NCBI GenBank assembly: GCA_964016885.1
Contig: OZ024743.1
Location: forward strand, 229,648,001 to 229,712,000
Source: Eledone cirrhosa
Lineage: Eukaryota
Direction: 5' to 3'
DNA: 64,000 nucleotides
Position 1 is the first letter of the stretch. Each line of letters begins with the position of its first letter. Of the stretch, positions 1 through 64,000 are shown one piece after another. A program made the translations under genes and the position numbers. Below the pieces are notes generated by a model. The model made no database searches and was not told where the DNA came from. It saw nothing but the letters and a program-made list of their open reading frames with translations.

Positions 1-165
1 TAATTCCCCTCTGCACGAAGCAGCTGAAAGCCTTCCTCACAAAATAACACCTCACACCGACACCACCATTGTAAATGTTACAACGTTTGCCAACACAAAA
101 AAAAATATAAGCAGTAGCAATATTTTAAATTTGTCTCAGACAGACATTCATTTCCCGCCATTACC

Positions 166-1978
166 AATGACTGCAGGTGTTAAACCCTCCACCACCACCA
201 CCACCGCGACAACCACCACCACCACCACCACCGCGACAACAGAAACAAAAGAAGAAAAAAATAAATTAACTCGTGACGTCGAAATGAAATCAAGCAAAAT
301 GGACTCTTCCCCACCAAAGACGACTGACGCCACCACCACCACAACTGAAAATAAAATTAATATTAACGATAGCAACAACAACAACAATGACATTATAAAA
401 CCGACCCTCAGTTTCGCCATCGTAGCAAAACAATTCGAAGCGTTCACGGTAACTCAAGAAGATTTAGAAAATGCCAAACAAATGGTAAAGAAAGATGGGT
501 ACAGGGTCAGCCTCACCCCCCCCCCCCCCCACCTAATAAAATGGAGCATCGGCGCCTGTGCACCGTGTCGTATAGAACAATAAATGTAAAATCGCGCCGA
601 GTGGAACGGGCATCCGAGTCCCAAATCCAAAAAGCTTTGGGACATGTGTGGGCAAGAAAAACCCACATCAGACGTGGGCAAAAGTATGGAACCGTGGATG
701 TGTTCTTTGAAACACCAGAGGAGGCTAGAGAACACTCCATGGCCCCATTAAAAAGTGACGACTTCACACTCGTCCCAAGCTATTGTGGCCAGAGACTCGT
801 AAAGATCAGGGTGACCCACGTTCCACCGGCCATCGAAATTCCCTGGCTAATAGCGGCTGTCATCGCCGGCATCGAGGCCAACACGAAAATAATAACAATA
901 GCAAAAGAAAAGCAGGAAAACTGGTCCGGATCTGGGATGGAGCTCCTGATCCAAGCGGACCAAAAAAGCATTGAGGAGATCCCAGAGGTAATAGACCTCA
1001 CTGACGGCAGCCACCTCACGGTAATTGTCGAGGGCAGAAGACCTAGGTGTGTCGTTTGTGGTGAAGGAACCCACCTAAGGGCTTTCTGCCCTCAGGCTAA
1101 AAGGTTGAGGCCACCTCTCCTACCCACCCCAGTGACACAACCATCAACACCACCAGTAGCAGAGATGCCAGCAACCAACAACAGAAGCAACTATAACAGC
1201 AACAACCCCAGCAACAGTAGCATAACCAACACCACTACCACCACCAGCAAAACCAACACCACCACCACCCAACGCTTCAGAACTAGCACCAGCGCCTACA
1301 CCATCCACCACACCACAACCAAAACTAACGGCTGTGGAGGATTTTCCACTCCCCGGCCTATCACAACTGGAGACAGATTGTGACGACGAGGAGTGGGAAA
1401 CGATATCCGGAAAAAAAAAAGAAACCAAAAAAGAAAAAAATTCTCTTCCGTCCCCCTCCAAAAACAAAATACAGAGGGAAACAAATAAACTAAGAAACAA
1501 AAAAGTTAGGACAGATATGCCACCATCCACACCAGCATCACCAACCCCATCAACCCAAACACCAACACCATCACCATCATTAACTCCAACACCACCATCA
1601 CCTACACCACAAAAGTCACCAAAATGCGAAACAGAAACAAACCCACAACAAACGCAAACAAAACAAAACAACCAAAACGATACACACTACACAGCATTAA
1701 ATTTGAACAACAAGCATTTATTGCACTACATCCAACACAACACCAGCATCACAGAAAAAGACTACACAACAACCCCAAAATTCACACCACCTCCACACAT
1801 ACAAATCACTCGCATCACACAGAAAACGTACATGACACTAAAACAAAAATTCCCCAAAGACATCGGAGACTTCCGACAAGCACTCTCCAGGAGGATTTAT
1901 AAGGACATCCTTCCTGAGGAGGCCACAAGCAGTGAAAAGGATGGAAAAACCGTCCTTCCCCTACGAGAAGTAAGGTAA
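166..1978 (+). pseudogene. LINE ORF1, gag-like RNA-binding protein with CCHC zinc knuckle, split over three frames
   Basis: ORFs 131-583, 541-1383 (CVVCGEGTHLRAFC = CX2CX4HX4C) and 1334-1978; stop lies 34 nt before the ORF2 ATG. Confidence 0.8.
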
Positions 1979-2012
1979 GTGGTCTTTCCCATCTTTTCCA
2001 CTCCTTTTCAAC

Positions 2013-4448
2013 ATGACCTCACTCAGAATAGGCAGCATAAATGCGCGTGGCTTGGGGTCGTCATGGAAGCAGGGCCACCTGCTCAACGACCTCAGGTCAC
2101 TAAACATAGATGTAGTGGCCATCAGCGAGACCAGAATCTCCGAAGCACAGGCTTTCGCACCGATCTTCGGCGGCTACGATGTGTACGCATCTCCCAGCCG
2201 TCCGGGATCGGGGGGTGGAGTTGCTGTGCTTTTTCGGAGAGGTTTGGATCTTGCCATACGGGCCATATTCCTGGACCCAGAAGGTAAGTTGGTGGTGCTG
2301 GACGTGACCAGCGGAGACGGGCAAGCTTTCAGGTTAGTGGCCGTCTATGCCCCGACAGGAGCAGGGCGGCCTGATTTCTTCCGGCGTCTGGAGACCTTTC
2401 TTGGAACGTCCCGCTCTTTAGTGTTAGTGGGCGACTGGAACGGGATCTTAGATGCACGCTGGGATTGTGTGGGATTAGTGGATAGGGAAGGAGGGTGCAA
2501 GAGTCTCACCAACCTGCTCAGACGTTTTGAACTGTCTGACAGGTACCGAATGGATTTCCCGAATGTACCAATGTGGACTTGGACAAATCGCATAGGGTCA
2601 TCCAGATCATATCTAGATAGAGTATTTTGTAGGGAAATAGATAGGTCTAGCATAGGCTGTCCACAATTCAAGATAGTCAGCTACACGGACCACAAATTCG
2701 TGATCTGTGTGCTTGACTTAGATAGGCTTCATAGACAAGGACCCGGCTACTGGAAGCTAAACGCGTCCTTACCAGCGCGCAAGGCCTACAGAGACCGGAT
2801 TAGCGAACTAGTTAAGCGGGCGTTGACGGGGGCCATCGTCAACAACAAGTGGTGGTTTGCTCTGAAAAGAGCAATTAGAATAGAGTCCATTAGGTTTAGT
2901 AAGACTTTAGCAATAGAGAAAAATAGAGCAGAGGGAGAATTAGTTACAAAAATTAGATGAGGCGCTTAGCAAAGGCATCGCGACCGACGTACTTGCGGCG
3001 AAATTGGCCCTTGACCAATTCTTCAATGCAAAGCACGAAGGCTGCGTTGTCAGAGCTAGGGTGTGTGCTCTCAGACACGAGGGGACGAAAGCCGTTCAAT
3101 GGGCCCGAGTGGCGGAGGCGCGTCGTGGTAACAAAGCCACGATCCGGTCTTTGGTGGACCACGACGGGCGCATGCTACTCGATCCCGGGCAAATGTGTGA
3201 AGCTTTTCAGCGACACTTCGCTCAACTGTTCGGGGGCAGTGGCGGGCCGGATCGAGGGATGGACTTTAGTGTCTACCTCGACGGACTGCCGCGGCTTTCG
3301 GCCACTGAGGCGGAGTGTTGCGAAAAGCCGATAACAACCGCTGAAGTACGGGATGCAATGACTAGTTGCACAAGGGGTAAATCGCCTGGTTTGGATGGTC
3401 TGCCCTATGAACTTTACGTACAAATGCCAAACTTGTTCGGAGGCCTCTTGGCGGACGTCTACTGCAACTGGCAACAGAACGGGAGAATTCCCAGCTCTGT
3501 GAGCCGAGGAGCGGTGGCGCTGCTGAGAAAGGATCCGAACAAGGGGGATAACATAGATAATTTTAGGCCCATAACTCTGCTAAACACAGAGTTCAAGATT
3601 TTGGCCAAGGTGCTAGCAAAGAGGTTGGCGCTTGTCGTTAGTGGTCTGGTGGGAGAGGCACAGACATGCGCCATTCCCGACAGATCTATCCACGACAACC
3701 TCCACCTCATGCGATACATCGTAGAGTAGAGAGGGTAGCTAGGGAACCTGGCACGGGTGGGTCTTTGATCAATTTAGATCAGTCGAAAGCTTTCGATAGG
3801 GTCGACCATCGTTACCTAACGGCAGTCCTGAGGGCGGCTGGCTTTGGGCCCGTCTTCAGAGGCTGGATCGCTGCCATGCACAGCGACATCTGCTCTGTAG
3901 TGAGAGTGAACGGTCACCTTTCGGAACCGTTCAACATCATGCGCTCGGTCCGCCAAGGATGTCCCCTCTCGTCCCTATTGTACGTATTGACTCTCGAGCC
4001 ATTACTGCACAAACTGGAGACGTTGAGGGGCGTCCCGCGCGAACTAGGATGCGGAAGATCCGTGTCAGCATATGCCGACGATGTCACCGTAGTGGTGTCG
4101 AACGCCAAACACATCGAGGCGATCGGCACTACACTAAGAGGATACGAAGCGGTGACAGGAGCAATGATCAACCAGGAAAAGTCAGTGGGCCTGCAGCTCG
4201 GCACCTGGAGAGGCAGGTCCATGCCGTCCAACAGCGTCGTCGGGCGCTGGACGGACGGACCGGTTAAATTGCTGAAGACGAGCACTTACCTCTTCGGTGA
4301 TGCCCTGATTAACTTTTTCAAATTTCATTTGAAAAGGAAAATCAGGGTAGAGAGGGAAGTGCTCTCTTCCCAGCATTTTGTTGAAAGATGGGTGAGAGAA
4401 GCAAGTATGGCCCGAATGAATGGGCCTTCTCTGAGTATGTGTCTGTAA
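2013..4448 (+). pseudogene. LINE ORF2: APE endonuclease + reverse transcriptase, disrupted
   Basis: APE motifs (SINARGL, SET, VYAP, GDWN, LDRVF, TDH); RT motifs KSPGLDG, FRPITLLN, DQSKAFDRVDH, VRQGCPLS, AYADD; frameshifts near 2955 and 3725; about 0.96 kb missing at 4272 relative to copy 2. Confidence 0.92.
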
Positions 4449-4691
4449 ATTAAGGGTGGAAAACTGGGAGAGGGTACTTGCCCTGGTGGTCAGGGCCACT
4501 GTGGTCTTTTAAATGGGCTTTCTCCACAAATGTCCCTTGGAAGTTTCCCCCTTATTGGGGAATTTTTCTTTGTTATTTTATTTCAACCTCTGTTTTTTTA
4601 CACGCAGAAATGCCCATTTGTACCGTCCTGTATTGTCCTGTACTGTCCTTAATGTCTACTTTATGTGAACCCTTGTGGTTAATAAAGAAAA

Positions 4692-4737
<46 letters not shown>

Positions 4738-4739
4738 GT

Positions 4740-7700
4740 TATTACTCCTTGAGTCTCCTTGTAAATATGGTGTTTCAACCACTTCGTTTTGAGGGCCTGC
4801 TCCTGCGCAGCCATTAACATTCCTTCTGTAGCCTTTTTAAGGTCTCTTCTTTTCAACCAGTTCCCTGTCTGTGGATCTCTAAGTTCAGTTTTCTCAAAGA
4901 AGGTACTATGAAGGGATTTTTCCTGAAGGCTGCTCTTTCTCCTTGATGTTATTTCCTCCTTGGACATCCCCTGGCCTATTGTCCCCTCCTTCAGTACAGT
5001 TCTGAGCATTGGCTCTTTACTATCAGTCACGTATTTGTGTAGGTTGTTTTTCTCCATCTGAACACAGTCCTCTATGCTGATAAGACCTCTTCCACCCTCA
5101 GATCTCCTTAAGTAGAGTCTATCGACATCACTCCTCTTGTGGAACATGTTGTAGATAGTCAATAACGTCCTAGTCTTCCTATCCATTTCTTTTTGTTCAG
5201 CAACATTCCATCTCAGAATTCCCGCACTGTACCTAATAATAGACACAGCTCGGGAATTTACTGCACTTATGGCATTTCTGCTGTTCAGATGTGACTTCAA
5301 TACGCTCCTTACTCTCCGAATGTATTCAGTTCTTAACAATTCCTTCATTTTTTTGTTCTTTATGCCATCAGCCTCCAGAACGCCCAAATACTTGTATCCT
5401 TCCTCAGAGTCAATTTCCTTTATCATCTCACCTGTTGGTATCTGGATTCCGTTACTTATGCTCAACCTACCCCTCCTCATCACAATGACTCCACACTTAC
5501 TAATACCAAATTGCATACATATATCACTGCTGAAAATACGGACAGTGTGAACAAGCACATCCAACTCCTTCTCACTCTTCCCGAAGAGCTTAAGATCGTC
5601 CATGAAGAGGAGGTGATTGATGGTAAGCCCTCCCTTTCCCAACCTGTATCCTGCTCTCACTTTTCGCGGTACACTGGTCAGGGGCATCAGGGCAAGGACA
5701 AACAACAGAGGGGACAGGCTATCTCCCTGGAAGATACCTCTCTTGATCTTCACGCTTCCCAAGGATTCTCCAGTTGATGTCAACTCTGTTTCCCAGGACC
5801 TCATACTTTTGGCCAACAACTGTCTGATGTTATCTGCCACCTTGAAGATCTCCAGGCTTTTGGTGATCCAAGAATAGGCACCATGTCAAATGCCTTTCTG
5901 TAGTCTATCCATCCCATGGAAAGATCAGTGTGTCTCCTCTTGCAATTCCCCATTACCATCTTATCAATAAGTAAGTGGTCCTTTGTACCACGTGACTTCT
6001 TTCGGCATCCTTTCTGTTCGTCCGGTAACAAGTTGTTTGTGTGGAGGTGATGGTAGATTTCCTCAGACACAATGCTTGTCAACAGTTTCCACATTACGGA
6101 CAGACATGTAATAGGTCTATAGTTGGTAACATCATTACCCTTGATTCGGTCTTTCATTATCAGAACTGTGGTACCTTTTGTCAACCACTCTGGTACCTCA
6201 CCTGACATCAAGCAGACATTGAACATGGTTGTCAGTTTCGGGTGGAGGGATGTTATATTTTTAATCCAATACCCCTGCACACCATCTGGGCCTGGTGATT
6301 TCCAGTTGGTTAGTTTTTTGGCCTGCCCCTTAAGAGTATCAACTGTCATACTCAAATCAGTTTGTTGGTGTGCCTGTTCACTGATCTGCTTCTGTACTGT
6401 CTCAATCCACACTGCCTGTTCATTATGTCTAACATCCTGCTCCCATATTCCTCTCCAGAATGTTTTAGTTTGTTCCGCCTCAGGGATCAAGTCGTTGCCT
6501 CTTTCTTTCCCTTCAAGCTGTCCAAACAGCATCTTCTGGTTGTTGTCGAACATGCGGTTCTGTTTATACTGACTGACTCTGTTCTCGTATCGCCTGATTT
6601 TTGCACTCTTTGCTACAATGCGTTGCTTCAGTTCCTCTATGATAATATTTAGCTTTTTACTCCTAGTTTTGTATTTTATTTCCAGTCTATTTTTAGTGCC
6701 TATGTTTTTTAGTGTCCCATTCAGTAGTGACTCAAGCTTTCCTATGTCATTCCTCATTTCCCCGATTTGCCCACTCAGTCGCTTCTTCCACCACGGCTCT
6801 GCTCTTTCTTGTCTGTTGTTTCCTCTCGCTTTTATACCAAGTAGTTTCCTCACCGTATTTGCTGTTGCTTTGAGGATATTGTTGCACTGGTGAAGGCTCC
6901 TCGCCTCAAGGTATGGGATGACTTTGTTTACCTTAGCTGTTGTTTCTTTTAACTTTTTCCTGTCTACAAATCTTAGGTTCATAGGTCTCCCACTATCATT
7001 GTTCAATTCATCTACCACTAAATTTAGGATGTCAACCGAATCTTGTCCTAGCCCGTCAGCATTCATCTCCTCAGTGGCCGTATCTCTGTTCCAGGTATTA
7101 TTTATCTCAGTATTCAGATCATTGTCTGCTTCGGGTGGTTCCTCCGTTCTCATACCTCTTCACCTTCATTTCCCACTGGCTCGCTTGTCTGGCATACTAC
7201 ACCCGCCATCTCCAAGCCATTCTCTCTGCTCAGTTCCTCCAGTTCCAGCTCGCTTATCCACCCATTAGTTCTTATTACCCGAGCCTGCCCGGCCAATTTT
7301 TGTTCATCTAATTTAAATAAACCAATCTCGTTCCAGATGTTATGCATCCGTCTCCTGTAGCCCCTCTCCTTGGGGTTACTTTTCAGGTAGCATTGCATAA
7401 CAGTTCTATTCAATTCTTTCGTCCAGTTGGTTCTGGCCCCCTTCCTTCTTCTTCTTCCTCCAACATCAGCAGTATTTGGTTGACAGTCAGGTTCCTGCTG
7501 CTGAGCCAGGGGGCACCTGTTGGGTGAGAGTCTGTCACATGACGTTCTAGTCTCCATTTCACCGTTATTCGAACTGTTTATGTTCGATATTTAAACACTC
7601 TTATCGAGGATTGGCGAATGTATGTTTACATAGCCATCTGTGGATCCGCCATCCCACTTGGCCCTTGTGTGGCATTATCACCACGCTGTATACGAACACA
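4740..7700 (-). mobile_element. R4/Dong-clade RLE LINE, copy 1 (near-complete 5' end, frameshifted, endonuclease region deleted)
   Basis: ORFs 7150-7557, 5801-7153, 4656-5840 with KSPGPDG, YRPITCL, GIFQGDSLSP, LLFMDD, YKYLG; 3' terminus resembles copy 2 and abuts (TAA)n; 5' limit approximate. Confidence 0.88.
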
Positions 7701-8637
7701 CATAAACAAACAAACACACAGGCAGAAAGGGCCCCAAAAATGAATAAGCATAAGTTTCATTGTAATGTAGTGTTCGAATGTCTGACTTAGTTTTTGTTTT
7801 TTAAGTTTTACTTTTTCCCCCCTCTTCTCTGTCCGTCCGCCTGCTTCTCTCTTCATTCTTATTTTCTTTACGTTTTTGGGGTTTCTTTTTTGTTTTTGTT
7901 TTTCTCTGTTTGTTTTTCTCGTTTTTGCTGTTGTTGCTGTGCTGCTTTGGTTTTGTTGTTTGTTTTTTCTTTTTTCTTTTGAGCCTATCTATATATTTTG
8001 ATGTCTTCCTCTTTGTTAGTAGTAGGAATTCTATAATGTGGAAGTAGCAGCCAGCTTGGAGGAGTGGGAGACTGGCGGCGGTAGCGATACTGAGACAGTG
8101 GTGGTGGTGATGTCGATACCGAGGCAGTGGTGGCGGTGATGTGACCGTATTACTGTAGTGATGGTGCTGTAGCGGTGGCAGCAGTGAAGGGGTCAAGGGG
8201 TGGTGGCGGCGGTGATGGGATAGTGGTGGTAATGATGGCCGTAGTGAGCGGTGGCGGTGAGGGTGAAAATGCCGTTATCTGGCTGTTGTGTTTAGTGTAC
8301 ACAGATGATGGGGTGGGTGGTGTATCTAGTTTCTGGTGTTGGTGAATTTGGCTGTCCTATATAGTGTAGCCAGAGGAGAGGAGGGGGGGGGGGGTTCTTC
8401 TTCCATTTATAGCCATTTTCTTTTTTGGATATACAGTGTACAATACAAAGTTGAATATTTGGATATTTGAGCCTTATAACAATATATTTTGGGTCCGAAT
8501 TTTTTTGGGCTCAAGCCGGGTGCTTTACGTAGCATTTGTACTAAGAGTTGTTATTTCACAAATGATTTAAATATGTTAAAAATTCAAAACTTACGGGAGC
8601 GATTTCATGACCTCCGTCACCTCGTGCGTCTTCTTCC

Positions 8638-8638
<1 letters not shown>
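7700..8638 (-). mobile_element. Probable 5' UTR/ORF1 remnant of another LINE
   Basis: Begins right at the (AAT)n tract; Pro/Thr/His-rich and K/Q-rich low-complexity coding similar in composition to Tx1 ORF1; no diagnostic motif. Confidence 0.35.
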
Positions 8639-8680
<42 letters not shown>

Positions 8681-8689
8681 GTTATTGTT

Positions 8690-10914
8690 ATTCCTTGAAT
8701 CTCAGTCATTGATGTTGGTTAACTGGAAAGTCCGTTGGATTGAATATCAAGCCACTACCTGCAGCCTCAGATATTCAGGACGTATCGGAGGGTTCTTGCT
8801 GTTCCAAGCAAGCATGCCTTTTGAAGCGTTCCAAAAAGCGTGAAGGGGTCGATTTTCTTTAACCATCCCTGGAAACCTTTGGAGATAGTCCCCAGTGCGC
8901 CTATGACAATCGGGATCACTTTGACTTCATGGCAGTTCCAAATCCTTTTCACCTCCCACTTTAGGTCCTGGTATCGGTTAATTTTCTCCCTCTCCTTCTC
9001 TTGCACTCTCGTGTCGAACGGGCAGGCCACATCCACAATCAGGCACGATCTTTTTTCTTTGTCCACAACCACCAGGTCAGGTCTATTGTGTTCCAGTTTT
9101 TTGTCCGTCTGTATCCTAAAATCCCACAGCACCTTCACCTGACTGTTCTCCATCACCGCCTCTGGCCTATGCTCATACCATTTCTCAGAATGTGGTAGAT
9201 TGTTTACTTTGCACAGGTGCCAGTGGATCACCCTGCCTATCACATCGTGTCTCCAGCCCTTATAGTGGGTCTGGGCTAGGTGTTTACACTCGGACACAAT
9301 GTGAGCCACAGTCTCCTCTCTCTCTCCACAGATCCTGCACAGTGGGCTAGCCTCCTCCTTGTTGATATGGTGCTTCAACCACTTCGTTTTGAGGGCCTGC
9401 TCCTGCGCAGCCATTAGCATTCCTTCTGTAGCCTTTTTGAGGTCTCCTCTTCTCAACCAGTTCCATGTCTGTTTATCTCTAAATTCAGTTTTCTCAAAGA
9501 AGGTACTATGAAGGGATTTTCCCTTAAGGCTGCTCTTCCTCCTTGATGTTATTTCCTCCTTGGACATCCCCTGGCCTACTGTCCCCTCCTTCAGTACAGT
9601 TCTGAGCATTGGCTCCTTACTATAGCTCACGTATTTGTATAGGTTGTTTTTCTCCATCTGAACACAGTCCTCTATGCTGATAAGACCTCTTCCACCCTCA
9701 GATCTCCTTAGGTAGAGTCTATCGACATCACTCCTCTTGTGGAACATGTTGTAGATAGTCAATAGCTTCCTAGTCTTCCTATCCATTTCTTTTTGTTCAG
9801 CAACATTCCATCTCAGAATTCCCGCACTGTACCTAATAATAGACACAGCTCGGGAATTTACTGCGCTTATGGCATTTCTGCTGTTCAGATGTGACTTCAA
9901 TACGCTCCTTACTCTCCGAATGTATTCAGTTCTTAACAATTCCTTCATTTTTTTGTTCTTTATACCATCAGCCTCCAGAACGCCTAAATACTTGTATCCT
10001 TCCTCAGAGTCAATTTCCTTTATCATCTCACCTGTTGGTATCTGGATCCCGTTACTTCTGCTCAACCTACCCCTCTTCATCACAATGACTCCACATTTAC
10101 CAATACCAAACTGCATACATATATCACTGCTGAAAATACGGACAGTGTCAACAAGCACATCCAACTCCTTCTCACTTTTCCCGAAGAGCTTAAGATCGTC
10201 CATGAAGAGGAGGTGATTGATGGTAAGCTCTCCCCTTCCCAACTTATATCCTGCTCTCACTTTTCGCAGCATAATGGTCAAGGGCATCAGGGCAAGGACA
10301 AACAACAGAGGGGACAGGCTATCTCCCTGGAAGATACCTCTCTTGATCTTCACGCTTCCCAAGGATACTCCAGTTGATGTCAACTCTGTCTCCCAGGACC
10401 CCATACTCTTGCCCAGCAACTGTCTGATGTTATCTGCCACCCTGAAGACCTCCAGGCTTTTGGTGATCCAGGAATGAGGCACCATGTCAAATGCCTTTCT
10501 GTAGTCTATCCATCCCATGGCAAGATCAGTGTGTCTCCTCTTGCAATTCCCCATTACCATCTTATCAATAAGCAACTGGTCCTTTGTACCACGTGACTTC
10601 TTTCGGCATCCTTTCTGTTCGTCCGGTAACAAGTTGTTTGTGTGGAGGTGATGGTAGATTTCCTCAGACACAATGCTCGTCAACAGTTTCCACATTACGG
10701 GCAGACATGTGATAGGTCTATAGTTGGTAACATCATTACCCTTGATTCGGTCTTTCATTATCAGAACTGTGGTACCTTTTGTCAACCACTCTGGCACCTC
10801 ACCCGACACCAAGCAGTCATTGAACATGGCCGTCAGCTTCGGGTGGAGGGATGTTAAATGTTTAATCCAATACCCCTGCACACCATCTGGGCCTGGTGAT
10901 TTCCAGTTGGTTAG

Positions 10915-10916
<2 letters not shown>
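8690..10916 (-). mobile_element. R4/Dong-clade RLE LINE, copy 2, 5'-truncated, inserted in a (TAA)n microsatellite
   Basis: (TTA)n on both sides (8639-8690 and 10917-10993); uninterrupted reading frame; Dong elements are known to target TAA repeats. Confidence 0.92.
8767..10881 (-). CDS. Reverse transcriptase + CCHC zinc finger + restriction-like (PD-D/ExK) endonuclease, 704 aa, N-terminally truncated
   Basis: GIFQGDSLSP, FMDD, CRICG..HIVSEC, RHD, RPDLVVVD..IVDVACP..EKINRY. Confidence 0.92.
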   Translation of the reverse strand: MQGYWIKHLTSLHPKLTAMFNDCLVSGEVPEWLTKGTTVLIMKDRIKGNDVTNYRPITCLPVMWKLLTSIVSEEIYHHLHTNNLLPDEQKGCRKKSRGTKDQLLIDKMVMGNCKRRHTDLAMGWIDYRKAFDMVPHSWITKSLEVFRVADNIRQLLGKSMGSWETELTSTGVSLGSVKIKRGIFQGDSLSPLLFVLALMPLTIMLRKVRAGYKLGRGELTINHLLFMDDLKLFGKSEKELDVLVDTVRIFSSDICMQFGIGKCGVIVMKRGRLSRSNGIQIPTGEMIKEIDSEEGYKYLGVLEADGIKNKKMKELLRTEYIRRVRSVLKSHLNSRNAISAVNSRAVSIIRYSAGILRWNVAEQKEMDRKTRKLLTIYNMFHKRSDVDRLYLRRSEGGRGLISIEDCVQMEKNNLYKYVSYSKEPMLRTVLKEGTVGQGMSKEEITSRRKSSLKGKSLHSTFFEKTEFRDKQTWNWLRRGDLKKATEGMLMAAQEQALKTKWLKHHINKEEASPLCRICGEREETVAHIVSECKHLAQTHYKGWRHDVIGRVIHWHLCKVNNLPHSEKWYEHRPEAVMENSQVKVLWDFRIQTDKKLEHNRPDLVVVDKEKRSCLIVDVACPFDTRVQEKEREKINRYQDLKWEVKRIWNCHEVKVIPIVIGALGTISKGFQGWLKKIDPFTLFGTLQKACLLGTARTLRYVLNI

Positions 10917-10993
<77 letters not shown>

Positions 10994-10994
<1 letters not shown>

Positions 10995-13900
10995 GGCGAC
11001 CTACGTAGGAAATCGTATTATTGTGAGCTCCGCAAAGGTTTGTTGTTTTCAGTTGTTTATAATTATAATTATACATTGCTTTCTGAAAAGGACACTCAAA
11101 AAGATTGGGGCCTTGCGCCCAAAATTTAAACTTTTATAATTATCAAACAAAAAGTTTCTTTGAAAAAATCAGGGACGACTCACAGCTACACCAAGCAGCT
11201 GAGAGCCTTCCTCACAAATGAACACCTCAGACCAACACCACCATTGTAAATATTACTACGTTTGCCAACACTAAAAATATAAGCAGTAGCAATAATTTAA
11301 ATTTGTCTCATGCAGACATTCATTTCCCGCCATTACCAATGACTGCAGGTGTTGAAACCGCCGCTCCCACCACACCACAGTGACAACAGAAACAAAAGAA
11401 AAAATAAATTATCTCGTGACATCGAAATGGATTCACCCAGAATAGACCCTTCCACACTGAATACCACTGACGCCACCACCACCACAACTGAAACTAAAAA
11501 TAACAATAACAAAAATAACAATAACAACAACAGCAACAACAACAATGAGAATAACACCGTGTCTTTTGCCAAAGCAGCCAAAAAATGCGAAACAATCCAG
11601 GTAACTCAGGAGGAATTAGATGAAGCCAAGAGAATGGTAAAGAAAGATGGGTACAGGGTGAGCCCCCACCAAATAAAATGGAGCATCGGCGCCTAAGCAC
11701 CGTGTCTTATCGGACGATTAACATAAAATCGCGCCGAGTGGAACGGGCATCCGAGTCCCAAATCCAAAAAGCTTTGGGACATTTGTGGGCAAAAAACCCC
11801 ACATCAGACGTGGGCAGAAATATGGTGGTGGTTTGCTCTGAAAAGAGCGATTAGAATAGAGTCCATTAGGTTTAGTAAAGCTTTAGAAATAGAGAAAATA
11901 GAGCAGAGGGAGAACTAGTTAGAAAATTAGACGAGGCGCTTAACAAAGTCATCGCGACCGACGTACTTGCGGCGAAATTGGCTCTTGACCAATTCTTAAA
12001 TGCAAAGCACGAAGGCTGCGTTGTCAGAGCTAGGGTGCGTGCTCTCAGACACGAGAGGACGAAAGCCGTTCAATGGGCCCGAGTGGCGGAGGCGCGTCGT
12101 GGCAACAAAGCCACGATCCGGTCTTTAGTGGACCACGACGGGCGCATGCTACTCGATCCCGGGCAAATGTGTGAAGCATTTCAGGGACTTCGCTCAGCTG
12201 TTCGGGAGAGGCGGCGGGCCGGATCGAGGGATGCACTTTAGTGTCTACGTCGACGGACTGCCGCGGCTCTCAGCCACTGAGACGGAGTGTTGCGAAAAGC
12301 CGATAACAGCCGCTGAAGTACGGGAGGCAATGACTGGCTGCACAAGGGGTAAATCGCCTGGTTTGGATGATCTGCCCTATGAACTTTACGTACAGATGCC
12401 AGACTTGTTCGGAAGCCTCTTAGCGGATGTCTACTGCAACTGGCAACAGAACGGGAGAATTCCCAGCTCTGTGAGCCGAGGAGCGGTAGCGCTGCTGATA
12501 AAGGATCCGAACAAGTGGGATAACAGATAATTTCAGGTCCATATCTCTGCTAAACACAGAGTTCAAGATTTTGACCACGGTGCTAGCAAAGAGGTTGGCG
12601 CTTGTCGTTGGTGGTCTGGTGTGAGAGGTGCAGACATGCGGCATTCCCGACAGATCTATCCACGACACCTCCACCTCATGCGATAAATCGTGGAGAGGGT
12701 AGCTAGGGAACGTGGCACGGGTGGGTCCTTGATCAATTTTGGTCAGTCGAAAGCTTTCTATAGGGTCGATCATCGTTACCTAGCGGCAGTCCTGGGGGAG
12801 GCTGGCTTTGGGCCCGTCTACAGAGGCTGGTTCGCTGCCATACACAGCGACATCTGCTCTGTGGTGAGAGTGAACGGTCACCTTTCGGAACCGTTCAACA
12901 TCATGCGCTCGGTTCGCCAAGGATGTCCCCTCTCGTCCCTCTTGTACGTATTGACTCTCGAGCCATTACTGCGCAAACTGGAGACGTTGAGGGGGGGGGG
13001 GGGTACCGCGCGAACTAGGATGCGGTAGATCCGTGTCAGCATATGCGGACGATGTCACCGTAGTGGTGTCGAACGCCAAACACATCGAGGCGATCGGCAC
13101 TACAGTAAGAGAATACGAAGCAGTGACAGGAGCAATGATCAACCAGGAAAAGTCAGTGGGCCTGCAGCTCGGCACCTGGAGAAGCATATCCATGCCGTCC
13201 AACAGCGTTGTCGGGCGCTGGCCGGACGGACCGGTTAAATTGCTAGGGGTCTGGTTTGGTCCGGACCTCCAGACGGACAAAAACTGGGACGAGGTGACGA
13301 GCAGGCTGGCTTCTCTCACCCAGAAATGGGCGGAGAGGAAGCTATTCCTGAAAGGTCGAGCAGAGGTAGCTAACGCGTACATCGCGTCTGTCATCTACCT
13401 GACCGTCGTACCTTGTCCTAAGCCCCGCCTGACTGCGCTGGAGCGTTTGCTCTTTCGCTTTTTGTGGAAGGGACGCGCTCCGATTGTCAGGCGGTCCATC
13501 TGCTGTCAACACCCGCTACATGGAAGGCTGGGCATGCCGTGGCTGATGATGCGCAGACACGCGCTCAGGCTACGACATCTCCACCTCTTCCTCGACGGTG
13601 ATCAGGTGTGGTCGCCGTTTGCTAGACGCGCCTTTCCCCAGCTCGTCTCCTTGACGGAGCTGCAGTCCTGGGTCAAGCGAAGACCGAGAGGGAGCGGTTG
13701 GAGACTGGAATGTCTTCAGGCGCTCACAGCCCTTGACCAATCGGGCAATGTGATCGGTGGAAACTCCACCTAGGCGTTCTATAGAGGATTAGTGGAGGGG
13801 AAGAGCGACGACATACTTGGGGAAACTCTAGGCGTCGACGAAAATCAACTAGCCAATCTCTTCGGAAGAACTTTCGGGCCAAAATCCCTGGCCTGGCAGT

Positions 13901-14440
13901 GCTACCGAGGAGCTTTGCCAGTTCGGGATAAACTCTACAGGCATGGAGGTGCCGTCAGCCAAGCATGTCTGAGATGCGCGCAGGGCGACGAAACCGTCCT
14001 GCACGCACTCGTCCAGTGTCCGAGCATTGCTGACTTGTGGGTTTATGTCGAACACCTGCTGTCGCGTGTAGGACGGATCCAGCTAATAGCTGAGTCCATC
14101 GTGAGGATTGCCTCGCCCTCCTCCTTTAGCCGAGAAGGGCAGGCAGTTTTTATCTGTCTAGTGGCCATGGCGAAAGAGATAGTATGGTGGACACGTTTGA
14201 AAAGGCTGAAGACAAGCACCTACCTCTTCGGTGATGCCCTGATTAAGTTTTTCAAATTTCATTTGAAAAGGAAATTCAGAGTAGAGACGGAAGCGCTCTC
14301 TTTCCAGCATTTTGTTGAAAGATGGGTGAGAGAGGCAAGAATGTCCCGAGTGAATGGGCCTACTCTGAGTATGTGTCTGTAAATTAAAGGTGGACAACTG
14401 GGAGAGGGTACTTGCCCTGGTGGTCAGGGTCACTGTGGCT
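10994..14440 (+). mobile_element. Tx1/L1-clade LINE, copy 2 (5' UTR, ORF1 start, ~2.2 kb deletion, degenerate RT + zinc finger)
   Basis: 11170-11825 matches 1-690; joins ORF2 sequence at 11825; RT fragments 11978-14382 with AYADD and CLRCAQGDETVLHALVQC. Confidence 0.9.
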
Positions 14441-14880
14441 TTTCCTCTTCGGCCAATCCCTCATCAACTTTTTCAAGTTTCACTTAGAAAGGAAGGTGAG
14501 GGTGGAGAGAGAAGTGCTGCCCCCCAGTACATTTGCTGAAAGGTGGGTGAATGTGGCGAGAATGGCCCGTGAGAGTGGGCCTACTCTGGTCATGCGGCTG
14601 TAGGTAGGTAAATTTGAAGAGGAGAGGGGTGCCCTTCCTGGGTGCTCTCGAAGCGTCGGGTCGTTCAGGACTGGTGGGGTATCTGAGCGAACCCTAGCTG
14701 GTCATCCCGCCTATTGGGGAATTTTTTCTTGTAATTTTCTTGTTACTTTATTGTTACTCTGTTATTGTTATTCATATTGTTTACTCGATTTTGCTGTAAA
14801 ACCCCACTGTTTTGTATTGTCCCCTATATGTCGGCCCTTGTGGCCAATAAATGAAATCATTATTATTATTATTATTATTG
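14440..14880 (+). mobile_element. Short 3' end of a related Tx1 subfamily with its own 3' UTR, AATAAA and (ATT)n tail
   Basis: LFGQSLINFFKFHLERKVRVEREVL is paralogous to LFGDALIKFFKFHLKRKFRVETEAL; different UTR; AATAAA near 14845 then (ATT)n. Confidence 0.8.
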
Positions 14881-15259
14881 TCACCATATTGATGGTGATG
14901 ATCTTGATGTTGATGATGATGATGATGATGTTATCTCTGATAGTCGATAACCACAACGACGACGACAACATAATCAAGAACAACAAAACCAAAATATCGG
15001 AAGCTATGACTCACTTCCGTACTCTCGCTCCCTTTGCCTGACCTTCTTTCCCTTTTTCTCTACCTTTCCCTCATTTTGTCTTTCTTTTCCTCCCTCTGTA
15101 TCTTCCTTAGCCCCCCCCTCTCTCTCCATTATTCATCCACACTATATCCTTCCCTTTTTTCTTCCATCCATTCATCCATCCATCTCACATAATTTTAGTC
15201 ATAACATATTGTCATGTCGAGTTCTCAAATCTCACTATGTCTATCGGTCTGTCTGTCTG

Positions 15260-15293
<34 letters not shown>

Positions 15294-15325
15294 TGTATGT
15301 ATGTATGTGTGTATGTATGTATGTT

Positions 15326-15765
15326 TTAAAAAGTTTTAAAAGCCACAGTATGAACCTCAATAAGAACATAGTGAGCTGGATCTGTGAGGTGTGTGGTCGT
15401 TTACTGGACTCTAAATCTGGATACGTCACTCATTTAAAATCACATAAAAAGCCAACTGTAAGCAGCTCTATCCCTCCAATGCTACGTGAGACAATAATTG
15501 TGGAGTGCAAAAAGATCTGCAAACCATATTTCAGGTCTTAAAAGGCATATGAGGGTACATTAGGATGACATCCCACAAACAGACCCAATCAATCCAATAG
15601 CGGGCACATCTTTTGCCTGTCACATTTGCTGCAGACCTTGCAAATCTAATGCTGGACCTAAAATCCATCTAAGGGGCCATGGACGGATGTTTGGAGTTGG
15701 TGATGGTTGATGGTGGCGCACAGGGAGACGGCAATCATCTGCAAAGATGAAACAATCACAATTTA
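15326..15765 (+). mobile_element. 3' fragment of a LINE (probably RTE-like) with C-terminal C2H2 zinc fingers, inside (TATG)n
   Basis: CEVCGRLLDSKSGYVTHLKSH, CKKICK..LKRHMRVH (frameshifted), CHICCRPCKSNAGPKIHLRGH; terminal hairpin CATCT-GCAA-AGATG; TATG repeats on both sides. Confidence 0.65.
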
Positions 15766-15789
15766 TGTATGTATGTATGTATGTATGTA

Positions 15790-16068
15790 TAAGAGAGTGG
15801 GACTGGCTTTGTGCAGTGCCTTTGCTCACTATAAAAGCTTCACAGCACAGGCATTGCTTTATATCTGGAGATCTCTCTGCAGTTGTCATCACATGGTACC
15901 ATGGGCCCTGCACTATGTGTCAATAATAGTCACAAGTGTAGTCTTTGTACCAGAGTTTTCAAGTCGCTGGCTGGTCTAAAAAGTCACATTCGTTCAGCGC
16001 ATCGGTAGGGGTTCTCCTACATGGATATAAAGTAGTGGCCGTACTCGAAAACGAGTTGGCAGCCACCA
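15790..16068 (+). mobile_element. 5'-truncated copy of the non-autonomous RTE-like element
   Basis: Matches the 3' half of 44895-45502 and 58909-59518; HKCSLCTRVFKSLAGLKSHIRSAHR* remnant; (TATG)n tail. Confidence 0.8.
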
Positions 16069-16939
16069 TGTATGTATGTATGTATGTATGTATGTATGTA
16101 TGTATGTATGTATGTATGCATGTATGTATGTATGTATATCTCTCCCTCCCACTCTTATATCTCGAACGTTCTCTTCTCCCTCAAAAGTCGTCTGGAAGAT
16201 CCTCTGACATTTATAAATGTGTTTCTGTATTTAATTCATTAAAATGTGCATACCTTTGCAATAGTGTTGGGTTTTTCCAGCCTGTAAGTTAAGTAAGGAT
16301 TTCAACTAGGTTTGAATTCAAATTTTCATTTCAGTTTTAAATCACGCCTCCCCCTACACATGCACATTCATACACACATACACACATACATACATACACA
16401 CACACGCACACACATATATACATGCACACACACACATACATACACAGGCACACATACAAATACACATACGCACACACAAACACACCGACATCGTAACCTG
16501 TAAACTCAAGTGAATCAAATAATAAGGTCAGGTTGTCTTGACATCGCATAAAAACATCTGCAAGAAAATTTCGATCATTTTCAAAGCATGCATTTTTAGT
16601 TATGGGGAGCCTCATATGAAAAAAATATTATAGAAATAAATAAATAAGGATAAAAGATAACGTGGCTACATTTTAGATAATACAGTCATATATACCCGTA
16701 AAAAAACTGACTGGAGGAGATGGCGAGGCTCACACACAGCTGGATTTACCTTTGACGATGTTCTGCTTAATCAGGGCTAGCTTTAACGATAGTTCTGCTT
16801 GATCACTTGGAATATCTTTGATGATACATGCCCTTGATCTGGAGGCCAAACATTATCACCACCACAAACACCACTACCAACGCATACACACTCGACCTCC
16901 ACGACTACCACCAACAACGGCAGCGAATAACGAAGTTAT

Positions 16940-17197
16940 ATGCAGTCGATCGACTTGTTAGATATAGGAGCAAATTTACCTGAAATTGAGCCTTACCGTC
17001 GCAAAGACAGCACAGTGTTGTTTTATAGAAAAAAAAAGATTGTATGCTGGGGGAGGCTGGAATATCGTTCATCATAGGTTTGTTCGATCAGGATGGACTT
17101 GGGGCAAAGAAGAAGAAGAAGAAGAAGAAGAAGAAGAAGAAGAAGAAGAAGAAGAAGAAGAAGAAGAAGAACAACAACAACAACAACAACAACAACA

Positions 17198-17228
<31 letters not shown>

Positions 17229-17240
17229 AAACAGCAACAA
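16940..17240 (+). repeat. Degenerate dispersed repeat (SINE/LINE tail) ending in compound (GAA)n(CAA)n(CAG)n; relatives near 20330-20590 and 29590-29795
   Basis: Shared motifs of the type gctggaat..ttcatcatagg..tgttcgatcagg..gac..gggc ahead of a CAA/GAA tail. Confidence 0.4.
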
Positions 17241-17374
17241 CAGTGAATAAATGCATATTTATCCAACATACAATGCAATATATAACTTGACCTTTATGAA
17301 ATCAGAGTTATTCATTAACAATTGTGCAACTGTAACATCCATGCCTCTATCTATCTATCAATCTATCTATGATG

Positions 17375-17489
<115 letters not shown>

Positions 17490-19089
17490 GCTCCTATAAT
17501 GTTGAGCACTTCAAAATGTAATATTGAACAGCGGCACTGACTTCAGTGTACAACTATTACCAGCATGGGATTAACTGATCTACTTACCATTCGGATTTTG
17601 GCTGCTCTGCGCCTTATCTACCGCCACCTGATACTACTTTCCTTGTCGGGGTGAATCCGATTACGACAAAACTCTACGTATTATACTAAAACATGTATTA
17701 TACTAAAACATGTATTGTATGGACTGAATTCTCTACTCTATACCTCAGGACTTTTTGTGACTCGCACTGAACTTTACACTAGGTACAACCTGTTACCATT
17801 CCATCTCCTCCATCCTCTATATCTATTTCTATATGTACAATTTGTATTATCTTACTACAACTTGATCTATATTGATTCTTATTTACCTTTATTAATTATT
17901 TTCTATCTCATCAATGTATACTTTATTATTTTTTATTATTTTATTAATGTATTTTCATCACTGTATTCTATCTTTATATTATTTTTTCATATTTTTTTTA
18001 GTATTTTTTGTAACTTTTCCTTACTCAGGTCATTATGCACCTTTCATAGATCCCTACCCACCTAAGATCCACACTACCTATAACCCGGACTAACTGGAAC
18101 TTAAAAATAATTTTGGCCTATTTGCACTTTTCACTGGGTTGTTACCTTCGACTTGTGTGGTGACCTTTCTCGGCTGCGCGCTGGGCACTCGGAGAGTTCA
18201 GCCTTCCTTGAGTGCTCGGAAAAATAAATTTCTGCTCTTTCGGTAAATGAAATTACTCGGAGCTGCCTGCTTTGCCCTGGTCCCACCGCGCCGCCTGTTT
18301 TGGCCGACACATTATACCTGTACAAATTCCAGGTTTGGGCATGACTATTAGCTGTGTCGTGCCTCCACTGACACGTAAATAAACCCCTAATGTGTGATTT
18401 AATAGTATTTGTGGTATAGACGATGGCCTGTCGAAATTGTGGAGTTCCCGCTAGCGATCCCGGGGCCAAAGTTAGCTACGTTCCTAGAGAACTCGGAAAA
18501 ATTTATTTCCATTTCTTTCGCTGGACGATACCACTCGAGACTGGCTGACTCATGGTGGTGGGTGTGCTGGCTGGCACTCCCAATCGAAATCTTTACTCTA
18601 TATCCCATCCTAATATCTTAAAAAAACTTTTTTTCATATAAGACCCTCTCCGTAATTTCATTAAATAAATAAATCTCGCTACCTCTATTTTTCAATTTAC
18701 CATTTTGCAAGTTAATATTTTAATTTAATTTAATTTCATCCTATAACTCGCAACATAAATTTAACGTTCCAATCTTCGGTTCACACATTAGACCATATAG
18801 ACACACATTATAGATTCTTTGGGTAGCATTTTTTCGCGGCATTTTCTAACATGAATGTAGTTTGACCCTTACTCTACACTTCTTTCTACCTTTCTTTCTT
18901 TCTCCCCTTCTTTGATGGAGTGGTGGTAGCGCATTGTAAGCCTTCGCCCCCTCACCAGATATTCATTGGTAGTTTTTCGGTTGCCAACACTTTGAGGGCG
19001 GCTGGCTGAGAAGCTAGTCGGTCAGCCGTCCCTTCTGTCTCTGATTTTTCGGACCCATGGCTTTTTACACATTCCTTTGCTACATTCCA

Positions 19090-19147
19090 ATACCTGATGA
19101 TATCACCGGATTCATATGGAACCCGGTCATTGAAATGATCATAGTAT
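19090..19147 (+). ncRNA. Type I hammerhead ribozyme with palindromic stem III
   Basis: ATAC-CTGATGA-stem II (ACCGG/CCGGT)-GAAA-TGATCA-TA^GTAT; stem I ATAC/GTAT. Confidence 0.75.
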
Positions 19148-19808
19148 AATAAACCTTTCAAGGATTTACACCAGTCCAGCCTCCTGTTATTTAATTTATC
19201 ACATATTGAACATCGATCCCTAGAATCCACCACATCCCAAGGATATTACCCAGCATTCTACCACATCCTCTACAGAACTACCTTAAGGACTCACCCACTG
19301 ACATACACTCAAAAAACATTTTTCCCACACGCCACCTACATCCACAACCCGCATAAACACCACACACACACGTGCGTACCACCACATATTTACAGACTCA
19401 GCCTCCGGAATCCTCTCCCCCCACCTCTCTGACCCCTCCCCATCCACATACGCACACGCACTCGACCTACACCCCACCCCACACACACCTCTTCCTGAAC
19501 ATGCAACCCCGTTCTTTCTCCAACTCTTACTTTCACATACACACACACACACACACACGTACACCTACACACACACCACCACCTTCAGCCCTCCCCGTTC
19601 GGACACCCCGCCTCCCTCTCCCCACTCCACCCGCCACCACCCCTACACGCCCCACACCCTTCCACCACCTGTTTTACTTTATGTTTATTTTTATTTTTAT
19701 CATGCTTTTATATTTAATTTCATTTGTACCGTTTCCTCTCACCCCTTTTTTCTATGTCTCTCCACCACTCCCCTACACACCCTTGGAACTCTCTTCCCAC
19801 ACACTTTT

Positions 19809-19842
19809 CACTTGAAGAAGGGCTTATGCCCGAAACGTCGTT
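19809..19842 (+). ncRNA. Minimal hammerhead ribozyme motif (PLE type), possibly decayed
   Basis: TTGAAGA-A-GGGC-TTAT-GCCC-GAAAC-GTC; weak stem I. Confidence 0.6.
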
Positions 19843-20021
19843 CCCCACCACCACCCGACTCTCAATAGCGTGAAACTAATAAACCTTTGTTCGTACTGCC
19901 TCTCTGGTTTGTTCCCGTTCAATTTTTTACTATATATATATGTATATATGGAGAGAGAGAGAGAGAGAGATGGGTTGGATATATATATATATATGGAGAG
20001 AGAGAGAGAGAGAGATGGGTT

Positions 20022-20100
<79 letters not shown>

Positions 20101-20742
20101 TATCCAACCATATATCCATCTCTCTCTCTCTATCTATCTATCCATTCATCCATCTATATATCGATCTGTCCATATATCTCACTGTGTGTGTCTATCTGTC
20201 TGGTTGCCTGTCGATCTGTCTCTCTGTCTATCTCTTTCTGTCTTTCTCTTTCTTAGTCCATCTCCAATGATTCACACAATTTGCTTACGATGCACTCTCT
20301 AAATTCAACAAAGTTTCTGTTGTTTCGTTCAGTCAGTTGAGATTAAGAACAGTTTGTGTCTCATAACCACCACAAAACAACGAAATACCCTCTACTTGAG
20401 CATTCAATCTGCTAGGAATAACAACAAGATCTCCCTTAAATTACATACTACTGATATGGAAAAAATGTTCACATTGGTTAATAAGTTCCCAGATGCCATA
20501 TACCTGTAAAAAAGAGTGGATAGTCTATGTTGGCAATACCTTGATCATAGATATGTCCAATAAAGCCTAACCTAGGACTAAACAACAATAATAATCATTA
20601 ACCCAACTGCCACCAGCACCGCCACTAACACAAATACTACAGCCATTATGACGACGATCAAAACCATCACGACGACCACCACCATGAATTCAAACACTTC
20701 ACTGCCGCCGTTGCAACACTACCAACACAAACACCCTAATCG

Positions 20743-20780
<38 letters not shown>

Positions 20781-21936
20781 TACCTCACAGTCACTCTCTC
20801 CATCTTCCTCTTCCACTTCCTCTTCGCTATTATCAACTTCGCCATAATCACTATCTTGTTCCATGACACCATCTTCATTATTATCATCTTCACCATAATA
20901 ACTATCTTCTTCTCTATCATCATCATCTTCACCTTAACCACTAGCTTCTCTGTCCTCTTCTCATTCATCATCAACATCATCATTACCTCGTTGAACATAA
21001 TCGCCGCCTTTCAAACAAACACATTCCATGATTCCAACATTCTCTCATATTTTCCTTTCGAAATGGCAACGACTTTTTCCTTCAACAATCCATTCTCTTT
21101 CTATTCCACCTTTCCTATTTTTCATCGTCATCACCTTAAGCGTCGTTATTACCTTACTTCTCCCTGCCCACCTCATTCAGATTCTATTTAAACATCTTTC
21201 CAGGAATCAAGCACCACACCATCATCGTCTTTCTTTTTCCAATATGGCCGCTCTTATTGCAATTATCGTTTCGTTTCGTCTAATCGATGGAAACATCTTT
21301 TTCTAATCTTCAATTAGAGATAACTGCCCACACATTCGAATCCTTGTCATCTGTACTTTTCCTATGTGGAGTTTTGAAATAATATCTATAATTTATCACC
21401 TTTACTGTTGTGAACCGTTTCATTTCAGCAACCCACAACCACCACTACCACCATTTTCAAATCCTCTATTTACATTGTTTAACTTTGAACCCACCATTTT
21501 ACCAACCCAGTTTAGTTTGTATAAACAACAAAACTAACCTCCTTATTCCCTTACCACCATCACCAAAACAAAAACAGCAACACCATCCACAATCCTGACC
21601 CTCACCGGTTTTCAGCATTTGTTATGACTCTCTGTCATAACAATCTTATTGAGGTCAGCTATGCTGTTCTGACATTCCATGTCTATAAAAGAAATACTAA
21701 CCCAGCGGAGTAAGCCAATGAACTTGTTAGTACATTGGATGAGATACCTTGTAAAATGTGTTCTGGCTGCTTACCTTCTAAGGTGAAATCCGCCCATCTT
21801 TGTTATAGCACCATCTCAAAGACTTTGGTGCCCCTAGCGGAGTCCACTCTGTTGCAAACATTGGGCCAGAGATCTTAAACGCCCCATCATCACCTGCGTT
21901 CACAGCTAACAATCATTAATACGATCATTTTTACTC

Positions 21937-22018
<82 letters not shown>

Positions 22019-22059
22019 CATATACATTACAATACAATACAATAGGAGGGAACATAATT

Positions 22060-22115
22060 GTACCATAGATGATGTTGCAGATGTGCAACGAAAGAACTTT
22101 GAGAGACTATATATT
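22060..22115 (+). ncRNA. Degenerate hammerhead, same family as 23372-23423
   Basis: GATGA-T-GTTGCA-GATG-TGCAAC-GAAAG..CTA; stem II identical to the 23.4 kb copy; CU of the core is lost. Confidence 0.5.
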
Positions 22116-22506
22116 AATATTTATGTTTCAGCATATACTGATTATTGAATCAACAAGAGGTTTACTTAAGGAGGTCGATCGTAGGGTTATCCTTAGAGCG
22201 TTCTGTAATCAGTAATCCTTGGAAGGTTACAAACAGATAAGTAATATTTACGTAGAATAGCAATAGAGTAGGATTTATTTCTAGGGTTTACATGTTTCGT
22301 TGCCGTGTATGATTTTTGTATTGAATTCGCTGTTCTCAATAAACTATTGGAACAAATGGCTTTCAAATACGGTGGAAGACTTTTTACTCCGTGCTCGACA
22401 AATTACCAAAGCAGTGTAATGACTATTAGCAATTCACATGACTTTATATTTTTATATTCTTATATCTCTCTTGTATATGTCTACATCTCCCATTTTATAT
22501 GGTCTG

Positions 22507-22608
<102 letters not shown>

Positions 22609-23262
22609 AGTGTTTTCGCGTATGCTTGTGTATAAACGTATTTGCATGCGTGTATGTATTTATTTAATTTCTATTACCTCTGTATTGTATTTTTTTACTT
22701 TATTCTTAAATCTGAAGCGGAGATTCTTTCGGTTTCCTAGTTAGAATTTTAGTCTACGACTTCAGCTATACCATTTACGTGGTTTTGTCTTTGCGTGCAA
22801 TTGTTCTCTATGCTCCACATATGACGTATTATCTTCGTTTTTTCCGTTCATTGCAAGAGAACATCTCTATGAACCACCTAATAGAACATTAGTCAACGAC
22901 TTCTTTTATATCATAAACGTGGTTCTGTCTTTGCGTGTTATTGTTTTTCACCGCTCCTATTAATGACGTATTATATTCGTTTTTTCCCGTTCTTTGCCAG
23001 GGAACGTTTCCACGAACCAAAGTATCGTCTTCCTGTCTTCCTCCAGTTGCAACGTTTTTTGAAATATCCACTTCTGCGTTTACAGATTGACTTTGTTAGT
23101 TTCAGAAGATCCCGTTAAGGGTGAAAGCAGCGATTCTTTGCTTAAACTTTAATATCTGTTATTTTAATAAATATTTGCTCTACGGTTCTTATATATTTGA
23201 TATATATTTATCCTTATCGAGCCCTCTGTGGATTTTAGTCTTCAAATTTATTATTATTACTA

Positions 23263-23315
<53 letters not shown>

Positions 23316-23371
23316 CAGCGATGAATTAGTCAAAAATAATACAGATACAATATAGACACAAACACATATAT

Positions 23372-23423
23372 ATAGTTTATCATAAATCTTTCGTTGCACA
23401 TCTGCAACATCGTCAGTGGTGTT
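23372..23423 (-). ncRNA. Hammerhead ribozyme in the PLE 3' terminal repeat
   Basis: CTGACGA-T-GTTGCA-GATG-TGCAAC-GAAA-G(A)TTTA-TGA-TAAA-CTA^; stem I imperfect (AACAC/GTGTT beyond an internal loop, extending to about 23365). Confidence 0.75.
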
Positions 23424-23648
23424 ATATTTTCCTCCTGTTGTGTTGTATGTCTACGCCATTTTTTATTCAGTCTGTCTATATATTTATTTATTTGCTTGTT
23501 TGTTTATATTATTTTGTCTTCTTTGCGCATGCGTTTGCGTGTGTGTATAGTGTTATGTTTGCTGTGTGATGGGTGACTAGTGTGTGTTTATGTGCTTGTT
23601 GTTATTGTGCTTGTGTATATATTAATTTATCTTATTTTATTTACTTAT

Positions 23649-26600
23649 TTATACTTCTCTTAGGTCAGTGTTGTTGTTATTCCATTCATTCTTTCTGTTT
23701 AGCTTTGGTCTTCAAATTTCTATTTCACTGGCCTCTCTGATTTGCCTATCTGCTGGGTCATTTCTATGTTTAGATATTATTCTAATTTCTATGTTGTCTA
23801 TGTTACCGTCATGTTGTTGTCTAGCATGTTCGTATAGTACTGACCCGTTTTTTCGTCCTTTTAGTTCCACCCAGTGTTGGTCTATCCTTTCACCTATGCT
23901 ACGAGCTGTCTCACCTATGTATGTTGTTGTCATGTTTCTAGTTTTACAGTTTATCCGGGGGTTCACCTTACATATGATACATTTCCTATTGGTACAGTGG
24001 GTTTTCTTAAAAGGGTAGGTTTTGCTGATCAGGGATTTTATGGTGGTTCCTGGCTTTTCTACCACCTTTATTTTTAAGTGGGTCTTTCTCAGGGCCTTTC
24101 TACACTGGTTAGCTAATTTCCCTCCAGGGGTGGCGTCCACAAACATAACACTCTGGTATCTCTGGTTGTCGTACCATGATGTGGCTTTCCCTATCTTATG
24201 TCTAGCCCTATCTAAGCTATTCCATGATTTGCTCCTGTATAATGGGCAAATTCCTTTCATGTTCAGTTCTATGAGGGTCTTATACTTTTCCATGGCTCCT
24301 TCGTATACTCTGACTCTGTCTCTTTGGTTGTAGCCAGAGAACTGCATGCGGTTGATGAAGTGTTGGATGTGTCTTTACATTTCTGTTGGGTCGCACATGC
24401 GGGACACATTCTTCATCACTCGTACCAAATCTGCGATCAGAATATTAAACTTAGCACTACTGGACATTGCTGAGTTTTTGAGTATCAGGTATTTGGAGGC
24501 CATGGGTTTAGCATAGTGTGAGTGGAGAATTTGGGCTCTCTCGTCTATAGTGTTAATCCAGAGTTCTGTGTCTAATACAGGTAGTCTATTATTAGGGTGT
24601 TTGGAAGGGAAGTCGATAGTTACAGTTATACTCTGGTGTATGGAATTAGCTATCTGCTGGATGCTTTCCATCGTGCTACGTTCTAAATCAAACTTGTTAG
24701 TGCTCTCTAGTGGGGGTGTTCTTATAACTATATTGATATCGTCTACATAACGAGAGTACATGGTGAGGTCTATGGAGCTTTCATTAAGGAGATCTTTAAG
24801 TCTCCTTTCCCACAATACCATGAAAAGGTTGGCAACATCACCAGCTATGCTGACGCCGATGGCTGCTCCCTCATTTTGGGTGTAGATTTTCTCATTGAAC
24901 TTAAATATGTGGCCCCTTAGGGTAGTTTTGATACTAGCCCCTATTGCATGTGCGACCATTTTTCTTACCTGATCATTGTTTTGGGGGGTCCGTATAGCTT
25001 TGGTCCACCCAATCCACCTTCCCATAGGAGTCTTTTTTGCCATTGAGGTTATGGTGAGGGGTCTACCTCTTATAGGTCTACTAGGGCAGAAACATCTAAG
25101 GTCATGGCTGTCTAGGTAGTCAGTGTCGTAGGTAAGTCTAAGTAGGAGGCCCAGTTCGTCTGTGTCGACGTCGCAGAACTCCACCTCACTCTCAATGATC
25201 ATCTCCACACATCTTTTCACAGCAAAATCAATGTTAATGGATGGGTACAGTGACACCACATCCATGCTGCCTATTATGCAGTTGGATAGGCTCCTGTTTT
25301 TGTTGCACTCACTGATTCTGCTGAGGAGGTCCTCTGTACTGTCACATACATCTGGGGACATCTTGATTATGGGGCGTATAACCATCGAGAGGAAGTAGGA
25401 GATCCTGTAGTTGCTAGCTATATTAGCTCCGCATACGGGTCTTGTTGGTGGTCCTGTTGTCGGGTCGTCGACTGTCTTGTGGTCTTTGCGGAGCCCATAC
25501 AAGGGTGGTATGCCATTGTTAGACGCCTGGAAGTTGTTGGCAGTGCGTCTGCTTGGCTTTAGGATGTCAGTCCACATCATCATGTGAGCGTTGAGGATTT
25601 TTTCTCTCCCATCGTGTGTTTGTTGTGCAACTTCGCTCGTGTTGGTGATGTGGGATTGCATAGCCTCGATGTAGTTCGGCATGCTATCTATTGACATGCT
25701 ACCAGACTTATCTGTGGGTAGACACACTACCTCACCATCCCTTGTGCGCTGCTTGAGGCTAACCAATCCTTCTACAGGTTTCCTCCCAAGTTGTTGGGCC
25801 TCTGGTCTGCTCTGTCTCTTAGTATACCTGTCTACTATTTGTCTAATCTTATTTCTAGCTATGGTGAACTGTGCCTCTGTCTCGTCATCTATCTGTTGTG
25901 GTATGCAAACTCTTTTATTAAAGGGTAATCTCGTAGGATAGATATTACCCATCTTATATGTTTTGTCAGCTGGGTTGAAAAATAGTTTCTCTAAGGGGTT
26001 GTCATTATATCTATCGTCATAGTTGTGTGTGTTGCTATTGTTGTTATCAGGGTGGTTGTTGTTGTTTCTATCATTAGCATTATTATTATTGTTATGATTG
26101 CTAGATGTATTGTTGTTTACTTCACCGTTATTGTTGTTGTTGTTACTGTTATTTCTACCATTGTGGTTGTTACTTTTATTATGTTTCTTGTTTTTGTTGT
26201 GTCTATCATTGATGTTGCTACATGTACTATTTCCATTATTACCACTGTGGTTATTGTTGTTGTTGTTCGTATTGTTACCGTTATTACTACTGTGGTCGCT
26301 GTTGCTGTGTCTGTGGTTAATGTTTCTATTATTATTATTATTGTGGTTGTTGTTGTTCTGTTTATCGCTAGTATTATTACCATTATCACTATTTCTCACT
26401 TTCCTGCTATTGTTATGGTTATGGCTGTTATTTCTATACCCACAGTTATTGTTTATATTACTACTACCGTTATTATTGTTGTTGTTGTTTACCTTTGCAT
26501 TCCAACGTATTTTTGTGAAACACTTTTCCAGCTTCGTTTTGCACTCCATAGGGTTAATCTTTTTGTAGATGGCAAATTTTGGTGGTAACTGTAGGATTTG

Positions 26601-27230
26601 TTGTTCTTGTTCACTGATTAAAGTGTTCCCATAGATATTTACTGTGTGGTCATTGGTAAATTCTTCCGGTAGTTTTACATCAGTCATACAGATATTGTCG
26701 ATGTTATCTGGGTATTTTTGAGAATATTCGATTTTCCTTTCTTGTAGTTTTTTCTTGTTCATCCATTCTAATTTCTTCTTGAAATGCCTATTGCATTCGT
26801 TTCGAGCGTATTTCGTTTCACGTCGGATGGCGCTCATGAAGTTATCTCTCTCGTTTGCTGTGATGAGATTTCGGATTTCCTTACCGTTAATGCGTTTCTG
26901 TCTGTAGAGTGCGTTGACTTTTGTGTATGTTGTTCTTTTCATATTAACTGTTATTGTGTGTTTTAGTCGTTCGGCTTGTGTTTTGTTCAATAATAAATTA
27001 TTTACTTGTTTTGATATGTTTGTTGTGTATGTTTTGGAGGAAACACAGTGTTTTAAGAAGCGGATTTGTTCTGTTGTTATTGTAGTGTTTATATAACAGA
27101 AAACAGTGTCTTTCAATAACCTTTCAGCTTGGCACAAGCTAATGCCGTAGCGGCGATGAATTAGTTTTGCGAGGTTTTTTATATGAAATCGTGTGTCGAA
27201 ACAAATATTGTTATACTTGGGGAGGGTCAT
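23649..27230 (-). pseudogene. PLE polyprotein (RT + Cys-rich linker + GIY-YIG) in one frame with in-frame TAA (24375) and TGA (23712)
   Basis: TDKSG, RPVCG, SMDVVSLYPS, GAAIG, RYVDD, LPVLD, HYAKPM; CTNRKCIIC; YIGETARS, REA, LNRKNEW after the TGA; first GIY strand appears deleted. Confidence 0.88.
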
Positions 27231-27506
27231 ATTTGTGTAATATTGCCAGAATTAATAACAGAACACACTCACTGTTTGGTTGGTTTTCGCTTCTCGCTGT
27301 CTTTTATATCGGTAATCTAACTTACTCGGTCCTCAATGTTGCCATTGACTGACCGACGGTCAAAAATAATACAGATACAATATAGACACAAACACATATA
27401 TATAGTTTATCATAAATCTTTCGTTGCGAGAAGCGAAAACCAACCAAACAGTGAGTGTGTTCTGTTATTAATTCTGGCAATATTACACAAATATGACCCT
27501 CCCCAA

Positions 27507-27596
<90 letters not shown>

Positions 27597-28012
27597 ACAT
27601 AAACATGTGCATATATATGTGTGGTTGTGTGTGTGTGTGTCTGCGTACATTTGTATGTGTGTGCTGTGGTTTACATACGGTTCTTTCTCTTTCCCATCCC
27701 TACCTAACACGCATTCTCTTTTGTTCTAAATGTTTCGCTTTCTCGTTTTTAAACCATGTTTAACTCTTCATTCTTTCTGCTTCCCCCGTTCTCTCTCTCC
27801 CCATCATCTGTCTGTCTGTCTGGCTCTCTGTCGGCCTCACTCTCTCCTGCAAGCAGACAAATTCAGTTCACATTCAGTTATACACGTAGACACACATTGA
27901 TGTACACCTCATATATACATATACAAGCAATCAAACAAATATTCAAGCATACATACAAACATTCATCTATGCCTGCATAAATATATACGTATAAGTATCT
28001 CTCTCTCTCTCC

Positions 28013-28075
<63 letters not shown>

Positions 28076-28146
28076 CACTTGGATATACAAGTTTCCATTC
28101 ATCCACACATTGATACAAAATACGTACTAAATACAAACACACACAC

Positions 28147-28255
<109 letters not shown>

Positions 28256-28590
28256 CCAGCACACATATGCATTCGCTGTGTTTATATCTAGATGCATATC
28301 AGAATTGTTCGGACCAGATGTTCATATTTTGACTTGGCTCTATTGTCCAGCGATTGGATGAAGAGCTAAATGGTGAGATGGTAAGATGGTAAAATGGTTT
28401 GTTTGGTGTTAAGCTGGACGGTGTATGAATAGACGGACAGTGCAAGGGAAAAGGGAGATGTAGGCAATGAGAAGAATTAGTGAATGGACTCCCATCGTTC
28501 TTATATGTTGGCTAGCTCCGAACTCGTGTGTAGAGGAAACACGCATACACGTGTAAAACAATGAGGGAGGGTTGAATTGGTATATGTATA

Positions 28591-28662
28591 TATGTATGTT
28601 TATGGTTATTTAGGTCCCAATATATATATATATTGGGACTTAAATAACCATAAACATACATA
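28591..28662. repeat. Palindrome with ~30-bp arms centred on (TA)n
   Basis: tatgtatgtttatggttatttaggtcccaa-(TA)n-ttgggacttaaataaccataaacatacata. Confidence 0.85.
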
Positions 28663-28664
28663 CA

Positions 28665-28756
<92 letters not shown>

Positions 28757-30238
28757 CATATATATATGTACGGGTGACGACAGTTTAAAAAGGTACTCAA
28801 TACGTTGGTAGAGTATAGACATTATCATTTCATAGACCGCATCCATTAGTCTTGCGAGATCATGATGTTGTACCCGGAATCTTTTGTCAGGAATGTCATA
28901 TTGTCTAAAGCGGCTTCTGATCTGACATCTACACACACAATAGTGACAACATTTCAAGGCAATGTGTAATATTGATGTCAAAATATTGTGTTTTTCTTCT
29001 ATGTGCTTTTTACCAATGGAAATTCTGAATGTTGTGCTTCTTGTGACAATGAATAATTTGCCAATGATTTTACTCTGTCTGTCTTCCATGGCAAGCATTG
29101 AATGGTATGTAGCTGGTTGTTTGAAATGCGGTGATTTTCCGGAATAGAATTCACATGAATCCTGCACTCATATTTCTATTTACTTGCCTTTGTCTTTGAT
29201 GGTTTGCCTTTTATGGTTTTTCGTGGAATTGATTGTGGTTTGGAACGTTCTCTAAGACTGTCATCAGAGTTTTTCAATCCAATCCTGAATGCTGGAATTT
29301 TATCTAGTATTGAGTAGATAAGGCTACGTTGTCTACTTTATGCCCTGATTTCCCAATATACTAATTAGGGTGGTGTACTACAGATCCCAGTGATAAAACA
29401 GGCAGTTGTACTCGTGTAGGTGGGAACACAAGCCACTACTTAAAGAATTTATTTATTCGCTGATGTATTCATTTCACCACGAGTAAAACTTAGCAAAACC
29501 TTACTTCAGATATGCAATCCTGATTAAGTACGTTTTAGAGACCCCCTTTTACACACACACACACACACACACGTAACACAAAGTTTACACAAATGATCCA
29601 GCTAAGGTGTCTCAGAGTTACTATTTGAGTGTCTAGAAATAGCACACAGATCTACCTCAAATCATCACCAGACGTCTTGGGAAATGAAATGACACATTAA
29701 ATAATATTAACATAGAAGAAGGTTGTCGTGGCTGGAATGTATTTCAACATTGATTTTCCCGTTCGGTTCTAACCTCAGGCTACATAACAATAGAAACTTC
29801 AACAATAACAATTACAACAGATGTACACACAAACACACATTCATATCTACATAAACACACATATATCTGCACAAACACACACATATCTCTATACAGACAC
29901 ATATATCTACACATATACACATGTTTAGAAATTCTGGGATACCCCCAAAATACACACAAACATATACACACAAAACTCATACCCTTTTCTATGTAGGCAA
30001 CACACTCTCTTATGCTGAAAACGACACATTTCATACACACATAGATATGCATATACTAAAATTTTCATACGTATACTTATAAATACACACAATAAGCATA
30101 TAAATGAAAATGCGCCGTCGTGCTCATAATGAGAGCACCGGAAACGGAAGTAGTGTTTGAATTGTGGGCGAGTCCAGCCATGATAGTCAGATAGTTGGTG
30201 GGGTCAAATTTGGATATAGGTGATGACTGAGTGGACAC

Positions 30239-30296
<58 letters not shown>

Positions 30297-31139
30297 TAAT
30301 ATTACAGTAATAATGACATTAATAATATGGCCGAAGCACCAATTGTATGTGTGTAGGTAAGCATGTGGTGATGTTGAGATGTAATAGTGGTGGGGTGTTA
30401 TTTTGGCGTGGTTGGGATGTGGGTAGACCTGGAATTGGCAGGGAGTTTTAAATATCTGGTCAATGGAATTAGCAGTGGCGGTGGTGTTTGTGTGTGTGTG
30501 TGTAATGATTGGGAGGGATTAGGGCTGGTTTGAACAGCATGCACGACTGCTAAATCTACACTGCATGACCATTACAGAATAGAAATGCCGCCGCCACCAA
30601 TATCCCCACCCATGTCATTGGTTGTTTAACGTTTGCTCGACTGTTCTCACACTCCATTTGCTTTTTCACTAATATTAGGTACATATTGATGTAATTATAC
30701 GGATTGGTGGAGCATCTGACAAAATGATGTTCTGTATTTAACTGTGTCTCTTCACGTTCTGATTTCGAATCTCGCAAAAGTCAAGTTGTTTTTCCTTTCA
30801 TTTTTTGGCATTGGCAGATCGGTAGGTTCTCCGATAATTTATAGATAGCAAATCGGTCAAAAAGCTGGCTCTAATTCCATGAAAGAAAATCGCCTATTTT
30901 AAAAAGATCCTATTTAAAGTCAAAATGTTCAACATAACTTTATAAACGGATCGAAAGTTAACTTACTTTCTTCGTAATGAAATAACTAATCAATTTGAGA
31001 AATCCCTAAAAATTCTTCATTAATTAAATAAAATACAGTCAGCCCACTTCATCCAAGATATGGTTATGAAAGTGTTAAATGCCTTGGTATTTGTTCCGGT
31101 TCTTTGCGTTGTGAGTTCAAATCCTGCCTAGCTCATCAT

Positions 31140-31760
31140 TTCCAGAACGAAAAATGAAGTACATGTTCAGGAGCGTTGGAGTGGTAGAATCGATAAAGAA
31201 TGATGACCCGTAGCAATACGCCACACGAAAGGCGAATTTGGTCTGGGATCTTTTCAATCTTCTCTGGTTTGATCTGAAGCAGTATCTCCAGACTGATCCC
31301 AGACCTATTCTTCTCCCAGGTCCACTTTACCTCCCTAATGGTTTCGCTTCTTCTAGGACGTTGCATGCTAGATTTCAGCTGATGTCGGGATTCTAGCAAT
31401 GCGGATATTTAGTGCCCTTCTTTCCATGTGAGAGGGAAAGAAAATAGATTGGTCCGTTTTGCAGAGGTTCACAGAGTACATCTTTGCAAGGGCCTCACTG
31501 TTGAAGAGCACCAAAATACTCCCAAACTGCTTAATCCTTACCATTTGTTGGATGACTGGCTTCAAGACATTCAGAGCTGCCTCCACGTGGAATGGTAGTG
31601 CCAGCTCCGAAATTTTGGACTTGATATTAATATAGGTGAGACATTTTCTCTCTATTGCTGCCAAAGGTTGGTGGTTCTGTTGTGCTTGGTGTTTTTGTTG
31701 ACGGTGGCACTGACTGGAAAAAGCGTTGGGTGTTCCCTCCATTTTTTAAACGCCTATAGG
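31140..31760 (-). pseudogene. Old Tx1-like ORF1 fragment
   Basis: TYINIKSK..QFGSILVLFNSEALA..IRIARIP and SGISLEILLQ..IEKIPDQIRL resemble copy-1 ORF1 (TINVKS, KYGTVDVFF, SGSGMELLIQ..IEEIPEVIDL). Confidence 0.65.
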
Positions 31761-34700
31761 TCTGAAAATTAAGAAAAAAAGTTCAACTATTTCGGCCAAA
31801 TCACAAATATTATGGGGTCACCTTTTCTGTTGACAATATATGACGCCCTTCTAACAGATTGTAACAAACATTTTAACAATCAACAAAACTTGCGTGAGAT
31901 GGGTTATACCTCTCGAGAGACTCAACAACAAAGATATTCCTGGCATCATACACTACACGCTATTCACTTCCAGGCAAATGTCGGGGGATTACCAGTAGTG
32001 CATTTTCGAATTGTTGGAAGTAGTGCTATGCTGGAGATGGTAGAATCTATTGCCTATCTCAATGGCCTGCTGCAATATTCGACAGAAGAAAGTGATGTGT
32101 TGCAACAAGCCTCTAACAGTAGCTGAGATGCATTCGGTGTTGAGTAGTGGATACATTGCTTAGTGTGGAAGGACGGCCATACCGGTTTTACGGATACCTG
32201 ACAAACTTGTTTAAATCTCTCTTGTATTACAACCAATATTGCTATTTTTTTATGGTTAAACATGCTTAATTAGAAGCAATGGTGCACCATTATTTTGTTA
32301 AAGGGCACAAAAAACGAACTAAGACAAACAATTTAAAACATTTGGTAAACATTTAAAATAGATTTTAAAATTGCAAAATAGTTATACTTACCTTATATTT
32401 AATTAAGTTTATCTTTCAAACATGGATTTTTTTCCTCTGGAGTCTGTGTACAGGCATCATCTGACATAATAAAATATTTCTTGAATTCTAAAATTTGGAA
32501 TGATCTGGAAGTTACTGCTAAATTTATCAATTCCTAACTTAATGCAATGTTCACGTATTCAATTTTCTGCTGTTCAATTTTCTCAAACTGAACAGAAAGT
32601 TGGTTTTGGGGCCTACAGAAACCGACTCGATTAAGTGTTACCCTGTTATGAGTATCATTGAACAAAGGGAATCTATAAGATATTGTAGGGCACACAATAA
32701 CTTAGTCGGATCATGTAATTAATTCTAAAATATGGATTTTAAGAAGAATTTGCTTCAAATAGATAGAAAAATACAAAGTTATTCTTACAGAATACGTATT
32801 TTCAGTGTTAACTTTACAAGTTCGTTCACATCTTATAACATTTTACAAAATTCTGATAGTTTATTATAACACATCATACATTCACTCTATATACACCCCT
32901 CTTTACACAAGACGGGTTTAACACATTATTGGAGCAACATTAATACTACTGTTACTTTTTCTCTTTTTCTTTAAATTTCCTCTCACTCAATGTAACCCTC
33001 ATCTAATTGTAGGTGGAGCATCAATACAAATATATGCCGGCTTCCTCGTTGGTGAAGAGTACTTCGATAGTTAATTTGGTTTAATGGAGTGTGTGCAGCT
33101 GTTCGAGACTGAAGTATTTGTTGAAACAAAGTCTATGGCACTGTTGTTTATATAAGGCGACGCCAAAGATAAATTTTCAGATATTGTCACAAATGACGTT
33201 TGTAGTGATATTTGATGTTATACCTGTGTGTTTAAGTAACTATAGTCGTTCGAATAACCACTCCCATGGGTACAGGAATGGAATGTAATGGACACCAAAC
33301 GGTTTCAACGATGAGTATTCCAGCAGTTCGGTCAACAGATCACCCTGCCTGAGAGTTTCACAAGCAAGTGGTTGAGTAGTCCATCAGAAATACAGCATGA
33401 CGGCATGACCGCGCACCCAGTTTTACTCACATTTCTTTGGTCAACCCAAAGCTACGATAAATCACACTCGACCAAGATGCCTCGCTGTGGAATCGAACAT
33501 GTGATGTTATAATTGTAAAGATTTGTCCACACATGGTTAATTGCGACATAAAGGAGTTAAAAGGGATTTTAGAGTAAATTGAAACTGAATTGCAGACTCT
33601 TTTGATCGGAGATCTTACGTCCTTATCTACGCGGAACTGTAATCTGTTCTGTAATGAATATATATAGTTTTGTTGGTCTCGTGTTTGGTATTTCATGCAG
33701 ACAATAGAGGTAAACAAAAACGAGAAACAGATATATAGATAGATAAACTGAGTGGAGATAAAGAGGGAAAGTTATGCAAGCATGTAAGCGTGTCTGTGTA
33801 AATATTTGTGTGTGCATGTGTAAAGAGAGTGAAATAGATAATTGGAGTAGAAGTAGTGGATATTGGTTAGGCATGGAGGTAATTCTCTGCCATCACTAAT
33901 GAGTCATTCGGCCACTGACCATAGCAAAATGACCCCTTCCCTCTCTTACTAATCTATTTCTATTTTTCTCACTTTATACCCCACCCACCATCATTTTTAT
34001 CATATCATTCGCTCACGCTATTTATTTACTTTTTATTATTATTTAGCAATGTTGATGTTGATGTTGATGTTGCATATAACCTTCATTCACTTTGTTCTAC
34101 GTCCACTCACTCTTTTCCTACAATCCGTGTGTCCGGTTCAGTCTGGTCCGTTTCATCTAGGAAAACCAACACAAATACCCTCTCCCGCCTTTCTTCAAAC
34201 CACTTCTCCCCTTTCCAACAACACACATACATACATCATCTTCGTTCGATTCCAGCCATTGCCACAGCCGCTACCGTCGTTACCACCTCTACTGCAAACA
34301 CTTCCTTCTTATCTACGAATACTCCACACCCACTTACTCACCCATCTTACAGACCAATATCATATCTCTTTGATGTCATATCTTGCACTGCTCTCCATTT
34401 TTCCTACCGCCCTGCTACCCACCATGTCCAACCACCGTCACAGAACGCCAAGACTGACCAGTAATTCTGAAACAATTCTGGCAGAAGAATCCGTCATTTG
34501 TTAGTAAACACTATCGCCGTTATTTTGTCCCATGCAATTTATTTCTTCAACATCATTTTGTTGTTATTGTTGTTGTTGTCGTTGTTCTTATTGTCCTTGT
34601 TATTGTTGCTACTATTTTCTTTGCTACTGTTATTGTTGTTGTTGTTGATATCGCGGTCATCTTTATTGTTATCATTATAGTGCTAGTCGTCTATATAATT

Positions 34701-35029
34701 ATGGTGGTCTATGGTAGTCTCATTGGCTAGCGTATACAGACGAATGCAAATGACCACTTAGCTACCCACCCACCGTTTGACTTACCTACCTACCTATCTA
34801 CTTGCCTCCACTCTCTCTCTCTCTCTCTCTCCATCTCTCTCTCTCTCTCCTTATCCCTCTCTCTCCCTCCCTCTCTCTCCCGTGCTCTCTCTCTCATTAT
34901 CTATCTAATTATCGAACTACCAAGTTTATTTTTGAACATTCCCTCTAATATATATGTATATTTTTGTGTGTTGAACCTCGGTCAGTTAAAACGGTGCATG
35001 TTCTACTTGTATGACCAAGGGAGCAGCTT

Positions 35030-35295
35030 GCTAATGAAGTTAACCTGCAAGTAGCTGGCACATGTACACTTAACGTACTTTTAACATTAAAACATGTACC
35101 CTTAACGTAATTCTCAGGGAGACTCAGCGTGAGAATGTTGGCCCTTTGAAATACAGGTACAAGTCAGTTTTCCCTCTTTGCGAACTTGAACAATGTGGAA
35201 TAAAATATCTTGCTCAAGGACACAAAGCGCCGCCAGGAACCGAACTCATGATTTTATAATGGTGAACCGAACAAGTTAACCACTAAGACATGCGT
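35030..35295 (-). repeat. Degenerate tRNA-derived SINE (second family); relatives at 61470-61550 and 63140-63275 (+)
   Basis: A-box-like AGTGGTTAA and B-box-like GAGTTCGGTTCC on the minus strand. Confidence 0.5.
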
Positions 35296-36709
35296 AGTCG
35301 AAGTACCTCCAGTACACTGTAGCATATTCCTCCAATTTTAGAACTTGATTTCACACGCTTGATCAGCAGAAAAAAGAATGAAGCTGTTTCCTGTCAAATA
35401 TTTTTAATGCTACCATTAGGAGTTGTAGGAATTTTTAAAAAATACCGATTTAGTAGAAGTATCATCAGCCCAACTAAACTTTGCTGATCTTGCAAGAATG
35501 ATATATGGGCAATTATGCAGCATTCCATAGAGCATATTATTGTATGAATTATATATACAAAAATATTTCTAGTCTTGCGTTAAAAGGTTGCCAAACTCAT
35601 GTTCTCTCTAGAGTTTTATAAACCTCAAATTGTTTGAAACTATTGCGTAATTTCCATACATAATAATATCCAACTTTATGATTTATTCTACATGCTGACG
35701 AGAAACTACAAAGTGATAGAACTCACCATATCTCAGTAAAATCACATCTAGGTCTAAATCGCGGTACTTCTGTTATCAAAACCGTGTATGTACTGTATTT
35801 CTTTATACATAATGCAACCCATTTTTCTGAAATTAAAATACGAAAAACTTCCACCTTTATGTAAAATAAGATCCTAGAATATAACCATGTCTATGTAAAA
35901 TTGTATATATATTATCCATCAAAGTCTCAATCTGATATATATAACTCTAATATACAGTTTCTCACGTCATTAAAGAATGTAAAACAACCAGATGATAAAT
36001 GTTTTCTAAACAATTGTTAATTTAATCTGTCAGTAATTGATCAGTGCCAATAAATGTTCAATCTATCGTGTATAATTAGCAACACGCATTTCAAAATAGC
36101 TTTATCAGCTGCAGGGCAAACTTTTCTTTTGTCTATATTCATTTGTCTCATACATTCGTTACCATATATCGAAGGAAAGACTATGATGATTATTTTTCAA
36201 AAAAATCTTTTAAATTATCAAAAATTTAAAGACGTTTTTTGTATATATAAGTAAGTTACTCATATTATAGCTGATGTTTGGGGCATATTAAATAAGCTTC
36301 GTATATAAAATTGTGACGGAAGGATTTTAGAGAAGTAAAAACATTTTAAAACACACTGCTGGTAGTTTGCTATTAAACGAGTTAAGAATTATTTCCTCAC
36401 AAGGCTAGAAATAAAATGAAATTATAATGATTTCGAAAATGTTCTCAGACAGGTATATATGTGAGGATATATATGATATATATTTATATGATATATATCA
36501 GTGCCATTTATGTACGTGTATGTATGTATTTAGGCGTGCATGAATATGTATGTATGTGTATTAATGTATGTAAGCATCTATATTTGTATTAATGTGTGAA
36601 TATAGAGGTTTGTTGACGTATAAAAGTGCACTGTTTAATTGTAAGGCCATTCTATGTCATCATATACAATTGTATACGTACATATGTCTATAGATGTATA
36701 GATTCGCAC

Positions 36710-36763
<54 letters not shown>

Positions 36764-36933
36764 CATGGTTACTACATGAATATGTGTGCTAGCACATCTT
36801 GTTCGTCCGTGCATTGATGTGTATTTGTGAACGTGTTTGCCTTCTCTGGACACGGACACATACATATATATATATATACTACACAGTCAAATGTACATTA
36901 CACATAGATACATAAGACCCCCCCCCACACACG

Positions 36934-36969
<36 letters not shown>

Positions 36970-37361
36970 TGTGTGTGTGTGTTTGTATATATATATATAC
37001 ATATGAATGTTTGCGCGCGCGCACGTGTGTGTGTGTGTGTGTATGTGTGTGTGTGTGAGTGCGCGTGTGTGTATGTTTGTATGTGTGTGTTTCTGAATGG
37101 AACTCAATTAAATCAACAGTTGGTAAGACCTACGAATGCTGAAAACAGAATTATAGCTGCCATAAATAACAGCAGAGGCAGGAAACTTCCAGAAAGAATC
37201 ATGTGTGAGAAGGACGTGACATCAGCGTCTATCTTCCAGAGAGACACATAATATAGTGTTGTGTGTTAGACAACGTATATTGAAAAGATGGTGTAGTACT
37301 GTTGGTCGTCCTTGTGCTGGGGTTAACGGACTTTCACAGAACTCCAAAAGTAATTAAACAT

Positions 37362-37429
<68 letters not shown>

Positions 37430-37431
<2 letters not shown>

Positions 37432-37639
37432 AGAAATGTCAACATGAATGGACCTGTTATTTTTATCTAAAGACATTTTTTCCAATTTCAACCCGCCCGT
37501 CCCCTCAATCTATATTATTTCTCATTCTTTGTTCTCATGAAGGACTCGCGTCCGAAACGTTAAGACCCTCTTCCTGCTATATCAAGCGTTAACCCTTCCA
37601 TATACTGTACCGATTGTGTTATTATTTCTGTTTACCTTT

Positions 37640-37642
<3 letters not shown>
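37430..37642 (+). mobile_element. PLE terminal-repeat fragment with an inactivated minimal hammerhead (37531-37566)
   Basis: CTCATGA-AGGAC-TCGC-GTCC-GAAACGTT; flanked by (TA)n. Confidence 0.55.
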
Positions 37643-37690
<48 letters not shown>

Positions 37691-37696
<6 letters not shown>

Positions 37697-38198
37697 ATAC
37701 TTGGGGAGGGTCATATTTGCGTAATATTGCCAGAATTAATAACAGAACACACTCACTGTTTGGTTGGTTTTCGCTTCTCGCTGTCTTTTATTATATCTGC
37801 GATCTAACTTACTCGGTCCTCAATGTTGCCATTGACTGACCGGCGGTCAAAAATAATACAGATACAATATAGACACAAACACATATATATATATATAGTT
37901 TACATAATTTACGTAAATCTTTCGTTGCAACGAAAGATTTATGTAAATTATGTAAACTATATATATGTGTTTGTGTCTATATTGTATCTGTATTATTTTT
38001 GACCGCCGGTCAGTCAATGGCAACATTGAGGACCGAGTAAGTTAGATCGCAGATATAATAAAAGACAGCGAGAAGCGAAAACCAACCAAACAGTGAGTGT
38101 GTTCTGTTATTAATTCTGGCAATATTACGCAAATATGACCCTCCCCAAGTATAACAATATCTGTTTCGACACACGATTTCATATAAAAAACCTCGCAA

Positions 38199-38202
<4 letters not shown>
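37691..38202. mobile_element. Fold-back (palindromic) non-autonomous derivative of the 23.3-27.5 kb PLE terminus
   Basis: Two ~235-bp inverted arms with no spacer, axis at 37927/37928 (TTTCGTTG|CAACGAAA); (TA)n on both sides. Confidence 0.9.
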
Positions 38203-38266
<64 letters not shown>

Positions 38267-38544
38267 GATCACACACACAAAAAGGGGTATAGACCCCGTT
38301 TGGTCATGGGGTTTGCACCAAGAGAGTTTCCCTTCTGAGGCACAAGTCCGTGCAAAGTTGTTTGTGGAAGACCCACAGGCTTAAATTTCTGGAACGGGTG
38401 ATGCTTTGTATTCTCCTGTGTACAAAATCAATCGAAACTGTGTAAATGTGTATATACATTATATAATATGTATATACATTAAGTAAAAAGGCGTATACAT
38501 GCAAACATGTCAAAATTACGACTTATCCTGTAGATTGAAAAAAT

Positions 38545-38592
38545 GATGAACATATGTTTCCGACCACTTTTATGATATCATCGGAGGACATC
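38545..38592 (-). ncRNA. Possible degenerate hammerhead
   Basis: CCGATGA-T-ATCAT-AAAA-GTGGT-CG-GAAA-CATATG-TT; palindromic stem III; core U4 mutated and stem I displaced. Confidence 0.4.
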
Positions 38593-39074
38593 TACATCCG
38601 CAAACGAGCACAAGACATTATCTTACTCGTGGCGTTATAAAGTCTATCAACTAACTACCAACTTAAACATTAATAATACTAGCAGAAAAACAACCCTACA
38701 GGTTGTTTTCTGATAGCATGTGTAGTGTGTATATTGATATTATACGCAAATATATATGCATGTAGATATGATACATCAAATAAAATCGTAATTGACAATA
38801 TACACAGAAATTGAACAAATCCTATGTTACACTGTCTTCTGTAATCAGTAGTCCATGATATATAAAAAAAAAAAGACGACATTATATATAAACTGCATTA
38901 GGTGAAAATTAGTGACGGAAATATATGCGATTATAAGTGTTATAATATAACGGCCGCTAACCGGAAGTGTTGACATTTGATAATTTTAAAGAAGTGAATT
39001 TTAAAGATTAAGCTATAAAATGTATTTAATCAACAGCCTCGAAATTTAGCATATAAATTATGTAATATTCATTC

Positions 39075-39238
39075 AGGGTTGGACGCCATGCTTTGACGCA
39101 TAGAGTTACGGCCCTTGCCATTCTGAGTTCAAATCCGGCCGAGGTTAACTTTGCCTTTCATCCTTAAGTCGATAAAATAAAGTACCAGTAATGCACTGGG
39201 TAATTGCTGGCCTTATGCCAAAAGTAGAAACAATTATT
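39075..39238 (+). repeat. tRNA-derived SINE, 5'-truncated, with a probable target-site duplication TATTCATTCA
   Basis: B-box GAGTTCAAATCC; body shared with four or more other copies in the window. Confidence 0.75.
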
Positions 39239-39799
39239 CATTCAAAGTAATCCAACTTATTTTACAAACGCAGACATTCCTTTAATATAGTTAAGATACA
39301 AATTTGTACGTAAATTTCGTTGATAATATTATATTTGACCATCCCTGTTCATGGGTGTTAGGCTTAACTAGTCGTCGCCCGTTTTAACACCATCACATTG
39401 GTGTCTTTACTAGAGCCCATTCTGTTGCAAGCACTAGGTCCAGGTCACTCCGGTCTGGAGATGATCACATCTCTTCTAACCAGACATGTCGAACTCGTAA
39501 AGATTCATGGCCAATGTTCTTTCCCCCTTCATTAAGCCGTTAAAACAAAACGAAAATATTACACGGTATTTTGATTGATGATCTACTGATTCTTCCACTC
39601 CACTGCTCATTTGAGTCAGCAATATTAGATAGCAGTCAAATAAATTGTAATTTTAAAGTAAGAGCCAGCGTTTTCTTGTATTTTATGTCTGAGGCGTTAA
39701 TCCTTTCTTTCCTCAGTCCATCAAAGTTTTAAGCTATGGATACTAGATTATTGGGAAAATTATAAGAAATAGTTATATATATATATAAAGGACGAACAT

Positions 39800-39860
<61 letters not shown>

Positions 39861-39863
<3 letters not shown>

Positions 39864-40044
39864 ATTGTTTCTACTATTGGCACAAGGCCAGCAATTAACC
39901 AGTACATTACTGGTACTTTATTTTATCGACCCCGTAAGGATGAAAGGCAAAGTTAACCTCGGCGGGATTTGAATTCAGAATGGCAAGAGCCGTAACTCTA
40001 TGCGTCAAAGCATGGCGTCCGACCCTCTACCGATACTGCCAATT
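39861..40044 (-). repeat. tRNA-derived SINE, same family, inverted relative to the 39075 copy
   Basis: Reverse complement matches 39075-39238 and 60015-60200. Confidence 0.75.
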
Positions 40045-40227
40045 CACATATAATGTTCGTCCTTTTTGTATATATCGAAGTTGTATTATTGTGGCAACAT
40101 GCTTTTGGTCGCCTTATTCTTAGTGTCACACTTCATTAACTTTTTGTGTTTACTCATTGAGTGCTTTCGTGACTGAATCCAACAATTTGATGAGTATCTG
40201 CTATAGTGCGGCTGCAACTTTTATTCA

Positions 40228-40427
40228 NNNNNNNNNNNNNNNNNNNNNNNNNNNNNNNNNNNNNNNNNNNNNNNNNNNNNNNNNNNNNNNNNNNNNNNNN
40301 NNNNNNNNNNNNNNNNNNNNNNNNNNNNNNNNNNNNNNNNNNNNNNNNNNNNNNNNNNNNNNNNNNNNNNNNNNNNNNNNNNNNNNNNNNNNNNNNNNNN
40401 NNNNNNNNNNNNNNNNNNNNNNNNNNN
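40228..40427. other. Assembly gap (200 N)
   Basis: Run of N. Confidence 0.99.
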
Positions 40428-40644
40428 GGAATGATCTTACATACATACATACATATAAAGTATAGATATGTGTGTGTTTGTGTGTTTGTGTATGTGCATG
40501 TGTGAGTCTGTGTATGTGTGTGTGTGCGTGTGCGCGCGTGTGTGTGTGTGTTACTTATGCGAGCGACGACAGAAAAAGTGTGTGGGATACATACATTATT
40601 ATATTTGTCAGGGTTGCCTTTTGATGTATGTATTACCTGCTGTC

Positions 40645-40696
40645 ATATAGAGAGTGAAGAGAGACAGAGAGTAAAGCAATACATTATAGAGAGAGT

Positions 40697-40763
<67 letters not shown>

Positions 40764-41165
40764 GACGCTCAGCTTTATAATATTAGAGAGTGAAGAGCGA
40801 CAGAGAAAGTAAAACAGTTAAATTATAGAGAAGGAGAATGATCTATTTTAGAGAGCCGATTTTACATACGACGCTCATTTCTACGGAAAGTAAAAAAGTG
40901 TTGTCACATAGAGAGTGAAGTGAGACAGAGAGTAAAGCAGCTAAATTATAGAGAGGGTGAAAGAGGGAGAGAGAGAGAGAGACGACGCTCAGCTTTATGA
41001 TATTTGAGAGTGAAGAGCGACAGAGAGAGTAAAGCAGTTAAAATAGAGAGGGGAATGATCTATTATAGAGAGAGGGAAGAGCGACGGAGAAAGTAAAGCT
41101 AACAAACTATAGGGAGGTGTGTAGGATACATACATACATAATACACACGGCACTCAGCTTTATAA
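40645..41165 (+). repeat. GA-rich tandem/segmental repeat
   Basis: Recurring gagagtgaagagcgacagagagagtaaagcag..aattatagag and gacgacgctcagcttt units. Confidence 0.7.
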
Positions 41166-41211
41166 TATTATATATATATATATAATGTATAAAATCAATA
41201 CAATATTATTA

Positions 41212-41281
41212 CCTCATTACCAGAGGTTTCCCGAATGAGGCGAATACGAAATAAACGACTTCATTCGTTCGTCAGACGAGG
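41212..41281 (-). ncRNA. Type I hammerhead ribozyme
   Basis: Stem I CCTCGT/ATGAGG, CTGACGA, stem II CGAATGA/TCATTCG, GAAA, stem III CC-TCT-GG, GTA^ cleavage triplet. Confidence 0.85.
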
Positions 41282-42080
41282 CAATATAAAACATGGGCAA
41301 ATACTTAGAAAAACACATCAAGAAAATCAAAAAAATATATAGATAAATGAAATAGAAATTGAAATATATAAAAATCTATCAAGAAAAATAGTTAGGTGTG
41401 TGTATGTGTATGTATATACGCTCACAGATGTGCATATATGTATATGTGCACATGTAAATGTATAGTTAGGAAGTGTGCGTAATTATAAAAATTTAGGGCA
41501 AGTGTATCTATATGTCTGTATTATACAGACAGAAATGGTTACATCGTAAATATAAGAATATAAAGTCGCGCGCATAAAAACGCCTGGACACTCGTACACT
41601 TAGATGCGGAAAGAAAGGAGGTAAAGAGTGTATAATATTTAAAAGAAAAGTATCGGTCTCGATATATTTGTAAAAATATAGTAACGATAAATTAGAAAGA
41701 AAAGATAGAAAGAAAAAATTAAAGAAAACAAAAAAAGGGGGGGGGTACATACATACACAGACACGCGTGTCTCACAAAAGAAAGGTAAAAATAATTATGC
41801 TTATATACACACGCGCAATTACACTTCCATACGTTCGATACGTACATACACACACCACACTCACACACACATACTTATACTAGCGCATATAAACCTATTT
41901 GCATGCCCACGTATGAAACTGAGTAAGTAACAAAAGAGGGAAGGGGGGGGGGAGAAGAAAAAAGGAACAAAAACATAAAAACGAAATGTCAAAAACACGG
42001 ATATAAAGACAACTACACATACGCATAATATATACATACACACACACATAAACACCTATACACACACACATACATACGCG

Positions 42081-42124
<44 letters not shown>

Positions 42125-42513
42125 CATACACGCACGCGCGCGCACATACGTAGTCACTCATGTACATATATAAAAAGTATACACACATTAAGGCGTTCAG
42201 CCATATTGAAATGTGGATAAATAAGTACAAGTATAAAATTGTAAGATAGGCTGCGCAAAAATAAAATAAAAATAAAAATGAAAAATATATCTGGATTGAA
42301 AAACACAAAAGACAAGTATAATCAGTTAGTGGAGGAAAAGGGGAGTAAAAGAAGGGGAAATAAAAAATAGAAAATAGGAAGTGGATCGGAGAATAAAGGG
42401 GGGGGGGGGGGGGTGAAGTAAAAATAAATAAAAGTGAAAATAAATGAAATTATTGACAAGGATAAGAATGAAAGTAAGCCAGAAAGGGTAATTAAAAAGA
42501 GAATAATAAGAGT

Positions 42514-44642
42514 TTATGGAGGATAAGTATCTGAAAGTGTGTTAAGTTTATATGAGCTGGAAAGCAGGTGTGATTTCATGTGTGGGCAACTGGTAAAAAT
42601 TTCCGTCTTTGTGTTCAGGCAGGTCTTTGGTGATTTAAGATTTTGCAATCTCCAAAATTTTTCATTTATGCAGAGCGTGCATTTTCTTGTTCCTCTAGCA
42701 TATTTTTTAGATTGGTTCAAAATTGACCAATCTAGTTTATATTGGATGCCTTGGTCTTTCAAATCCCAGATTCTGCTAGCCAGAGCTGTTGTAAATCTTT
42801 TTTCTGGATGTCGAAAGGATGCGACATGTGAGTAATAACGCGTTTTGAATCTGTCTTGCGTCATACCCACATATCGTTCACTGGTGACTGGATGGTTGTT
42901 GCTGATGGTTGTCACATTAGCCGCATATACAATGGCTTTGGTGTTGCATTTACCTTGTAATGGGCATTCACTTTTGATTCTACAGGAGCAAGTTTGATTT
43001 TCTCTAGGTGAAATTTTGTTGAGGATATAGGACTTAATAAGGGGACCGCAGGAATAGCTAATTTTAACACAGTTTCTGTTAAAGATCTTATAGTATCTAT
43101 GTGTTCTAGGGAAATGTTTATCTAGGAGTGCTAGGAATTTTTTGCCTACATTAGTTTTAACTGCTAGAGAGTAGGGGGGTGTGAACCAGATTATTTTTCT
43201 TTTCCTATTTTTATGTTTAATAGAGTTAGTGTAGTTAGGTATGTATTTAATCGGTTCGCTAAAGCCGCTATTTTGGAGGGCTATATTATAGTAGGGGGAT
43301 GCCTTATTGAAAATAGCTTCTGATGAAGAGAGGGTGGAGATCCTACGGCTAATATTAGGGATAAGGTTTTTAAAAACTATAGGTGGATGGCAAGATCCTT
43401 TATTTATATATTTTAAGTTTTCATTAGGTTTATGGTATGGTTTATAAGAAGCAGTAGGCAAATCTAAGTTTATATCTAGGAAATCTACGTTGGACAGGTT
43501 AGTGTCAATAGTAATTTTAAGATTAAAACTAGCAAAGGTTTTTATTAAGACTTTCCTTAATCTATCTAAGTTGTGGCCTATGGTGGTATGGGAAAGTATT
43601 AAACCATCATCGCGATAAAGCCCCAAAATATGGTTGGAAATTTTTCTTTAAGTGTATGTAAGAGGAATAGGCCGACCAGATCACAAACCTCGGCACTGTC
43701 ATAAGAGCCCATTGAGACATCGAATGGGTTCTCTGGGTTAGATATTTTTACCCAAGTGTCATTATCATTAAAAAGAAGAGTGTTCCTAGCATGCAAGATT
43801 ACATCCTCTTCAATATCGGAGATATTAGTGAACCCTCTAGCGAAATTTAAAGCTTTCACTAAAAGGGTCTGAGTAATAGATGGGTAGAAATCTACGATAT
43901 CAAATTGGGTGAATCTAGAACTGATTTTGTTTTTAATATTATTAAACCAATGTACTACGGAAGAGCTATTTATCCATTGGAGTAATTTAGACTTACTTCT
44001 AATATGTGTATTTAATTTATTTAAAATTTTTTTACTGGCAAGACCAATATCAGTCTTAGCAGGGTTGATTAATCTACAACTAGGGCGATTAATAAAGTCG
44101 GGTTTATGATCTTTAAGGGTGATATACGCAGAACGTTTAGCAAGTTTTTCTGTCCTATTATCTATTTTTAAAGAAACAGCTAATTCTTTAGCTTCCTTAT
44201 TTATATTATGGTACGTATTTATATTAGCTATTTGGTATTTAGAGGTGATATTATCTATTAATAGTTGGTCGTGTAAATTATTATTAACTTCATATAGGTT
44301 TTTAGTTTCATCTGAGAAGATGAACTTATTATTAGAAGATTTGAAAGTAGAAATATCATTAGATAATTTGGATTGAAAGGGGTTAGAGTACTTACGAAAA
44401 TTGATGTTGTTAACTAGGTCTAATTCAAAGGCGGTCATATCTTTTACTCTTTGCGGGTATTTATGAGTATTGATGTCAAAATGTTCCGTAGAATCCGTGT
44501 TAAATTGACCATCGAGAATCAAAGCTTTCCATCTCATTCTTTTAACAAACTTCTCTACTTTGTCTATCGGTATTTTCGTGTAGAGAGTATTAGAAGGTGT
44601 TGGGATATTCTTTACAGAGTAGTCCAAAGGGTATTTGTCCAT
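42514..44642 (-). pseudogene. PLE RT + GIY-YIG endonuclease, one frameshift near 43625
   Basis: ITLKDHK, CRLINP, FDIVDFYPSI, MGSYD, GLYRDDGL, DFLDI, HPP, CSC..CPLQGKC, IVY..YVGMT..FKTRYYSH, CTLCINEK, LNTKTE. Confidence 0.92.
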
Positions 44643-44894
44643 ATTCGGTATTGGTTTAAAATCCTATGACTGGAGAGTGCTCGACTTAAAAAGGGCTGGA
44701 AGGTGCCAATCTCATAACGATGTAGAATATGCTACAATCATTCCCTTGGGAGCTTTATAAGTATTGAAATTTCAGTTAGAAACAGAAAAGGTCATAGAAA
44801 TGAAGAGTGCTCTATGTCAGTATCAGAGCAAAATGAAACTAAAATAATAAATCTGTGAACGCAGAAGTAAATATTTCGAAAAAGGTTACGCACT

Positions 44895-45502
44895 ATATGG
44901 TGGCTGCCAACTCGTTTTCGAGTACGGCCACTACTTTATATCCATGTAAGAGAACCCCTACCGATACGCTGAACAAGTGTGACTTTTTAGTCCAGCCAAC
45001 GACTTGAAAACTGGTACAAACACTACACTTGTGACAATTATTGACACAGTGCTGGGCCCATGGTACCATGTGACGACAAGTGCAGAGAGATCTCCAGATA
45101 TAAAGCAATGCCTGTGCCGTGAAGCTTTTATAGTGAGCAAAGGCACTGCACAAAGCCAGTCCCACTCTCTTAACCAAGATGATATTTACCAAAAAGAAGA
45201 ACAAGTCAACATCATTGGATACCATCAGGGTTGCAGGTGTTATATCAGAGTTTTCCTTCTCCTAGAATTCTGCCTTGACAAAGGCTAAGGGGTCATCTCT
45301 CCCGGTGATTTTGGATGGCCATTGACTCTTAAGAGCTCCTTTTCCCTTTGACAGGTTTTGTTTTTAGTCCTGAAGGATGTCCAAAGTCACCCTCCTCACC
45401 AAGAAACCTTGGTGGGGTTGCCAGTTTAGTCGCCAACGACCCGACCATGAGACAGGTTGTACTGGGATACATGTTACCAGTAGCACCAACTGGTGACCTG
45501 AC
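44895..45502 (-). mobile_element. Non-autonomous bipartite RTE-like retroelement (~610 bp)
   Basis: RTE-5'UTR-like motifs GGCGACTAAA and CTAGGAGAAGGAAAACTCTGA; terminal zinc-finger remnant; 3' hairpin CTCG-AAAA-CGAG; near-identical to 58909-59518. Confidence 0.75.
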
Positions 45503-45662
45503 ATATATATATATATACACACACACTGTATATACATATATATGTATATATCGATTGTTCGTTATATGGTCTTCCTCTTCCGGATTTAACCTATTTAAAC
45601 TGAGCTGATCAGTCAAAGTGAAAGAAATTGTCCTCGAGAGTGGTTTACTAACTATTGTCGAA

Positions 45663-45744
<82 letters not shown>

Positions 45745-45799
45745 AATACAATATCGGAGATAGCTTTTTAGCGATACTCCGGCCAAATTCCAACTCACT

Positions 45800-45908
<109 letters not shown>

Positions 45909-45918
45909 AACCAGTAGG

Positions 45919-46012
45919 ACCCCGACAGCTGAGCTCAAGCCGTTTCGACGGCTAATTCTGGACTAAATGAAAATTTATCCTGGTATTTAAATAGCCGATC
46001 TTCTCAAGGGGT
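45919..46012 (-). ncRNA. Mirror copy of the U3:A8 hammerhead
   Basis: Reverse complement of 47255-47348 with perfect stem I ACCCC/GGGGT. Confidence 0.75.
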
Positions 46013-47254
46013 AATTCCATATATGGTCAAAGTGATTGTCAAAAATCAGTAGTAATTCAGTGGTTGCAAATTAGTAGGGGAGATGGTGGCTAAACCTGCC
46101 AGTAGGAGAAAGAGGGGAGGGGGTGGAGTAGACCCAATCAAGCGTTGGTAGTGCCAGCTACAGCTGGGCATGAGGTCAAAGAAGATACAGGGGAGGGGGA
46201 GGGGGAGGAAGTCGGAACGGTAGGTAGAACAATGGGGGGTAGAAATATATAGAAAAGCAAATAAGTGTAAAGAAGAAAGTAAAGTAAATTAAATTCTACG
46301 ACCTAGGTGTCAGGCTATTGTTAGGCTAGAATAAAATAAAGAAAGAAAGAAGTAAATAAATAAATAAATAAATGAATAACGAAAAAAGTAAAAGAACTAG
46401 GTGGGACGAAATAGGCCAGGACCCTTTTAAGAGGTATAAGTACGTAAATGATACGGTGACGGGTCAACAAAAGGGGCCAAAATACTAAAGAGACTACCAC
46501 GAAATACACAATAAAGGTTTCCATCCCGGGCCAGCAACGACCCAGTGCAGCAAAGTGAACTTGTACGAGATAGTAATTCTGAGTCCCGAGAAAAATATAT
46601 ACTAATGCTAACTCTAAAGGATCTAAGACAAGCTACATGAAAGTTCGTACGAAATAAAGGTAGAATACGGAGAAAATTCGGGACTCAGAATTACTATCTT
46701 GTACAAGTTCACTTTGCTGCACTGGGTCGTTGCTGGCCCGGGATGGAAACCTTTATTGTGTATTTCGTGGTAGTCTCTTTAGTATTTGGGCCCCTTTTGT
46801 TGACCCGTCACCGTATCATTTACGTACTTATACCTCTTAAAAGGGTCCTGGCCTATTTCGTCCCACCTAGTTCTTTTACTTTTTTCGTTATTTATTTATT
46901 TATTTATTTCTTTACTTCTTTCTTTCTTTATTTTATTCTAGCCTAACAATAGCCTGACACCTAGGTCGTAGAATTTAATTTACTTTACTTTTTTCTTTAC
47001 ACTTATTTGCTTTTCTATATATTTCTACCCCCCATTGTTCTACCTACCGTTCCGACTTCCTCCCCCTCCTCTTCCCCTGTATCTTCTTTGACCTCATGCC
47101 CAGCTGTAGCTGGCACTACCAACGCTTGATTGGGTCTACTCCACCCCCTCCCCTCTTTCAACTACTGGCAGGTTTAGCCACCATCTCCCCTACTAATTTG
47201 CAACCACTGAATTACTACTGATTTTTGACAATCACTTTGACCATATATGGAATT

Positions 47255-47348
47255 ATCCCTTGAGAAGATCGGCTATTTAAATACCAGGATAAATTTTCAT
47301 TTAGTCCAGAATTAGCCGTCGAAACGGCTTGAGCTCAGCTGTCGGGGT
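47255..47348 (+). ncRNA. Type I hammerhead ribozyme with U3:A8 variant core
   Basis: ATCCC-TTGAGAA-GA(T)CGGCTA..TAGCCGTC-GAAA-CGGCT-TGAGCTC-AGCTG-TC^GGGGT. Confidence 0.75.
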
Positions 47349-47438
47349 CCTACTGGTTCCTATTACCCACTCTACTACCTCAAGTATTGAGTACTTTGGT
47401 GCGTTATGGTCCACCTGGTTCCTTACCACATTTCCTTC

Positions 47439-47970
<532 letters not shown>

Positions 47971-48003
47971 TATATATATATGTGTGTGTATGTATGTGTG
48001 TGA

Positions 48004-48083
<80 letters not shown>

Positions 48084-48495
48084 TACTTGAAGTTGAAGAC
48101 GTTGAGAGTCACAGAGCATAAATATTTAATACATTATGAAACTAAGGTTTAAGTAAATCCATCTTTAATCTGAACAATTGTTTCTATACAGATAAGAGGC
48201 GTGTCAATACATACAAACAATGAATGAAATACTTACAATTAATAATTAACATGGTATTAAGACTGTACATACTTGTTTTCAGGAGTGGTGGAAGAAGAGA
48301 TTAATTCATCACATCGACTATAAGGAAACGATAATCAACGATACAGATCATAAGCAAACTTACAAGTGGCAAATAGAGAAAAAGAGAATTGTTATGCCTG
48401 CGATGTACATAGTCTTTTTGCACAAGCATTTACGATATTATGTAAGTATAGCAATAGAATCATGTTGTTAAAAAATATAATAAAGACAGACACAT

Positions 48496-48544
<49 letters not shown>

Positions 48545-48548
<4 letters not shown>

Positions 48549-48752
48549 CCTACGGAACTAGCTGTTGAAAAGGCAAGTGCTCAGCCGTCAGGTCCAGACT
48601 TTCCTATTCTCTCCTTTTCTGTATATATATATATATATATATGTATAACAAAGGAATTGTGGTAAGGAACCAGATGGACCATAACGCACCATAACTGTCC
48701 AGAAATAGCCGTCGAAACGGCTTGAGCTCTGACGTAGGTGTCATACTTTTTC

Positions 48753-48755
<3 letters not shown>
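48545..48755. mobile_element. Rearranged fragments of the U3:A8-hammerhead element family
   Basis: acaaaggaattgtggtaaggaaccagatggacc (inverted end) joined to gtccagaaatagccgtcgaaacggcttgagctc. Confidence 0.7.
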
Positions 48756-48790
<35 letters not shown>

Positions 48791-48853
48791 GTATGTGTAT
48801 GCGTGTGTGTATATATATACATGTATGTGTATGTATATATATACATGTATGTG

Positions 48854-48946
<93 letters not shown>

Positions 48947-50479
48947 TTTAGTACAGCATTAACGAAGCTTTAGGCTGCGGCTAAGCTAACGAATGCAGAT
49001 TCGGAATGTAGCTTTAGCACTCGATGGAGAATAATACCCCAGAGTTATAACAATACGTTTAGACAGCTTTCCAAATCAAATATAGCGGCCGGCAGTCCAG
49101 CCTCATTGCCATAGCAACGAAAAAGGGAAAGATATACATGTATGTGTATGTGTTTGTCTGCAGCGGTTGCTACATATATAGATAAAAGACTGCGTGAATG
49201 TAATTTTGAAGTAAGTAAATAAAGAAGAAACACATCATACAATTCCTCACATATCTGTTAGTGTATAGATAATAGACATTATAACGAACCGCACACCACT
49301 TTTGAATGTTTTATGTCTTAATGAGGCTTAATCTTTGAAAAATATTCTGTAGTTATTGTGTCTTGTATCTTCACTGCTGTGGAATATTTTTTTAATGTAA
49401 AATGACTAGTTTGTAATAATTTCACTGGTTACCTAACGATGTTGTTGATTTTGATAATGGTACTGTTAGCGATAATAATATATAGAGTTACCCACCCATA
49501 CGCGAGTGGGAACACACAAGTCAAGTACAGTTAGAATACTCCCAATTTCTGCTCACCCACGAAGCATTATATATTTGCCGGAGATCCCCGAAATTCACCG
49601 TAAACATTTTTTCAGTGTGTTCCTCATCGAATTTATCCTCTCGACAGATTTACTCTATCGCTCTCTATACCTCTTTTATAGTTAGAAATAAGAGGCTTTC
49701 TGGGAGCTTTCGATAGCAATCGTTTGTTTCCGAGTTGGTTCGGATATTGTATAAGTTTTCCTCTTCCAATTCATATATTTTAAGCAGCTCAGTGTATGTG
49801 ACTATCATGTTTTTCTGGGAATCACATGGTTTAACATCTTTTTTCGAAGATTTCAGACTGTTGTTTTTTGTTTTATTTTTCTTCCTATTGGAACTGTCTG
49901 GTGGCCTTCCTCAACATCCATTTCGTCCTCATCATCACTAAAGGGTGGGACTGTATTCTTAGAGGAGACACATCGGCATATTTCACCTTCGACATCGTCT
50001 ACCCTTCTCAGAAATGGTGCTATTGGAATGAGTGATAGTAATATAGAAACAGTAGTCCAGAAAACTCTTCGTTACTTGGTTAGTTTTCAGGCCTTCATGG
50101 CAGAAAACTCTCAAGTGGTTTTTGCTGCCACAACTAAGCTTCCTGCACTACACTGGCATTCTTATCATCCTTGACTCTGCATCCACAACGAGACAATGTT
50201 CAAAAATGACTCTCTGGGGCTAGGGGTCATGAGTACTTGCAAATTTATACAGACCTCTGGAATTCATTGCAAACCCTTCGTTTTAAAACAAAGTCGAATA
50301 TAACACAGGGTTCAACGTCACTCTCTATGCCTTTAAGCATTATTTTTTGTGTTGCACCTCCCCAAGTAAAAGCATGCGAGCGGCTGTTTCGGGTACTATT
50401 TCTTTTCCTATCGTTACTTCATCTTCACGCTCGATAATCAGGCAAGCGTTCACTTATGAGTTACCTTTTTATATGATTA

Positions 50480-51285
50480 ATATCTTAGTCAGGACAACAG
50501 ATGCGTTTATTTAAACTCATTTTCTGAAGAGGAAACTGCTTTCCTTCAACCTTTTCAAACGCGTCTTCCACACAACTTCTTTCGTCATGGCCACCAAGCA
50601 GATAAAAACTGCCTGTCCTTCCCCTCTAAAGGAAGACGGTGGTGTGATCTTCACAATGGACAGTTGATTGTTGGATACGTCCTACACGAGGGATCAGGTG
50701 TTCGACATTAACCTACCTGTCAGTGATGCTCGGGAACTGGATAAATATATGCAGAGCAGTTTCGTCGCCTTCTGTGCATCTCTCAGAGGCTCGGCTGATG
50801 GCAATTCCATGCTAGTAGAATTTACCTCGAACTGGCAAAGCTCCACCGTAGCACTGCCAAGCCATGGATTTTTACAAGTTATCCGTGGGCCCTGGACAAA
50901 AAGAAACTCTGGAAAAGTGTAGTTAATTGATGTTCATCGAAGCCAAGATTCTCCTCGAGATCGTCATCAGTGTTTCCCGTCACTAACCCTTCTATAGAAC
51001 ACCAATCGTAATACCCGATTGGTGTACTTGAAAACGTTCAAGTTTCCAAACACTACCTCTTGGTCTTCACTTGACCCCTGATTGCAGCTTCGTTATGGAG
51101 GTGAGATGAGGAAAAACACGTCTAGCACACGGTGACCACACCTGATCAACTTCAAGAATTTGGAGACCGCGCAGCCACAGTGTATGTTTGTGCATCAGCT
51201 GCCACTGTATAACCAGTCCTTCACGCAGCGAGTATTGACAGCAAATGGAACTCCTGAGCAGTGGAACTTGTCCTTTCCACAAAAC
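50480..51285 (-). pseudogene. Old Tx1-like ORF2 3' fragment
   Basis: LWKGQVPLLRSSICCQ..DQVWSPCARRVFPHL matches copy 2 LWKGRAPIVRRSICCQ..DQVWSPFARRAFPQL. Confidence 0.8.
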
Positions 51286-51399
51286 TATGGTAATGATAAT
51301 GGCGACGATGTTGAACATGATGACGAATACGAGAATGATGATGATGATGATAATTAAAATGATGATGAGTGAAGAGAAGGATTTATCACATTGGTATAT

Positions 51400-52040
51400 T
51401 GCCACGAGAGTTGCAACAAATGTAGTGTCTTAGAAGAGTTGCTGAAAAATGAGTAATGCAGAGAAACTTCGAATGAAGTACACACAAATGATGAAATAGA
51501 CGGAGGAATACTATAGAAATATTACAAAAAGAAGTACCGGAAATCAAAGATCGCCTAATCGCCGAAGACAAAAGATCCTTGCAAAATACAAATAATCTTT
51601 CGTTATGAAATGCAGCAGTGATTTCTTTCTAAAAAAAACAATTTATTTTTCTTTAAACCCAAACGATTCTCATCAAGAATTAAACAAAAAAAAACAACAA
51701 AAAAAAAACAACATAATAGATATTACAGTGTAATGCAAGAGAAGTAGCATGATTCGTTGAGAGGAAAATAAACAATAGGATAAATCACCACGAGCAAGAA
51801 TGTTTAAAACAACAAAGTGTAAAAGTAAAACAGTCTAGAAAAGAAATAAGAACACAAGAAGTAACCCCAAAAGTAGAGAAAATACAGACACGAGCACAAC
51901 ATCCGGAAATGACAAAGTGATAAACCTCTGGCTCAAATATATAACTGATTGTCAGAAAGTTATTGTAAAGATATTCAACAGTAAATTGAAAGAACTAAAA
52001 ACACTTGAACGAATGTTTTACTGAGAGAAGCCAACGACCA
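51400..52040 (+). pseudogene. Very degenerate R4/Dong-like RT fragment
   Basis: SGNDKVINLWLKYITDCQKVIVKIFN resembles SPGPDGVQGYWIKNITSLHPKLTTMFN. Confidence 0.4.
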
Positions 52041-52077
52041 ATCAATGATTCGAGATGGCAATGTACCCCACTACCAC

Positions 52078-52293
<216 letters not shown>

Positions 52294-52955
52294 CGGCGCA
52301 TGGATTCGGTAAAACAATTGTCCTCAAATGCACTTTGATGAAAATTATATCATACACAAAATCGAGTGAAGAAAAACACATAACAATATGATAGACTTAC
52401 TACAGATAGAAATTTACAAAGGTTTGAAAGGCAGTATTTGAAGAAGGAAGATAACGAGCCGGAACAAGTACTGAAAGAAGGAATTTGTAGTTTACTTGAA
52501 GCATTGTATATATGGTATAAAGAATTCCAAGATGGAAAGCCACGACAATGCAGGTTTGGACGGAGAAAATTAAAACGTAAGAAACAACGTTTTTTTTTTT
52601 TTTTTTACATTAATTTAATCATTTTTCCTGTTACTTCAAGATTAATATCTATACTTCCGTGGAAAATAAAGGAGCTAATCTAGTGTCCGATGTGGCTTGC
52701 TACACCATGCTGGTCGGAAGGGCATATGAATAAATTAAGGTAAAAAAACAAACCCTACTTCTTACGTTTTAATTTGTCTCAATCCGAATTCTTTAAGTAT
52801 TGAAAGGTATTTTATCCACCCCCTAACTATTCTGGTATTGCACCACCCTATGACAATCCGTAAGACCGAGGAACATGCAATAACAAGAGGACATAGAATT
52901 TGTGGGAATGTATATCTCCCTCTCTCACTCACTCTGTCACTCTCTCTCACTTTCG

Positions 52956-53002
<47 letters not shown>

Positions 53003-53006
<4 letters not shown>

Positions 53007-53202
53007 AAGTATGAATCCCGACGGCAGAGCTCAAGCCGTTTCGACGGCTATTTCTGGACTATTTATGTCCAGAAATAGCCGTCGAAACGGCTTGAGCTCA
53101 GCCGTCAGGGTCATAATATTTCCTATTTCCCACTCTACTACCCTAAGTATTGAGTAATCTGGTTCGTTATGATCCATCTGATTCCTTACCACAATTCCTT
53201 TG

Positions 53203-53290
<88 letters not shown>

Positions 53291-53318
53291 CAAAGGAATT
53301 GTGGTAAGAAACCAGATG
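53003..53318. mobile_element. Small fold-back derivative of the U3:A8-hammerhead family, plus an inverted terminus across (TA)n
   Basis: gagctcaagccgtttcgacggctatttctggac-tatttat-gtccagaaatagccgtcgaaacggcttgagctc. Confidence 0.85.
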
Positions 53319-53458
53319 AAAGTCTATGAAAATCGAGAATTCAAACATCTTCACTCAGAATCTTGTAATCAAGAAATTATTGAATCAAATATATTTTAAT
53401 GGAAACTCTGTCATTTATGACGGGTTCTATATATTATACATATGTAAATGTATGTGTG

Positions 53459-53490
<32 letters not shown>

Positions 53491-53924
53491 TATATACATA
53501 TATATTCATTATATATATATATATATATATACATACATTATATATATATATATATATATATAAGTTAAAACAATGAAATAAAAAATCAAGTTATTAGAGA
53601 TATATTGCTTTTGAAAACAGCTGGTGATATGCATGTAAGTAAATATTCTCTCTATCTGATATTTTGTAACTAACCTTCATAGATCAATAACGAAGTATAG
53701 CTACAATGTATTATCATCATCTAGAAACGATCGTAAAGCAGTGAAGTATGTCTCTAATGACTTGATTTTTTATTTCATTGTTTTAACTTATATCATGACT
53801 CTGTTTTCCATTTAATGTTTTATTGTTTTCCGGGATTTATCTTAACCTACAACACTTTCAACATATGGATTACATTGATTTCTTCATGCAGAATAGACCC
53901 CACAACTTACCGTGGATATCTCTG

Positions 53925-54026
<102 letters not shown>

Positions 54027-54769
54027 CATATATATATATAAAGAAAACGGAAGTTAAAGTATGAACGAAACTGATGAGAAATTTTCGTCACTCTCTTTTG
54101 AGTGGAACAAATTATTTTATTCCTGGGGTTTCTAATTCAGTTTGAACGTCCCAGTCTAATAACTCCAGGAGAAATAGTGGGAGTGAAAAGACATAAAAAC
54201 AACGAGAAAAATTGGGCTAAAAGTGTAGAAGAACAAATAATAAATGACAAAATCTGAAAATGAGAAATGAAGCTAAAGGCGTTATATTTGAAACATTCAA
54301 CTTGAATTTAATCACTTTTAGACCCATTGTTGTTAGCAGACAAACACCTCGCCCGCCTGTCTTTATTTATGGATTTGCTTATTTCTTTATTTACTTTTTC
54401 ATATATTTATATTTATGTTTGTCGAGTTGTTTTGAAAAATTAATTCGTTGTTTGTTTATTTGTTTGATTAATTAGCTTTTAGGGAGGAGGGTGTTGTATT
54501 GTAGTGTTGTTGTGGTATGTTGTCTTTTTATGGTGCTGTGCTTGTTGGGTTGTATAGTGGTATGGTTGGTTGGTTCGTTGGTTGGGGGTAGAAGCAAAAC
54601 GTGGTGCTAACTGAGTTCGGCTTATTGTTGTTGTTATTGCTGTTGGTGGTGGTGACGGGGTGTTGTATGTAGTGGTGGTGGTGGTGGTGGCGGTGTAGGC
54701 GTTGGTATTGGTAATGTAGAGGATGGTCATTGTTGTGATATAGGTGGTGGTGTAAGTGGGGGTAGCATC

Positions 54770-54960
54770 ATGGTGGTGCGATAGTGGTGGTGCGCTAGTT
54801 GTGGTGCAGTAGTGGTAGTAGGCGTGGTGGTGCGATAGTGGTGGTGCGGTAGTTGTGGTGCAGTAGTGGTAGTAGGCGTGGTGGTGCGATAGTGGCGGTG
54901 CGGTGGTTGTGGTGCAGTAGTTGTAGTAGGCGTAGTGGTGCGATAGTGGTGGTGCGATAG
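54770..54960. repeat. Minisatellite, ~54-bp unit, about 3.5 copies
   Basis: gtggtggtgcgatagtggtggtgcg.tagttgtggtgcagtagtggtagtaggc repeated. Confidence 0.8.
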
Positions 54961-56561
54961 CTGTGGTGCTAATGAATCTGACATTGTAGGTTATGATAAT
55001 AGTGGTGTTGGTGATGATGTAGCAGTGGTAATGATGTGATGTAGTGGTGTTGGTGTGATATGATGATCTTGTGATGTGGTTGATGTTATTGTTGATGTTT
55101 AGGAACATATCAACTCTATTGGAAGATATATATTATTAACCTCATTTCAGCCATGACTACTCCGGGATTTGAACTCAGAAAGCTGAATCCAATAAAGGTG
55201 CTTTGGATTGGTAGTATCGCTAAAAGGTTAAACAAGATGACTTATGTTATTTATTCCGGCTATTTCTGTTCTAAGTTCTTGGGTAGGCTTTTTAAAATGC
55301 CCTCGTTCATACCCAACTGTTGGTCCCCGGTTTCCTTAAAAAGGAGAGCCCCCCCCCCCTTCTCTCCATTGTGTGCATTTGGGCCAGATGTCAGGTTTGA
55401 GGACAACTTCCTACCTTCCTTCCACCTGTCGCAGGTATCTTTAATGGGTCATGGATGCTATTATCTTCCTCTGACTAAGAGGGGGAAATATGTTACAGTT
55501 ACCGTCGTTTCATTTAACCACCGGTTAGCCATGAACAAAGGAATTTAGGCCATAACCATATTGTCTTATTGCAAATTAGGAAATGCATTTCCCAGTCAAC
55601 AAGCTCCTTATTTAAGGTGGTGCATGTAATTTGACAGAGATTCGCAGAAAGAGCGACCGTTTGAAAGCTCCTAAGCTGGCTCACAACAATCTTCGTTTGC
55701 CAACATCACATTAAAATTGAACGTCTTCACATTTAATTACTGCAAACTTTCATAACGATGTGTTCACAAGTAAATATACTATAAACATCTGAATTAATAG
55801 ACTCATTTTAGATATTTTCTGCTTAATCATTACCGCATGTTAAAAGGTTAACACTTCTATTTCTATCTTTCTGCCAGAGTAAGTAAAACACATTGCAAGC
55901 GAGATGTGTTAAGTGTCCTATCCATCTATCGGTCATTAACTCTTGATAATGACATAGATTGAGCCGTCTTGGGCATTTTAAACCTGATGGAGCTCATCAC
56001 TTTCCAAGTCTAAACAAAACCTATTTATTCAAAGACAGAGAGAAAGACAATGAGAGTGAGAACCAACCACAGTACTGGAATGATACTTTATTTACTGAAC
56101 ACGAAATGATAAAAGACCAAATTGACTTTGGTCGGATTGGAACTCTGCGTGCAGAGAGCCGGAACGAATACCGCAACTCATTCTATAAGTGTCTCATTAC
56201 TTCACAAAACAAGAATGATAAGGTTAAACATGTGTATTTCTAAATAACTCAATTTCTACAAATCTAAGCCATTCGAATGTGAGATCGAAGAAAAGTATGC
56301 AAAATCTTTGAATGAATAATTGTCTAATACAACAGAAAATAATATGGCATCTTCTAGTCCATTTTACGGTTGAAAGATTCTTACATTTTGAATGAAATAT
56401 TTATGGATGAAAGACATGGAGTAGTAAATATGATGATACAAATGTAACAGGATGCATACATTTCCGATAAATCACAGCTACACTTGCTGCACACATACGT
56501 CCTGACATATCGATTGTAGGACACAGAACACTTCCCATCACATCACCTCAACCACCACCAC

Positions 56562-56619
<58 letters not shown>

Positions 56620-56968
56620 GTGGATTGGCAGTATCGATAGAGGGTCGGATGCCATGCTTTTCAGCATAGAGTTACTGCTCTTTACGTTCTGAGCTCAAAT
56701 CCCACCAGGTTAACTTTGTCTTTCATCCTTACGGGGTCGATAAAATAAAGCACCAGTAATGCACTGGAGTCGATTTAATCAACTTTCGCCTCCCCTATAA
56801 TTGCTGGCCTTGTGGCTATAGTAGAAATCATTTGAGTTACGTCCCTTTACGGACTGAGTTCAAATCCCTCCAAGGTTACTTTGCCTTTGCCTACGGAGTC
56901 GATAAAATAAAATACCAGTAATGTACTGGGTGATTTGCTGGCCTTGTGCCAAAAGTAGAAATAATAAT
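56620..56968 (+). repeat. tRNA-derived SINE followed by a second partial copy, after (ATT)n
   Basis: ggattggcagtatcgatagagggtcgga..gagctcaaatccc..gtcgataaaataaa..ctggccttgtg. Confidence 0.75.
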
Positions 56969-57289
56969 TATTATTATTGTTGTTGTGAAAGTATAACACC
57001 GTCACAATAATTTGGTGACTACTACTGCCCAAGTCAAAGGACACGCTCCAGTGATTCTTTAATTGATCTAATCAAGAAAACGTGAAGAAACTAGGAAAAA
57101 TAGGAAAAATAGAAAAAGGAATAAATAAAATAAAATAGATAAATAAAAATCTATGCAACAAATTTCTTTCACCGAGAGTAAATGTGAAATTGTCGCTTCA
57201 GTTGTTACAACTTTGTAACCTGGAGGTCTTTATACTTTTACAAGTTGTTGTTGAGTGAGATTAGCAAGAGAGTGTAGAAATGTGGCCAT

Positions 57290-58150
57290 GTTAGGTCGTT
57301 ATAGTGTATAGCCGTGTGACTTAGTGATAGCATTTGGAAGTGTTGATAGTGTATGGCAGTGTGACGTGCTCATAGTGCACGGCTGCGAGACGTGCTGATA
57401 GTGTATGGTACTATGATGTGATGATAATGTATGATAGTATGATGTGGTGATAGTGCATGACAGTAAGACGTGGTGATAGTGTATGACATAGATGTGGTCA
57501 TAGTGTATGGCTGTGAGACGTGGTGATAGAATATGTCAAATAAGTGGTGATAGAGTATGGTACTATGATGTGGTGATAATGTATGGTACTATGATGTGGT
57601 CATAGTGCATGACAGTAAGACGTGGTGATAGAGTATGTCAGAGATGTGGTGATAGAGTATGGTACTATGATGTGGTGATAATGTATTGTACTATGATGTG
57701 GTGATAGTGTATGGTACTATGATGTGGTCATAGTTTATGGTAGTATGATATGATAGTGCATGGCGGTTAGACGTGGTGATAGATTATGGCATAGATATGG
57801 TGATAGAGTATGGTACTATGATGTGGTGATAGTGTATGGTTGTGAGACGTGGTGATAATGTATGGCATAGATGTGGGGATAGTGTATGGTAGTATGATGT
57901 GGGGATGGTGTATGGTATTGTGATGTGGTGATAGTGTATGGTAGTATGAGGTGGTGATAGTGTATGGCTGTGTGATGTGGTGATAGAGTATGGCATATAT
58001 GTGGTGATAGTGTATGGTATAGATGTGTTAATAGTGTATTGTATAGATGTGGTGATAGTGTATCGCAATGTGACGTGGTCAGAGTGTATGGCCTTGTAAC
58101 GTGGTCACAGTATATGGAAGAAAAACATGATGATAGTGTATGGTCATGTG
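57290..58150. repeat. Minisatellite of mixed 23/26-bp units (GTGGTGATAGTGTATGG core)
   Basis: About 30 diverged tandem units. Confidence 0.9.
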
Positions 58151-58544
58151 ACATTACCATACACTAACACCTAGTCATACTGTCATAAATCGTGCAATAT
58201 ATACCTTCAGCCTTGCCCAAACATTGTAACCAGTTTAAAAATCACCCGTAACATACGAACTCAAAGCACATAACCATATTGGAACACGACATATTTGTAT
58301 CGCAATTAAACCTTCTGTATTCGATATTATCGCCAAACAAATCGAGGAAGAAGAGCATTTCACAACCTTAAAATATTACGAATCTTACAAGACCACATCC
58401 AACAAACAGTTACACAGTCAAACGAATACATTCAAACGTATCAACATGCATACACCAACACTGACCTTTTCTCCGCTACACACACACACACCTAAGCACA
58501 CACACAAACATGCATACATACATACATGCATATATACATATATA

Positions 58545-58901
<357 letters not shown>

Positions 58902-58908
58902 TACATAC

Positions 58909-59518
58909 ATGGTGGCTGCCAACTCGTTTTCGAGTACGGCCACTACTTTATATCCATGTAGGAGAACCCCTACCGATGCGCTGAACGAGTGTGACTTTTT
59001 AGTCCAGCCAGCGACTTGAAAACTCTGGTACAAACACTACACTTATGACAATTATTGACACATAGTGCTGGGCCCATGGTACCATGTGACGACAAGTGCA
59101 GAGAGATCTCCAGATATAAAGCAATGCCTGTGCCGTGAAGCTTTTATAGTGAGCAAAGGCACTGCACAAAGCCAGTCCCACTCTCTTAACCAAGATGATA
59201 TTTACCAAAAAGAAGAACAAGTCAACATCATTGGATACCATCAGAGTTGCAGGTGTTATATCAGAGTTTTCCTTCTCCTAGAATTCTGCCTTGACAAAGG
59301 CTAAGGGGTCATCTCTCCTGGTGATTTTGGATGGCCATTGACTCTTAAAAGCTCCTTTGCCCTTTGACAGGTTTTGGTTTTAATCCTGCAGGATGTCCAA
59401 AGCCACCCTCCTCACCATGAAACCTTGGTGGGGTTGCCAGTTTAGTCGCCAACGACCCGACCATGAGACAGGTTGTACTGGGATACATGTTACCAGTAGC
59501 ACCAACTGGTGACCTGAC
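58909..59518 (-). mobile_element. Non-autonomous bipartite RTE-like retroelement, full-length copy in (TATG)n
   Basis: Same termini as 44895-45502; TACA repeats on both sides. Confidence 0.78.
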
Positions 59519-59553
59519 ATAAACATACATACACACATACATACATACATACA

Positions 59554-59586
<33 letters not shown>

Positions 59587-60014
59587 GCATACTTACATAC
59601 ATATACATATGAACACTCTCCGCCGCACAGATTCTCACACTCCTCCATAAACACCATTTTACTCTTTACATCACTATTATGCAGATATACTCAAACACAT
59701 ACATTAATCATACTCAAACACATAAATTAATACGACCAACATATCCAACATTTACATCAACAACTAACATATACACGTATATTTTATAAGCATTACACTC
59801 TCTTCTGCGTTTGCCTTTATGCATACATCATCCTCTTTATATTAGCGCGCATTCTTTTATCTCTGCGAAACTTTGTGATACTCACACAAATACACAAGTA
59901 CACTTATACACAAACAAGTATACGTTTAATATTCAAACCAATGGGCGCATACTCATGTAACCAGTTTCTCTCTCACACGCACATATAATATATGTCAACA
60001 CACACATACATCGC

Positions 60015-60200
60015 ATTGGCAGTATTGGTAGAGTTTCGGACGCCATGCTTTGACGCATAGAGGTACGGCCCTTGCCATTGTGAGTTCAAATCCCGCCGAG
60101 ATTAACTTTGCCTTTCATCCTTACAGGGTCGATAAAATAAAGTACTAGTAATACACTGGGATAATTGCTGGCCGTGTGCCAAAAGTAGAAACAATTATAT
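60015..60200 (+). repeat. tRNA-derived SINE
   Basis: TGGCAGTATTGG A-box-like, GAGTTCAAATCCC B-box, shared body; another copy starts at 63940. Confidence 0.75.
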
Positions 60201-61164
60201 ATTATAACAGGCATTGCTCTCTGTTTTCTGAATACATTCTCCTCATTATATAAGAGCACATACGCATTTATGTCTGCGAAAATTTGTAATACACACACAC
60301 ATGGGCATGCACACATTCATACAAGTACACAAACAACCACACGTTCAACATTTAAACCAATGCGTACGCACATCTGCATCCAACCGCACTCTCCCCTCTC
60401 ATGCACACAGAAGACGTGAAAACACACACATATAAAACCACACAACCACACAACCACGTAATTACACATACACAAACAACGATACGTTCAACATTTACAA
60501 CACAACACACGGCCGTGCACACACACACACACACACACACACATGTATATATATATATTCACACACATACACTCGCACACATGCATCCAGTTATTTCTTC
60601 TCTCTCGTACACATAATACAACCATGTACTTCACATATATTCACACACATAGACACCTCAACCTACCCCAATCTGAAGATAAATCAGATTAAATCCAAAT
60701 TAAGACAGATCAACAGTGTTAACATATTGTGCAAGACGGTGGTGGGGAAGGAGATGTAAGGGAGTGGGAACGGCTTCGCTAATCTTCATTTCGAAAAAAG
60801 GAAAAAAAATCCATTTTGGGGTTTAAGTAAAAAATAAATAAATGAATAAATTAATAAATAAATAACTCCTTTTCTAGGTTTTCCTTAATATTTTTAATAT
60901 AATACCAGGTTTCCAACCCGCCTTTTGCTTTCCCTTCCGACCTGGACCCCACCTGAGTGTCTATGTATGTTTGTATGTTTTTAGGTATGCATGTATGTAT
61001 GTATGTATGTATGCATGTATGTATGTATGTATGTGTATATGTATATATGTATACATAAACGCGCACACACACATAATACATGTATGTATAAATATATACA
61101 TATATTGCTATGCATATATATATACGTACATATCTCTGTCTATCTCACTCTTTCTCACTCTGTG

Positions 61165-61226
<62 letters not shown>

Positions 61227-61406
61227 TACATGTGCTTTTGCTGAAAATTAATCCGGTTTGGGAATATAGATTTTGGAATTTGTCTTCTTGAAATCTTTGA
61301 AAATATGTTCTTGTTATAATCAACTCCGTCGTCAGAACTGTCTTGCATTTCTTTAAATACGACAGACACGCCCTACTCCTTTGCATTTCGTTCTTTTCCC
61401 GCTTTC

Positions 61407-61469
<63 letters not shown>

Positions 61470-63296
61470 CGTAGGTGCATGAACCACCGTGTGTTTAATG
61501 AGTTCCCTTCATAATCCCGTGATTCTGGGTTCGGTCCCTGTGCACAGCAAGTAATAAGTGATATAGGAGGGGAATTGGCAGATTTATTAGAGCATTGGAT
61601 TAAGTATTTTATCTGGCTCCCTTGTTTCTTACCTCAAATGCCATCTAGGTCCACTTTGCTTCTAATCCTTTTAAGGTTGATAAATAATGTACCTGTCTTG
61701 GGCTAATGGATTGACAGAATTGTTAAAGAGCCACATGGGATGTTTTGTGAAATGTGATCAAGCGTTTTGTGTTCTGAAATCGAAATCCGCCTCCTTGTGT
61801 CAGGATTTTCAGCTTGCACATAGTATCAGCAATGATCAAAACTAAACACACAGCTTCCTAGGTTCCATCTGATGAGTCGTCTTTATTTATTAGTATTTAT
61901 TCTAGTTCATAATATGAGATTCGTTCCTCGTCAAGTCTAAACGAGGTTTGTTACAGTTATTGTTTTTCATATATTCTTCGGCTAAAGATATTTTAGCCAA
62001 AGGCGGTGGATCCGATGCTGAGTTTGCTACTGAAAGAGTTAGCATTGATTAGGTCTAGTTGTTATTTTCTCTATATTTAGGTAAGTAATGTTTCCCAGCG
62101 AATAGCTGCTGTTAAGACTAAAGAAATTCAGTAGTTCACAAATATGATAAAGGAATAAATAAATCGGTCTCAGTCATATTTTCATTCTCGTATAAAGCCT
62201 GACTGTTCAAAATTTGTAACAAATCATATTCTCTCAAGATGAGTTATCTAAAACATAAGTTATCTAAAACAGGGATGGCCAGAAAAATAAATAGACCTAT
62301 CATCAAAGACATTCTTTTCCTAGACATATTATGCAGAACTAGATTATTTGATACTTTCCCCTATATTAAAGGTAAAGGCAGTAAGCTATGATTTGGGGGG
62401 AAATTGGCAGCTATTTTTATCGGGTGGAGAGACCATAAAGAGGCTGCCCTGTTAACTCGTTTACAAATCCATTTTTCAAAAATAATCAGACCTGACTATC
62501 AAGCCCTTCTACAAAGTTATGCGAGGAATATCGAGATACTAAATTATCGAGTATTACGTTCGGTGTCTACGCTAGCTTCCGGGATATAACATACCATACT
62601 GACATGCCATGCGTAAGAATGTTTCTAGACAGTAGAAAAGAAACGAAAGGAGATAAATATGGGAAATAGAAGTCAGTGGGGAAAGAAGAAGTTAGCAGGA
62701 TTTTTTAAAATACCGGTTATTCAAATTGCTTGAGAGAATTTATCAAGCTTTCCTGAGAAACGAAGATTCTATACCTTCTTATCTCATTATTAATGTAAAA
62801 CGTTTGCAATGAAGCCCTACCTTGGTATAAAAATCCATCCCATTCCCGCCAACCAAGATAAGGGAACAGCCTATTTCGTTTTAAGTAAGGCTTTACGAAA
62901 TGATGCAAAAAAAAAATATATATGTATATGCCTCATGACATCTTCCAAGCCGACAAGTATGTTACTGATGATGATGATGATGAAAGCAAGAAATAAAGAA
63001 AGAAAGAAAGAAGAAGAAGAAGAAGAAGAAGAAGAAGAAGAAGGTAGTGGTGGAGGTCGTAATAATAATAGTGTCATTTTCCTCGTAAAATTATTTTCCT
63101 CGCTAAATTACTGTTCGACACCCTTGGCATGAGAACATTGGCTGTCTGGTTAAGGAATTCGGTTAGTAACCATAAGATTCCAGGGTCAACTCCACAGCGT
63201 GGCACCTTCAGAAAGTTGACCAGAGCTTTGTGAGTGAAATTTCATAAACAGAAACAGTGAGGAATCCCATTGTACATGCATACATACATACATATA

Positions 63297-63550
63297 TATA
63301 TACAATGATATTAAATAAATGGAAACTATATTTATAAAACCATATTCTATTATATATATTTCAAGGGTACCAAAATTTTGGTACCCTTGAAATATATATA
63401 ATAGAATAAATATGGTTTTATAAATATAGTTTCCATTTATTTAATATCATTGTATATAATACCCCAGAAAACTTGTCGAGTGCTCTGAATCAGTTATAAA
63501 CATTTATATTTGTTGAACTACCAACAAATTGTATATCCCTTCTGCTTACA
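63297..63550. mobile_element. Fold-back PLE-like terminus (third family), axis 63375/63376
   Basis: ~78-bp arms around TTTCAAGGGTACCAAAA|TTTTGGTACCCTTGAAA; flanked by (TA)n. Confidence 0.8.
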
Positions 63551-63576
63551 TATATATATATATATATATATATATA

Positions 63577-63846
63577 CTATCCGGGAGCTTCCAGCAGACA
63601 TGGTCGTATTCTTTTAAGGGTATGTCAATATTTGTTTATAAAACTGATCTGTATTATATTTTATCTGATAAAAGCGCACCATAATTTGCTTTGATATCCT
63701 TGAAATATGTATAATGAAATAAATATGGTTTTATAAATATAGTTTCCATTTGTTAATATCGTATTTTTACTCTAAATATTTGTTGAGTGCTTTATATCAA
63801 TTATAAAAATATTTGCTTGTTGTATCCAACAAATTAAATATAACTT

Positions 63847-63852
<6 letters not shown>
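63577..63852 (+). mobile_element. Non-folded diverged copy of the same family with a decayed hammerhead (63655-63720)
   Basis: CTGATAA-AAGCGCACC..GATATCCTT-GAAA-TATGTA; downstream sequence matches 63381-63550. Confidence 0.6.
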
Positions 63853-63879
<27 letters not shown>

Positions 63880-64000
63880 ATGATAATAATTATAATAGTA
63901 ATAAACGAAAGCTATATACTTTATTTATTTCATTATATAGAGGGCTGGACGCCATGCTCTCAGCAAAGAGTTACTGCCCTTTATGGTCTGAGTTCAAATC

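What the first reader, a model, noticed from the sequence alone, without database searches (positions are those of the whole stretch)
37691..38202. Fold-back elements of three unrelated families all turn around inside hammerhead stem II
Seen: this spacer-less palindrome has its axis in GTTG|CAAC, which is stem II (GTTGCA-GATG-TGCAAC) of the hammerhead at 23372-23423. The 5' inversion junction of the full PLE (27427, TTTCGTTGC|GAGAAG) is at the same spot. A second family does the same at 53063 and 48698, and a third at 63375. Known: PLEs carry terminal hammerheads and often have inverted 5' ends. Inference: copying runs past the self-cleavage site, through stem III and GAAA, then snaps back at stem II. 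A cleaved linear RNA should start at the cleavage site, so an uncleaved or circularised (retrozyme-like) template is implied. The ribozyme hairpin would then act as a self-priming switch that yields a class of palindromic non-autonomous elements.
Basis: partly seen in the sequence, partly recalled or inferred. Interest (0 to 1): 0.85.

Follow-up and report, generated by a model that had tools for sequence, protein, structure and literature searches.

The report
Retrotransposon palindromes mark capped transcription starts
Thousands of short palindromes in this animal genome are head-to-head pairs of Penelope-like retrotransposon ends that carry an extra G at one fixed point, likely because two copying reactions ran off the capped start of the element's RNA, a start predicted to lie inside a loop of its hammerhead ribozyme in one family but 90 bases upstream of it in another.

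Summary
The four sites are in the sequence as described, but the shared rule and the snap-back mechanism are not supported. The focal palindrome (family 1, Neptune-like) is a one-off, and only about 1-4% of 6,099 family-1 arms end in stem II. Family 3 ends pile up about 90 nt upstream of its ribozyme. Family 2 (Hydra-like) does show the effect: 15,236 palindromes, and 84 of 100 arms end in the 3' half of stem/loop II.

Those arms never copy the 5' strand of stem II. Every palindrome has one short and one tailed arm (28 of 28), and either arm can reach further (12:12), which argues against one self-priming cDNA. The boundary is an initiator-like A, 29-31 nt below a TATA-like box, both inside loop II. 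Arms ending there carry a non-templated G (72 of 100 target-joined ends), the mark of a copied cap. Family 3 shows the same mark at its own initiator.

Best reading: two cDNAs, one per target strand, run off a capped 5' end and are joined. A minor end class sits at the scissile bond. No RNA data were available. How long copies pass this point (circle, multimer or jump) is open.

The parts
37689..37927 (-). Family-1 palindrome, short (untailed) arm; outer end in (TA)n
   Evidence: matches element positions 223 to about 1
37928..38203 (+). Family-1 palindrome, tailed arm (43 nt longer at the outer end)
   Evidence: matches element positions 1-266
37925..37930 (.). Axis: self-complementary hexamer from the loop II/stem II 3' strand; likely microhomology join of two cDNA ends; no second family-1 copy found in the genome
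23316..27427 (-). Full-length family-1 PLE (Neptune-like RT + GIY-YIG ORF in two frames, Asn-rich insert); 5' end at -5 in stem II
27426..27511 (+). Inverted short arm of the full element, joined by 2-nt microhomology
23370..23416 (-). Family-1 hammerhead-like motif: canonical core and 6-bp stem II; stem I does not pair next to the predicted cut because 4-6 TA units intervene, so activity is doubtful
45904..47440 (.). Family-2 long palindrome (686-nt arms, 88-nt spacer); counterexample, both arms run through the ribozyme
47255..47348 (+). Complete family-2 type I hammerhead: U3-A8 core at 47260, stem II 47270-47275 with 47313-47318, G12 at 47321, predicted cut after 47343
47274..47281 (+). TATA-like box at the start of loop II, 29 nt upstream of the boundary A (29-31 nt in other subfamilies); promoter role inferred
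47301..47306 (+). Initiator-like motif in loop II; its A (47303, position -18) is where arms end with an extra G; predicted transcription start
47360..47363 (+). Outer end of short arms (+41); inferred first RT start
   Evidence: loose ends at 47363
47436..47442 (+). Outer end of tailed arms (about +121); inferred second RT start
   Evidence: loose ends at 47437
53003..53204 (.). Family-2 short palindrome: short arm ends at -19, tailed arm at -17, few filler bases between
48648..48756 (.). Family-2 insertion: short arm reaches -17, partner is tail only; the shorter-tailed arm is the one that goes further 5'
63297..63550 (.). Family-3 palindrome with axis in loop II (63375|63376); atypical for this family
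63576..63850 (+). Family-3 arm that begins at the family's initiator-like A, 89 nt upstream of the hammerhead core (63665)
47487..47971 (.). Family-1-related palindrome with axis downstream of the ribozyme; counterexample

Best explanation
The palindromes are head-to-head pairs of Penelope-like element ends in (TA)n, each with one short and one tailed arm, and they likely form when both cut target strands prime a cDNA, the two cDNAs run to the capped 5' end of the RNA or break off earlier, and repair joins their ends. SHOWN in sequence: two fixed outer ends, one of each per insertion; a hard inner boundary at -18 (minor one near -22) in family 2 and about 90 nt upstream of the core in family 3; an extra G at that boundary; an initiator-like motif there in both families and a TATA-like box 29-31 nt upstream in family 2; varied junctions with 0-4 nt overlap or filler. 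INFERRED: the boundary is the transcription start and the G is the copied cap; the two outer ends are the two RT start sites; in family 2 the 5' copy of the ribozyme is transcribed without its catalytic 5' strand and so cannot cut; a minor class of templates starts at the scissile bond. The focal locus 37691-38202 is likely a rare family-1 case in which both cDNAs broke off near stem II and annealed through a self-complementary hexamer.
For: Boundary: 84 of 100 family-2 arms end at -3..-24, 0 at -25..-55 (first 100 anchors of contig C1); depth in contigs of 3 public runs (2 samples, 1 study) rises about 10-fold across the bins 47288-47329. Extra G: read in cDNA sense, the base after -18 is C in 4,723 arms and T in 690. 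Where the arm joins (TA)n directly, 254 arms have a C or G there against 1 at a control position, and 72 of the 100 listed are C (P 1e-5). Centres with the extra base on both arms occur. An extra G is the cap mark at full-length L1 5' junctions (PMC11702581, passage). Two cDNAs: 28 of 28 pairs are short + tailed, and the further-reaching arm is short in 12, tailed in 12, tied in 4; in 2 of 34 pairs (C1:13301062 and C1:6761925) the arms carry different subfamily variants. Purified PLE protein extends both strands from two internal RT starts and is a predicted dimer (PMC11167929). Independent family: about 21 of 79 family-3 arms end within 14 nt of its initiator, 1 in stem II; 215 arms of one subfamily end at that A, and 53 of 100 listed have the C. 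A TATA plus initiator in pLTRs was noted in PMC3846280; the TSS lies in the pLTR in PMC2377424 and PMC8557442. Cleavage-end class: 9 of 33 target-joined ends fall on +23 among 15 positions, 0 on +22 (counted by eye; P 2e-4); full-length L195 starts at +22 and L215 at the start site.
Against: No RNA evidence at all. G after -18 is also common overall (3,958); by eye most of it is the partner arm's own base or one subfamily's native base, and about half of the 100 listed C rows can also be read as the partner's base, so the raw 4,723 overstates the cap class. The TATA-like box varies between subfamilies and overlaps stem II. Family-2 ends spread from -3 to -24 and the mode of the longer arm is -17, so end trimming must be assumed. 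Loop II can form an inner hairpin whose 3' strand covers -15..-22. RTs can add an untemplated C at uncapped ends too (recalled). No start site was found for family 1. The +23 peak could partly be CpG decay or a pause at a G run. Samples are from the start of contig C1, and several counts were made by eye.
Confidence: 0.8

Rival explanations
1. One reading: one cDNA runs through an uncleaved or circular RNA and snaps back on the stem II hairpin, in all three families.
For: Four window junctions lie in stem/loop II; family-2 axes cluster there; arms usually share subfamily (identical in 20 of 34 pairs against 21% of random pairs); self-priming was proposed in PMC3846280.
Against: Arms never copy the 5' strand of stem II; the untailed arm reaches further in 12 of 24 untied pairs, and at 48697 its partner is tail only; the extra G; families 1 and 3 do not comply.
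Confidence: 0.04
2. RT stalls in the last paired strand of the folded ribozyme (stem II or an inner hairpin in loop II), and the stalled cDNAs are then joined.
For: Ends are confined to the 3' half of the ribozyme and stop near -22; an inner hairpin is predicted over -15..-22; about 20 of 100 tailed arms end between +36 and -1 (by eye).
Against: A stall does not explain a position-specific extra G (254 against 1), nor family 3, whose arms cross the whole ribozyme and stop at an initiator with the same mark.
Confidence: 0.08
3. The 5' end at -18 is real but is made by processing or recapping, not by transcription initiation.
For: Sequence alone cannot tell a start from a processed end; the TATA-like box is variable.
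Against: The initiator-like motif at the exact base in two families, the 29-31 nt spacing, and the G bias fit initiation more simply.
Confidence: 0.05
4. The palindromes are a MITE-like non-autonomous family that amplified as a unit, or they are assembly artefacts.
For: Some centres recur; copy number is very high.
Against: 25 distinct centres in 28 pairs, and recurring centres occur on different subfamily backgrounds; contigs of public runs show the same depth step and strand-switch joints at 47303 and 47313 (these runs may be the assembly's own sample).
Confidence: 0.03

Closest known systems
Hydra-clade Penelope-like elements (Craig et al. 2021, PMC8557442; read: section 11 and passages)
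   Same: Families 2 and 3: C-terminal GIY-YIG, CxCX5C linker, hammerhead in the pLTR, insertion into (TA)n; family 2 also DKT and an RW(R/K) motif.
   Different: The sections read do not describe short palindromes, a fixed 5' boundary or a promoter within the ribozyme; the tail is ascribed there to endonuclease resolution, here to two RT starts. Unit length about 3.6 kb against 'generally <3 kb'.
Poseidon element of Anolis in vitro (Frangieh et al. 2024, PMC11167929; read: parts 1-2 of 4, main text and start of methods)
   Same: Two internal RT starts that explain the tail, both strands extended, predicted dimer, uncleaved RNA as main template, AT-rich targets.
   Different: It proposes multi-copy mRNA, does not derive the inverted arm from the second cDNA in the parts read, and found no RNA ends at the cut; here a minor end class lies at the cut and the major class at a capped start.
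Adineta vaga Penelope elements (Arkhipova et al. 2013, PMC3846280; read: passages)
   Same: Inverted pLTRs with palindromes at the junction, tail at one end, TATA plus initiator in the pLTR, Asn-rich inserts.
   Different: Explained there by self-priming on an antisense template; the extra G at a sense initiator and the symmetric arm lengths here argue against that for these families.
L1 twin priming and cap-derived 5' G (PMC11702581; read: passages)
   Same: Both target ends prime cDNA; ends are joined by NHEJ or microhomology; extra G at full-length 5' junctions.
   Different: In L1 the two cDNAs copy adjacent, mostly non-overlapping parts of the RNA; here both copy the same 60-140 nt, which gives a palindrome.
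Non-LTR retrozymes (bioRxiv 10.64898/2026.07.22.740005; read: abstract, introduction, start of methods)
   Same: Small non-coding PLE derivatives with type I hammerhead.
   Different: Retrozymes are head-to-tail tandems with whole ribozymes; these are head-to-head, carry half ribozymes and look like dead-end products.
Retroviral minus-strand strong-stop DNA (recalled, no call)
   Same: A short cDNA primed near the 5' end that runs off the cap.
   Different: Target-primed, two at once, and integrated; no strand transfer was shown here.

Membership tests
Penelope-like element (EN+) | Single ORF with RT and C-terminal GIY-YIG | tested here: met
   ORFs read by eye show the YxDD-type RT core and GIY-YIG motifs; Pfam found no family in the 4 window ORFs tested; no tree built
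Penelope-like element (EN+) | pLTRs in partial tandem and inverted arrangement, tail at one end | tested here: met
Hydra clade (family 2) | DKT motif, RWK-like motif, CxCX5C linker, no CCHH cysteine pair, CxxC and CxH around E/N | tested here: met
   L191 ORF read against PMC8557442 section 11; the RWK motif reads RWR
Hydra clade (family 2) | Generally under 3 kb | tested here: not met
   tandem unit 3,568 bp (C14 loci); the paper says 'generally'
Hydra clade (family 3) | CxCX5C linker, CxxC and CxH, (TA)n targets; N-terminal motifs | tested here: inconclusive
   C-terminal motifs present in L291 and L306; N-terminus missing in those copies
Hydra or Neptune clade | Placement in the clade by RT phylogeny | not tested
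   no reference sequences were fetched
Neptune clade (family 1) | CX2-5CxxC linker between RT and EN | tested here: met
   ORF 23712-24374(-); the GIY half of the nuclease looks deleted in this copy
Type I hammerhead (family 2) | Three stems around the core and an NUH triplet | tested here: met
   42 distinct copies matching a motif that presupposes the core and stem II: stem I 5/5 pairs in 31, stem III 5/5 in 33, NUH triplet in 42
Type I hammerhead (family 2) | Canonical C3-G8 core pair | tested here: not met
   38 of 42 have U3-A8 and 4 have C3-A8 (the pattern allowed C/U at 3 and A/G at 8); that U3-A8 is a working natural variant is recalled, and my search found no passage for it; no Rfam hammerhead hit in the window
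Type I hammerhead (family 3) | Canonical core, stems I and II, palindromic stem III | tested here: met
   56 motif matches, 50 with C3-U4-G5-A6-N7-G8-A9 (a few belong to other families)
Type I hammerhead (family 1) | Stem I paired next to the cut | tested here: not met
   4-6 TA units lie between triplet and stem I partner in 50 of 50 copies matched
Hammerhead (all families) | Self-cleavage | not testable with these tools
   only indirect: end excess at +23 in family 2
Non-LTR retrozyme | Head-to-tail tandem units, each with a complete type I hammerhead | tested here: not met
   palindromes are head-to-head and lack the 5' half
MITE or propagating non-autonomous element | Many copies of one fixed structure | tested here: not met
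   25 centres in 28 pairs; focal centre unique

The most novel reading that the evidence does not exclude
A Penelope-like family has put its polymerase II core promoter inside loop II of its own hammerhead, so the 5' copy of the ribozyme is transcribed as a harmless half and only downstream copies cut. Start and cut define a 41-nt terminal redundancy. Reverse transcription begins 60-140 nt from the cap and gives strong-stop cDNAs, which end as palindromes unless the template is a ligated circle or the enzyme jumps to the cut 3' end. This would give PLE hammerheads a function and make the pLTR a U3-R-U5 analogue built by target priming. It fits that long arms pair with long arms (45 of 100) and that full-length copies pass the start a second time (19 of 21).
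Probability: 0.3. Interest if true: 0.87.

Novelty: new variant of a known kind. Interest (0 to 1): 0.7.

Why it matters
How Penelope-like elements make their inverted ends and one-sided tails, and what their hammerheads do, are stated as open in PMC8557442 and PMC11167929. This genome holds over 15,000 frozen intermediates that give, at base resolution, the likely RNA 5' end, both RT starts and a trace of ribozyme cutting, without any RNA data. The same reading can be applied to any PLE-rich genome. It favours two target-primed cDNAs on a capped sense RNA over the published antisense self-priming idea. It also means thousands of short hairpin-forming inserts are by-products of transposition, which matters for repeat annotation: they would be misfiled as MITEs or microRNA precursors. 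Searches that found no such description: (open-access library only; subscription papers, Repbase notes and supplements were not seen).

Tried and rejected
Rfam scan: no hammerhead hit, only simple-repeat microRNA matches. Pfam: 0 families in 4 ORFs. The first BLAST with the palindrome as query suggested many family-1 stem II junctions, but the query biased it; anchored samples removed the effect. Search for a family-1 start site: ends are spread over 1.4 kb, and only 2-3 of 100 end at -150..-205; none found. Strand-transfer scar: in arms that run on, the base at -19 is C in 8 and T in 12, against 10 and 13 at -20, so no support for a jump at the cap. Free folding did not give the hammerhead fold for any family (z 0.4 to -1.5). 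No RNA holder listed; runs were contigs, which cannot show RNA ends. One search used a reference copy with a variant base at -17 and under-called ends; one search corrects it. One search used 20 of 22 and 47 of 100; recounts are 19 of 21 and 45 of 100. One search printed 26 of 29 loci (3 missed the start-codon pattern); these are top BLAST hits of one subfamily, 4 of them duplicated. In one search, two reference copies (L255, L268) were mis-called for lack of a close partner, and part was cut from view. No earlier scan notes exist. Cervera 2014 (PMC4209133, passages) has nothing on promoters or inversions under my terms. Window coordinates of some motifs were read by eye.

Full report
Setting and numbering. 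The window is G000:C4:229648001-229712000 in a 3.0-Gb genome rich in (TA)n. It holds three Penelope-like (PLE) families. Positions are relative to G12 of each hammerhead core (0); for family 2 this is window 47321. An 'arm' is one element end, read from its outer end in (TA)n inward to its 5' junction.

The observation. All four sites exist. The focal palindrome has 203-nt perfect arms and its axis at 37927|37928 lies in the 3' strand of family-1 stem II. The full element 23316-27427(-) ends at -5. The family-2 and family-3 junctions are at -13 to -19, in loop II. The window also has three insertions that break the rule: 45904-47440, 47487-47971 and 63576-63850.

Family 1 is ordinary. The exact centre occurs twice in the genome and the second place has no family-1 sequence. 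Thirty of 30 loci have an intact stem II and 0 of 30 downstream-anchored arms end there. A filter for ends at -1..-18 passes 60 of 6,099 arms, 1.2-4.5% after correction, and some of these are internal deletions. Ends are spread over at least 1.4 kb. Three of 30 5'-UTR-anchored loci end within -1..-24, so a weak excess of two- to three-fold is possible. Many copies carry a loop variant that makes a self-complementary hexamer at this spot, enough for two cDNA ends to anneal and give the observed centre (inference). Stem I cannot pair next to the predicted cut in 50 of 50 copies matched, so this ribozyme may not cut.

Family 2 shows the effect. There are 38,075 core anchors, 15,236 palindromes with a gap of at most 45 nt and 6,199 arms that cross all of stem II. 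In the first 100 anchors of contig C1, 84 arms end at -3..-24, none at -25..-55 and 16 further up (P 4e-18 against family 1). Contigs of three public runs show a tenfold depth step at the same place; they may come from the assembly's own sample. The ORF has the Hydra-clade motifs. The ribozyme has three stems, an NUH triplet, a 37-39-nt loop II and a U3-A8 core pair.

It is not a snap-back. A snap-back on stem II needs the 5' strand at about -46..-51 to be copied, and it is not. Each of 28 pairs has one arm ending at +41 and one at about +121. A single cDNA would have to start at +121 and always reach further 5' than its copy. The short arm reaches further in 12 pairs, the tailed arm in 12, with 4 ties. 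At window 48697 the partner is tail only. Arms usually share subfamily, but 2 of 34 pairs carry different variants. Centres are varied: 25 in 28 pairs. This fits two cDNAs, one from each target strand, as the purified Anolis protein makes from two internal starts (PMC11167929).

The boundary looks like a capped start. The A at -18 sits in an initiator-like motif, with a TATA-like box 29-31 nt upstream at the start of loop II. In cDNA sense the next base is a non-native C in 4,723 arms and T in 690. G is also frequent (3,958), mostly from the partner arm or one subfamily (by eye), and about half of the listed C rows can be the partner's base, so I used a partner-free test. Where the arm joins (TA)n, 254 arms have C or G at this position against 1 at position -9, and 72 of 100 listed are C. 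Some centres have the extra base on both arms. In L1 such a G marks the cap (PMC11702581). A transcript that starts at -18 lacks the core's 5' strand, which would explain simply why copying crosses the scissile bond.

Family 3 is the control. It has 39,175 anchors, Hydra-type C-terminal motifs and a canonical ribozyme. Of 79 arms, about 21 end within 14 nt of an initiator-like A about 90 nt upstream of the core, 1 ends in stem II, about 20 end in between and about 36 run on. At that A, 53 of 100 listed arms have the extra C, several joined straight to (TA)n. The boundary follows the initiator, not the ribozyme. Here the template holds a whole ribozyme and is still mostly uncut, in line with PMC11167929.

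A trace of cutting. Among 33 family-2 tailed arms joined directly to (TA)n between +26 and +12, 9 end at +23, the first base after the predicted cut, 5 at +24 and none at +22 (by eye; P 2e-4). One full-length copy starts at +22 and one at the start site. CpG decay or a pause at the G run could add to this peak.

What stays open. Long arms tend to pair with long arms (45 of 100; P 4e-7 by insertion), and 19 of 21 full-length copies pass the start point a second time against 16 of 100 first-round arms (biased sample). Their templates seem to have no 5' end there. A ligated circle, an uncut multimer or a template jump would each do. I found no cap scar in arms that run on.

Comparison and verdict. 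Inverted 5' copies, junction palindromes, one-sided tails and pLTR promoters are known (PMC8557442, PMC3846280, PMC2377424; passages read). I found no description of a cap-marked inner boundary, of the short-plus-tailed rule as evidence for two cDNAs, or of a promoter in hammerhead loop II (open-access library only, supplements not read). All RNA-level steps are inferred from DNA. Confidence 0.8, interest 0.7, new variant of a known kind.

Noticed in passing
window 42514-44663 (-): A further PLE ORF in two frames with Hydra-type motifs (RWK, CxCX5C, C-terminal GIY-YIG); its pLTR and family were not assigned.
   Followed up: no
window 25995-26600 (-): Long Asn-rich insert in the family-1 ORF upstream of the RT, like the inserts described in Adineta vaga elements (PMC3846280).
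   Followed up: partly
window 23316-23330: The 3' end of the full family-1 element lacks about 190 nt of pLTR: position 69 is joined to the last bases of the tail.
   Followed up: no
family 2 and family 3 upstream regions, e.g. window about 47197-47205; L301, L303, L309, L313: An octamer-like motif lies upstream of the predicted starts in both families; the motif name is recalled.
   Followed up: no
L025, L030: Family-1 variant whose loop II and part of stem II are deleted between two direct 4-nt repeats, leaving a minimal hairpin.
   Followed up: no
L043-L046; G000:C14:25394258-25401011: Head-to-tail tandem arrays of family 1 (4.1-kb unit) and family 2 (3.57-kb unit), candidate sources of multimeric or doubly cut RNA.
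   Followed up: partly
L324, L325, L328: Other canonical type I hammerheads of unassigned families turned up in these loci.
   Followed up: no
window 391-4448 (+), 12991-14382 (+), 4656-7159 (-), 8767-10917 (-): Nested non-LTR retrotransposon remains: an endonuclease + RT type with a gag-like ORF, and an RT + restriction-like endonuclease type (labels by eye).
   Followed up: no
window 15790-16135, 44894-45172, 58843-59188; 39075-40043, 60015-60159: Two more dispersed repeats of 150-350 nt at 92-96% identity, not identified.
   Followed up: no
listings (e.g. G000:C1:4947010): Some family-2 centres contain long A/T homopolymer fillers or short templated repeats of the arm end, typical of end-joining synthesis.
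   Followed up: no
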